Translations under genes and position numbers: made by a program
Notes under the pieces: generated by a model
Told to the model about the DNA's origin: nothing
Seen by the model: only the letters and a program-made list of their open reading frames with translations
The model's database searches: none
Origin: Eledone cirrhosa
Lineage: Eukaryota
Assembly: GCA_964016885.1 (NCBI GenBank)
Contig: OZ024745.1
Coordinates: 56,854,001 to 56,918,000, forward strand
Length of the DNA: 64,000 bases
Reading direction: 5' to 3'
Shown: piece after piece, positions 1 through 64,000 of the stretch
Position numbering within the stretch: the stretch's first letter is position 1
Layout of the letters: every line of letters starts with the position of its first letter

Positions 1-1831
1 GTATCATGCAAATTATCAGATACATACAACATCTTTCTAGCTCACTACTACACGATGCCTTGGTTCTACTGCCTGGTCTAGGACACAGAGAAACTGATCC
101 AACTAAAATTCCGTCCGTTCATTGCCAACACTAGCTTTCTCTCCGGAAATGTAATAGTTATAACATGGTCACTCACACCAGTAACAGCATATATCAGCAT
201 GACTCGAAAATAGCTGAAGCGCATATTAACCCCTTCACAATAATTTGGTAAAATACATCAAAATTGCATTCAGCTTAGAAGTACGATGCATGTACACCAG
301 TATTCAATCAGAAACTTTTTTAAATGATTCATGTATATATTTGTAGCTAGATTTAGATTATTCTATCAAGGCAGGATTGGTAGCCAGAACCCATTTATGC
401 TAGTATTTGATGAGTTCAGTTCCTTCCTGTTATTTCGGGGGTCGTTTCAAACTTTTCATTTATTCATGATAAAAATACGACCACTGTTACGTTGAATTTT
501 CGTGGATTCTAAATATAAATATAAATTAAAAGACAATCTGGAGAAACGAATAAATAAAACAATAAACGATAGAATATTATATAGCTACCACACCTGACAA
601 ATCAGAATAAAAAATGTGTTCGTGCTTTTACTATCTTGATATATAGCGAATACATGTAAAACGTAAATATAAGAGACATTGCGTATATGAGAGACTGAGG
701 GAAAGAAAATATTACAGGAAATTCATTTTACAGAGAGAAACGGGATAGGTAAGAATATCTATACAGAATGCTAGCTGGAAATTACACAGCCTTGCATATA
801 TACACAGGCACACACATAAACAGAAATGAGTTTTCGTGTATGCACATCTTAACACATATATTGCTTGTTATAATAATGAAGTCAATTCAAACGTTAAGTG
901 TACTTAGCGAAATCTCAACATCTGGTTGTATTTTGAACAGCCCTCAACGTAAACTTTTTTTTCATTCTTTGTGAAATTATGTTTAAAACAAGAATAAATA
1001 ACTGACAATTTTTTAAAAAATTACTCCTGGCTATTAACCGGAAAGCGTTATGCAAACAGATGAAGCAACAAGTGCTAATGATAATACGAACAAATAATAA
1101 ACTATGCCACAGTTTTATTTTTTATGTTAATTGTATTCATAATATATTCTGCACGGTTAGGAAGTAGTCTCAATGTTGTCGTTTCTTCTCGACAATGGTT
1201 TTGGAATAACATATAGTATTCTATTTGAAAGTAGCAACTGTCGTAGCAGAATTATAAAAGTTCGCTGAAATACTTTGCTATATCTTGTTAAATTATTGTC
1301 GTGGTAGGCTCGTGTGAATATAATATTTACTTTGATATATTAACCCTACTATAACCTACTATAGGAAATTACTTTAAACAATAGCTGTTGTTATTTACAA
1401 TCCTGCAAGAAAATGGCCTATAGAAAAAAGGTCAAAAACCGTTTCGCCTCTCAGTGACTAATGTAGTAGGCATAAAAGTGTGAAAATATTATCTTTACTA
1501 CGTTCATTGCCAGAATATAAGTGATATGAAGCCAACATTTCTCCAAGTTATATCAAAGAAGGTATTTGAACAAAACAATGTAAATTAGTGTATCACTCGC
1601 CTATTGTATGTGGGTTTGTCAGCAAACAAATATTAGGTCTAACGCATGATATAAAACTGAAAAATCAACCGCTTCCTAGATGGATCTCTACATTTGTGCA
1701 TGCGAACATCGGAAGATCAATAATTTTAGATGACTGACCGACAATTTATTATAATATTAAGCTGTGGTACATTATAATTGTATAGTTGAAATTTGAAAAC
1801 ATCACATTTATTTCTTCACAAACACAAACCT

Positions 1832-1858
1832 CCCCCCCCCCCCCCCCCCCCCCACACA

Positions 1859-1934
<76 letters not shown>
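1832..1934. repeat. poly-C tract followed by (CA)n microsatellite
   Basis: Directly visible C-run then (CA)n. Confidence 0.95.
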
Positions 1935-1937
<3 letters not shown>

Positions 1938-3656
1938 GCGCGAACGCACACAGAAACTGTCTCATTCACTCTTTCTTCCTTTGCACTATCGTATTGTATA
2001 CCATGAACATAACATCATACTCTGCAATATGCTTCAATAGTCTGCAAGAACTTAAAAACAGGAACTCGATTATATTTTGTTATGATAGTACCAAATAGAG
2101 TGGTAGTGTTTAAAAAGTGAAATGCATACTTTCTTATAAGTGGGTTGGATGGGGATTAGATTAATATTTTAAACAATTACATTCTTTGTAGTAGTTTCTC
2201 TTTATCAAGCCATTACATATATTTATATATTCCTTAGCTGTATGTAATTGCTGGTTGCTTCTAAATAAATTAGTCGGTCACATTTGTAATTACAAGATAT
2301 ATAGAATTAAGCTATACCCTTTTATTTCTTCAACTGCATGGTTTTAGTTATTTATTTTTCTAAAAATATCCGAATTCAGTTTTATGTTTGTTTAATCTTT
2401 CTGTGTCAGATTAGCAGGTCAGTAAATGTGGTTGTAGATATAGCATTTAAACACAAATGCAATTTGTTTCCCCTTAATGTTAAATACCATGATATAATAG
2501 GACAGAAACTAGACGATTTTGACCTAGTAACCTATTGGAAGCAAAGAGGCAAATGAAAGTTGGTTGAAAGCCGCAATTGATTCTTACATAACATCCTTTA
2601 ACACAAATATAGTTTAAGAACGTATTTATATACCCCTTGTTCAGTGCTACTAAACCATCATAGAATTGTCAGATATTGCACAGTGCAAAGTTATGCACAA
2701 ACAACCTATGAATTTTTGTTTGGATTTATTTCCGTTTAATAAAATGTTTTTTCTATCCCATTAAAAAAAAATTATACACATCTACCAATAGATGCATATG
2801 TATACAGGTATTTTATATATATTGTCCTTGAAAATAGTGAATTCCAAACAATTTAATTTCGTGGATTTATTCCATAAATTAATTTCTTAAACGTTTCGAC
2901 CTGCTTAGCTAATGTTGTCGTTTAAATTAGTTTAAGCAAGCATTTGATTTAATTGTGTATGGTCATTTTCTTTTAAACTATTTTTCATACTTTCTTTTTA
3001 TATAATCAGCTAATTTTACGTACGAAGTCAACTTTGCCTTTCATACAATGAAGGTCGATAAAAAAAAGTAATATTCTATTACGGAGCTCCGTTATTCTTC
3101 AATATCTCTTTCTCTGGAGGAAATATGCTGTATTCCGACCTGGAGAGGAGATGAGATCAGTTAGATTTTTAAAAAGTACGTTAGCAATGCCTCATGTCAA
3201 TGCGGCGCCCCTATGACTCCCTCAATAGTTACGGAATATCGAATATAAATATTGGTCAGCTATCAACTGTAATTAAAGTCGAGTACGTGAAGTCTAACAA
3301 CCAGCGACTTTTAGACACACCGGGCTAATGAAACAATTGTTAATACTTTAAATAAACCCTATTGTACATCCGACCAATTTATTCATTCTTTTAAGGGATA
3401 CTTTTCTTCTGTTGTTTACGTCCCTATTACCTTTTTACACTTCGTTTTCAGTAAACACACAGCCTGCCTCTTTACTTATCCCCCCCCCCTCTCTCTCTCT
3501 CTGTATATATATATATATATATATATCTGCGTGTCTGGGCACATTGATATATTTGTCAACGAAACTATATATATGTATATATATATATATATTGTGATGT
3601 ATATATTGTGATATATATATTTAAATTTACAAATATAATTTGACGTCGTTACCTTT

Positions 3657-3802
3657 TTGACGCATAGAGTTACGGCCCTTGCCATTCTGAGTCAAATCCC
3701 GCCGAGGTTAACTTTACCTTTCATCCTTACGGGGTCGATAAAATAAAGTACCAGTAATACACTGGGGATTTGCTGGCCCTGTGCCTAACGTAGAAACAGT
3801 TA
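3657..3802 (+). mobile_element. tRNA-derived Meta-domain SINE, 5'-truncated
   Basis: B-box-like GAGTCAAATCC, central CCTTTCATCCTTACGGGGTCGATAAAATAAAGTACCAG, tail GGCCCTGTGCCTAACGTAGAAAC; matches about 10 other copies in the window. Confidence 0.85.
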
Positions 3803-4935
3803 CCTTACGGAGTTTCTCCTTTTTAGTTGTCCTATCTGTTTGAAATTGAATTGATTTTCTTATTTTGATTTACACCCTGATTAGAAAATATGATTTCTAT
3901 TGTTCTTTCCATATATATTCGATGAGATTGTTATAACTGGATGCACTTGTTACGTAATTTATTAATGATGATATAATAATGTTATATAATAATTAAAAAA
4001 GAAAAAATCACAATGAGCAGCGTCTCCTTCTCATGTGTTGATTAGTATTTCAAATTTAGGTGTTATCATCTGCCGATTATTTTAATTTTATCAATTTTAA
4101 TTACCGGACGACTACCTTCGCAAATTAGTGTCTATCCTAAATCGAACACAAACACAACAATATAGGCCTTATACACACGTGATCATACAACGCAGCCTAA
4201 AGATTGTTTGACGCATATCTAATCATAATAACACCCTCAGCCTATTATATGCTTGCTCACTTATTTCAGCTTTGATTGAAATATATTAAGATAACATATA
4301 ATTTAGTGGTCGTTTTAATACCAGTGAATCACTCAATCTATTTTTCGTAAGCTTCTGACTCAACTTCGTGGTTATTACAGTGAGTTGATTGCCGATTTAT
4401 CGTTGTTGTGTTAAAATTAGCCGAGTTGGTTTAAAAGTGGAATTGCAATCAGAAAATATACAGAGTGTATTTTCATTAAGAAAACAACCGATATGAAGCA
4501 ATCATGAAATTATTAATCTTAAAATTTAATCAAATTCAATACATGGAAATGTTTTTGTTTTTTTCTTTTAGCAACCAGGAATAGCATACTTGGGATAAAT
4601 AAATGTGTGTATTATATATAAAACGACTGCATGATCAACGAAATCTGCACATTTGTAAGCTAGTCAAACTAGCAGATAAAGGTGCAGCTAACGGAGAATT
4701 TGATCCGTTTAGAATGTTAAGATGTAATCCTGAAAATAGCCGGTGCATATTACATCTAAGACAGCAGGAAATAGCTTATGATTTCTTGCTTCGCAGCAAG
4801 ACATATTACACCAGATCAGTTATAAAGAACCTATAATAATAAATTGTATTAATCGATATTCATGTGTGTAGGCATGCATATTTGTAAGATGTATGTATAT
4901 ATGTATGTATACATGCATATATAAATAAGTATATA

Positions 4936-5094
4936 CATGGACACACTGGAAGAGGAAGACCAAGGTTAACGTATGTTGATGCCCTAAGGACAGACACTGG
5001 TCTGTTGGAGAAGCAGAACATGGCAGCGATAATGAGGGACAGAGACCGCTGGAGAGAACTCGTTCATGGGTCTCGGGAATTTTACCCGCCCTAG
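4936..5094 (+). mobile_element. 3'-terminal fragment of RTE-clade LINE
   Basis: Translates [22 protein letters not shown]...[11 protein letters not shown]..stop, typical of the RTE ORF C-terminus (RGRP...DR..WR); second copy at 58043. Confidence 0.75.
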
Positions 5095-5964
5095 ATATAT
5101 ATTTACATACATACACACATACATATATACAAACACACACATATATATATGCATTATGAGTTAAATGTTTTGAGCTTAACTTATTAAGTTCATATAGTTG
5201 TGTAGTTATAATTCGAAGAAAAGTTTGGTCGATTATTTTATAACTCTTTTAGTTTAAAACATAATACTATACCTCAAAATTTGATTTTATTCTGCTTAAA
5301 CAAAGAAGTAAAACGGTTAGCTCTGCTCATCAAAATGCCTGTTACAGAATTAAATTTCCCATAATAACTCAACATTCTGAAATTAGTTGCGTTTGCCAAA
5401 TTTCTCCAGAAGTTAGATAATTCATACATACTTGAGCTTGATTGTTTAAATTGCAAAGTGTTTCTTTTATTGTAATTTTCTTTTTTTTTTTTTTGTATTT
5501 TTTTAAACTTTTTTTTTATGTTTATCTCCTTCTGAAATAGCTTACTTACAAGTAAATGACCAATGTACATTGCTTAACACACCAATTGTCTACCTAATTC
5601 TCTTGCTTGCTCATGCCTTCGTTCTACTTTTATTCTTCCCTTCCTCCAAGCATTACCTAAATTCCACGTTATATTTTGAGCTCTAGAAAAAAAAAAAAAA
5701 AACATTATATCTCAAAATAATCTACACTTATACTTCTGGTTTTCTTGCGTCTGCAGTCAGTGGTCGTGTTTCTTTTTAACCTTTGTACCATGCTTATACA
5801 TATATGAGAACATTTTTGTTTATATTAGCAGGAAATATTTCTGACTTTATAAGAGTGATAAACAGGTGAAACGACAGAATAACAAGTCACGCTATTTAGC
5901 CTAAATAAAATGAATATTAAAACTCTACTTAGTTATTGGGTAATGTGTTCTCTCAACCATCAAG

Positions 5965-6002
<38 letters not shown>

Positions 6003-6005
<3 letters not shown>

Positions 6006-6240
6006 CGTTTCTGAATTTGTTTAGAAAGATTCTTTATCTGAAATCGTGTGTTGAAACCGATATTGTTATACTTTCGGAAGGTCATGTTGCCAATAAGAAA
6101 CACACCCACCAGTTGCTTTCACTTCAATTTATTATATATTTATAAATTTGTAAATTTATAAATATATAATAAATTGAAGTGAAAGCAACTGGTGCGTGTG
6201 TTTCTTATTGGCAACATGACCCTCCCAAAGTATAACAATA
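6003..6240. mobile_element. PLE family A terminal fold-back hairpin in (TA)n
   Basis: Arms 6061-6149 and 6152-6240 are reverse complements (about 3 mismatches); 6003-6060 is an unpaired tail; same sequence as the end of the GIY-YIG element at 27703-28780. Confidence 0.9.
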
Positions 6241-8037
6241 TATATATATATATATATATATAAGTGCGTGTGTGTGTGTGCGTGTCGGTGTGTGTGTGTA
6301 AATTGTAGAAAAACAAGGTTTTACATTAAATCTTTCTTTAACCTCAACAATCGTTTCTTTCCAGGTGAGAAGCTTGTATATATATATTTATATATATATA
6401 TATATAAACAATGAAACAATCAGTTATACTTAATTAATAATTATTGACATATTACATAAACACATCAGCCGACATCAGGAATATTTAGAAGGAGAACATT
6501 TAGCACAACACCTAACATGCAAATTACCAAATAATGAATATAGGTAAGCAAAGAAAAGAAAGCAGACAAAGTGGATGCAAGGAAATAGTGGCAATTACAG
6601 TGAAGTAGTATTTAGTAGCCTTTGGAGGCACAAGGCCGGAGAGTTTTGTCCTGTGAGCGTTGGATAAACAATAGTACTATGGTAATATCTAACATATTGA
6701 GAGAGAGAGAAAAACAGCTAATTTAAAACCTATAACAGTAATTAAGTATTTGTATTAAGTAATTAAGTGTTTGTATTAATAGATGTGCAATAGTTAAGTT
6801 CATTATTATTATTATCAAATATGTTACTCACTCAGATATAACAGAAAATCAGGAGCATAGACTTAACCATGCATGATTATCTATGAGCGTGCGCAATTAC
6901 TATGTTTAGCAGTAAATTCAAAACATAAAAAGGTGATATGCATTCCGGGAGGTGTCTATAGGCGTAATGCAATTTGTGTAATATGTTGCCCGGTGTTACA
7001 GCGTAACTAAGTATATTTACGTTACTTAATCACGTTCCTTAAAAATCACCGGGTTATTGGCTGGTAATTTGAATTACATATGCAAATTTGTATTCACATA
7101 TAAAAATATATATAATAAAATATATACGCCCGCATATATAATTACACTTATGACTATGGGGTATACAGTGTAGGTGGTATAAGACAAAAATCCTCCCATC
7201 ATAATATCCAGCCGTAATTGATTATTGCATTTATGTATTAATGTATTTAAGTACGAGGAAGTCAAAGTTACACCTAAAGGACTAATAAACAACAATTATA
7301 TGTTGTGTAAGTTAGGAAGAAATAGGTAAGTTGTTTTTAAAAGTATTGATAACTAGCAGCTCATTCATCACACTCGTAATATGTTTCCTATAGTAAGTTA
7401 ATCTAGTTATTATTTGGTTGAGTTTCACCTATTAGGTGTTAAGTTAAATCATTATAAATATGCATATAGGCACATACACATACACACACACGGACAGATA
7501 TATATATATATCCTTATATAAAAACACATATTATATAGTGGGTGCAATGATAAGTAATCGTAGATGAAACATGATAAAAAGAGTGGCTGGGTTACGATGA
7601 TAGGCCTTAAAAGGCTTTAGTGATATAGTATTGTCAAGAAAAGTAGTTTAGTGTATTTAAGACTCGGTGAAGGAGAACAGCTTAAAGTTAACATGGTCTG
7701 CCAATTATGTTAATAATTACTATATTGAAATAAATGGGTCAAAGTCGCTTTAAGATGCGGAATGATTTTAAATTAAAACTGTGAAGTACTTATGAATTAA
7801 AAATGCTGAGATATGTAGGTTGATATTTTCTATGGTAGGCAGAGTAGGAATTTTATGTAGGCAAGTGGGAAGGACCTCATATATTCTGTTTAAGATAAGC
7901 GCATTAGATTTAAAAATTAAGAAGCATTCTGTGGGGCACAGATTTCACATATGGATTCGTGGCTAGTATACATGGGCAGATTTAAGAATATTACAATTAA
8001 TAGATTATTCAATATTGCCTTTTCACACACACACACA

Positions 8038-8162
<125 letters not shown>

Positions 8163-10424
8163 GTGTGTGTGTGTAAGTGTATATATATACGTACATATAT
8201 ATATATGTATGTTTGTGTGTGTGCGCGCGTGTGTAAAAGGTAAAAAAGAAATGAAAAACAAGACGGCACAGTACATGGACGAAATATATTAGTTTAACGC
8301 CTGGATTACCAGGAACTGGGGTTTTAACGTTTCGGACACTAGTTTTTATTCAGCAGAGTTACAAATAGAAGATAAATATTAAGTAAAGAGTGATAAGAGG
8401 AAGGAACGGAGAAAAATAAGGAAACAAAGATGGGGAGTAAAAAACACAACATACGTGCGCATTCAGTCGGCCATCCTGGAGCGTTAGGGAGGTTCGGATT
8501 AGTGGCAATCAATGTATATGTGAATGTGAGTATGCATGCGTGCGGTGGTGTGTGCATCTGTGTTTGTGAGCGTGTTCGTGCGTTTCTGTGCGTGTGCGAA
8601 TGTGTGGATGCCTGAGTGAGCGTGCGTGCGTGAACTGACCGACATAAAGGAGTGTATAAGAATGTATATAAATTGCTATATATACGTACATAAACACATG
8701 CACAACAGCAGCCGAGAGACGGAGAGTGTGTAGAAAAGATGATGTAGCGAAAATGGAAGCAACCTGTATATATGATCATTCTACTCACAGGGCTGAAGAG
8801 TATGTTTGAATCATTGCAAATGAATCGAATATTATTACTGATAATCGAAAAACTCAGATTTACATTTCTTGTATTCAGCCATGGAGAGCGATGAAACTAT
8901 TTGTTATATATATATATATATATATATAAAACCCTCTCTCTTATTTATTATACTAAAACTCCATACGGAGAAAATCCTAAGGAACACAAATCGTGGAGTG
9001 CTTCTAGAATGTTTAAAAGAAAGTTAGCAGATGTTTGAACAACCACATTTCTTCAATGAAATAAAAACTATATATATATATATATATACACACGATCGGG
9101 ATGGTTGTTAGCGCATGGCTTACCATATCGTAAGGCAGTGCGTTTCATAATTGGATTGAGTTGCACTAGTTCTGTGAGGTTTCATTATTACATGTCATTT
9201 ATTTAAGAGGAGCTCTGGCGTTCGGCCAACACGTGCCATAATGCAAAATCGGGAGTAAAATGGATGAAATATAAATAGATAATGTTGTTTTGTGTATGTG
9301 TGTATGTGTGTATGCGTGTATGTGTATGTTTGTGTGAGTGTGCGTTTGTGCGAGTGTGTGTTTTTGTGTGATTTATATCTAAGTTTTTTTTAATTCAATA
9401 TCTCGACATTCAAGAATAGAACACGTCATATGTGCAAATATTTAACATGCATTTGTTTACCAATAGTCTTTTTTCTTTCCCTATTTTTACAATATTAAAT
9501 GTTTACGTTTTAAACTATTTCCTATATAAATGAACGGCAAGAATATTTTATTTTCTTCAATAGACAATATATTAGGCACATACGCATAAAATCAGCCAAA
9601 CTGCTTACGTGACACTAGAAATTTTCAATAACTTGTAACATCGCCTTACATAAAGGAAAAGATCTGTGTTAACATACAACGCAGATTTCACTATATGGTG
9701 GCTTGCTATTGAGAACTGGATCTTACATTAACACCTGGAGTCATGTAACTTTACTACAACCACTTATCCGCCTTCCGAACAATAGTCTTCGTTTTAACGA
9801 TTCTGTGTGTACTCTGTTCTCATTTAATGTTTCTTCTATTATTGTTTTTCATTTTAATTTCTATTATATGATATTTCAGAATCTGGAAAACGTTATCTGA
9901 TCCTTTACATATATAGCTATAGAGAAACTTCCTAATATATCGGTAGCGGGCTGATGACGTTCGTCACCCTCATTACAGTAATTGGTGTAGTTTTGCTTCT
10001 GATATATGGAAAGAATTTTGGATATAGTTCTGAAAGTGTGTCTAGTGGGTTGCGTAACTAAATGCTGAAGTTGAGTTTAGGTTTACAGATAATATTTGCT
10101 ATATTTTGTAGATAGCTTTAGTTTTGAATTGTTTCCTTTGCGTTACTGTTTGTATATTTGACATTGGCTGAGAGAAATGTGTATTTAGATAGACATATAG
10201 ATATGTGGCAAGACGGATAAATAAACATGTAATGTTTCTTAAAAACAGAACATTGTTCTCTGTGCAGTTATCTATGTTTATCGCCACTGCGAATTTTTAT
10301 AAAGAACGTTTTGTTTTGGATGCTAAACCTGACGTTTATCTCATAATGATTACTTGAAAATAGAGTAATTTCTTATTAATTCATTTTTTTCTGATTTCTG
10401 TCTCTTTAGGATATCTCGTTCGTC

Positions 10425-10428
10425 TACA

Positions 10429-10475
<47 letters not shown>

Positions 10476-10494
10476 CACCACCACCACCACCACA

Positions 10495-10593
<99 letters not shown>

Positions 10594-10600
10594 GCTGCTA
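10425..10600. repeat. (CTA)n/(CCA)n trinucleotide microsatellite
   Basis: Directly visible. Confidence 0.95.
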
Positions 10601-10855
10601 TTTTTTTTTTTCATTCTTCTTTTATTATTTGACGCACACGTGTGAAGACAGTACACATCTGCGGGGGAAAAGGTTCGTAACTTTAAGCTGTTTTTAAAGT
10701 GTCATTTTTTTGTATTTTCTTGTCGTTAACGAAACATATGGTACACATCTTGGTTTCAAGAGAGGGATACCTCTAAATATTCGGGCTTTAAGCCTGAATA
10801 TTCAGATTTAATTTTAAAAACTTCGAAAAAAATCGCTTCCCCACCAAAAAAAAAC

Positions 10856-11800
10856 ATGGATATTTTCGACCTTGAAACGGTAAACAACGTTCAGGTCAAA
10901 AGTTTAAAAGCAGCCACTGTAGATTTCACCACGACTACGACGGCTACAGTCATGCCTGTCGTCCACTCTACTGAATGTGAAGGCAAAACTCAAAAGCTAC
11001 CATCACAACCTTCTGTGTTAGCAACAGTATCATTTGAAAACGACATCACCACCACCACCGCCGCCACCGCCACAACAACAACAACAACTCAGAGCAATAA
11101 CGACAATAACACCGACAGCTTCAATGTAAACACAGATGGCGGTGGTAACAGCAACAACAAACAAAACAACAACAAAAAACACCAATAACAATAGCAAGAA
11201 TGACAACACCAACAGCAAGAGCATCAGAAGCACCACATTTGCTGCAGCAGCAGCAAAAACAGAGCGCTTATTGGATTTTCATATTAGCGATAAAGACGAA
11301 CAGTTGGCCCAGGCGTGGAGGCTAATTAAACAGGAGAAGTCCTGGGTTAACCTGACCATCCAGGACGGGGCAATATCGGCCATACAAAGGAGGGCGGTGT
11401 ACTTTCGATGTATTTCGGTGCAGACACGAAAAGTGGAACTTGCCAGCCAAGCAGAGGTCGAGGCTGCTTTGGAGTACATCGGAAGTAACATAGAGTATAA
11501 AGCGAGAGGCAAACAGTTCGGTACCATCTCGGTACTGTTCAAAACCGAGGCCCTCGCTATTAAGCACTCGGTGACCCCCTGCAGAACGGAACGCATTATC
11601 ATGCATCCGTCCTACATGGGTAAAAGGGCAGTAAAGGTCCGCATTCCCTGCATCCCACCAGGAATGAACATATGGTGGCAGCTGGGATGAGTAATCGAGG
11701 AAGGAACAGACACTACCCTCCTGGATATCAAATGGATATGCGGAATGGATTTGGAGATTATTCTACAAATGAAACCGGAGGACATGAACAACATCCTGGA
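10856..11800 (+). pseudogene. LINE ORF1-like region, frameshifted (low-complexity T/N N-terminus, RRM-like middle)
   Basis: ORFs 10856-11188 and 11136-11690 (..PSYMGKRAVKVRIPCIPPG..) lie upstream of the APE domain; the C-terminus is missing. Confidence 0.65.
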
Positions 11801-11802
11801 TT

Positions 11803-14800
11803 TTGCCCGTCTACGAACCTACAGGCGCCGGACGACCGGACTTCTTTAGGCGCCTGGAGACCTTTCTGGGTACGTCTCGCCCTTTAATGTTAGCGGGGGA
11901 CTGGAATGGCATCTTAGACGCACGCTGGGATTGTGTGGGAGTAGCCGATAGGAGCGGGGGGTGCAAAAGCTTCAAGCACCTAGTCAGCCAGTTCCAATTG
12001 TCTGACATGTATCGACTAGATTTCCCAAATTTGCCAGTATGGACATGGACCAAACGAATGGGGTCATCTAGATCGTATATAGACAGGATCTTCATTAGGA
12101 AAATAGATAGAATAGTGTAGGCTGCCCACTTTTTAAAACGGTTGCCTATTCCGATCACAAATTTGTAATCTGTACGGTCGACCTAGATAAAACGCATAAA
12201 TTAGGATCGGGTTACTGGAAGCTGAACATGTGATTTCCGACACGTAAGGCTTACAGGGACCGAGTCAACAATTTAGTTAAGCAAAAGTTGACGGGGGGGG
12301 GGGGATTATAAAAAACAGCTGGTGGTGGTGTGGGGGGGGGGGGCTCTCAAAAGAAAGATTAGAGTAACTTCGATAGAATTCAGCAAAGAACTAGCGTTAG
12401 AGCAAAAATAGAAAGGAGGGGGAGCTGGTAGATAAGTTAGACGAGGCTATTTGTAGTGGCATTGCAACTGACGTGCTAGCGGCGAGAATGGCATTAGAAC
12501 ATTTCATCAATGCAAAACACGAAGGTTGCATTGTCAGAGTTAAGGCGCGTGCGCTGAGAAACGAGGGAACCAAAGCTGTTCGATGGGCCCGCGTGGGGGA
12601 GGCGCAGTGTGGTAATAAAACCACAATTCGGTCTTTGGCGAACCGAGATGGACACGAGATAAGCGATTCCAAGCGGATGTGTGAGGCTTTTCGCCAGCAC
12701 TTTGCTCGGTTGTTCGGGGAGAGAGGCGAGTCAGAGAGCGTAGCGGATTTCAGTCCCTACCTTGACGGCTTGCCGCGCATCTCGACGGTCGACGCCGAGC
12801 GCTGCGAAAGGCCTATTACTTCAGCCGAAATTCAGGACGCCTTTGCCGGCTGCATGAGGCGCAGGTCACCCGGTTTGGATGGCCTGCCCTACGAGCTTTA
12901 CATAAATATGCCAGGCTTGTTCTCCGATCTCCTCGAAGCACTCCACTGCAACTGGCAGCAGAATGGGTGTATTCCCAGTTCTGTGAGCAGGGGAGTGGTG
13001 ACGCTGATAAAGACGAGAACAAGAGGGATAGATTAGACTACTTCAGGCCCATAACTCTGCTCAACACAGAGTTTAAGATTTTGGCCAAGGTGATAGCAAA
13101 GAGATTGGCGCTTGTCGTCGAGGATTTGGTTGGGGCGGCGCAAACTTGCGCCATCACAGCCAGGTCCATACACGACAATCTCCACCTCATGCGATACATC
13201 ATAGAGAGGGTAGGGTGTAAACCTGGCTTTAGTGGGGCACTGATCAATTTAGATCAATCGAAAGCATTCGATAGGGTCGACCATCTGTATCTGGAGTTTG
13301 TCCTCAGAGCAGCTGGCTTCGGCTCTGTCTTCAGAAGCTGGATCGTTGCAATGCACAGAGACACACGCTCGGTGTTCAAGGTTAATGGCCACCTCTCGGA
13401 ACTATTTCGGCTCTCCCACTCGGTTCGTCAAGGGTGCGCTCTCTCTTCCCTTCTGTACGTATTGACTCAAGAACCTTTACTGCGGAAGCTGGAGCTGTTG
13501 CAGGGCATGCCGCTCGAACCGGGACGTGGAAGGGCGATGTCGGCTTATGCGGACGACATCACCGTCATGGTGTCGAACACCTCAGAGATCGAGGTGGTCG
13601 GCACCTTATTGAAGGAATATGAAAGGGTGACAGGAGCCAAACTTAACCCGGAAAAGTCGGTGGGCTTGCAGCTCCGAACCTGGAGAGGCAGGCCTATGTC
13701 GTCCAACAGCGTCGTGGGGCGCTGGACGGACCGGTAAAGTTGCTCAGGGTTTGATTCGGACCAGACCTCCAGGTAGAAAGTATTTGGGACGAGGTAACGA
13801 GCAGAGTAACCTGTCTCAACCAAAAATGGGCTGGGAGGAAGCTATCACTGAAAGGTCGCGTGGAGGTGGAAAATGCGTACATCGCATCCGTCATCTACTA
13901 CCGCCTGACCGACGTCCCTTGCCCCCGTCTGCGCCTCGTCAAGTTGGAACGGCTCCTCTTCAAATTCTTGTGGAGGGGACAAGTTCCGTTGGTGAGGCGG
14001 TCCATCTGCGGAGGGCTGGGCATGCCGTGGCTAATGATGCACAGATATGCGTTGAGGCTGCGACATCTCCAGATATTCTGCCACAACGGTGAACAGGTGT
14101 GGTCGCCGTTTATCAGCCGGGCCTTTCAGCAGCACTCACTTTCCGCAGCACTCACTTTCCTCTACCAAGCGGGCAATGCGATCAGTGGAACTTCCACTCT
14201 CGAGTTTTATAGAGGATTAGTGGTGGGGAAGTGCGATGATGCACTCGGAGAAGCTTTGGACCTCGACGAAGTCGAACTGACCAGTCTATACCGGAGGACT
14301 TTCGAGCCGGGGACGATGGACAATTTCCAGAAATCCCTCGCTTCGCAGTGTTACCAGGGGGGGGGGGGGGGGGGGGGCACTGCCGGCTCGGGATAAAATC
14401 TACAAGCACGGAAGTGCTGTCAGACGGACCTGCCCAAGATGCGCACAGAACCACGAAACCGTTCTGCACGCACTTGTCCAATGTCCGTGCATTACTGACT
14501 TGTGGAGTTATGTCGAACAGCTACTGTCGCGTGTGGTACGAATCCGGCTATCGGCCGAGTCCATAGTGAAGATCGACCCACCGCCTTCCTTAGGTCAGGA
14601 AGAGCAGGAAATTTTCCTCTGTCTGGTGGCAGTTGCGAAAGAGGTTATATGGTGGACCAGGTTAAAAGGACTAAAGACAGACCCTTTTCTCTTCGGCCAA
14701 TCCCTCATCAACTTCTTCAAGTTTCACCTGGAAAGGAAGGTGAGGGTGGAGAGAGAAGTGCTACCCCCAGTACATTTTCTAAAAGGTGGATGAATGTGGC

Positions 14801-14845
14801 GAGAATGGCTCGTGCGAATGGGCCTACTCTGACCATGCACCTATA
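11803..14845 (+). pseudogene. LINE ORF2 (APE-RT-CCHC) with stops and frameshifts
   Basis: APE: LAGDWNG, SYIDRIF, YSDH (~12147), GYWKLN. RT: SPGLDGLPYE, FRPITLLNTEFKILAK, LDQSKAFDRVDH, VRQGCALS, AYADD (13546-13557). Knuckle CPRC..ETVLH...C (14431-14484). Confidence 0.92.
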
Positions 14846-15177
14846 GGCTAGCTAACTCGAGGAGTGTGATGCTCTCCCTGAGTGCCCTAGAAGTGCAGGG
14901 TGGTTCAGGATTGGTGAGGTACCCGAGTTACCCCAAGGTTGTCCACCCCCTATAGGGCAATTTATTTTGTTATATGTATGCATAGTTTATTTTATATTCT
15001 TATATCTTCATTGTTAAATTAGTCTTGCCATTGTGCACTTTTACTCGACCTTATTGTAAACCCCCACTGTCCCTGTCTTTGTATTGTCCCCTACATGTCG
15101 GCCCTTGTGGCTAATAAATGAAATCATTATTATCATTATTGTTATAAAAAGAAAATATTATTATTATAAATTTGTAT

Positions 15178-15361
15178 GTGGATTGGCAGTATCGGTAGAG
15201 GGTCGGACGGCATGGTTTGACGCATCGAGTTACGGCCCTTGCCATTCTGAGTTCAAATCCCACCGAGGTTAACTTTTCTTTTCATCCTTACGGGGTCGAT
15301 AAAATAAAGTACCGGTAATGCACTGAGTAATTTCTGGCTTTGTGCCAAAAACTAGAAACAA
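15178..15361 (+). mobile_element. Meta-domain SINE (short form) with TSD-like ATTATTATTATAAATTT
   Basis: A-box TGGCAGTATCGG, B-box GAGTTCAAATCC, Meta core; flanking direct repeat. Confidence 0.9.
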
Positions 15362-15821
15362 TTATTATTATAAATTTTTATTTTTTGCGCTTTAACTAAT
15401 TTTTTTTTCTGTTAATGCGTTTTTCCTTTTTTTTCCTTTTTATTTTTCGCTTCATATCTCAAATGTATGCTTGCAGTATTTTTTGTTATAATCATGTATT
15501 AAAAAAAGAAAATAATATCAACTAATAATCTATTCAGATATAAATCTTTCAAGGGAGCTATTTAGTCAATATCAGCAAGAGATTATCCGACCACCAACAG
15601 GTGTTTAGTAATTTTATTCACTGTATTTTATTGTCTTTTTATATTCCATCACATTCTCTATGGAATCATCATAAATATGTAGCCCCTCCTGATAGAATCA
15701 CCGCCAAAATCAACAACATAATTACCACTAAAACCAAAACTATAAACAAGTGCACATCAATACTAACACTGTTTTAAAAATGCACCGCATCATCATTGTC
15801 ATTATTATTATAATGAATTCT

Positions 15822-16640
15822 GCTAGATTGGCAGTATCAGTAGTGCATCAGAAACCAGGCTTCGCAGCATAGAGTCGTGACCCTTGACGTTCTGAATTCA
15901 AATCCTGCCGAGGTGAGCTTTGCCCTTCGTCCTTACGGGGTCGATAAAATAAAGCACCAGTAACGTACTGGTGTCGATTTAATCGACTTTCCCCTCCCCA
16001 CAAATTACTCGCCTTGTGCCTATACTACAAATCGGTAGAGGGTCGGACGCCATGCTTTCCAGCATAGTTACGTCCCTTTACGATCTGAGTTCAAATCCCG
16101 CCGAGGTTGACTTTGCCTTTCATCCTTACGGGGTCGATAAAATAAAGTACCAGTAATGCACTGGATATTTGCTGGCCTTGTGCCTAAAGTAGAAACAATT
16201 ATTATTATAATGAAGGGTGGAGGTTTGGCAGTATCGGCAGAGGGTCGGACAACAGGCTTTGCAGCACAGAGTTACGCCCCTTTCTGATCTGAGTTCAAAT
16301 CCTGCCGAGGTTAACTTTGCTTTTCATCCTTACAGGGTCGATAAAATAAAGTACCAGTAATGCACTGGGATAATTGTCGGCCTTGTGCCAAAAGTAGAAA
16401 CAATTATTATTATAATGAAGTCTGGTAGTTTGCAGTATCACTAGTGCATCTTACACCATGCTTCGCGGCATAGAGTTATGCCCCTTGACGTTCTGAGTTC
16501 AAACCCTGCCGAGATGAGCTTTGCCTCTCATGCTTACGGGGTCGATAAAATAAAGTAACAGTTACGCACTGGGGTCAATTTACTCGACTTTAACCTCCAC
16601 ACGAAATTGTTGACTTTGTGCCTAAATCAGAAACCATTAT
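15822..16640 (+). mobile_element. tandem cluster of four SINE copies (long-short-short-long)
   Basis: Units at about 15822, 16032, 16217 and 16423, each with B-box and Meta core; outer copies keep an extra GGTCGATTTAATCGACTT-like segment. Confidence 0.9.
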
Positions 16641-17238
16641 AATGATGTGTGGTAAGATGTTTACGCATGCACATAACAAACTACTCTCTTCCACTTCCGC
16701 TCTTAGATGCATATGCAACCTCACATGAGCGCGGACATTGTGCCGTTTTGTTTTTATTCGTTTTAAGAATTATATATCCAATAAAAATCAGTTAGTATTT
16801 TATGATATGTGCCAATGAAAACTTTACTTTTTTGTGGTAGTTACCAACTCCAAGTATTAATGTGGGGTGGTCAATAAACATATACATATACAACTGGTCC
16901 GAACACAATGAAACCAAACATCCACTGTCACTGCCACCGTGTCTCTCGCTCTCCCCATCTTTCACTATTATAAGCAAATTGGGCCCACGTGGTGGACGCC
17001 CATGGCCACGGCGAACAGAATTCCGGAGGATGGTGAGGGAGACGCGCTGAAACAGCCATTACAACTCGCGAGGCTCACAACTGAGGGAAGCCAACGCTGT
17101 ACCGAGAGTGGTGAGCAGGGATGTGTTCATAGGTCCAAGGACACCAGATGTCTCTACTGCTGCAGGTTCCACCGCAAACCTGTCGGAGAGCGAGCGAATT
17201 GATTCCACCTAAGAAGATTGTAAGTAACTTGAATTACC

Positions 17239-18339
<1,101 letters not shown>

Positions 18340-18342
18340 TAT

Positions 18343-18400
18343 ATATAAATACATAATCGGAGAAAGCTAAAAGCGATACTCCGGCCGAATTCCAACTCAC
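18343..18400 (-). mobile_element. inverted copy of family H 3' terminus
   Basis: Reverse complement of 18189-18245 across a (TA)n spacer. Confidence 0.85.
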
Positions 18401-19314
18401 TGCGCGCGCGTGTGTGTGTGTATTTGTGCACGTACAAATACACATGCGCACACTCATACACACACATGCATATATATTATATATATATATATATTCACAT
18501 ATAAAATATATATGCACGTTAGGCGTATTACTTTCAAGGGCGGTGCCCCTGCATGACCGCAGCCTGATGGCTGGAACATATAAAAGAGTAAAAGAATAAT
18601 ATCTATTATATGTGATGGTTCCTTTTGATGTTGCTGATAGTTTTAAGTTTTTACATATTGTTAAATAATGTAAACCTCGTTCCGCTCGCATGGTACCTTA
18701 TAAATATCTTTCTTTGAATTTTTCTTCTGACTCATTGGCCTTCTTACTTCTGAAAGCCCAAAATCGTTTGGCTATTTCCCAAAATGTTTGTACTGCTTAT
18801 AACTAGATCAGTTGCTAAGCTAACAAATATTACACTAGACGGTTGTTTTAGGTGTATCATAATAACATACATGATATTAACACGTGAAGGTTAAACCCTG
18901 AAAGAACAATAAAAACACATTTACGGAAATGTTTATTAGAAAAAGAATATCCTCCCTTCACAAATTCGTAAACATTTAAATACATAGCATCGCATTGATG
19001 AAAGATTTTTAATGTGCAATTATGTAATATTTCCTGAATGTTAAGTCTTAGTGAATCGTAATAATCTGACTCCATAGTAAAAGGAAATTATTCCATCGCA
19101 TCTTGAATAAGTTATTTAAGTTGTTCTATAATGACATTTTTTTCCGTTTCTGGGATCACACTGAATTTTTAAATGCAATGAATATTAAATGATAAAAAAT
19201 AGCAATATCTCAAACACATAGAAACACAGAAAGAGAGAAACAGAAAGACATATATATGTGTGTGCGTGTGTACGTGTGTGTGACTGTGTGCGTGTGTGCA
19301 CGTGTTTGTGTGTG

Positions 19315-19920
19315 TCACACAGCACAGAATACCAAATATTCATACTGTGGCAGGTCTTTCAGAGATCGTGGAAGTATTGCCAAAATGTGTATACTTCTTT
19401 TGTAGACCTTGAAAAGGCATATAGCCTCGTTCCACTGGATCAGTTGTGGTAGGTCCTACAGCAGTATGCGATCGTCATATAGCTTCTAGTTGCCCGGATA
19501 TCTCTCTCTATACAAATGTGTTTGTGTTTCCTTTCAAATAAATTAGTACGTGCAGCCGGGTATGAAATATTATCAAGACTGCTGTATATAGGAACAATCG
19601 GCTGGAAATTGCTGAAGGTTTGTTATTAATTTAATCATCAGAAGGTGAACTTCGGGATGCACTTGATAAATTTGCTGCCGAGTACTCCACGACTGGAATG
19701 AAAATCAGTACTGGGACGACTGAAATAATCGTCCTCTTTTATGACGTATGCGCAGTGCACTATATATGTAAAACGCTTTATGCTGGAGGAGATGAAGAAT
19801 TTCAATTATCATTAGATCATGTTCACAAATGATGGAAAGGAGGAGTCTTAATTAACTGAAAGACTTGCAGAAGCTTGTGCAGTAATGCGCCACCTTCTGC
19901 ATTCGGTCATCACTAGAAGG
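19315..19920 (+). mobile_element. degenerate RTE-clade RT fragment
   Basis: TEYQIFILWQVFQRSWKY..FVDLEKAY; LRDALDKFAAEYSTTGMKIST; MFTNDGK..RLAEACAVMR; internal deletions and stops. Confidence 0.8.
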
Positions 19921-21566
19921 TAGGTAGGTGTAAAGTGCGGAAGAAATTAAATGGTTTAACAATACATGCAATAATAAAAGCGCCCCCTTTATCCAATAAG
20001 ATTCTGTAAATCACCAGAGACTTATTTATTAGAGCACTAGATTTTACCAACCAAATCTACCCAAAATGTTGGTTGAACCATAAGCTTATAGTGAACGTGA
20101 GGAACGCTCTCCTTCACCCAGGACAAGTGTAAAAATGTGTAAAAATGTGTAAAAATGCCCGACCCAAGCAGAAATATACGATATTTGCCTAGGCTCGTTT
20201 GATGGAGAGGACGTATGGAATTTGCCAATATATTCTGAATATATAATACGACCTTAAATCATTCGTATGCTTCTCTCCATTGTTACTACGCCCTACGTCC
20301 TAGCCTACAATACGGACGGATATCCGAGAAACCGCTCTAAATTTCATATATGTAAAGAAAAACAGACAGAAAATTTAAAGAAAAGCGATTGACAGTTGTT
20401 CTGCATAAACCTTGGATCCAGCCAACCAATAATAGCTTTAAAAATCTAGTTAGAGGCATAAGTAGGTGAACTTTTAACCTTTCCTCAAGTAGAGATATAT
20501 TTAGCAAAGCTGCCCCCTCTACATCGAATCCCTAGAGGCAAAGGGGTTTTAAGTGAAAATGAGTTACAGCCATAGACCTACATAGCCAAAGAGAAATAGA
20601 AACCGAAATACAATATTGTTCATATCAAATTTCTCACTAAATGTCAAAACAAATCTCCTCAGACCATTCGAAACTCTAATAAACAAACACTTCCCTAGTA
20701 ATCATATGTACAGCAAGCAATGTTACAGGCACAACCTATCTTAAGATCAGCTTAACTCCATGAGCAACGTCAAAATATATTAACTAACAGACTCCATTAC
20801 CTACCTTAAATGAGTGCATCTGTAGCAACATTAGATAAAGAGTATAAAGCTGAGAAGGCTATATTTCATGAAGCAATAGGGAATGCAAAAAAAGAAAAAA
20901 CAGAGCACAACACCAGTCTCACGCCATAGGCCGGAATCAAAGAACTACAGTTCAAAGAGCGCTTTCTTAAACACTTGTCATCATTCGTTTATTGAGAGAC
21001 ACGTAACACAAAAAATTCTCCAGTTATTTCTGAAAATTGAAAGATTCTGTAGACCACGACATCACCTAGACGATTGCAGAAAGATGCAGACCTTATATGA
21101 AAGGAATCATGAATTTCCGACTCCACAGTGCTGAGATGTGGCTAATACGGAAGAGGTGATTTTACCTTAAACTCTGCCTTAATCCCGAAAGTGATCTATG
21201 GAAACCTTGTATGAACTGCCCCAAATTCGACCATTTCTTCTAGCCTATACATAACTAGTCGCCAACATCACACTAGGATTGCTCCTCCTCATACCCAATG
21301 GATAACTACGACAATATCAACAAACGCTAGGACAACTACGAGAAACGAAGGGATATCGAGTGAAAGATACATGCGACACAAAACTATTAAATCCCCCACC
21401 AAAATTTAGCCTCACGTAAATCAAAAAAAAAAATGTTTATACCAAATATTCTCAACACTAGAAATAAACAAGAACCGGAAGCATGTAGGACGCTGTGGAT
21501 TGTTGGTGCAAGCGACATTAATCCCCTACGATTAATCAGATAATTTAATATAATATAATATAATAT

Positions 21567-21749
21567 AATTGTTTCTACTTTTGGCACAAGGCCAGCAATT
21601 ACCCAGTGCATTACTGGTACTTTATCGACCCCGTAAGGATGAAAGACAAAGTTAACCTCGGCGGGATTTGAACTCAGAATGGCTAGGGCCGTAACTCAAT
21701 ACGTCAAAGCATGGCGTCCGACCCTCTACCGATACTGCCAATCCACCGT
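21567..21749 (-). mobile_element. Meta-domain SINE
   Basis: Reverse complement of the SINE consensus; flanked by TAATATAATATAAT on both sides. Confidence 0.9.
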
Positions 21750-24639
21750 AATATAATATAATGCGTGTACTTTTGATGAACATAAATATCATCACATTCC
21801 TGTCGCAATTTTCATTAATAAAAATCATTGCCGACTATTTCAATTGTCTAAGAAGCATCTTAGAAAAATATATTAACAAAGGAACAGGACAAATCAGTTT
21901 ATACTTGAAGAATTCACTGTGGCAGCGAATGTGCTAAAAAATATTATTCAATTGTCGACAAATTAGTCAATATCTTTTCGGCAGTTATAGTAAAGACGCT
22001 ATCAATGTTTACGGCACACGCGATCAGAATATTTTTCGACACGCAGTAGATGTCAAATAAAGACGCAGTTATATATACTAATGCAAAAACAACTCACTTT
22101 CAGGCCTCAGCAAATGTCTACCAAATTAGACACAGCTCTTCCCACATGCAACCTATATAATCCGGCAAGAAATTCAGTGTAGTCGCGTAGTGAATTCTCT
22201 TATATTACACATACTTATACAATTCTCTATGGGACACTATCACTTTCATTCATATATATATTATATATATATTATATATATATATATATTGGTGCAAAAC
22301 GCTTTGTTACCCATAGTAAGTGCTTTGCTGGATGAATGGAACTCTAGTTAAACTTCCAGATTCACTCCGTAGAATTTGCTAAACTATAACCACCTGTTCA
22401 AAGACGAAATACTGAAACTCTTAAAAGAATGCACTTAATTTTGTATTAAATGTCTTGATCTCTCTTTCGAATAATGTGTTCCTATCTTTTTCTTAGTTGA
22501 ACCGACTCTAATGAAATGCTGATTTCTTACATACATTACCAAGAATCGTATGCAAACGTACATTCAATTTCAATGGACAATAATTTATATCAGTTAGTCA
22601 TTTTTATTTTTGTTTAGGTGCAGAAGGTTCAACTTTCCTACTAATCACAACTTACTAGCTTAACAAGAATATATCTTTCAACTGAGCCATTTAGGTAATA
22701 TAAAATTTACCCTCACCACCATTATCGTCTTTATCAACAAATGATAAGAATTTACAAGAAACACACCTAGGAAAACAAACATTAAATTGTACTGAAAAGA
22801 GTTAATCAACACCCATTGGTGTTAGTAAGTATAATCTGTTTGTGAGATATTTCAAATTCCTAAATTGTTCTGTCGAGGGATATGTGTTAGATACGGCAGT
22901 AAGTTTTTACTTCATTGAGATTTGCATGATATTTCTAGCAAACTGATGGTTTGGTCATGTGGATGCCCTCATATTCGCTTACTCTCTCGATATATATAAT
23001 CCAATCTAGATGGTAGTGAGAGGCGAGACAATTAAAAACAGCAACTTACAATGCAAATAGAATTATTCATGCTGTTTACCTTCTGGTATTATTCCCATAT
23101 AACAGATATATGACCAAAGTTTGTCCAGCCTTTTTATGTGTATCTCTAGAAATACATGTTATAGGTACTTTTATGAATGAGACAGATTTTGCTGATATTT
23201 CTAACAGGAGGTGTAACAATCTACAGACTCCACAGTCAAACGTAGTTGAATATTAAATGATTATTGACAGGTACACTAGGGCATAACGGGAACATACAAA
23301 GTAATGTGATCTTTAATTCAATTGATTTGACTGTTGAAGATGACATTTCCAATAGAAATATGCAATAAAACTGCTAATTCTCATTTAGAATAAGCGTTGC
23401 AGCTATACGGTAACTTCTGTGCGTTCACACGCATTGATAGAAATAGAAGTGATATCACCCCGCTCCCCGATAAAAAAATATCCATAATACCTTTTTCATA
23501 TCTTGACTCTTCTGTGTTAAAGTCTTATTCATATTTACATATATTTTATTGGTTTTGCATATTTAAACCATATGAGAAGGTAGGAAATCAATTTAGGAAA
23601 TAGTATATCTAGCAAAAGAGGCAATCAATGAAACGCATGTTAAATGTTTTGTTGATAACAAAAAATGTGTTCGTTCAAAATATTAGATATTGCAGCCGAA
23701 ATTCACTCTAGCAACACTCTATCATCTTTAAAAACGATACATTAAAAATAATTGGAGACAACATTTCATTAGAGTTTCACTGGAATCGATCAGATTTGGC
23801 ACTAAATAACAACACTTGTAACAGGGTTTCCTCTGTTGCAATTATTTGAATTACCGTACTCTTGTTTTCTTCACGTGAATACAGTGAAGTGCATATTTTA
23901 CAGTTAAATTTGAAACTAATGATTTTAAATATATACAGGATAAACGTCTATGTCTTAAATCGCTATTATATATGTATCAATTTCTTCATCATCCTGAATT
24001 TCTTCATACCTGGAATTGCCTCAAATGTGCATACAACATTCCTTCAAGTATCAGTATATTTCTTATAAATATTAAATCAATTTTGGACTGTTTAATCAAA
24101 GGATATTTTATTTTATTTTATGTTACATTACGAGCTCTTCTCCGTCCTTCTAAATGTTTCTCTATATCGTGTGTATATTTCCATGGTGTTATAATAACGA
24201 GGAATCTAACTCTATCAAAAAACAATATATCGACTTATGCAACTGTCAAATAGAAACAGACTCCTTTATGTGTCAATATAGACTTTGCAATCCAGCATTA
24301 CTCTATAGATGTTTCAGAAGATTTGGCAAATATTGTAAAATGCTGGAGTTTCAGTTCTCCAACGAAACCAACTCATGATAATTTTGTTTTCCTCGTCGAA
24401 TTTCTATACATTTTACTGAAATTTATATACTATGTGGGTTCATTTGCACTATTGAAAATATCGGTCAAATTTATCTTAAATTAATTTGCTCTGTCATGGA
24501 AGTTTGTGTGAACACTGAATAATGCAGTCAGTTTTCACTGGTGGAAATTTGATAACAGCAAACTTAAAACAGAGCCAGCAGGCGCTAATTAAGAAATCTA
24601 GCATCGATTGGGATGGATGGGTGATGAAGAAGATTGAAA

Positions 24640-25170
24640 TGCTCCATATTGGGCCCTATGTTGTGGAGTTTGTCAGCTCCATCTATCTCGACTCCACTGT
24701 GACGCACAATGATGACATGACACTGGGGCTCAACTGCAGATACGGTCTGGCGGCCGGACTCATTCACACCCTATGGAAGCCCAATTGGTTCTATCTTCCG
24801 GAAAATGAACGCGTCGGTCCTCACCGTTCTCCTCTATAGAACAGAAAAGTTGCCCCATTAAGAAGATCCTGACGAAGAGAATCGATGGCTTTGAGAGCAG
24901 AATCCTTAGGATCATCAAGAACACCGGATAGGGCCACCAAATCTAAAAAGAAATGTTGCATGCGCACATGCATTACCCTGCAGCCACACACCTCGGAGCT
25001 ATGTACCGTATCCGCTGGTACAGATATGTCCGACACCTCCTGATATATCACCCTACGCAGACGGGCTAGCACAGGACCACCAGCGATGGAGGGTATAGAA
25101 TGATCTGGTCGACTCTGCCCACGATGACACCTCTGGGAGCATTGATACTGATCTCCTCGCGAAAGAGCAA
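24640..25170 (+). mobile_element. degenerate RTE-like LINE 3' fragment
   Basis: IYLDSTVTHNDDMTLGLNCRYGLAAG..LWKP and LTKRIDGFESRILRII resemble post-RT motifs (YLGS.., RIDAF..R.LR.I). Confidence 0.55.
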
Positions 25171-25582
25171 TAGATGTTGATACATATGAAGTTCTTCAAT
25201 TATGCTAAAATTATGCTACACCACATATTTGCCAAATCCAACTGAATTGCAGGGTAGTAATACATCTTTGCCAATGTAAACAGCTATTGACACAATCCGA
25301 AACAAGAACAATAATACAAACAACAAAAACAAAACTGATGAATATTATTTCATATTTTAGTTAGATATCTTTCACTATTTGAAAAAATATATATCAGTGA
25401 AGAGAGAATGTATGTTTAAAGAAAGGCAGCTACCTTTCTATACTCCACATAATATGTATTCTTTATTTACTTCTTCATTACACAAGCTTCAATGTCGACT
25501 AATATTACAACGTTCATTGTCATCGTAGTGGTGGTGGTGGTGGGATAACTACATCAGCAGCAGCAGGAGGCTAATAATAGCA

Positions 25583-25600
25583 GTGGCGGTGGTGGTGGTG

Positions 25601-25678
<78 letters not shown>

Positions 25679-25684
25679 ATGTTG

Positions 25685-25768
<84 letters not shown>

Positions 25769-25798
25769 GTAGTAGTAGTAGTGATGGTGGTGGTGGTA
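25583..25798. repeat. (GTA)n/(GTG)n microsatellite
   Basis: Directly visible. Confidence 0.95.
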
Positions 25799-27038
25799 CA
25801 TGAGGAAAGAAATGTTAAATGGGCTGGGTGTAGGCAAGATGATTTTACCGTAGCATTTAGGATAGAAAGCACCGACAATGAGAGTCAGTAGAAACGTACT
25901 GAATGATAAAAATAGCAAGGACATACACATATACAAAGGCAAACACAAAAACCCACAAGCACATGCACTATCAAACGCATTCATATATACACGCCCTCTG
26001 ACGAACAAGCACACACACATATATACAGCGTGTGTGTAAGACAGAGACATAGAGAGAGATATATATAGAAGATCGAGAAAACGAGAGTGAAAGAGATGGG
26101 GGGAGCAGCTTTAAATACCACAACAAAGAAAAATTCAGTGATAATAATGTTTACTAAGCCAGTCACTGTTTCATGTTTAAAACGGGGCCTTATAATCGAC
26201 TCCACTACTATACTAGATCATGATTTCATTCACTCCAGCTGGATGAATCGAAAAGTAACTAACAGCCATACAACATGGCGATTCGAGACACGGCGTAAAA
26301 TGACCGTAATCTATACTGGCTTCTGTGGGTTGCTCTGCCTATTCTAATATCTAACGACTTTAAATATGACAATGTTTAAAGTAGACAAAAGAATATATAT
26401 GTTGTGAATTAGGGTCATATTTGAGTATGCTGTGCTTAAATGTGATTAGTATTTATTTTACGGTGTTCGAGAAGATAAACTTCGCTTTACTGAGTATGAG
26501 TCTGCCATAGACTGACCATAATGCGACTAATAGATATACTGGTTTCTAAGTTAGTTACAATATCAACATTTTTTTAAGTGATAGGGATATTCGATTATAT
26601 AGACTCCATACGTTCCTGGTCCTTTTTTTTGTCGTCTGATTACACATGAAAAGCTACGTTTGAATTCAGAACATAAATGGCTGCTAAAAATATTGTTATT
26701 CGAGATTTTCGACTCTGCTATTACGAAACGAGAAACAAACCTATGAAATATTGAATCCACCCTACTGCTCTAACTCAAATAGCCATCATACATGATAAAT
26801 AAAAATAAAGAATAGACTAAAAAGCTGATTCTATTCCTTTATTTGAAGTATATCTTTTCCTAAAATTTCTCTGATAACATTTGTAATGGTGCACTCACCT
26901 AACGCAAAGCTGCTTGAAAATTGATCAAACTTGCCCTTCACACGCACACACAGACACACACGCACACACAGACACACTTACACACACACATAGACACACA
27001 GACAGTCATACATACACGAGCGAGCGCGCACAGACATA

Positions 27039-27089
<51 letters not shown>

Positions 27090-27202
27090 GTATACATATA
27101 TAAAGGTAAATGTGAGTTTGTTTATCTTTGTGCGTGTATGCCTGTATATAATATATAGTAATATAATATGATATAATATATATATACATATGTATATATA
27201 CA

Positions 27203-27386
<184 letters not shown>

Positions 27387-27391
27387 TATAT

Positions 27392-27641
27392 ACGTTATTC
27401 CGGGTTGAATCGGAGGTAACCACAGTAAGTAAGGTACTCAATACATAGCAGAGTATAACAGTTTCAATATAGATGAGAATCTACAGGACTAGAACTGTTT
27501 CATTCTTTAGATTCCTGATGATTTCTAAAGAATGAAACAGTTCTAGTCCTGTAGATTCTCATCTAAATTAAAACTGTTATACTCTGCTATGTATTGAGTA
27601 CCTTACTTACTGTGGTTACCTCCAATTCAATCCGGAATAAC

Positions 27642-27643
<2 letters not shown>
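27392..27643. mobile_element. family F symmetric fold-back hairpin in (TA)n with a hammerhead core at the apex
   Basis: Arms 27392-27511 and 27524-27643 are nearly complementary; loop contains CTGATGA (27515-21) followed by T-TTC-TAAA-GAA-T-GAAA. Confidence 0.8.
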
Positions 27644-27702
<59 letters not shown>

Positions 27703-27807
27703 TATTGTTATACTTTGGGAGGGTCATGTTGCCAATAAGAAACACACGCACCAGCTGTTTCACTTCAATTTATTATAATGAATTTATAATAAATTTATTA
27801 ATTTATA

Positions 27808-28320
27808 ACAGGTGAATTAGCTTACAAATTTAGAAGGGCCCTAAATAAACATAAACTCAATATTAAGATAGTAGAAAGACCAGGTACCTCCGTAAAAACA
27901 CTTATTAGCAAGACATACCCTTTCCAAAGACCCTCATGTATAGATAAGAAATGTATAACCTGTAAAATAAGCCCCCATATTAACTGTAAAACTAGAAATG
28001 TAGTGTATAGCATAAGATGTACTGAAGGACAGTGTAGAGACAAAAATATAGTGTACATAGGTGAGACAGCTCGTAGTATAGGAGAACGGATAAATGAACA
28101 CTGGCGAGACCTTCAAGATAGTAAAGAATCATCTGTACTCTACCAACATGCTAAAATAGAACACAATGGTAAATTAGAGAACATAGAAATAAAAATAGAA
28201 TCTACACACAGAAAAGACGCAATGTTTAGACAAATTACAGAGGTAATAAACATAAAAGAATTACAACCAAAATTAAATAGAAAATATGAGTGGAACAGCA
28301 ACATCACAACTTACAATTAA
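27808..28320 (+). pseudogene. PLE ORF C-terminus: Cys-rich linker plus GIY-YIG endonuclease
   Basis: Uninterrupted frame IVERPGTS..PSCIDKKCITCKISPHINCKTRNVVYSIRC..VYIGETARSIGERINEH..LYQHAKIEH..RQITE..LNRKYEW. Confidence 0.9.
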
Positions 28321-28520
28321 GGACAAAATGAAAACACACACACACATAGAACAAACAACCAACCAGTAACATGTAAATAAACAAATAAATAAATGAACAT
28401 AAACACACACAGACACCCGGATGTGGCGCATGCGCAGACTGAGCACACAACACAGACACAGAAACAAAATGGCGTAGAACAGAACAAAGGAGAGGCACAG
28501 AAACAAAGAAAGGAATCCCC

Positions 28521-28565
28521 AGTCACTGAAGATGTCATAGAGTGTGTGACGAAAGAACTATGACT
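28521..28565 (+). ncRNA. minimal type I hammerhead motif (family A)
   Basis: AGTCA-CTGAAGA-T-GTCATA-GAGTG-TGTGAC-GAAA-GAAC-TA|TGACT; 5-bp stem I, 6-bp stem II; further copies at 31217-31259(-), 32266-32309(+) and ~56955-56999(-). Confidence 0.75.
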
Positions 28566-28796
28566 ATATATAAACAACTATCTGGTTGTGGAACCAACCA
28601 ACCAACCAACCAGAAATTTATAAATTTATAAATTTATTATAAATTTATTATAATAAATTGAAGTGAAAGCAACTGGTGCGTGTGTTTCTTATTGGCAACA
28701 TGACCCTCCCAAAGTATAACAATATCGGTTTCAACACACGATTTCAGATAAAGAATCTTGCTAAATAAATTCAGAAACGATAACATATATACATAT

Positions 28797-28876
<80 letters not shown>

Positions 28877-29609
28877 ATATCATATTATATATATATATAT
28901 ATTCAAAATATTAGAATAGAAAATTCAAAGATAAAATGCGACATGGTGTATGTACATCATGGTAAATACATGCGAGAGTGTACTTCTGCTATAAGTTGTA
29001 GTAGTTTGACGATGTTACTAAAAGCAAGGTTATCTATCAACAATAAAAATAGTATCACTACTGACTGACATTATAATTACATAGGATGGGGTAAAGCTGT
29101 TATTATAAAGCAACAGTTCCACTAACATGTCTATAAGTAGCGACATCACCAACAAACTATACCCGGCTACTAATATCCACAAATGCAAAGCAAAAAATAC
29201 AATGTGTGCTGAAGGAAAAAAAACAAAACAAAAACATACGAGTTGTGACTTAATGTTAAAGTTACTGCTTACTTTGTTATATAGTTTTATTTTATTCTCA
29301 TTTGTATCATGTATACTTTATCTCATTTTAAATATATTTTATTTATTACTAGATGTAATCAAGGTTATTTACACACAAGTTCCTCCTCTACCGCATTTAG
29401 TCAGTTGAAGGTTAAAACGTAATTGCGTGGATTGGTGTGTGTCTTTGTGTGTATATATGTGTGTGGGTGCCTTGTGTGTGTTAGTCAGATCATTCTATCT
29501 AGTTCATGTGTTCAAAGAAACCGGCTAGTTACATTAGGAAGATTAAAAGACTGGTAATTTTGGACTAAGTTTCATTTAGGAATATAATGTTTAAAAAAGA
29601 AACACTCTC

Positions 29610-30082
<473 letters not shown>

Positions 30083-30133
30083 ATTATATCATTATTCAGT
30101 TTTCGTTAGAATAATCAATTAATTTGATTATAT

Positions 30134-30232
<99 letters not shown>

Positions 30233-30469
30233 AATAGTCACAACAGTGATATATACAGGTATTTATTTTCCGTTGGGTTATACACCCAAAGAAACTTAAG
30301 TACCAATACATATCACTGTTTTATACTTAACTGTCCAATGTGCTGGGTGTTCGTATATTTGGATATGTTTACCATACTTATACTACAGTATATATATAAG
30401 AAAGAATGTGTTTAAGTTTGGTTGAAACATTGTGGAATATGAAAAATGATCGTTTTGGAAGCCTCTGCA

Positions 30470-30810
30470 ATCATCATCATCATCATCATCGTAATCGATT
30501 TAATGTCATCTCTCCACCTGTCGTGTTCCTTCTCCATCTCCTTTCCCAGGTTTATTGAATTGAGATCGGCTCTCACAACCTTTGCTCAGGTCATTCCTTC
30601 CAAAGGCATTTCCTGATATTTTATCACCCATCGCTCATTACATGTCCATAGTAACGCAGTCCTCTCTCTGGCAAAACATCTCGGATTCACCTTAAGGCCA
30701 GTTTCACACTCAGATCGTCCAAGCTTTGCCTTTCTCTAGCCCTTCCATTGCTCACCCAATGAAACATGGTTGCTTCATTTCTCTCCAATGTACGCATCTC
30801 CTCGCGTAAT
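30470..30810 (-). mobile_element. degenerate RTE-clade 3' fragment with (ATG)n tail
   Basis: Minus strand reads EEMRTLERNEATMFHWV and GLRYYGHVM; ends in (CAT)n on the plus strand. Confidence 0.6.
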
Positions 30811-31458
30811 TAAAGCATGATACAACAATTCTTGTGTTCGTATGGAGAAATCTCTTGTTGTCAGCAGTGAGAGCATTCTCTAAACTTCTTCCATCCTATC
30901 TTTATTGTAGCTATTATACTCTCGGTGCCCCCTCTTGCTCTTCACATTATGTGTGTGTGCGTGTTCGTGTGTTTCAATATATATATATATATATATATAT
31001 TTCGTTTCTGAATTTGTTTAGCAAGATTCTTTATCTGAAATCGTGTGTTGAAACCGATATTGTTATACTTTGGGAGGGTTATGTTGCCAATAAGAAACAC
31101 ACGCACCAGTTGCTTTCACATCAATTTATTATTATAATAAATTTATAATAAATTTATAAATTTATAAATTTCTGGTTGGTTGGTTGGTTCCAAAACCAGA
31201 TAGTTGTTTATATATTGTCATAGTTCTTTCGTCACACACTCTGTGACCTCTTCAGTGACTGGGAATTCCTTTCTTTGTTTCTGTGCCTCTCCTTTGTTCT
31301 GTCCTACGCCATTTTGTTTCTGTGTGTGTTGTGTGCTCAGTCTGCGCATGCGCCACATCCGGGTGTCTGTGTGTGTTTATGTTCATTTATTTATTTGTTT
31401 TGTTACATGTTACTGGTTGGTTGTTTGTTCTATGTGTGTGTGTGTTTTCATTTTGTCC

Positions 31459-31768
31459 TTAATTGTAAGTTGTGATGTTGCTGTTCCACTCATATTTTCT
31501 ATTTAATTTTGGTTGTAATTCTTTTATGTTTATTGCCTCTGTAATTTGTCTAAACATTGCGTCTTTTCTGTGTGTAGATTCTATTTTTATTTCTATGTTC
31601 TCTAATTTACCATTGTGTTCTATTTTAGCATGTTGGTAGAGTACAGATGATTCTTTACTATCTTGAAGGTCTCGCCAGTGTTCATTTATCCGTTCCCCTA
31701 CACTACGAGCTGTCTCCCCTATGTACACTATATTTTTGTCTCTACATTGTCCTTCAGTATATCTTATG
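31459..31768 (-). pseudogene. PLE GIY-YIG endonuclease fragment
   Basis: YIGETARSVGERINEH..RQITEAINIKELQPKLNRKYEW, nearly identical to the 28003-28320 protein. Confidence 0.9.
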
Positions 31769-32215
31769 ATGAACAAACAGAAGAACAATTTAGTATAGCT
31801 AGATCCGAACTTAGAAATATTATAGAACAGTATAGCAAGAAGCATAATAGAATGGAGGCCCAGCAACTGGGAGAAAAATCTGCAAATGGCTTGCGTAAGC
31901 TCATGCAGCGCTCGCGTAATGGAGAGATAGCATGCTTTCCAATAGACAAGTCTGACAGAATGTCGGTTGACAGCCTGCCAAACTACATCCAGGCAATGCA
32001 ACCCCACATCACTAACACAAGAGAGGTAACACCACAGGAGCATGAGGATAGAGAAAAAGCCCTCAATGCCCATATGGTGATGTGGACGAATATAATGCAG
32101 CCCAACAAAAGGACTGCCAACAACTTCCAGGCCTGGAACAATGACGTGCCAGCGTTGTATGGGCTTCGAAAAGACCATAAAACGGGCTGTGACCCTGTCG
32201 CGGGACCACCAACAC
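31765..32215 (+). pseudogene. PLE ORF N-terminal region up to RT motifs 1-2
   Basis: FPIDKSDRM (DKG-like motif) and PALYGLRKDHK..GPPTR (PLE RT motif 1 KxHK and motif 2 P.RP). Confidence 0.8.
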
Positions 32216-32461
32216 GGCGTAGGACAGAACAAAGGAGAAGCACAGAAACAAAGAAAGGAATCCCCAGTCACTGAAGAGGTCACAGAGTGTGTGACGAAAG
32301 AACTATGACAATATATAAACAACTATCTGGTTGTGGAACCAACCAACCAACCAGAAATTTATAAATTTATAAATTTATTATAAATTTATTATAATAATAA
32401 ATTGAAGTGAAAGCAACTGGTGCGTGTGTTTCTTATTGGCAACATGACCCTCCCAAAGTAT

Positions 32462-32521
<60 letters not shown>

Positions 32522-32528
<7 letters not shown>

Positions 32529-32734
32529 TAACAGATTAAAGTTTAAGCAAAGAATCGCTGCTTTCAACCTTAACTGTTTTTGAAGAGCCCGTTAAGGGTG
32601 AAAGCCGCGATTCTTTGCTTAAATTTAATCTATTATTTTGATAAATATTTGCTCTACGGTTCTTATGTATTTGATATATAATTATCCTTATCGAGCCCTC
32701 TTTGGATTTTAGTCTTTAAATTTATTATTATTAC
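32522..32734. mobile_element. family D fold-back with one-sided tail
   Basis: Short arm 32522-32573 is complementary to ~32591-32642; tail to 32734; homologues at 38932, 39205 and 41259. Confidence 0.85.
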
Positions 32735-32782
32735 TATATATATATATATATGTATAGTATATATATATATATATATATATAA

Positions 32783-32849
<67 letters not shown>

Positions 32850-33474
32850 CGTATATAGACATATACGCACATACGTGGTGTAATTGTACATATTTAAATA
32901 CGGAGAGCAACGATCATCTAAATTTCATTTAAGCGAGTTATTCTCCTTAGTCTTGCTAATTTGTATTAAACGTATATGTATATGTTATTTTCATTTTCCC
33001 ATACTCCCTTATTGAAGATATGGCAAGTTGGTATGAAATGTTCTTTCAAATCACCCCAAAGTTATAATTTCTGATAGAAACAAAAATAAGGTAACTTGAA
33101 AGGCAATTCTAAATATTAAATGTTTTAATTGTTATCCAGTTATTGAAATGTCGTTGCGTATGTATTATCTTCTGTCATCATACAAAAATTTATGTCAACT
33201 ACATTTCGTATCTGAATTTACTCTATACAGTATATCGATCCAATGTTTAATACCATATCCGAGAAATCTTCAAAGCTTTTAATATTAAATATTTCAAATA
33301 TGAGGGTTTTTGTGTAAGCTTTACCCATTGTGCAACTGAGATCATTTATTTTGTTGGCAGAAATTTCATAAACCTGGAACTAACTTGTGACTGACGAAAT
33401 GATAATTGTAACTTCAAAGTCATCGAGGATTTCCTGATTTGGAGTATATATATATATATATGTGTGTGTATGTA

Positions 33475-34084
33475 TGTCAGGACACCAGTTGGCGCTACTG
33501 GTAACATGTATCCCAGTACAACCTGTCTCATGGTCGGGTCGTTGGCGACTAAACTGGCAACCACACCAAGGTTTCTTGGTGAGGAGGGTGACTTTGGACA
33601 TCCTGCAGGACTAAAAACAAAACCTATCAAAGAGCAAAGGAGATCTTAAGAGTCATTGGCCATCCAAAATCACTGAAAGAGATGACCCCTTAGCCTTTGT
33701 CAAGGCAGAATTCTAGGAGAAGGAAAACTCTGATATGACACCTGCAACCCTGATGGTATCCAATGATGTTGACTTGTTCTTCTTTTTGGTAAATACCATC
33801 TTGGTTAAGAGAGTAGGACTGGCTTTGTGCAGTGCCTTTGCTCACTATAAAAGCTTCATGGTACAGCCATTGCTTTATATCTGGAGATCTCTCTGCACTT
33901 GTCGTCACATCGTACCATGGGCCCAGCCCTATGTGTCAGTGATTGTCACAAGTGTAGTGTTTGTACCAGAGTTTTCAAGTCGCTGGCTGGACTAAAAAGT
34001 CACACTCGTTCAGCGCATCGGTAAGGGTTCTCCTACATGGATATAAAGTAGTGGCCGTACTCGAAAACGAGTTGGCAGCCACCA
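33475..34084. mobile_element. 610-bp TG...CA repeat with 4-bp TSD-like TGTA (solo-LTR-like)
   Basis: Collinear end-to-end with 55831-56431; begins TGTCAGG and ends CCACCA. Confidence 0.6.
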
Positions 34085-34144
34085 TGTATTTATGTATGTA
34101 TTTATATATATATACATACATACATACATATATATATATATAAT

Positions 34145-34363
34145 TAATACAATAACAGAGATAGTTTAAAGCCGATCTCTGACTGCTAACCATCTCACTC
34201 AACAAACATTAGGTTATATTTTAATATAAACCCAATTTAAGTGTTTGGGGTGCTAACAATATGTATTATGTGTAAAAGCCAGTTGTATTATTTTATGAGA
34301 TATAATTAAAGTTAAAATATATCTCTCTTTCCAAACAATTGTTTCATTATAAGTTTTCTACAA
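34145..34363 (-). mobile_element. family H terminal fragment
   Basis: CTCACTCAACAAACATTAGG..TTTGGGGTGCTAAC..CCAAACAATTGTTTCATTATAAGTTTTCTACAA, shared with 58205-58420 and with the reverse complement of 17337-17552. Confidence 0.8.
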
Positions 34364-35633
34364 ATATATATATATATATGCATTTAAATGAATGGGGACC
34401 CCAAAGATAGAATATTTCTATAACGATAGTAAATTGCTAGAAAATCGACTAAATTATGCCTATATGCGGGAAAAGCTGGCCAGCAGGCACTAAGGTGCGT
34501 CGAACTTTGTATCTTAGCGAATACCAGTGTTACATATTATGCTGAGATGCAGCTGAACCAGAATTACATCTGTAGGGGGTATTAATTCACCTTTCGAAAC
34601 TATTATTTATAGTGAGGGAATCTTCTTACAGTTGAATTATGCGATTGCGATTCGCCTATTTTCCCATTCCAAATCACACAGGGACTTAGATATTTCTTGT
34701 GATTTGTTTACTTTCTGTTGTCACACCAAGATGTGTAGTATAGCACCTTAAATCTCAGTGTATACGTGGCCAGGTTTAGAGGATTGGAGTCAATTCTAAA
34801 CATTTGGATAGGAGCTCCTACCTTAAATGCTTCAGTCCTAAGTTCAAATATCGTCTGCTTTTACAAAAGGGCCACATCTCTGCCAGGAGTTACCAACAAC
34901 AGATTGTGTCGATTTCTTGGTAGGATCAGTTAGTCAGCTGTTATGTTTTTTTATTCTTTTTTTACATGAGCACGAACTAAACTACTCCATTAATCAACAA
35001 TTTCAGTTGTTTTAAAATGATGGTAATTTGTAATTTTATGCAAACAGATATTATTGAATAATGAAGATATTCAACCATTCCTTTATAAGTGCTGAGCAGG
35101 CGTATGCAGATGATTCGACTGATGTCACATAACTCAACTATTAATTTAATGTCATTTATAGAATATTTAATGCAACTCTCAAATTACATCAACCCCCCAC
35201 CCCAGTTTCCATAATCTCCAAAATAAGACAAAATTACGATAATAGTCACTAATATCTCCCCTTCTCTACAATACTTTGCAACAGTTTCTACAGGTATGTG
35301 TATGTATATTTACGCAGGATTTTACGAGCGTGTGCTCAATTGGAACTCTATACTCTTACAGCAGCAAGGTCTGTTATGGACTTATGTACATTCATTCACA
35401 ATTGTGGATACACAAACGAGCGAATCAGCACAGAAACACACACACAGACTCACACGAAGCACATGGAAGCACACAGGCGCGGACGCAAACACACGTACAC
35501 ACAAACGTGCAGTCAAAATATCAAAGGATTATCTCCCTTGCAAACCTCCCTAATGCATAAGATACACACTCTCCAATATTTTCCCATAAATGACTGATTG
35601 AATGCACACGTACTTTATATATGTATATATATA

Positions 35634-36215
35634 TACAATATTAAATAAATGGAAAACTATATTTATAAAACCATATTTATTTCATTATATATATTTCGGG
35701 GATATCATATTAACAATATGCTATGCCTTCATCAGACAAAATACAATATAAACAGTTTTATAGATAAATATATTCGACATACCGTAATAAACATCAACTT
35801 CATTTGAAGAGGTTCACTCATATCATATTAACAATATAAATATGCCTTCATCAGACAAAATACAATATAAACAGTTTTATAGATAAATATATTCGACATA
35901 CCGTAATAAACATCAACTTCATTTGAAGAGGTTCACTGCTAGAGTGAACCTCTTCAAATGAAGTTGATGTTTATTACGGTATGTCGAATATATTTATCTA
36001 TAAAACTGTTTATATTGTATTTTGTCTGATGAAGGCATAGCATATTGTTAATATGATATCCCCGAAATATATATAATGAAATAAATATGGTTTTATAAAT
36101 ATAGTTTTCCATTTATTTAATATTGTAAATATACTCCAAGTATTTGTCGAGTGCTTTTATATCAGTTATAAATATTTACTAGTTGTAACCCAACAATTTT
36201 AAATATAACTTTACA
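35634..36215. mobile_element. family E fold-back with internal 118-bp duplication and one-sided tail
   Basis: 35634-35819 is complementary to 35942-36127; 35702-35819 is duplicated at 35820-35937; tail 36128-36215. Confidence 0.88.
36022..36076 (+). ncRNA. hammerhead-like motif (family E)
   Basis: CTGATGA(36026-32)-stem II (CATATT/AATATG core)-GAAA-TATA-TA; stem I weak. Variant at 56546-56600 has a different but pairing stem II. Confidence 0.55.
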
Positions 36216-36259
36216 TGTATATATATATATATATTTATATTTTTATATATATATATTTA

Positions 36260-36353
<94 letters not shown>

Positions 36354-36375
36354 TATATATATACATATATATATA

Positions 36376-36675
<300 letters not shown>

Positions 36676-36894
36676 AAAGTGAGGTTTTTTTATTTTTACA
36701 GAATGAAAAATAACCGAGGTGTCCTACACGAGTGAAAGTATAAAGAAAATGAGATGAAATCGAAAATGCAACTGGAGTCTTATTTAAAAAAATATATATA
36801 TATTTATTTGGTTCCTTTACCGGTTTCGCAGTTCTTCTGCTTTTCAAAAGTAGAGTTGAGATGGAGGGTCTATTGTTTTTCTCACATATGTGTA

Positions 36895-36940
<46 letters not shown>

Positions 36941-37091
36941 ACGATATATATATATATATATATATATCGTACACAGGAAAGATATAACGTAACCCTTTGT
37001 TCCGTAATCTGAGTGGATTACTTATTTTAGATATCGCTAATATGTCAGCTTTTCATGAGACGGCCTTCTGCATATACACCCCCGCCCTCGC

Positions 37092-37148
<57 letters not shown>

Positions 37149-38149
37149 TGTGTATGTGTGTGTGTGGGGGGGGGTAATACCAAACATAAAATATATATAA
37201 TTATATGTTAAACACTTACATCGTACGTTTCAAAATATATTATTATTTATCACAATTCAAAAAACTATATCGCTTCTATACACTTTGAACTGAAGTTGTA
37301 AATATGAGTAAAGAATGATGAGTAAAATGTATATAATTTATCAAATTACCTTTTTTTATTACTTATCCGGTACTTAAGAAGAGCACAAATATCTTCTACC
37401 GAGGTAAATATCCCACCTAAAATAAAGATAAAGATGAATGTTAACATAAATTATATGAATTTCATAAACATATTTTACAAATCAAAATTAAATTATCCAC
37501 TGATTAAAAGTAGATTTAGGTATTTTACTCTAGCTCTCAAATACACACAAGCATGAAGACTGATACAAACACAATCCCATCTCCGTCTGTGTCATCTCGC
37601 GTGAAGAGGAAGTAGACACTACAAATAACATAATATAAAATGCATTAAGAAAAAAAAAACTTCCCTTCACTCCAAAATACATTTCAGAAATATGGGGAAG
37701 AAGCGTACACTAAATGGAGTCACATCTACAACCACGCCGAACCCACAAACTCAACCAAAGTTATTACCACCAGCACAAACGCAATTATACGAGAAATATG
37801 AAACACAAGAACATTTCACGCAACTTGTTACCACATCCGCACCAAACTTTGAGCGAGTGAGGAAGAATAACGATGAAATAATAACACAAAGGGATGACAT
37901 AGAAAAGAGATGCAGATATTTAGTACCGGCAGTTTCAATATGCCACAGACACTAAACATGAATGTCCATATAATCTTAAAACATCACATCACATGAGAAC
38001 ACTTCGTACTTGAAGTGGGAACCCGTAACGTAAAATCTACCTTTAGACTTTAAACGGGTTCCCAACGGAACCCCTACCAAATATGGCGATCGATCAACTC
38101 GATTCTCCATATGTAGTCCTTTGTTTTTTTTCCTGACACTCGCCGACTA

Positions 38150-38795
38150 ACATTAGGGTTTTTAACATGAGTTGTATAAATGCACGTGGACTGGGGTCGT
38201 CCTGTAATTAAGGTCTCTTGCTAAATGAACTCAGAGCAGTGTCTATAGATGTTAAACTTGTGATTTCGGAGATGCTCGTACTAACGGTACATGTATATGG
38301 TCGTCGACGTGGAATCATGGTGGCGTGGCATCGTTCTTTCGGAAAGGCCTCTACTCGATAACCCTGGACTCTCATGCTAAAATGGTGATCGTGAATAACA
38401 ATTATAGCGAATACAATCCCTTCAGACTGGAGGCATCATATACCCCTATTGGGAGAGTTCAGGTGGATTTTTTCAAGCGACTGGAAGACTTTCTTGGAAC
38501 ATCTGGCCATTTTCTTTTAACGTGACAGGTTGCACAACAGTTCGGGTCAAGTCGGGGTTTGATTGTGGACTGTTGTTTCTAACGCGATTGATTTGGCAAA
38601 GGTCCTAACAAAGTGGTTGGCGCTTGTTGTCAGAATTCTAACCTGGGAAGTGCGTACGTCAGCAATCCCGCTCTCAATCTGACGTGGAAGAGCTACGTCG
38701 AGTAATACGGACGTGGTCACTGTGATGGTGTCGAAAACCTAGGAAATATAGATGGCTGGCAACCAATAAGAGGAATACTGAAATTTAACGGGGGA
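38150..38795 (+). mobile_element. collapsed L1/Tx1-type LINE related to the 10.7-15.1 kb element
   Basis: SCINARGLG..ISE (APE N-terminus), GGVASFFRKG, DFFKRLEDFLGTSG, LAKVLTKWLALVV, DVVTVMVS, all joined by large deletions. Confidence 0.75.
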
Positions 38796-38804
38796 TAATA
38801 TATA

Positions 38805-38848
38805 TAATTCTGGCAATATTACGCAAATATGACCCTCCCCAAGTATAA

Positions 38849-38851
<3 letters not shown>
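38805..38851 (+). mobile_element. family B terminal fragment
   Basis: AATTCTGGCAATATTACGCAAATATGACCCTCCCCAAGTATAACA matches 41136-41183. Confidence 0.8.
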
Positions 38852-38931
<80 letters not shown>

Positions 38932-38937
<6 letters not shown>

Positions 38938-39138
38938 GAAGACTAAAATCCAAAGACGGCTCGATAAGGATAAATATATATCAAATATATAAGAATCGTA
39001 GAGCAAATACTTATTAAATAACATATTAAAGTTTAAGCAAAGAATCGCTGCTTTCACCCTTAACGGGATCTTCTGAAAGCAGCGATTCTTTGCTTAAACT
39101 TTAATCTGTTATTTAATATATATATATATACATATATA

Positions 39139-39211
<73 letters not shown>

Positions 39212-39385
39212 TAACAGATTAAAGTTTAAGCAAAGAATCGCGTTAAGGGTGAAAGCAGCGATTCTTTGCTTAAACTTTAATATGTCATTTAATAAATATT
39301 TGCTCAACGATTCTTATATATTTGATATATATTTATCCTTATCGAGCCGTCTTTGGATTTTAGTCTTCAAATTGATTATTATTAC
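38932..39385. mobile_element. two family D fold-backs in inverted orientation around (TA)n
   Basis: 38932-39117 and 39205-39385 are each a hairpin with an outward-facing tail. Confidence 0.85.
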
Positions 39386-39392
39386 TATCTAT

Positions 39393-39446
<54 letters not shown>

Positions 39447-39458
39447 CACATATATATA

Positions 39459-39612
39459 TTATAAACTTCCAGCTGCTTATTTTAATACCAAGATGCACTA
39501 GGAAATAACAAATAAGAGAAGAGACAGTAAACGACAAATTACTAACCATCCGTTTATTAAGCTAACCAGCTGGAAGTTTATAATAAATTGAAGTGAAAAT
39601 AACAGGTGCGTG

Positions 39613-39613
<1 letters not shown>
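39459..39613 (+). mobile_element. family C terminal fragment
   Basis: 17-bp inverted repeat TTATAAACTTCCAGCTG/CAGCTGGAAGTTTATAA followed by TAAATTGAAGTGAAAATAACAGGTGCGTGT. Confidence 0.7.
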
Positions 39614-39699
<86 letters not shown>

Positions 39700-39700
<1 letters not shown>

Positions 39701-41183
39701 CGGCGATGAATTAGTTTAGCGAGGTTTTTTATATGAAATCGTGTGTCGAAACAGATATTGTTATATTTGGGGAGGGTCATATTTGCGTAATATTGCCAGA
39801 ATTAATAACAGAACACACTCACTGTTTGGTTGGTTTTCGCTTTTCGCTGTCTTTTATATCTGCGATCTAACTTACTCGGTCCTCAATGTTGCCATTGACT
39901 GACCGGCGGTCAAAAATAATACAGATACAATATAGACACAAACACATATATATAGTTTACATAATTTACATAAATCTTTCGTTGCACATCTGCAACATCG
40001 TCAGTGGTGTTATATTCATTGTTCCTCCTGTTGTGTTGTATGTCTACGCCATTTTTTATTCAGTCTGTCTATATATTTATTTATTTATTTGCTTGTTTGT
40101 TTATCTTATTTTATTTTGTCTTCTTTGCTCATGCGTTTGCGTGTGTGTATAGTGTTATGTGTGATGTGTGATTAGTGTGTATAGTGTTGTGTCTGCTGGG
40201 TGACTAGTGTGTGTTTATGTGCTTGATGTTATTGTGCTTGTGTATGTATTTATTTATCTTATTTTATTTTATTTTATTTACTTATTTATACTTCTCTTAG
40301 GTCAGTGTTGTTTGTTTGGGTGTTGTTGTTGTTCCACTCATTCTTTCTGTTTAGCTTTGGTCTTCTAATTTCTATTTCACTGGCCTCTCTGATTTGCCTA
40401 TCTGCTGGGTCTTAGCTTTGGTCTTCTAATTTCTATTTCACTGGCCTCTCTGATTTGCCTATCTGCTGGGTCATTCCTATGTTTAGATATTATTCTAATT
40501 TCTATGTTGTCTATGTTACCCTCATATTGTTGTCTAGAACATGCTAGACAACAACATGACCAAAGCTAAACAGAAAGAATGAGTGGAACAACAACAACAC
40601 CCAAACAAACAACACTGACCTAAGAGAAGTATAAATAAGTAAATAAAATAAAATAAAATAAAATAAAATAAGATAAATAAATACATACACAAGCACAATA
40701 ACAACAAGCACATAAACACACACTAGTCACCCAGCAGACACAACACTATACACACTAGTCACACATCACACATAACACTATACACAGACGCAAACGCATG
40801 CGCAAAGAAGACAAAATAAAATAAGATAAACAAACAAGCAAATAAATAAAAAAAATATATAGACAGACTGAATAAAAAATGGCGTAGACATACAACACAA
40901 CAGGAGGAACAATGAATATAACACCACTGACGATGTTGCAGATGTGCAACGAAAGATTTATGTAAATTATGTAAACTATATATATGTGTTTGTGTCTATA
41001 TTGTATCTGTATTATTTTTGACCGCCGGTCAGTCAATGGCAACATTGAGGACCGAGTAAGTTAGATCGCAGATATATATATATAAAAGACAGCGAGAAGC
41101 GAAAACCAACCAAACAGTGAGTGTGTTCTGTTGTTAATTCTGGCAATATTACGCAGATATGACCCTCCCCAAATATAACAATA
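39700..41183. mobile_element. PLE family B, 1.5-kb fold-back
   Basis: Arms ~39756-40362 and 40557-41183 are complementary; minus strand 40335-40537 encodes RQQYEGNIDNIEIRIISKHRNDPADRQIREASEIEIRRPKLNRKNEW (GIY-YIG C-terminus, ignoring a 61-bp duplication); tail 39700-39755. Confidence 0.9.
40925..40962 (+). ncRNA. minimal hammerhead motif (family B)
   Basis: CA-CTGACGA-T-GTTGCA-GATG-TGCAAC-GAAA-GATT-TA|TG; mirror copy at 39969-40006(-); stem I only 2 bp. Confidence 0.6.
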
Positions 41184-41205
41184 TATATATATATATACAC
41201 ACACA

Positions 41206-41258
<53 letters not shown>

Positions 41259-41264
<6 letters not shown>

Positions 41265-41901
41265 ACAGATTAAAGTTTAAGCAAAGAATAGCTGCTTTCA
41301 CCGTTCACGGGATCTTCTGAAACTAACAAAATCAATCTGTGGACGCAGAAGTTAATATTTCAAAAAACGTTCCAACCGGAGGAAGACAGGAAGACGATGC
41401 TTTGGTTCGTGGGAACGTTCCCTGGCAAAGAACGGGAAAAAAACGGAGATAATACGTCATATGTGGAGCTCCACATATGACGTATTATCTCCGTTTTTTC
41501 CGTTCATTGCCAGAGAAGGTCTCTATGAACCACCTAATAGAATATTAGTCTACGACTTCTTTTATACCATAAACGTAGTTTTGTTCTTGCGTGTAATTGT
41601 TTTCAACCGCTCCAAATAATGTCGTATTATATTCGTTTTTTCCAGTTCTTTGCCAGGGAACGTTTCCACGAACCAAAGTATCGTCTTCCTGTCTTCCTCC
41701 GGTTGCAACGTTTTTTGAAATATTCACTTCTGCGTTCACACATTGACTTTGTTAGTTTCAGAAGATCCCGTTAAGGTGAAAGCAGCGATTCTTTAATCTG
41801 TTATTTTAATCTGTTATTTTAATAAATATTTGCTCTACTGTTCTTATATATTTGATATATATTTATCCTTATCGAGCCCTCCTTGGATTTAGTCTTCAAA
41901 T

Positions 41902-41915
<14 letters not shown>
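41259..41915. mobile_element. family D long fold-back with nested perfect palindrome
   Basis: 41259-41433 is complementary to ~41645-41810; 62-bp perfect palindrome at 41438-41499; tail to ~41915. Confidence 0.85.
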
Positions 41916-41932
<17 letters not shown>

Positions 41933-42427
41933 TTCGTCAACATATACAGCTCCATATGCAAATGAGGCTAACCAACCAAACTGCCCAGGCGAAAAAAACT
42001 ATATATTTTCGTCTGATTCAAGTACCAGCAGAGATCAGTGGAAGCATGTCCTGGTGATATCTAAAGCTTCATATGCACATAGACAATTGTCCCATACTGC
42101 ATCTGCTGGAACCCACTAGACGGAGCTAGCCGTCAGTATTTCATTATTCATGTTTATTTATTAAACACACCATATATATATACGATATATATGTATATAT
42201 ATATATATGGGAGTGAAAGTGGGTATTTATATGAACAAATATATGTTAACGACAGCTAGGGGAATTGGCAAATCTCATACATATAGCTGGTCATTATCAG
42301 TTATAATATATCTCCAAGCAGTACATTTGTATTATTATGTGTGTTGAACTGTGGAATATATTGTTTGACATTGTATACAACTAAACGTACGTATACTAAT
42401 ATGTACTTGAGGAAATATGATGCAACT

Positions 42428-42480
<53 letters not shown>

Positions 42481-43309
42481 TATATTTTATATATACATAC
42501 ATACAGTGTGCGTTGGTATGTGTTAACTATATATATGTGTGTGTATGTGCATATGTGTGTGGGCACGTGCGTGTAAGTGTTAGTGTGTGTGTTTGTGAGT
42601 GTGTATGAGTATGTGTGCGTGAAAGCACGTTTGTGATAGTAAAACAAAATGGCTACTGAATGTATTTGCATACATGTCAAATGTTTAATGAATCGATCAA
42701 GAAAATCCGGTGCTACAGGTTACTTTTAATATCTTAGTCAAGTTGTTTATTCTAGGTTAAGTGCATATATGTACACATCAGTTATATGAGACAAGCCCAT
42801 CATGTCTCCAATATGTATTTATCTAACTAACAAACCTGACTCTTTATTGGCCAAAGCGTTTCTTGACGCGTATACAATGTATTAACTTTATTACGGTCAT
42901 CGTAGACTGGCTGCATATTCTCAGCGAACCGTAACAGTATTTGATTCTCTTTTGCGGATAAGTGCTGTTTCTCTTTTTCATGTTTCAATACAACACATAT
43001 CATTCCTTTGAAATCTATTAATGTAGCTACATCCAGTTTATATTCAGTGTCTCACTCTATATATTTCTTGCTTAATCTCAACCGTTACAATTATGAATGT
43101 CTTTTATTTTCTTTGTTTATTTTGTTCTTTCAATGCTAATAACATATTACATCTCTGCTAAGGAGGATAATGTGGAATTTGGAGTGTAAAGCTTCATGAA
43201 CCATAAACTACCACGGAGAACTAAGAACATGATTGGTTCTAATCTCCTTTTGCTTGAAGGGACCTAAAAAACTGTATTTCTTGACCTCGGAAGCATATAG
43301 ATCGATGAT

Positions 43310-43510
43310 TAACCCGATTTCCGTGGTGTGAAGTGACTTAGAGTACATGATCCCGCTGGACTGTACGCCAGTCCATCGCTTGCTTAAACATTAAAATATT
43401 GCATGTACTAATTGTCAACTGAGTATACTAGAGCAATATGAAATGAAGTGTGTTGCTCAATAATACAACACAGGAATACAGGCCACGAAAATATGATTAT
43501 ATATTCAACA
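43310..43510 (-). mobile_element. old CORE-type SINE remnant
   Basis: ACGCCAGTCCATCGC and GAAATGAAGTGTGTTGCTCAATAATACAAC resemble the reverse-complemented CORE-SINE body. Confidence 0.4.
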
Positions 43511-44387
43511 ACCTTACCACTTATTTTCCTCTTCCGGCGGAATGAATGCCACTTTTGTTATCGATGGAATTTCAACGCGGAATTATATAGTAAATGTAAT
43601 GTCATCCGATGATCAAACGATCTCTCTGAATCCGCCATATAATCTATTAGACGGAATAATACTCATGCAGCTCCAATGGAAGCTTAATTTTAATTTATTA
43701 CAGGCTTAACTTTCCAGTTCTACCTCTGGACAGTATTTTATATTTGCACTTGAATCATTAGCCTCTCGACTACACATATAGCAAGGACACTCTTCACGTA
43801 TCAACATTAACTCTTGACATTTATCATATCATTTTATCACAAAAGATACGAAAATCCATTCTTGATTAATATACCATGCCCTATAGTATTACTCTGTAGT
43901 TACTTCAAAGATATCTTTGACCTTATGCAATCATACGAATTAATATCAAGATTATCGATTAATATATACAGTTTAAGAAGAGGCGGGTTAGCTCTGTTAT
44001 AAGGACGTAGCTTAGTAATTCAACAGGGGAATAGATTGGGACAGTTTGCAAAGTAGCGTGTAACATAAGTCACCGTTGGATTTTAATATACACATTTTCA
44101 CATGAAACTCTGCAAAAATATATGACGCCTTTCATTCTTTCGGATTTTAAACAAATTGAATAGTATAGATATATTTAATATATCCTAGGCCACCCTAAAT
44201 ATGTATCATTGTTTCTAAGTTAGAAATCAATAATTTTGATGAGGGAAATGTAGAACTTCGGAGGTTATTTATTCTCTGTCCATATTATGTTTAATTTAAT
44301 AATGTTCCATCACGATTCGGGATTGCATTTCGAGGTCTACGCCTATATAATTGATCACTTAGTTTTTATAAACTGTGCCCCACTTTG

Positions 44388-44437
<50 letters not shown>

Positions 44438-45659
44438 CATACATATATATAAACAATGAGTTATATCGTTAGGTGATGAATATTCAACAGAGTTATGTTC
44501 ATAAAAGTAATGAAGCACTCTACAGAAAAACTTTTTTCTGGAGTATTATAATATTATATTATTAATAGTAATAAATGGAAAAATTTCACTAAAGCAAAAT
44601 ATTTATTTTATTATACGTATTTCAAGAATACCAATATATATATATGTGGAGGGCGATGTTTTTAACCAGATTATTGGTGATGTTTCTAGGATTGTTAGAG
44701 CGGCGGTGGATGTAGTGCAGGTTGATATATATATATATATGAGTGTCGTGTTGTTTAGATTTATTGTAATATGTAGTTCTTTTTGTAAACTTCTCTGATT
44801 TGTTTCTTTCTGATGTATTTCTGGTTAGTATCAGAGTGAATACTTTAATCGTGTTGTTTACTGTAATTGTCAATATATATTTAAGTAGATATATCTGTTG
44901 CGGCCCTAATTTCGTTCTGGTTTTCGATTTCTCAAGTTATTGGTTAGGTTTGTTTGGAGTGGTGGAGTACTTGTAAATATTGGGCGGGATCTTAGTTTGA
45001 TGTAATTATATTTCTTTGCGTTTATTTGTTCCTTAAAAAGGTTGATAAATTCCCGTATATTTTAGATTAGGTTAATTGCATAATTACAGGGTTTCAGTTT
45101 AGACGATTTGGCTTTCTTATTGTTAATCATGCGGTATATTTTACTGAGTGTCTCAGTGTTGGCACATATTTCCCGAGAGTTTGATTCAGTGTTTGGTCGA
45201 TTTTGGAATGGGTGAACTGTCAGTAAAGTAATGCTGAAGTTGGATGTAATTGCTATGCGTTTAGTGTTTATGTTTTTCTATATCTTTTGGCAAGTATTGC
45301 TGTATCGGTTCTTATGATTTAGTGTATGTTTTTATGATTCTCCATATTATGTGTGGGAGCAATGTGTATAATGTGATGAGGTTGTGTTCACTGCATCGCA
45401 ATATTGAAAACACCTAATATCAGGCCGCAGCTTAATGACATTTTCTGCGCACATACCAGTTATATGGGCAGGATTGGCGTTTTTTTTAATGCTGGGATTG
45501 TTCGTTTATGATATGCGACGGGTACGATTGGTTATAATTCAGTTCTATTTAGGTTTGTATTTGGTTGTGTGAGGTGTTATGGAATACATTTGTTTGAGAG
45601 CGCCCATAGTGTTAATCTATTTTCGATTTCTTTGCATTTAATTTAGTGCAAATAACAGT

Positions 45660-45784
<125 letters not shown>

Positions 45785-46252
45785 ATAGAGAGATATATAT
45801 ATAGATACATATATATATATATATATACTTACGATAATCATGTTGACTAATCGGGGTTGCGTATGCAATGCACCAATCGGTGAATAATGATATGCAATTT
45901 GCTTTAAGCACTCAACGTCTTGTTTTCTTACCAAATATGTTTTGTCAGTTAGTGGCGGAATATATGTAGATTAAGGAGAATGGGAAGTGCGGTGTAGATC
46001 TTAGAAGTCCCTTATTAACAAAGCTCTGATACATATTTCAATGACGATCAATTGTTCAATTATACAACCAGTCACGCGATATGATCACACTACGTCTTAT
46101 GTAATGAAGTTCCGTTTCCTAGGTAATCCAATTTAAAGATAAGGGAGATGACAGGATTGATGTTTTCATTGCTGAATTCAAAGTGAACGGACTTCAGCTA
46201 TGAAAACACACTTTTTCAGTTCCTTTGTTCGGAAAAGTAACTTTATTACATA

Positions 46253-46308
46253 GGCTGATGTCTGATGATATAGCGTGACTGGGTGTATTATTGAAAAATC
46301 ACATAGCC
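46253..46308 (+). ncRNA. minimal hammerhead-like motif (family G)
   Basis: GGCT-G-ATGT-CTGATGA(46262-68)-T-ATAG..TTAT-T-GAAA-AA-TC|ACAT-AGCC; 8-bp bulged stem I; ~40 nt upstream of a (TA)n junction. Confidence 0.55.
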
Positions 46309-46423
46309 ATTCTCGTCACTGAAATAAGTACTACGCATTTTCCCTATATATATATATATGGAAAATGCGATGTTGAGTGTAGATTGTTAAAATGCTTTAA
46401 CAGAGATGTAGTACTTATTTCAA

Positions 46424-46503
<80 letters not shown>

Positions 46504-46570
46504 AGACACATACACACACAGACACATATATATATATAATATATATATATATAATATATATATATATATA

Positions 46571-47245
46571 TTCCTGCCAGATTGTTGAACGTCTGAAAGT
46601 ATATACTTTCCTTATGGATATGAACGGCTGAGCAGCCTAATTTGCATATCGAGTGAGTTCAGTCAGCCGGGCACACCGAAAACGATAAATGGAATAGAAT
46701 GAAACGAAATTTCATTTCTCACTCTTAGTACAGCACTTACTTAAATGTAAGTATGGATGTATGTATACGTTCATACATATATGTATACAGACGTACAGTA
46801 GTATGTATATATATATACACACATGCACACATATACATATATGCACGTATCGGTTTACCGAACATTTATTATAATGCTCGGTTTGTTTGTTTGTAAACAA
46901 ACAAACAGCCCGAATTACGCGGTACAGTGTTTAGGCAACCACGTCACCTTTTTGTTCAACACTGACACAGGAACGATGTACTAGTTTCAAGTTTATTAGC
47001 TATCGTCAGCATCGTATACCTTCTTGCCAGATGGTTGAACGTCTGAAAGTATATACTTTCCTTATGCATATTAACGGCTGAGCAGCCTAATTTGCATATC
47101 GAGTGAGTTCAGTCGGTTGGGCGCACCGAAAGCGATAAATGGAATAGAATGAAACGAAATTTCATTTCTCAATCTTAGTATGGCACTTAGTTAAATGTAA
47201 GTATGTATACGTACATACATATATGTATACAGACGTACATACATA
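46571..47245 (-). mobile_element. family I non-coding partial-tandem element (period 450 bp) in (TA)n
   Basis: 46571-46800 is repeated at 47021-47245; the spacer contains a hammerhead. Confidence 0.8.
46973..47015 (-). ncRNA. minimal type I hammerhead motif with palindromic stem III (family I)
   Basis: Minus strand ACGATG-CTGACGA-TAGCTAATAAACTT-GAAA-CTAG-TA|CATCGT; perfect 6-bp stem I, ACTAGT palindrome, weak stem II. Confidence 0.75.
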
Positions 47246-47288
<43 letters not shown>

Positions 47289-48316
47289 CTCTCGCTATAT
47301 ATATATGCATAATCACTTACATAGATGAGAAGTGTAAGTTGAAACTAATTTTCGTGAGATAAAAATTCTATCTAAGATCGATGTCAATAAGGTTTGTATA
47401 CTTTTGTAGTTTTAATATAAATGCACTTGCCTACATTTGAAAGCTTATTAGGCAGGCATTTTTACATTGATCATTAACAACATAGGTGAATAGAAAGGGT
47501 TACAGTAGCAAATTGGATTCCGTGTTATCATCACCATATTCTGACATACCAAAAATATTTCTTTATATCGAAAGCAGACTTTTCCTTGTAACATCCGCAA
47601 GGTTTTGATCTACTTTCTATCCTACCATATTAAATTACGTGAGACTTTTCATGATACAATTACATTTATTACATTTACAGTTCATTTAGAAAAGATTTGC
47701 TTTATCTTTCTTCTGCCTTCCTGCAGGATTTGCCTCGATTCAAAGTGAAACAAAAAAAACAATTTTATCTCTCGATCACTCGTTTCCCCCAAACGTAATG
47801 AATGCATGCTTTACTTTCTATTTATCTATTGATTTGTTGTTATTCTGCCTTTTTTTAGATTGTTTCTCTGTGTATGAGTGACCTATTTCTGTTGTACTCT
47901 GCCGGCAGTGTATAATTTCTAATATTCTTATAGAGTATTATAGCATATTAGTTGTAAAATAATGAAAGCTAGGCGGGCGGACAACTTTGGAAACAACGGA
48001 AAATACTGTCTCGGATATCTATTACATTTCCTGTCCTTAATATATGTGAGAGATAGAGGATGAGGGGGACAAAGAAGAAGGCATCTTAGAGAAACACAAA
48101 TAGTTTGAGGAAAAGAGAAAATTAACAATAAGTAAGGATTTCTTTGACTCGATTGAATCCAGGAACGAAAGAGAAAAAAAATGAAGAGTATTTTCAACTA
48201 TCATTTTCGTTTTTCCATTATGCGCGAATAAAAGGAATATTAATCCACGGATACTCAACATAGAACTCAACAACAAAAATATTTGTCCGAACCATAATAT
48301 ATATTTGTCTGTGTTT

Positions 48317-48430
48317 GTATGTATGTATGTATGTATGTATGTATGTATGTATGTATGTATGTATGTATGTATGTTTCTATGTATATATGTACGTGTGTAT
48401 GTATGTATGTATGTATGTATGTATGTATGT
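48317..48430. repeat. (TATG)n microsatellite
   Basis: Directly visible. Confidence 0.95.
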
Positions 48431-49368
48431 GGGTATGTGTGTATGTATGCATGTGTATGTGATGTGTATGCCTGTGCACATGAATGTATGTGCATGAGTG
48501 AGTGTGTATGTATGGAAGGTGGTGAATTTGCAGACGCCTTGTGCTATTTTTTCCGACTTCCTGCGCTCTGTGTTCAAATACCATCCAATTCAACATTGGT
48601 TTGCCCAACATTATAAGAGCCTCTCTTTTTATTTTTTACATTCTTTTCGCAACTGCGATGACATAAATCAAGAATTATATTGGCTATCTCTTTCAACTTG
48701 GGCAACGTCGGTGGTGGATAGCGTGCAGAATTGCTTATATAGGAATGCACATACCTGTTCATTGAAAACGACCTATAGATCTATGTTACATTATGACAAG
48801 AGAAACAAGTGGAACAAAAGCAATATAGTAAAATACAAAAACGAAACCAATTGTATTATAAATAGGGCATGATGTTGGGGATTTCGAGTAAATTATATTA
48901 AACTCTATCACATCATTGAATGGTGTCCTTGCTTTTATATATTTAACCATTGAGCATGCTATATAAGTATACATTTACATATAAATTATAACATTTGTTG
49001 AGATTTGGAATATCGGATTAAATAACGTGCCTTATTTACTTTCTATGATCGAATTCGGTCGGAGCTACTTTTTCGTTCATATATTTGCTGATAATGAGGT
49101 GATATGGATAGGCCTCATTAATTGAACTGAACACTGACTTTTTGTCGTATTTAACATTATATATGTCCTCGTGAGTTATGTGTCGGTATGTAGGTCTGTG
49201 TTTAATTGTGTATGCTTGCACCTGTATCGGATAAACTATGTTAAGCAAGAAATGAAAACGTTTATACTCATGTAAACTATCTAGTCATCAGCTTCAACAT
49301 AAACACCACCACAATCATCACAACAAAAACTACAACGTAACTCTAACATCATTATTTTCTTATATCTA

Positions 49369-49556
49369 GTGGTGGATTGGCAGTATCGGTAGAGGATCGG
49401 ACACTATGCTTTGACGCATAGAGTTACGGCCCTTGCCATTCTGATTTCAAATCCCCCGAAGTTAACTTTGTCTTTCATCCTTACGGGGGTCGATAAAATA
49501 AAGTACCAGTAATACACTGGGATAATTGCTGGCCTTGTGCGAAAAGTAGAAACAAT
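49369..49556 (+). mobile_element. Meta-domain SINE with 17-bp TSD
   Basis: ATTATTTTCTTATATCT at 49351-49367 and 49555-49571. Confidence 0.92.
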
Positions 49557-50951
49557 TATTTTCTTATATCTTTTTCTCTTAGGAAATCAAGCGCCCTTCC
49601 TGGAAATAGCAAAACAGAAGTGTAAAAAAAATGAATATATGCAATGAAAAATTGCAAAAAAAAAAACACACAAGTTTGTGTTTTGGATAAGTTCGTCCCC
49701 GGATGAAAGTGATAATGACATGTATGAACTGAGCACGTGTAGAAGAGTGAAAACAAGTTAATAATAAATTATAAATAACCAGTTATCTCTGTGACATTTT
49801 AAATTATCTAACTTTATGACAATTCTATACACTTTTTTTTTTATCCTGAAGACACTCCTAAACCGACACATCTCCATCAATTTATTAAAGACGAGTTTTA
49901 TCACGGTAACTCTCGTTCTCCAAATGTTACATATATAAACACTCGAAAGTAATTATCATAGGATAAATATCTTTACAAATATATAGAAAAAACATAACGA
50001 ATGTAATACTTTTGCGGTTACCATTGTTGGTATATTAGATGAATTTTCCTCATCTTCAATTGCGAGGAATTTCGGTGGGCCACAAAATCAAAACTTGATT
50101 TCTTTTCCGAACACAGTAACTATTCTTATTCAATGTACCCGCCCCACCTGAAAGATCTATGATAGACTTGTAAAATATCGATAAATAGCGGACTGCAGTA
50201 GGGACAACGCAGTCTAGTATTTTTTAATAGCACGGATTCAATATCAGAATTATGAACAACACACGACTAAAACTTATATAGCTTACGTTACTTAGATCTC
50301 ACTTACATTAATGGGATTCCTTGTGAAAGGATATCTATACCATATTGAAAAGTATATCCTAAAAGTATAAGCTTCACTTATGAGACGGAAACCAATTCAA
50401 CTTGGAAAGAAATCTGACTCAAAAATGTACAAGCATACGCTGTATGAGAGGACTGCTGATAGAATATTTTAAAAGGTGCAACTGTTATATGGATGTGCAA
50501 ACACGAATACATACACTCGCAAATTGGTAACCCTGATACATTTAATTTCATGGAAATTTGCCTGCTTTCTTTGGAATATCACAAGATGGTATTCTCTCAC
50601 ATAAAGAATGAAACATTATAAAATATAATCCTGGTCACGAATTACGGCTTCCCAGCTAGAATGACATGGGGCTAAACAACACCTATAACAGAAACACATA
50701 ATAGACAAAATCAAATATGCCGTGAGTCTGAACTCCCCCTGGACAACAAACCCTAATCCAGCGATGAATCATTAATCCCTCGCAACTAACCTTCTGAATA
50801 ATTAAGAACTGAATTGTATTCTTCTTGCATGTCATGATATCGCAGATGGATTCAGATCATATTCATATTCAAGTAAGAGTCATTGTGTTTTTTGTGGGTG
50901 TGTAAGCGGCAGGCATAAGTTATCAAGGACTACAGTATCTAACGTTTCCTA

Positions 50952-51050
<99 letters not shown>

Positions 51051-54000
51051 TTGCACGCTAAACTATTTAAAGCGAATGACTTTCAAATATCAAATACATG
51101 CTCTATGAAGCATTGAATGCCATTAATGATAGCAAATGGCGGGGCATTGAAGATATACAAATGTATAGATTAAAAATACAACTATGAAGGTTCGCATGTC
51201 CACGATGAATTGATAGAGTATGAAATATACCTATAGAAACGGCCATTGATAAAAGCCGAAACCAAACGAATGAAAACAAAACAAAACAAAACAGAAACAA
51301 GGGTGATAAAGAAGACATTCCTAAAGAAACTATTCCACCATAAGGTATTCAGAAATAAATCGGGAGATTAACTATCTAAACAGTTAATTATCTACAAAAT
51401 AGTAAATATCTGTATTACGATCAGGAAAGTTTTTTGTTTTTTTTGTTTCTTATACACAGACGTTAAAAATAGAATTTTATGAATTCGGAGCGAATATGAT
51501 GTTGAAATAAATATATTTGAAAACAATATTCAGACAAATATACTATCGCTATTATTACATTCCTGTAGCTATAACGATAAACCATATCTGTAAATATATA
51601 TATATATAACAGACTATACGGAAAATATACTAAAATAACTATAACTTGATATTTCTATTTATAATCCTCCTTTTTTCTGAGAGTACCGATTCAGTATTAT
51701 TATCAGAAGCAAAATATTATGACCTACATTTATGCAATGTAATATCACTAAATTCTCTTAGGAATCAAACCATTTTCTGCTTTTTATGTGTACTGAACTC
51801 GAAGAAAATCAAATTACACACATTAGTTGATTTATTATTAATATTGCCATCTTAGAGTAACTGAGAATATTTTGTTAGATTCTAAAACACAGTTTGTTAG
51901 CCTCCCTACTTACACACACTTTTAACTGATATCCTTTCAACCATACCTCTCTAAAATAAATATACAGCGTAACCATTCAGTGGCTAACTTAGACATATTA
52001 GATTGTGTAAAAACGGATATATCATTGCAATGAAAGTAAACTGTGTTTGCAAAAATTGTTCCCACGATATGTTTTCCATGCCTTGTTTTTTGTTTTCTAT
52101 TTATTCATTTATCTACTAATTTACATATAGCAAATCTAAAACAAAAATATATGTCATATTTATACATTGTCACCCAAATACATACACACGTATGTTTATG
52201 TAAATATTTTTATAAGCATTTACTTACGGGTGTGCCTCTGTTTATATATAAGAGTAGTTAATATGAATCATTGTGAGATACCTAATAGATTAATTGTTTC
52301 ATAAATACTTTGATATATACTTTGAAACCCTATTTTTGTCAATGAATTTTCTTTTCTCATCGTCTAAGAAAGAACAGTGCTCAAAACCCCTGAATCTCTC
52401 GAAGGAAACAAATGCTAAAAACTTCACAAACAAATATGACTCATTGTTGTTTGCTTAGATCATTTAATTAAAAACTATATATTGAACTTCGTATTAGGTT
52501 AAATCACATCTCCCTTGACAATTTCAAAAATCTGCCGCTTTTGACGCTTGGTGTAATTCTGACCATCTTGGAATACATTCTCTATCTTCAGCAACACGGA
52601 AACTGTTTCCAATTCTACTGCTTTAAGTATTAATTTTTTTTCGTATTATTATTCCTCGTTTACCGTTTATGAGATATATTTTAAGTCAATAGGTATATAA
52701 ATACTTTGAAAACCGTCGTATAACACACATCTTTCACACCATACCTTTCTAGATAAAAATCTATTTTCAATTAGTTATGTTATTATTTATGTCCGTACGT
52801 ATTATCGTGTCTGTTCCATCTATACGCCATCTCTCCTTTTCTTTTCAACATTAGTGTACCACATTCTACATTAGGCAATGTGGAAATTTTCAGATAGTAA
52901 GGTGGGGATTTGGCTATTGTTTTATTTCTATGAAACAAAGCAAACACAGAGATACGTTCACAGGTTACCCATTTTCCAGACAATCGGTCCTTTTTGATTC
53001 ACTGCCGAATGAAGCCGAAACATACCAGCGTATTATCGCCGGTTATATTCTTATGGGTCCAGATGTGCTTGTTACGTGGAACTGATGAACAGGAGCTTGT
53101 CATACAAAGACAGAATCTAAATTTAGAAAGAACCACAATTCTTCGTTCTTCGCTACGCTAGCAAATGATATGTGACCTAATATTGCTAGAAATATGAATA
53201 TCTCATACAAGCCACATCGATTAAATATTACAAATGTAAGGAAATAGTAAATAACAGCTATGATAATCAATGTGAGAAGTGAAAATATCATTCATCCTGT
53301 CAGTCATATATAATACATCCATCTACCGTGGATACCGATTTCACAAGCGTAATGAAATATGCACTTTTCGGAAAGTAATTCGCTTTCAGTCAAACTATAA
53401 TTTTGATCTTCATCCATCTTGATATTCATTTTTATATTTACTAGCTTCACTCGTTGTATTACATTCATACGTAGCCACTAACATCAGTGCTGTTAGTCAA
53501 TCCTATCCACACTAATACGTTTAGTTGGATGTTACATATTTCATGAATTTCTATCTTGTTCAGCGGCTATTTTGAAAAGATTTATTCTGAAGGCCTCTGT
53601 GCTTAAATGAATAGAAATGATGTCTTATGAAGCTAAAACATCTAGAATTTCTTTTTAACATTAAACTTATTATCCTTTTTTTTTTCTATTTTCTATTGAA
53701 AAAGTTCTATCAAATTTTATCCGTTACGCTTTCCACATGTCAACCCGCAATGCTGGTCTGGTATTAACCAGAATGTGTTATCTACTGAGTTAACTACCCA
53801 ATGACACTATATTCATTCTCATCGTACATTTAACGGCTGATCATGCGATTCGGAAGTTTGCATTGCAATCACATTTCGAAGAAACTTGGAAACGTTTTTA
53901 AAGTAATTTTGAGTAAGCCCTTCTAAATGAAATTGAGTATATATGAATTGTGCGAACGCTGGGTTTGCCAATGGTTGATGGAATCTATAGTATAGTCTGT

Positions 54001-55830
54001 CACCAACATTTCGTGCAAGGGTACAGTGAACTGGGCTTTTTATATGGGTGCTCAACATCAAAGTTTATGTTTGCCTGAGAATGCTTGAGGTCTACATTGT
54101 CTCAATTAGAGGATGTAGTACCTCATACATTCTGAATACTGCCGGGATGCTTCACACGTAACAAAGAGCACATAATCACGATAAAACCCCTTGATAAATG
54201 CCACGACCTCGACATTGAGTTCACTATAGAGGTGAAAAAGTGGAATGTAAGAAATTCAAGATTTAACGAAGCATTAAATATTAACGCCCAGGAAAGACTA
54301 ATGAAAAAGGATGACGCATCGTTTATCGTTTTTCATTTGATGTAATATATTGGATAATAAAACATTATTTCATATGGTGTTATTTGTCATCCTTTACCCA
54401 ACAACCTTACAAAGAGAATATCTTGTGATTGGCATCATTTTTTAAGATAAACAATAACTTTTATTGAATATAGATCCCATTAAAACATCAATAATAATAC
54501 AATACACTATATAGATTAACAAAAACGCAAAAATTCTTAGAAGAATCAGAAATATTTGTATTAGGCACACCCTGACATTATAATTTATTTTCCATATTAT
54601 AATTTTGGTCAAGAAGACAATGGGATAAGCAATATTTACTGCTCCCTATGTTGACACTCTGCACAGTAATATCTTTGAATCTTATCAAATTATGTGGAAA
54701 ATAATATGGCACCTGTTATCTAATGCCAGAATATATTTCAAATAGCATATAGATTTCTGCGGTATAAATGAAAGTTGGTGAAATAAAGGAGATTAAATAT
54801 GAATTAGATTTTGATTACTAATCAAATGGAACCTAGCTAAATGTATGTGCATAAGCGGAAGTACATATTTGTCATCTATTGAGGTGCAGCAGTCTCCATA
54901 TTGGAGACTGGATATTCTGGTAATACAGGAATTATCATCGTAATAAAATAATATAGATTCCTCCACATTTTTTATAAATCTCTTTAAAAAAGTGTACATC
55001 GTAGTTTATTGCAAAAACTATTGGGGTAATTGAATAACCGTTTAGTTTTCCAAATCCTGCTATGTTTTTCTATACGTTGAAAGAAGCTTTGAAAGAAACT
55101 GTAGATTACCTTCTAAAAAATCAACCATTAATATATTTCTATGACTTGTGTTAGTAACTGAGCCAGATTTTGTACACATATTAGAGTATATTGAACTTAC
55201 ACGAATATTTTAAACATTTTAAAACAGCTCGCGTTAGGATTTCGTTGAGGACGCCCGGGTAGTTACAGGAAAAAACTGTAAAACATAGCAGAATATGCAT
55301 GTAGTCGAACTGAAGATTGAACACCCACACACTCAATGTAAACATATATCTTAACATTCAGTATGGTTTAAGATTAAATGCATTCTGCTGTTACTCGCAG
55401 CGTGCTAAGACCAGCGTTCAAAACCCGCTAGGATAACATTTTCCCTTCATTATTTCTATGTTGAGAAATAAATAATGGTGCATGGTGTTGTTAGAGCGTA
55501 TGATGGTAAACATTGTGGTATTATTTTTGCTTCCTGAGTTACATTCATGCATTTTCACAGTTGACTGCATGTGGGCATGATAAATCAGAATTTCCTGTAT
55601 TTAAATCATCAAAAATATGTTTTAGCACATGCCACATTGTAGGTGGCCAGCAAATCATACTTATGTGTGTAAAACAAGCGAACATGCGCGCATACATGCG
55701 GGCACATTCACACACGTAAGCACACTTACGCACTTACACACCCCCACCTGCATACAAGCGCGCGCGTACACGCACACACACACACATATATATATATATG
55801 TATATATGTATGTATATATGTATGTATATA

Positions 55831-56428
55831 TGTCAGGTCACCAGTTGGTGATACTGGTAACATGTATCCCAGTACAACCTGTCTCATGGTCGGGTTGTTG
55901 GTGACTAAACTGGCAACCCCACCAAGGTTTCTTGGTGAGGAGGGTGACTTTGGACATCCTGCAGGACTTAAAACAAAACCTGTCAAAAGGCAAAGGAGCT
56001 CTTAAGAGTCAAAGGCCATCCAAAATCACCGGGAGAGATGACCCCTTCGCCTTTGTCAAGGCAGAATTCTAGGAGAAGGAAAACTCTTATATAACACCTG
56101 CAACCCTGATGGTATCCAATGATGTTGACTTGTTCTTCTTTTTGGTAAATATCATCTTGGTTAAGAGAGTGGGACTGGCTTTGTGCAGTGCCTTTGCTCA
56201 CTATAAAAGCTTCACCGCACAGGCATTGCTTTATATCTGGAGATCTCTCTGCACTTGTCGTCACATGGTACCATTGGCCCAGCATTATGTGTCAGTAAGT
56301 GTAGTGTTTGTACCAGAGTTTTCAAGTCGCTGACTGGATTAACATGTCAAACTCGTTCAGAGGATCGGTCGGGGTTCTTCTATATGGATATAAAGTAGTG
56401 GCCGTACTCGAAAACGAGTTGGCAGCCA

Positions 56429-56431
<3 letters not shown>
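55831..56431. mobile_element. 601-bp TG...CA repeat with TATA flanks (solo-LTR-like)
   Basis: Second copy of 33475-34084 with the same ends. Confidence 0.6.
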
Positions 56432-56460
<29 letters not shown>

Positions 56461-56462
<2 letters not shown>

Positions 56463-56647
56463 TACCAAACCAACTTCTAAAATGGAAGTTGATCAACATT
56501 TATGGTACGTCAAATTTATTTATAAAACTGCTTATATATTGTATTTTATCTGAAGAAGGCATGCCATAGTTTTAATATGGTATCCCTGAAATATGTATAA
56601 TGAAATAGATATGGTTTTATAAATATAGTTTCCATTTGTTTAATATC

Positions 56648-56648
<1 letters not shown>
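56461..56648 (+). mobile_element. family E variant terminal fragment with hammerhead-like motif
   Basis: CTGAAGA(56550-56)-AGG.ATGCCATA/TATGGTAT.CCT-GAAA-TATG-TA; downstream matches 36070-36125. Confidence 0.75.
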
Positions 56649-56710
<62 letters not shown>

Positions 56711-56724
56711 AATATATATATATA

Positions 56725-57050
56725 TTTCGTTTCTGAATTTGTTTAGCAAGATTCTTTATCTGAAATCGTGTGTTGAAACCGATAGTGTTATACTTTGGGA
56801 GGGTCATGTTGCCAATAAGAAACACACGCACCAGTTGTTTCACTTCAATTTATTATATATTTATAAATTTATAAATTTACAAATCTACAAACTTATAACC
56901 TTATAAATTTCTGGTTGGTTGGTTGGTTCCACAACCAGATAGTTGTTTATATATAGTCATAGTCCTTTCGTCACACACTCTGTGACCTCTTCAGTGACTG
57001 GGGATTCCTTTCTTTGTTTCTGTGCCTTTCCTTTCTTCTGTCCTACGCCA
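56725..57050 (-). mobile_element. PLE family A pLTR plus tail
   Basis: Reverse complement of 28470-28780, including the hammerhead. Confidence 0.9.
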
Positions 57051-57483
57051 CAAAATATATATATTATTATCATATATAAATATATAGTATTAAGGATACT
57101 ATTTATGGTTATGTATGTAATAAAACCTGTTATGGTTATATATTTTTTATACAAACCCTAAATAGTGAAAGATAGTCATTAATTACTATATGGTACTGTT
57201 TTGCCTACGATATAATATGTTTTATGATATGTTTGATATTTTGGTGTTTCTCTACATTCGGGACTGTATATCATACAGGTGTATGCGAAAAAATGATTTA
57301 ATAATTCAGCCCACATAATGATATCGATTGCCTGCTTCAACTGCCTGACCCTGCAAGTAACAATCTGAAGCACTCTAATCCTGTATAAATAAGACACGCG
57401 TGCATGCTACACGTGAGATTGTTTCATACACTGACTACTCTAAACTTTCCTCTTGCTTTACCTTCATAAACTGCCAATGCTTC

Positions 57484-57629
57484 ATTTTTATTTTTATTTT
57501 TATTTTTATTTTAATTTTTATTTTTATTTTTATTTTTATTTTTATTTTTATTTTTATTTTTATTTTTATTTTTATTTTTATTTTTATTTTTATTTTTATT
57601 TTTATTTTTATTTTTATTTTTATTTTTAT
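57484..57629. repeat. (TTTTTA)n hexanucleotide repeat
   Basis: Directly visible. Confidence 0.95.
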
Positions 57630-57847
57630 CCTTTAACCTTTATATGTAAATTGCCATGCTATATCATTTTGATGGAGGTCATCCCACTGTGGATCAATAT
57701 GTGCATATGTTTTTATATGTCTCTTGTGTTGAAAAGGAGGTCAAGTATGTTATAGATCACTAAATAGTTGCTCTGAAGAATCCAAACCTCGGTTTGGAGG
57801 AAACAATTGAAAGCAAATAAATGATGTAAACTGAACTTTGATTATTG

Positions 57848-58031
<184 letters not shown>

Positions 58032-58042
58032 AAATATATATA

Positions 58043-58188
58043 CATGGACACACTAGAAGAGGAAGACCAAGGTTAACGTATGTTGATGCCCTAAGGACAG
58101 ACACTGGTCTGTTGGAGACGCAGGACATGGCAGCGATAATGAGGGACAGAGACCGCTGGAGAGAACTAGGGAATTTTACCCACCTTAG
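58043..58188 (+). mobile_element. 3'-terminal RTE fragment (second copy)
   Basis: Near-identical to 4936-5094 with a small deletion. Confidence 0.75.
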
Positions 58189-58204
58189 ATATAGATATAT
58201 ATAT

Positions 58205-58760
58205 TTAATACATTAACAGAGAAAGCTTTAAGCTATACTCTGACTGGCTTCCATCTCACTCAACAAACATTAGGATATACCTTAGTATAATCCCAATTTT
58301 ACGTTTGGGGTGCTAACTATATGTATTTTGCGGAAAGCCAGTTGTATTATTTTATATGAGACATAATTAAAATATATCTCCCTTTCCAAACAATTGTTTC
58401 ATTATAAGTTTTCTACAAGTTGGGAAAATGTGTCCAGGTTATGTAGAACCCTACACACATTCCGTAGGAACAAATGCAGGTGGGCACTTATAAATCATCA
58501 GTGGATGCCCGTCAAACATCGATATAAAAAAACTCTCTTACCGATGCCGAATCCAATGTTAGCGATGGTCTCTCTCCGTATCAGAATGACCGCCAAATTT
58601 GAAATTCCAGCAGTCTCAGAATGAGAAATCTCACACTGTCATCAAGCGGAAAGGGGAAGTCATCGCGAAATATAAGAAAGTAAAATAATATACACGGGGC
58701 TCAATTAATTTTTTCAACAATTTTAACCTTGCGTGTGAAGAACTCAATTAGATTTAAAAA
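58205..58760 (-). mobile_element. family H divergent copy
   Basis: Shares terminal block, hammerhead and upstream motifs (GACAGTGTGAG, ATCGCTAA) with 17553-18245. Confidence 0.75.
58385..58505 (-). ncRNA. type I hammerhead motif with extended stem II (family H)
   Basis: Minus strand TCCA-CTGATGA-T-TTATAAG..78 nt..CTTATAA-T-GAAA-CAATTG-TT|TGGA. Confidence 0.7.
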
Positions 58761-58786
58761 AAAAAATATATGCATGTATTATTTAT

Positions 58787-58881
<95 letters not shown>

Positions 58882-59031
58882 AATATATATTTATATATAT
58901 AAATATATATTTATATATATAAATATATATATGTATATATATATATATATAGGTATATATATATATATATAGAAATATATATATATATAAATATATATAT
59001 AAATATATATATGTATATATATATAAATATA

Positions 59032-59117
<86 letters not shown>

Positions 59118-59166
59118 GAGGGGGAGAGGGGGAGAGAGAGAAATATATATATATATATATATAAAC

Positions 59167-59240
<74 letters not shown>

Positions 59241-59765
59241 TGGTTGCTTTCTTTGGCCTTTGCTGAGACTAGGATTCGTGACGATGATCATAACCTTAAA
59301 AATTCACAGGGAAAGGCTTTCTAATATTTTTTATAAATATCTCGTATATTATTCGATATACAACACGTACAAGCATGTCTATGACGTTATGTTGGGGCAC
59401 AAATATTAATTCATTTATATATATATGTGTGTGCGTGTGTGTGTATGTGTATATGTATGTGTATGTATATTTGTGTGTACATACAATGCATTGTGTTGCA
59501 TAATCATTTAGATTAAGTAGTTGCACCGTTATTTTCACATTAGTTTTATATAAAACTAACATTTTTTAAATGATTAATAATTCAGTGTTAATTTGGAAAA
59601 TTATCAAAATTCTGTTGTTTGCATTAAATCTGCTAGTGTGGGCCAAACTATTTCGACTTCACCCTTATATAGCATCCTTGATAAATTATGAGATTGTGTA
59701 AGTATTTACAATTGTATGCTTAACTAAATTTCGGCAGCCTGAAACTAAATGTATGGTGCTAGTTG

Positions 59766-59809
<44 letters not shown>

Positions 59810-59823
59810 CGATTTCGCTTCAA

Positions 59824-59948
<125 letters not shown>

Positions 59949-59949
59949 G

Positions 59950-59987
<38 letters not shown>

Positions 59988-60011
59988 TGTATATATATAT
60001 ATATATATATA

Positions 60012-60046
<35 letters not shown>

Positions 60047-60052
60047 GAGAGC

Positions 60053-60084
<32 letters not shown>

Positions 60085-60216
60085 GAGAGAGATAGAGATA
60101 GAGAGAGAGAGAGAGAGATAGAGAGATAGATAGATAGAGATATAATTCAAGTAATTCAAGTAAAGAAACATTGGTTGTCAGTATTATCATTATTATTGGC
60201 CACCAAAGAAAATGCC

Positions 60217-60604
60217 GGTGAATTGGCAGTATCGGTAGAGGGTCGGACGCCATGCTTCGACGCATAGAGTTACGGCCCTTGCCATTCTGAGTTCAAATCC
60301 CGCCGAGGTTAACTTTGCCTTTCATCCTTACGAGGTCGATAAAATAAAGTTCCAGTAATACACTGGGAAATTGATGGCCTTGTGCCAAAAGTAGAAACAA
60401 TTATTATTGTTAGGTTGGTGAATTGGCAGTATCGGTAGAGGGTCGGACACCATGCTTTGACGCATAGAGTTATGGCGCTTGCCATTCTGAGTTCAAATCC
60501 CGCCGAGGTTAACTTTGCCTTTCATCCTTACGGGGTCGATAAAATAAAGTACCAGTAATGTACTGGTTATTGCTGGCCTTGTGCCTAAAGTAGAAACAAT
60601 TATT
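60217..60604 (+). mobile_element. SINE head-to-tail dimer
   Basis: Copies at 60217-60408 and 60416-60604; ATTATTGTTAG flanks the second copy. Confidence 0.92.
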
Positions 60605-61024
60605 GTTAGAGAGACCGTTTAAATTAGACATCTTCTGTTTATTATGATATACGTATTTCAAAGACGTCAAAATGTTTGCATAATAAACGTTGACGTATTT
60701 CATTAGACATTTGTTAAGTTGTAATGTTTTATTTTGTATTACGATATGACATTGTAGTTAGGAACATGATGATAGCCCTACTACATGTGAGAATGACAGG
60801 TACAGAACTGTAGGCAAGCATGGTATGCGAGATACTAACATTGTTGAAAATATGCTTGGTCACTAGTCACAGGTGTCAAATGATAAAGGTGTTCAGATAC
60901 TACGTTTACATAGTCGAATTCATGTTTCTGAAGAAAGGTGACTCATGATTAAAGAACAATTTGACATGCGGGTGGGTCATCACGTAATTCGACATCGAGT
61001 TTGATGATACTTCCTAGCCAAATA

Positions 61025-61207
61025 ATTGTTTCTACTTTTAGGTACAAGGCCAAAAATGACTCAGTACATTACTGGTACTTTATTTTATCGACCCCGTAAA
61101 GATGAAAGGCAAAGTTAACCTCGACGGGATTTGAACTCAGACTGTAAAGGGACGTAACTATGCTAGAAATCACGGCGTCCAACCCTCTACCGATACTGCC
61201 AATTCAC
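61025..61207 (-). mobile_element. Meta-domain SINE with 16-18-bp TSD
   Basis: (AC)TTCCTAGCCAAATAAT at 61009-61026 and 61206-61223. Confidence 0.92.
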
Positions 61208-61484
61208 TTCCTAGCCAAATAATAGTAGTAAAAGTGTTCTCATTCACAACTTGAAAGGACTAAGAAACTCCCAAAGTTTTGACGTGAAATTACCAAAGAA
61301 TTCACTGTCTAAACACATTATCTTCATCAGCATATCCTATTGTATATATATATATTAATGTATGTATGTATTCACAAACAAACACACACACACACACATA
61401 TATATATATACAATATATACAACATATACATATATGTGTGTGTGTTTATGTATGTACATAGATATTAAGAAATATTAATATATA

Positions 61485-61592
<108 letters not shown>

Positions 61593-63078
61593 TATATAAT
61601 ATATATATATATATAATATTGTAGTATTTTCGATAATTTGATCTTTTATCAGCCAAGTTTGGAAACCGTAAATGTTATATTCGCTAAACAAATATTAATT
61701 GGAATTTGGAAAAGTTTATACAATTGAATCGTTTGCTTAAATAAATAATTTTCTGAGATGCATCTGAGTATATACACACCGACATACGTACATGTGTAAT
61801 ATATATCACCATATGCATTACATTGACAGATAATATTGAAAATATGTCGAAGGATTACATACACAACAATAAACTTCCAATCTAAGATGACCGGTTAGAA
61901 AATCCTAAACTATAGATTTCTGATGTTTCCTCGGCAACAAAATCTCATGTTCTGTATCTGCTGCTTTCAACTGCTTATATACCGGCGTAAAACATTTTCA
62001 ATATTAATATATTATTCTCTGTAATAATCTTAAGTTGTATTTGAATTGACGTTCTAATCTTTGCGTATGTATGTAATTATACTTTATGTGTGACATTGCA
62101 TGCCTCTGTACGTACAGATTAACCCCCTATTATTCACAGATACACGAAGGTACAGGGATGTATTTAGTCTCTTTCACACACACTGAACTTTCTCTCAAAT
62201 TAATTAAGGGGCCTCTGACAAAATATTACTGTCTAAAATAAGTGGCTCTCTTAGATCAATGGTGAGAGCACTCAGCCGGTTTATGAGATACGAAGTTCGA
62301 TTGCTCGTAGCTGTTGCTGTCAAAATCTTTCTTATAATTTTAACTTTCATTATCCGATTTGTATAAGATATTTTATAGCAACCTAGTGAAATTGCAGTTA
62401 CTTTCTTCGCTTTAGAAGTCTATAGAGTCTAAGAATTCATTTCTTCAGCGAGACTAATGTTTTTAACATCATGAAACGAATGTTATCCTCCCCGGATTAC
62501 TTTTCACCTTTGAGGTCTTTAATTGCTCTGGGGACCTCACTCACGTAGATTATACACATTGCCGCTGGATGCACTTTATGTACATCAGAACCTACTGTTC
62601 TAACCCGATTTGGGGAGAAATGAAGTATTCTATCCAAAGAGAATAACCTGATGGCAGACACGATGGCTGACTTTTTTTACGAAGTCGGTGGATGATCTGT
62701 CAGATAATTACTTCTGATCTAAGGTTAGATTCCACCTTAAACTTAAAATCACACCATGTCTTAGTGTTCAAATTCTTTACTAAAACTGCTACGAATTTCG
62801 CACCTGCTTCTATCCTGAATGTAAGAAGTAAGACTTATTTTCAAGACAAGCTTTGTAAGCATTCTTCTTTCCTCAAGTGCCATCTAGGTACTCGGACTTT
62901 TTCCGAAACAATTTGTTTTTGCTCCGTTTGGTTGACGAACGAGGGAATCTCTACTTGCTTCGGGAACTCCTAATAACTAGGAACTTATGCGCCAGTTTGC
63001 CATGTATTTTATACAATATACCGTATATATATAAGTCGATATATGTGTGTATATATGTATATATATATATATATATAT

Positions 63079-63461
63079 GAAAATAATGGAGCTGCGGCGT
63101 TGCAAATGGGTTACATATGAAAAAAGTTTGTCCTTCATCAGTGATCTTCCAACCATCATAGGCATTTCATCGCTTTAAAGACCATATACCTCCGGTTGGT
63201 GCGAACAACGGCTAAAAAAAGTCGTTGGGACACGTAAATAGAGGGTACACGAGGGTAAACAAACAAAATGGTTAAGCAACAGAAAGTTCCTTCCTCACTT
63301 TCTGTTGCTTAACCATTTTGTTTGTTTACCCTCGTGTACCCTCTATTTACGTGTCCCAACGACTTTTTTTAGCCGTTGTTCGCACCAACCGGAGGTATAT
63401 GGTCTTTAAAGCGATGAAATGCCTATGATGGTTGGAAGATCACTGATGAAGGACAAACTTT

Positions 63462-63469
<8 letters not shown>
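63079..63469. mobile_element. apparently perfect 173-bp fold-back with one-sided tail in (TA)n
   Basis: Arms 63115-63287 and 63297-63469, 9-nt loop TCCTTCCTC, unpaired tail 63079-63114. Confidence 0.88.
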
Positions 63470-63527
<58 letters not shown>

Positions 63528-63640
63528 ATGGATATATGTATGTACAAACATATATATATATATACATACACACACAGGTATATGTTTCTGTACGTGTACG
63601 TGCCTGTATGTATCTGTATGTGTGTATGTGTGTGTGTATG

Positions 63641-63677
<37 letters not shown>

Positions 63678-64000
63678 CTGTGTGCCTGTGTGCCTGTGTG
63701 TCTGCGTGTCTGTGTGTCTGTGTATTAATATATTGATGTAGTGAAAGATTCGTGATCTGCTTGTTTTAAGGAAAGACATGCTATGGAGTGTGGACATACA
63801 TATATTATATGTTTTAAAACACGATATGCTGAAAACAGCTATATCATCTCTGCACAAACTACTTCAACTTGGGTTGAATAGCAACAACAAGAGTATAATG
63901 ATCTTATTGAACATATTCTTAGTGCAGGAATACTGGAATAGTATGAAATCGATCACCTATTTAATTAAAATTTAAATCTTCAACAGCGTACCATATGTAG

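What the first reader, a model, noticed from the sequence alone, without database searches (positions are those of the whole stretch)
6003..6240. Rule of the one-sided tail in fold-back insertions
Seen: in families A (6003, 27703, 31000), B (39700), D (32522, 38932, 39205, 41259), E (35634) and the 63079 hairpin, one arm stops at a fixed TA-like motif (A/B: TATAACAATA) and joins (TA)n. The other arm continues a further ~36-95 nt to a second fixed end. Known: PLEs show inverted 5'-truncated segments and an optional 3' tail. Inference: twin priming, in which one nicked (TA)n strand primes at the RNA end and the opposite strand primes at an internal TA-like site, with the two cDNAs joined head-to-head.
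Basis: partly seen in the sequence, partly recalled or inferred. Interest (0 to 1): 0.7.

Follow-up and report, generated by a model that had tools for sequence, protein, structure and literature searches.

The report
Penelope insertions pair two start sites
These mirror-image inserts are truncated copies of Penelope-like jumping genes whose two arms end at two different fixed sites about nine times in ten, most likely because both cut strands of the target DNA start copying the element's RNA, one at each site; the one-sided shape is already described, but how it arises is still unsolved.

Summary
The 6003 hairpin is a head-to-head stub of an endonuclease-bearing Penelope-like element (PLE) in (TA)n. 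One arm is tailed and one tailless in 36 of 41 family-A pairs (50% expected, p 4e-7), 24 of 26 near-full-length insertions (2 unclassified), 14 of 16 family-D pairs, 8 of 8 family-F clusters and 70 of 76 fold-backs in 1 Mb of systematically spaced genome stretches.

Correction: neither end is the RNA end. The 60-nt tail is ORF codons 9-28, and both ends lie at AATAT^CG.

Either arm can be the longer, some tailed arms hold tail only, arms share alleles, and one insertion shares 29 private A>G changes. This favours two cDNAs primed on opposite strands, usually from one RNA (0.65). Fold-back copying may explain the near-symmetric third.

The one-sided tail, two start sites, two-strand extension and a predicted dimer are published. 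I did not find the quantified pairing rule in print. This scan reached the same reading earlier, in this genome and others. Read support for the hairpins was not obtained.

The parts
6001..6061 (-). Family A tail, about 60 nt = ORF codons 9-28, between the short site and the long site (both AATAT^CG in the intact element)
6062..6150 (-). Tailed (long-end) arm of the focal fold-back; includes the ORF start codon; turns inside the self-complementary (ATAAATTT)n tract
6151..6241 (+). Tailless (short-end) arm, ending TATAACAATAT into (TA)n; 3 differences from the other arm in 88 nt
5968..6003 (.). Left (TA)n target flank
6238..6262 (.). Right (TA)n target flank
27703..28782 (+). Family A fold-back: short inverted tailless arm (128 nt), long tailed arm (928 nt) with the GIY-YIG end of the ORF (27802-28320) and a minimal hammerhead motif near 28526
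31000..32468 (.). Family A fold-back: tailed inverted arm (727 nt), a 441-nt internal ORF piece, tailless arm (273 nt) with minimal hammerhead motif at about 32265-32312
56725..57050 (-). Family A single-arm tailed copy, no inverted partner
39700..41184 (.). Family B (relative of A) fold-back, tail on the left arm
38805..38854 (+). Family B tailless stub, lying just after a fragment similar to the LINE reverse transcriptase at 13523
32522..32734 (.). Family D fold-back, tail 94 nt on the right (PLE membership inferred, no protein shown)
38932..39116 (.). Family D fold-back, tail 81 nt on the left
39205..39397 (.). Family D fold-back, tail about 95-106 nt on the right
41259..41914 (.). Family D fold-back, tail 95 nt on the right
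35634..36217 (.). Family E fold-back with a 119-nt internal tandem duplication; tail 91 nt holding an ACTC..GAGT hairpin; hammerhead-like core in the arms
63079..63469 (.). Family F fold-back, tail about 40 nt on the left; parent is a non-coding 615-nt tandem unit with TCATAT at both sites
27393..27642 (.). Family C fold-back tailed on both arms: the exception in this window

Best explanation
These are head-to-head Penelope-like insertions in (TA)n whose arms end at two fixed internal sites of the element, likely because the element's protein nicks both target strands and each free end primes its own cDNA, one at each site, usually on the same RNA. Shown: two sharp ends at look-alike ATAT motifs at the start of the ORF; strict opposite pairing, in either orientation; arms not nested; arms from one template lineage. 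Inferred: the two nicks are staggered about 12-14 nt, giving two 3' overhangs; each overhang pairs with the AUAU of its site; a protein dimer holds both sites at once, which forbids using one site twice; the enzyme that starts at the downstream site copies the tail and then displaces the other cDNA; the two cDNA ends are joined through short inverted homology. The joint is symmetric when it falls in a palindromic tract or when both enzymes stop together.
For: Pairing: 36 of 41; 61 of 67 in anchored loci, none short/short; 24 of 26 near-full-length insertions, 13 one way and 11 the other, 2 unclassified, from 42 loci of which 16 showed no pair; family D 14 of 16; family F 8 of 8. Near-equal exact counts of the two ends: 12,516 and 11,510. 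Non-nested arms: of 59 single-turn insertions the tailless arm is longer in 24, the tailed arm in 15. Four insertions have a tailed arm that never reaches the short site (L060, L067, L069, L179), which copying one arm from the other cannot make. One template: 1.8% divergence within against 4.8% between insertions; minor alleles shared 157 times, split 9 times, 58 shared expected; 28 of 29 insertions concordant. In L160, 29 of 29 A>G changes are shared by the inverted arm and the adjacent copy, and a pattern spanning them occurs exactly twice in the genome, both there. Junction homology to (TA)n of 3 nt or more in 36 of 70 against 12%. Interrupted direct repeats in 8 of 28 informative flank pairs against 33 of 756. 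In vitro, an anole PLE cuts and extends both strands, starts at two sites that bound the tail, and is predicted to be a dimer (PMC11167929).
Against: Near-symmetric turns are far above chance (15 of 42 against a permutation mean of 2.0; 19 of 59), as fold-back copying predicts. Shared alleles and the A>G barcode also fit fold-back copying or gene conversion between adjacent inverted arms; the barcode is one locus among 474 aligned pieces, and no 5'-G depletion was seen (6 of 16 against 23 of 55). In L160 the tailed arm matches the 5' copy, 4.1 kb from the short end used (54 against 2 sites), so the two sites need not be adjacent; L217, L238 and L151 lean weakly to the 3' copy and 16 other cases say little. 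L151 and L157 have arms that differ at 4 common sites each, which suggests a second RNA or conversion. Frangieh et al. saw no strand difference in start-site use and no homology between start site and cut DNA. Exceptions exist (27393; long/long and short/short pairs). Four of the eight direct repeats are 30-46 nt and may be array periodicity. No dimer test or empty-site comparison was done here.
Confidence: 0.65

Rival explanations
1. Fold-back (self-primed) synthesis: one cDNA is made, its 3' end folds back, and the enzyme copies it to give the second arm, which stops or is cut at the other ATAT site.
For: Excess of near-symmetric turns, many at native palindromes. Arms share alleles and the A>G patch. 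In tandem insertions such as L160 the first cDNA contains the tail, so copying it back can give a tailed arm. Arkhipova 2013 proposed self-priming from junction palindromes (PMC3846280, passages).
Against: Without a tandem junction the tailed arm must be first and must contain the other arm, yet the tailless arm is longer in 24 of 39 asymmetric cases, by up to 2.5 kb. Tail-only arms exist. Symmetric insertions are not younger than asymmetric ones (2.3% against 1.7% arm divergence), so later deletion does not obviously rescue the model.
Confidence: 0.15
2. DNA-level resolution: the endonuclease, which likes ATAT, nicks a double-stranded element intermediate at the two motifs on opposite strands, so the ends are cut sites and not priming sites.
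For: Both ends carry the motif that the target offers. Craig 2021 attributes the tail to endonuclease-mediated resolution (PMC8557442). The Drosophila virilis enzyme needs the tail to cut (as cited in PMC11167929).
Against: It gives no reason why two ends 4-9 kb apart on a mirror-image intermediate should be cut at opposite sites, in either orientation. Reverse transcription was seen to start at these positions on RNA in vitro (PMC11167929). The single-strand A>G patch shared in the sense direction points to an RNA template for both copies, unless conversion occurred.
Confidence: 0.12
3. A few fold-back founders were transcribed whole and re-copied, or arms were remodelled after insertion, so the counts are not independent events.
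For: Earlier scan notes report hairpins with polarised G:T mismatches in this genome (e1-8667798, e1-8671701; unchecked by me). Conversion between inverted arms is plausible.
Against: Turn points are almost all different, the rule recurs across 32 sequence clusters in 1 Mb, and no T>C cluster was found in 474 family-A pieces.
Confidence: 0.06
4. Assembly artefact: fold-back chimeric reads.
For: Read-level support was not obtained; no contig spanned the 63079 hairpin.
Against: Arms differ by scattered point changes (139 one-arm singletons), ends are base-precise and family-specific, and chimeras would not pair opposite ends.
Confidence: 0.02

Closest known systems
Insertion units of endonuclease-positive Penelope-like elements with an inverted 5'-truncated copy and a tail at one end (Craig et al. 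2021, PMC8557442, passages and section 15 read; Arkhipova et al. 2013, PMC3846280, passages read)
   Same: [quoted passage not shown]
   Different: Those passages call the tail optional or frequent and 30-40 nt. Here it is a near-strict opposite pairing, counted in several families, in either orientation, with tails of 40-100 nt or more.
Anolis Poseidon element PAc in vitro (Frangieh et al. 2024, PMC11167929; parts 1-2 of 4 and passages read, supplements not read)
   Same: Two internal start sites inside the ORF start that bound the tail; both strands cut and extended; AT-rich target; predicted dimer.
   Different: That text does not pair the two sites within one insertion, does not explain inverted arms, and reports no homology between start site and cut DNA. 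Here both sites carry ATAT matching the target.
L1 twin priming (recalled; only a search listing seen)
   Same: Both target strands prime cDNA on one RNA and the cDNAs are joined by microhomology. The tail-only insertions have this anatomy.
   Different: L1 primes at the poly(A) end plus a variable internal site, and the two parts hardly overlap. Here both sites are fixed and internal, and the arms usually overlap to form a hairpin.
Neptune and Nematis PLE clades (definitions in PMC8557442)
   Same: C-terminal GIY-YIG with a CX4CxxC linker and two cysteines inside the core; (TA)n bias.
   Different: No tree against named references was built, so the clade is not fixed. DKG reads DKS. The unit is 4.08 kb with an Asn-rich stretch.
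Non-LTR retrozymes, non-autonomous PLE derivatives (bioRxiv 10.64898/2026.07.22.740005, passages read)
   Same: Family F is a non-coding 615-nt unit in short tandems.
   Different: A complete hammerhead was not established in F, and the passages read do not mention fold-backs or tails.

Membership tests
Endonuclease-positive PLE (family A/B) | One ORF with reverse transcriptase and C-terminal GIY-YIG endonuclease | tested here: met
   GIY-YIG PF01541 above cut-off; weak RVT_1 match below cut-off, E 9e-4; YVDD motif in the 919-aa frame of L160, which is split by a frameshift from the N-terminal frame; 239 homologues at E<=1e-30, best 70% to an Octopus vulgaris predicted RT protein.
Endonuclease-positive PLE (family A/B) | [quoted passage not shown] | tested here: met
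   VVYSIRCTEGQCRNKNIVYIG, followed by two histidines (EHW, YQH), read by eye; not aligned to references.
Endonuclease-positive PLE (family A/B) | Pseudo-LTRs from partial tandems, inverted truncated copies, tail | tested here: met
Endonuclease-positive PLE (family A/B) | Minimal hammerhead motif in the pseudo-LTR | tested here: met
   Own motif scan: 5 of 12 family-1 fold-backs, shuffled null 1 of 1700. Rfam found no hammerhead in 27000-42500. Activity untested.
Neptune/Nematis clades | CX2-5CxxC linker before the endonuclease | tested here: met
   CIDKKCITC; definition
Neptune/Nematis clades | Placement in the RT phylogeny | not tested
   No named reference sequences were at hand.
PLE membership of families C, D, E, F and other de novo clusters | Link to a PLE ORF or hammerhead motif | tested here: inconclusive
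   Hammerhead motif in 6 of 33 clusters, including E; protein match only in A/B; none for C, D, F, whose fold-backs are mostly short.
Twin priming | Both arms separately templated (not nested) | tested here: met
   later deletion not fully excluded
Twin priming | Both cDNAs from one RNA molecule | tested here: inconclusive
   Allele sharing and one A>G barcode show one template lineage but also fit fold-back or conversion.
Twin priming | Staggered nicks leaving a target-site duplication | tested here: inconclusive
   8 of 28 informative flank pairs against a 4.4% null; four of 12-14 nt; pure (TA)n hides the rest.
Twin priming | Both strands of one target molecule extended from different sites | not testable with these tools
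   Needs single-molecule biochemistry.
MITE or Tc1/mariner DNA transposon | Equal terminal inverted repeats with the same end on both sides | tested here: not met
   70 of 76 fold-backs are asymmetric and the turn points vary. The 6 symmetric ones were not classified.

The most novel reading that the evidence does not exclude
Penelope-like elements integrate by an obligatorily paired two-site reaction. One ribonucleoprotein, probably an asymmetric dimer, assigns the two nicked target strands to two different ATAT-bearing sites of its RNA. Two first-strand cDNAs, and not a first and a second strand, then build most insertions. The same rule would hold for dozens of families, including non-coding ones, and would explain the tail, the inverted pseudo-LTR and part of the (TA)n bias together.
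Probability: 0.5. Interest if true: 0.72.

Novelty: new member of a known kind. Interest (0 to 1): 0.5.

Why it matters
How PLEs, the sister group of telomerase, form their inverted and tailed insertions is stated to be unresolved (PMC8557442 section 15; PMC11167929). The pairing rule turns that into one experiment in an existing in vitro system. It also matters for annotation: 76 such fold-backs in 1.0 Mb (4.3% of those bases) extrapolate to roughly 2 x 10^5 hairpin-forming loci in this 3.0-Gb genome. They look like MITEs or microRNA precursors (sub-threshold Rfam matches) and are likely double-stranded RNA sources in an animal group known for heavy A-to-I editing (my knowledge).

Tried and rejected
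Read support: none obtained for the focal hairpin. Four runs laid on the 63079 hairpin showed the family but no piece spanning it (uninformative). No RNA holder was listed. Rfam found no hammerhead, only sub-threshold microRNA hairpins. A tail-free DNA query of the genome returned nothing because common words are skipped. A general folding-energy test of tails was not significant (5 of 15 against 3 of 15), and the family A and F start regions fold no better than shuffles. The first end scan skipped poorer matches and was redone. Searches missed the A>G cluster through an identity filter; one search fixed this. An apparent excess of private changes in the L213 arm came from an internal duplication and vanished. 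My ideas that the short end always marks the 3' copy, and that single-arm copies are mostly tailed, were rejected (13 against 11; 6 short against 4 long). A rolling-circle template is excluded for L160 only, since its 5' and 3' copies differ in the A>G patch. The de novo tail length for 39700 (160) is a mis-call caused by an internal TA run; the true value is 57-59. No relative genomes were available for empty sites. No dimer fold was run. [quoted passage not shown]

Full report
What is there. The window lies at G000:C5:56,854,001-56,918,000 in a 3.0-Gb genome. The element's protein is 70% identical to an Octopus vulgaris predicted protein, so the host is octopus-like (inference). At 6003-6241 two inverted arms sit between (TA)n runs. 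The left arm runs about 60 nt further than the right. One hairpin it did not list, 27393-27642, is tailed on both arms.

What the element is. Family A is an endonuclease-bearing Penelope-like element. The window holds its GIY-YIG end. Full-length units of 4,082 nt were recovered elsewhere in the genome. [quoted passage not shown] A minimal hammerhead motif lies about 200 nt before the short end. Family E and four other clusters have such a motif too. Families C and D have no shown protein or motif. Family F is a non-coding 615-nt tandem unit. Their PLE status is inferred from shared anatomy.

The tail is the start of the ORF. Where the tail does not meet (TA)n it continues in frame into the element body (452 exact junctions). 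The focal arm translates as the protein's N-terminus. Both ends are therefore internal. They are sharp: of 233 ends, 107 were short, 117 long, 6 ran on into the body and 3 were other; 100 of 107 and 107 of 117 are followed by (TA)n. Both read AATAT^CG, 60 nt apart. In F both read TCATAT, about 40 nt apart. Across clusters the short junction shares 3 nt or more with (TA)n in 36 of 70 cases against 12% expected; 8 of 78 were dropped for unclean flanks, and per cluster the median reaches 3 in only 9 of 27.

The rule. Exact short and tailed ends number 12,516 and 11,510. Among the 188 listed on C1:1-42.7 Mb, 36 of 41 head-to-head pairs are mixed. In anchored loci 61 of 67 are mixed and none is short/short; these loci were chosen by end motif, but the 10 pairs in the systematically spaced 1 Mb agree (9 short/long, 1 short/intermediate). 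Of 42 loci with a tandem or full-length junction (40 of the 100 listed, plus L151 and L160), 26 showed both outer ends: 13 inverted-long/direct-short, 11 the reverse, 2 unclassified. Family D gave 14 of 16 and family F 8 of 8. A family-blind scan of 100 stretches of 10 kb found 76 fold-backs between (TA)n runs; 70 are one-sided, and 58 of 61 in clusters with two or more members. Singleton 'tails' could be flanking DNA.

How the arms relate. Of 59 single-turn insertions, the tailless arm is longer in 24, the tailed arm in 15, 19 turn within 10 nt and 1 within 11-20 nt. The difference between 24 and 15 is not significant (p 0.2). The symmetric class is well above chance (15 of 42 against 2.0) and often sits in native palindromes, as at 6150. 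It is not younger. Of 102 long ends, 6 lacked the short-site core; three of these join an inverted tailless arm directly, and L069 is a fourth case seen in print. Arms of one insertion share alleles (157 shared, 9 split, 58 expected), and 28 of 29 insertions are concordant at common sites. L157, and L151 among the tandem loci, are not. In L160 the inverted tailed arm and the adjacent 5' copy share 29 of 29 A>G changes that the 3' copy lacks, and the pattern occurs only there. I read this as an edited RNA, but the usual neighbour bias was not seen, and it is one locus.

Mechanism. Head-to-head geometry is what results if the top strand of the left flank and the bottom strand of the right flank each prime an antisense cDNA. 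Non-nested and tail-only arms require two templated syntheses. Opposite pairing over up to 9 kb, in either orientation, requires that both choices be made together. Allele sharing points to one RNA. The published biochemistry supplies two start sites, two-strand extension and a predicted dimer (PMC11167929). I give this 0.65. The displacement step, the dimer, primer pairing at AUAU and the 12-14-nt stagger (weak) are inferred. Fold-back copying (0.15) may make part of the symmetric and tandem cases. DNA-level resolution (0.12) explains the motif but not the pairing.

A lead from earlier scan notes. Notes e1-9552500 and e1-9599295 describe conserved RNA hairpins beside the ends. I found an RCTC..GAGY stem starting 3-9 nt into the tail in 9 of 29 clusters, against 0 upstream and 0.55% in shuffles, with both ACTC/GAGT and GCTC/GAGC forms. 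It is absent from A/B and F, which obey the rule equally, so this particular hairpin is not required for pairing. I could not test the second hairpin.

Comparison with what is known. Craig 2021 says the tail is often present at one end only and ascribes it to endonuclease resolution. Arkhipova 2013 places it on one of the inverted repeats, notes that it extends the ORF codons, and proposes self-priming. Frangieh 2024 equates it with the span between two start sites. My six searches listed no paper that counts the pairing or derives the inverted arm from twin priming, but subscription papers and supplements were not seen. This scan has reached the same reading on other DNA in this and other genomes; those notes are unchecked and are not evidence.

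Verdict. Real, genome-wide, and a known anatomy in new members of a known class. The added value is the quantified pairing and the arm tests, which make an open mechanistic question directly testable. Interest 0.5.

Noticed in passing
L160 (G000:C1:2083001-2093000); L089:1260-1420: A Penelope copy with 29 clustered A>G changes against 4 others, shared by two arms and running through the hammerhead core; likely an A-to-I edited RNA written into DNA.
   Followed up: partly
G000:C1:132947040-132947574: Twelve exact tail-to-ORF junction matches at a 46-nt period, apparently a minisatellite born from the family A start region.
   Followed up: no
L022:1470-1725: Single-arm tailed insertion in non-(TA)n DNA with a direct repeat of about 12-13 nt on both sides, a likely target-site duplication.
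   Followed up: no
L031:77-1950, L176:9212, L203:3290, L144, L195: A third end 42-47 nt past the short site, mostly in A/B-related copies; L031 carries it on both arms.
   Followed up: no
window 10730-14800: Decayed LINE with a first ORF, an endonuclease (weak Exo_endo_phos match) and RVT_1.
   Followed up: no
window 38681-38854: A fragment 73% like the LINE RT region lies directly before a family B tailless stub; possibly a chimeric insertion by template switch.
   Followed up: no
window 17338-18401, 34144-34363, 58197-58510: Another dispersed family abutting (TA)n, with a direct duplication and a short tail-to-tail inverted piece around the (TA)n at 18241-18348.
   Followed up: no
window 3656-3802, 15150-16624, 21559-21762, 49369-49575, 60216-61207: An abundant SINE-like repeat of about 200 nt, in tandem at 16031-16573 (period 204) and 60217-60608.
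   Followed up: no
window 33463-34084 and 55819-56431: Two 92% identical copies of a 620-nt element between TA-rich runs, without inverted arms.
   Followed up: no
window 41403-41532 and 30242-30320: Smaller inverted repeats: one inside the family D insertion at 41259, one beside a (TA)n run.
   Followed up: no
L218: At least two full head-to-tail family A units with a period of 4,423 nt.
   Followed up: no
L258-L280: Family F often occurs as direct 1-2-unit tandems with no inverted partner, ending at either site; retrozyme-like.
   Followed up: partly

Follow-up and report, generated by a model that had tools for sequence, protein, structure and literature searches.

A high-copy hammerhead repeat family of Eledone cirrhosa with the features of a non-LTR retrozyme and insertion ends like those of Penelope-like elements

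What kind of repeat occupies positions 46571 to 47245 of a 64,000-nucleotide stretch of the Eledone cirrhosa genome (the window), and how was it put there? A sequence-only reading had described it as a 1.5-mer of a 450-bp non-coding unit and as a retrozyme candidate. The period was borne out by a direct repeat at 46565-46838 and 47015-47288 (offset 450; identity 83% overall, ~87-90% over the core), and no recognisable ORF emerged (longest ATG ORF 53 aa; seven ORFs of at least 30 aa). The minus-strand motif ACGATG-CTGACGA...GAAA-CTAG-TA|CATCGT lies where it had been placed, with the cut between 46979 and 46978, the octamer ATTTGCAT is present in each repeat at 46640 and 47090, and (TA)n tracts were found on both sides, at 46426-46571 and 47248-47285. 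No tRNA gene was found in the copy. Rfam returned no hammerhead family for the copy among 76 matches up to E 10; the matches that it did return were miRNA models on TA repeats, below gathering threshold.

The repeat is a high-copy, non-coding dispersed family, of which the window copy is a slightly decayed member. Exact matches to the 22-mer that follows the cleavage site put the family at 27,837 units or more in the whole 3.0-Gb genome (reversed control 0), and the 32-nt ribozyme core has 10,399 exact genome matches while its reversed control has none, so the hammerhead motif is not a product of chance. A DNA search with the element gave 1,692 candidates, and the best of the 40 that were scored are 93-98% identical and lie on many contigs. 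The 39 full monomers, 419-538 nt long, form three subfamilies, A with 15 members, B with 19, and C with five; these are mutually 83-90% identical, and their members are 97-99.5% identical to their own majority sequence. The monomers are short, non-coding tandem units with a GC content below 50%, as in retrozymes, whose units are of 150-450 bp or somewhat longer. Multimers and permuted copies, which had been named as the things to look for, both occur: there are long arrays (seven units), and the 5' ends of 58 single arms scatter from position 1 to 413. Two or more consecutive ribozymes have been put forward as the mark of an active element (Li et al. 2026, 10.64898/2026.07.22.740005), and the family has them, with 31 of 161 arms crossing the ribozyme junction at least twice; the window copy has one ribozyme and is unable to release a monomer alone. 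Our search of the literature, which covered the text of published papers, found no description of a cephalopod retrozyme. The main text of an octopus repeat annotation paper does not contain the word "ribozyme," and the giant squid has 235 Rfam hammerhead_1 matches.

The copy carries a type I hammerhead motif at 46962..47030 on the minus strand, with the predicted cut after 46979. Proximal helix I (47015-47010 with 46978-46973, 6 bp in the family) is followed beyond a bulge by distal helix I (47030-47022 with 46972-46962, 9 bp in the family); the core CUGACGA lies at 47009-47003, a U.U at 47002/46989 forms the base of helix II, helix II with its AAUA loop spans 47001-46990, and GAAA (46988-46985) precedes a helix III made of the self-complementary ACUAGU. 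Across the family the same plan holds, with a core of CUGA(C/U)GA, the U.U, a 4-bp helix II closed by AAUA or AACA, GAAA, and the ACUAGU helix III. The earlier description as a minimal hammerhead is wrong for the family: the minimal (PLE-type) form is characterised by a reduced helix II and a lack of loop-loop contact, and the family has a 4-bp helix II and an extended, bulged helix I, which make it a full type I ribozyme.

As judged from aligned copies, the changes that separate the subfamilies preserve the predicted ribozyme fold. Helix pairing held in 95.9% of cells in 22 distinct rows compared to 29-44% for slid partners, in a test whose rows are related by descent and can beat shuffles without structure. 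Change on both sides is limited to one helix I pair, which occurs in three forms (U-G in 8 rows, A-U in 6, G-U in 6, other in 2). The core is invariant in the majority sequences, and distal helix I fails in subfamily C. Isolated ribozymes fold with z scores of -0.8 to -1.6, which are not significant, and the isolated motif of the window copy folds no better than shuffles (z -0.45 and -0.80). Folded as a circle, the monomer reached -147 kcal/mol vs -97.9 +/- 6.1 for 100 shuffles (z -8.1), with the hammerhead helices formed in the predicted fold and internal palindromic repeats contributing to its stability. The ribozyme of the family would act as a dimer, by analogy with axolotl retrozyme ribozymes, which share these traits and cleave well only as dimers (PMC7229834). 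Cofolding of two ribozymes gave no clean double hammerhead, and in a published test one of nine predicted retrozyme dimers cleaved.

How the copies were inserted can be read from their ends. We took a census of 104 loci (L001-L111 minus seven overlapping duplicates), dropping arrays at locus edges; these loci had been chosen on the ribozyme region and cross the junction by selection, for which reason read-through was tested separately. They hold 109 arrays with a median of 669 bp, comprising 58 single arms, 49 head-to-head pairs, and two others, so that 51 of 109 are inverted; nested inversions occur in two. The 157 outer 3' ends fall into two zones, a "short" one at positions 200-240 (69 ends) and a "long" one at 265-290 (70 ends), with 18 elsewhere and none at the cleavage site. 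Because internal TA-length variation distorts a count of k-mer junctions, the ends were rechecked with anchors, which placed 119 of 137 in the two zones, about 6 of its 61 "short" rows looking like false anchors. Among the head-to-head pairs, 38 combine a short with a long end, none has two short or two long ends, and 11 have one other end (p 7e-12); the 38 are all the classifiable insertions, and their two ends are ~60 nt apart (an offset of 57-63 nt). TA-rich flanks adjoin 102 of the 157 3' ends, and a crude flank survey found TA-rich sequence at 26 of 40 3' flanks and 13 of 40 5' flanks, compared to a background of 15%. These family-wide ends and flanks support the earlier suggestion of priming at (TA)n. 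Target-site duplications, which are long in non-LTR retrozymes when present, are masked here by (TA)n; the two informative empty sites from 149 arrays show insertion without a long tract and with only a few shared bases. The priming sites are predicted to be unpaired, but so are 23 of 54 TA sites, and accessibility therefore does not explain which sites are chosen.

Inverted 5' copies, a tail at one end, and a (TA)n target are what insertions mobilised by Penelope-like elements (PLEs) show, and the family shows all three. [quoted passage not shown] All 11 PLE head-to-head pairs likewise join a short and a long end, with a tail of 58 nt. A candidate helper is represented in the window by a PLE 3' fragment at 27802..28790 on the plus strand, with the CX4CxxC linker, the GIY-YIG endonuclease, its own hammerhead (28520), and a long 3' end at (TA)n. 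The link to PLEs rests on end geometry and target, as the unit has no sequence likeness to the nine PLE 3' regions examined and no PLE protein match, with one PLE protein as query, lies within 400 nt of any array in the 104 loci. A 10-nt word common to the unit and a PLE tail is in opposite orientation and was treated as chance.

The window holds several insertions of this kind. A young PLE family with its own hammerhead has left truncated copies at 27330-28900, 30977-32523, 39614-41259, 56649-57050, and 5968-6262, with hammerhead motifs at 28520, 32265, 31261 (minus), and 57000 (minus) in which helix II is preceded by an extra base; among the PLE insertions, four head-to-head pairs each have one short and one long end. 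Elsewhere, PLE and retrozyme 3' ends meet tail to tail over one common (TA)n tract at four loci (L009, L012, L014, and L101), and the genome's PLEs belong to several families, 40-97% identical to the query, most of whose examined 3' regions contain hammerhead-like motifs. Other palindromic, (TA)n-flanked repeats at window 35628-36133, 38852-39460, and 63112-63472 may be head-to-head insertions of further non-autonomous families. The window also contains a broken non-LTR retrotransposon (11130-14793; RVT_1 domain at 12766-13737, E 7.7e-26) and a ~200-bp SINE-like repeat in many copies, some of them tandem (15150-16580, 21559-21762, 49369-49575, and 60216-61207).

We consider it likely that the family is a non-LTR retrozyme that is copied in trans into (TA)n by PLE enzymes, probably from a one-unit RNA circle. 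The template is constrained by the copies themselves. Of 27,837 downstream 22-mers, 23,332 continue exactly across GUA|C (83.8%), about what is expected for 2% divergence over nine further bases, and at every one of 30 loci selected by the downstream 22-mer, several of them sharing arrays, the copy spans the cleavage site. As copies read through the cleavage site, a cut linear monomer cannot be the usual template. Derived variants were shared at 0.55 within tandem, 0.87 within inverted, and 0.06 between loci in subfamily A (1.12, 1.43, and 0.39 in subfamily B), and 75 of 78 adjacent unit pairs belong to one subfamily, so that each insertion appears to stem from one template lineage; divergence in subfamily A is about equal within tandem arrays and between loci (0.043 vs 0.046). 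In the earlier proposal of rolling reverse transcription of a ~450-nt circle, the copying through the junction has stood up and the circle is still putative.

Instead of a circle, the same element and PLE machinery could have used a multimeric RNA that stays linear and uncut, the transcript of a small number of long master arrays, with a ribozyme that acts rarely or just trims ends. Long arrays (seven units) could supply such templates, helix III, at 1-2 bp, is weak, the long end is closely followed by a T4 run that could terminate a Pol III transcript, and PLEs, with a presumably linear RNA, obey the same end rule. We nevertheless regard this template as unlikely: 5' ends scattered round the whole unit without a common boundary or flank probably favour the circle, nested inversions are rare, and the ribozyme has been retained across subfamilies that are 83-90% identical.

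A one-unit circle copied in trans also has to be set against the possibility that the unit originated as a pseudo-LTR, since detached, in some autonomous PLE family yet to be found, of which the copies are 5'-truncated insertions. The ends are of PLE type, published vertebrate retrozymes resemble PLE pseudo-LTRs, and our check covered 104 loci with one PLE protein query; the unit may indeed have a PLE ancestry. Yet another unit, never ORF sequence, lies upstream of each unit, 83.8% of the downstream 22-mers run on into the ribozyme, and the nearest PLE matches are at least 426 nt away and, where examined, tail to tail with the array across a common (TA)n tract. Constant attachment to a PLE ORF had been named at the outset as the finding that would speak against a retrozyme, and none of the sampled arrays in the 104 loci is so attached; in these loci there is no RT and GIY-YIG ORF directly 5' of the repeat, and the PLE-match and tRNA-gene searches gave no sign of an LTR, primer-binding site, or attached RT ORF. 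We think this origin highly improbable. A satellite-like repeat spread at the DNA level, with hammerhead and promoter words as relics, would account for tandem units and internal TA-rich palindromes but can hardly be right given that retrotransposition fits 3' ends that are fixed and strand-specific, 5' ends that are random, the strict pairing of short with long ends, and the spread of copies over many contigs.

By every feature that can be tested computationally, then, the family would belong to the non-LTR retrozymes, with cleavage by its ribozyme predicted and the circle conjectural, and units, ribozyme, ends, and the lack of an attached Penelope ORF together uphold the original identification. 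Where does this leave the window copy? Alignment to the subfamily A majority sequence makes it a member of that subfamily (16 substitutions in 617 aligned bases), with a main arm at 46571..47239 on the minus strand that comprises 1.5 units of the ~442-450-nt monomer and runs from consensus position ~177, across the cleavage junction, to position 400. A 14-nt stretch on the plus strand at 47236..47249, which overlaps the main arm by 4 nt, is likely a short inverted arm, though short and AT-rich; it stops at position 223, the commonest "short" 3' end of the family, abutting the right (TA)n tract (47250..47285), and moves the right boundary from 47245 to ~47249. On the left, the (TA)n-rich target tract (46426..46570) abuts an atypical 3' end (GGCAGGAA|TATA), which departs from the family rule, as do 18 of the 157 outer 3' ends. 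The element stops 11 nt before the ribozyme core that would come next, a truncation that had been recognised with a distance of ~12 nt. This end, which had been noted as lying near an internal GTATAC, is not the usual priming site of the family: the position-400 junction is rare, with nine pattern matches at ~5 places vs ~28,000 units. The left end is a product of aberrant priming or of later deletion at an internal TATA, not of the family mechanism. Most likely, the copy kept its short end on the right and lacks the long end, with the position-400 junction in its place. It is probably inert, because it has a single ribozyme, in which a G>A change at 46992 breaks helix II and another at 47024 breaks distal helix I. 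The window copy is thus a decayed, atypical family member, of interest only as an entry point to the family.

The octamer noted in each repeat is real, but it makes better sense as a component of an snRNA-type promoter block. In the upstream unit, the block consists of an octamer-containing element at 47085..47098, a TCAG word at 47081-47078, and a TATA-like box, GTATATAC, at 47056-47049, all on the minus strand; a second copy lies at 46599..46648 (minus). The octamer element, on the ribozyme strand, matches the -78 element of U6, U6atac, and MRP at 20.4 bits, a score reached at none of 1,216,902 background positions with a profile that was built after the likeness had been noticed; host genes score 18-22 bits (13-20 when left out of the profile one at a time) and subfamily B scores 16.4. 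In five host Pol III genes (three U6, U6atac, and MRP) the element lies at -77 to -79 and a G-TATA at -31. It is absent upstream of five U2 and 11 distinct U1 genes and from eight U6- or U6atac-like copies that resemble pseudogenes. Host genes start at TATA +31, which would place a start near 47025, where the 5' strand of helix I lies. The octamer is intact in 115 of 129 units, the same as control 8-mers, and its conservation alone is uninformative.

Which polymerase might read the block is less straightforward. The distance from octamer element to TATA is 42 nt in 118 of 122 units, compared to 46-48 nt in the host Pol III genes, so the block stands 4-6 nt nearer the TATA box than in a U6-type (type 3 Pol III) promoter. 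This spacing disfavours Pol III, as do T6 and T7 runs on the sense strand of subfamilies B and C, at which Pol III would stop; spacing is conserved in insect snRNA promoters (PMC1761439). TCAG stands at -56 in all three subfamilies and is found in 10 of 10 host U1/U2 genes, 0 of 5 Pol III genes, and 12 of 1192 in the background. A 36-nt Pol II profile gave -7 to -11 bits on the units, which have no 3' box-like word. We put the chance that the block functions in transcription at about even. A review states that retrozymes do not seem to harbour promoters (PMC7761336). Related arrangements occur elsewhere in this genome. Host U1 and U2 genes have TCAGT-like words at -56 to -58, an AAAA(T/A/G)CAGA-like 3' word, and a TATA-like box at ~-31, the last of which is unusual in Pol II snRNA genes. 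Another repeat with the same octamer element and a TATA-like word ~45 nt later occurs at loci L026 and L111, in L026 as an inverted element pair. U6- or U6atac-like copies sit directly behind (TA)n tracts at three loci (L198, L199, and L208), as if retroposed into the same targets, and one rearranged array (L217) runs from the promoter block into a long TA tract three times over, skipping the ribozyme.

Some element ends pass into (TA)n through a run of TC or CA that prolongs the last template dinucleotide, giving element-(TC)n-(TA)n or element-(CA)n-(TA)n, and one exact form of this stutter occurs 47 times. At 20 stutter loci, representing 19 insertions, 18 have (TA)n right behind the run; at the far end, scored by eye, 11 have plain (TA)n without a leftover run, one bears a separate run at either end, the two oppositely oriented, and seven are uninformative. 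The simplest reading is that reverse transcriptase slipped at initiation, the rival being that the runs are pre-existing compound tracts.

From these observations we propose the following cycle for a PLE-copied retrozyme. Transcription would start at the snRNA-type block just ahead of the ribozyme, or read through from outside, and two ribozymes, probably paired via the palindromic helix III, would cut out a ~440-nt monomer that a host ligase could close into a circle. A PLE RT-endonuclease would then cut a (TA)n tract and prime synthesis from both DNA ends, using two fixed sites on the RNA (positions ~211-229 and ~279-286) that are separated by ~60 nt, with frequent stutter on the last template dinucleotide. 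Rolling synthesis would carry each cDNA a random distance beyond the ligation junction, and head-to-head joining of the pair would follow. We go further only tentatively, in suggesting as a possibility of less than even chance that a self-promoted RNA circle hijacks a PLE RT-endonuclease dimer, that two-site priming is the "tail at one end" of all PLE insertions, and that stutter by this telomerase-related RT writes microsatellite runs. Should that be so, the ~28,000 copies would preserve the PLE mechanism directly in genomic sequence and would be one source of the compound microsatellites in this genome. In the literature, the enzyme behind the spread of animal retrozymes and the role of circles as template are a matter of proposals and are treated as open (PMC7229834, PMC7761336). 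The present family offers thousands of young insertions whose ends can be read and agree with those of a PLE that resides in the same genome and has long open ORFs, and it puts names to the parts of the system, namely template, two priming sites, target, and helper. Its promoter-like block points to a way in which such elements may be transcribed, and its stutter runs suggest that PLE RT can write microsatellites.

Related processes are twin priming in L1, in which two target ends are primed on one RNA to yield an inversion, and LINE tail slippage, in which RT stutter at initiation leaves short repeats; in the present family, both priming sites are fixed, internal, and ~60 nt apart. Metazoan non-LTR retrozymes are 150-450-bp non-coding tandem units with a type I hammerhead each and a GC content below 50% (PMC7229834; PMC7761336; 10.64898/2026.07.22.740005), and they share with the present family the type of unit, a predicted circle that is highly paired and leaves the ribozyme able to fold, and co-occurring PLEs. 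The U.U at the base of helix II recalls axolotl HHR_Amex2, and the one-pair helix III with a palindromic tetraloop recalls HHR_Amex1 (both PMC7229834). RNA circles have been demonstrated for published retrozymes and are putative in the present family; mobilisation of the published retrozymes by PLEs has been proposed from co-occurrence and sequence likeness, whereas here the insertion ends themselves follow the PLE rule. The parts of the retrozyme literature consulted make no mention of (TA)n as a target, of double insertions placed head to head, or of a promoter-like block, and we found no paper on paired insertion ends of this kind. EN+ PLEs with a CX2-5CxxC linker (Neptune/Nematis type) have (TA)n targets, 5' truncation, an inverted 5' copy, a one-ended tail, and a hammerhead upstream of the 3' end, as does the present family, which differs in having no ORF, circular permutation, and 5' ends anywhere (PMC8557442). 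Inverted copies and a tail at one end are PLE hallmarks in the same source, where the tail is 30-40 bp, compared to 57-63 nt in the retrozyme and 58 nt in the local PLE. Hammerhead repeats with internal promoters also have precedents, as the schistosome hammerhead satellite has a Pol III promoter (Ferbeyre 1998, via PMC2220036) and newt satellite 2 an snRNA-type Pol II promoter (Coats 1994, via PMC2220036). The newt repeat is a precedent for the block described here, which differs from both in combining a Pol III-type octamer element at shorter spacing with a Pol II-type TCAG word.
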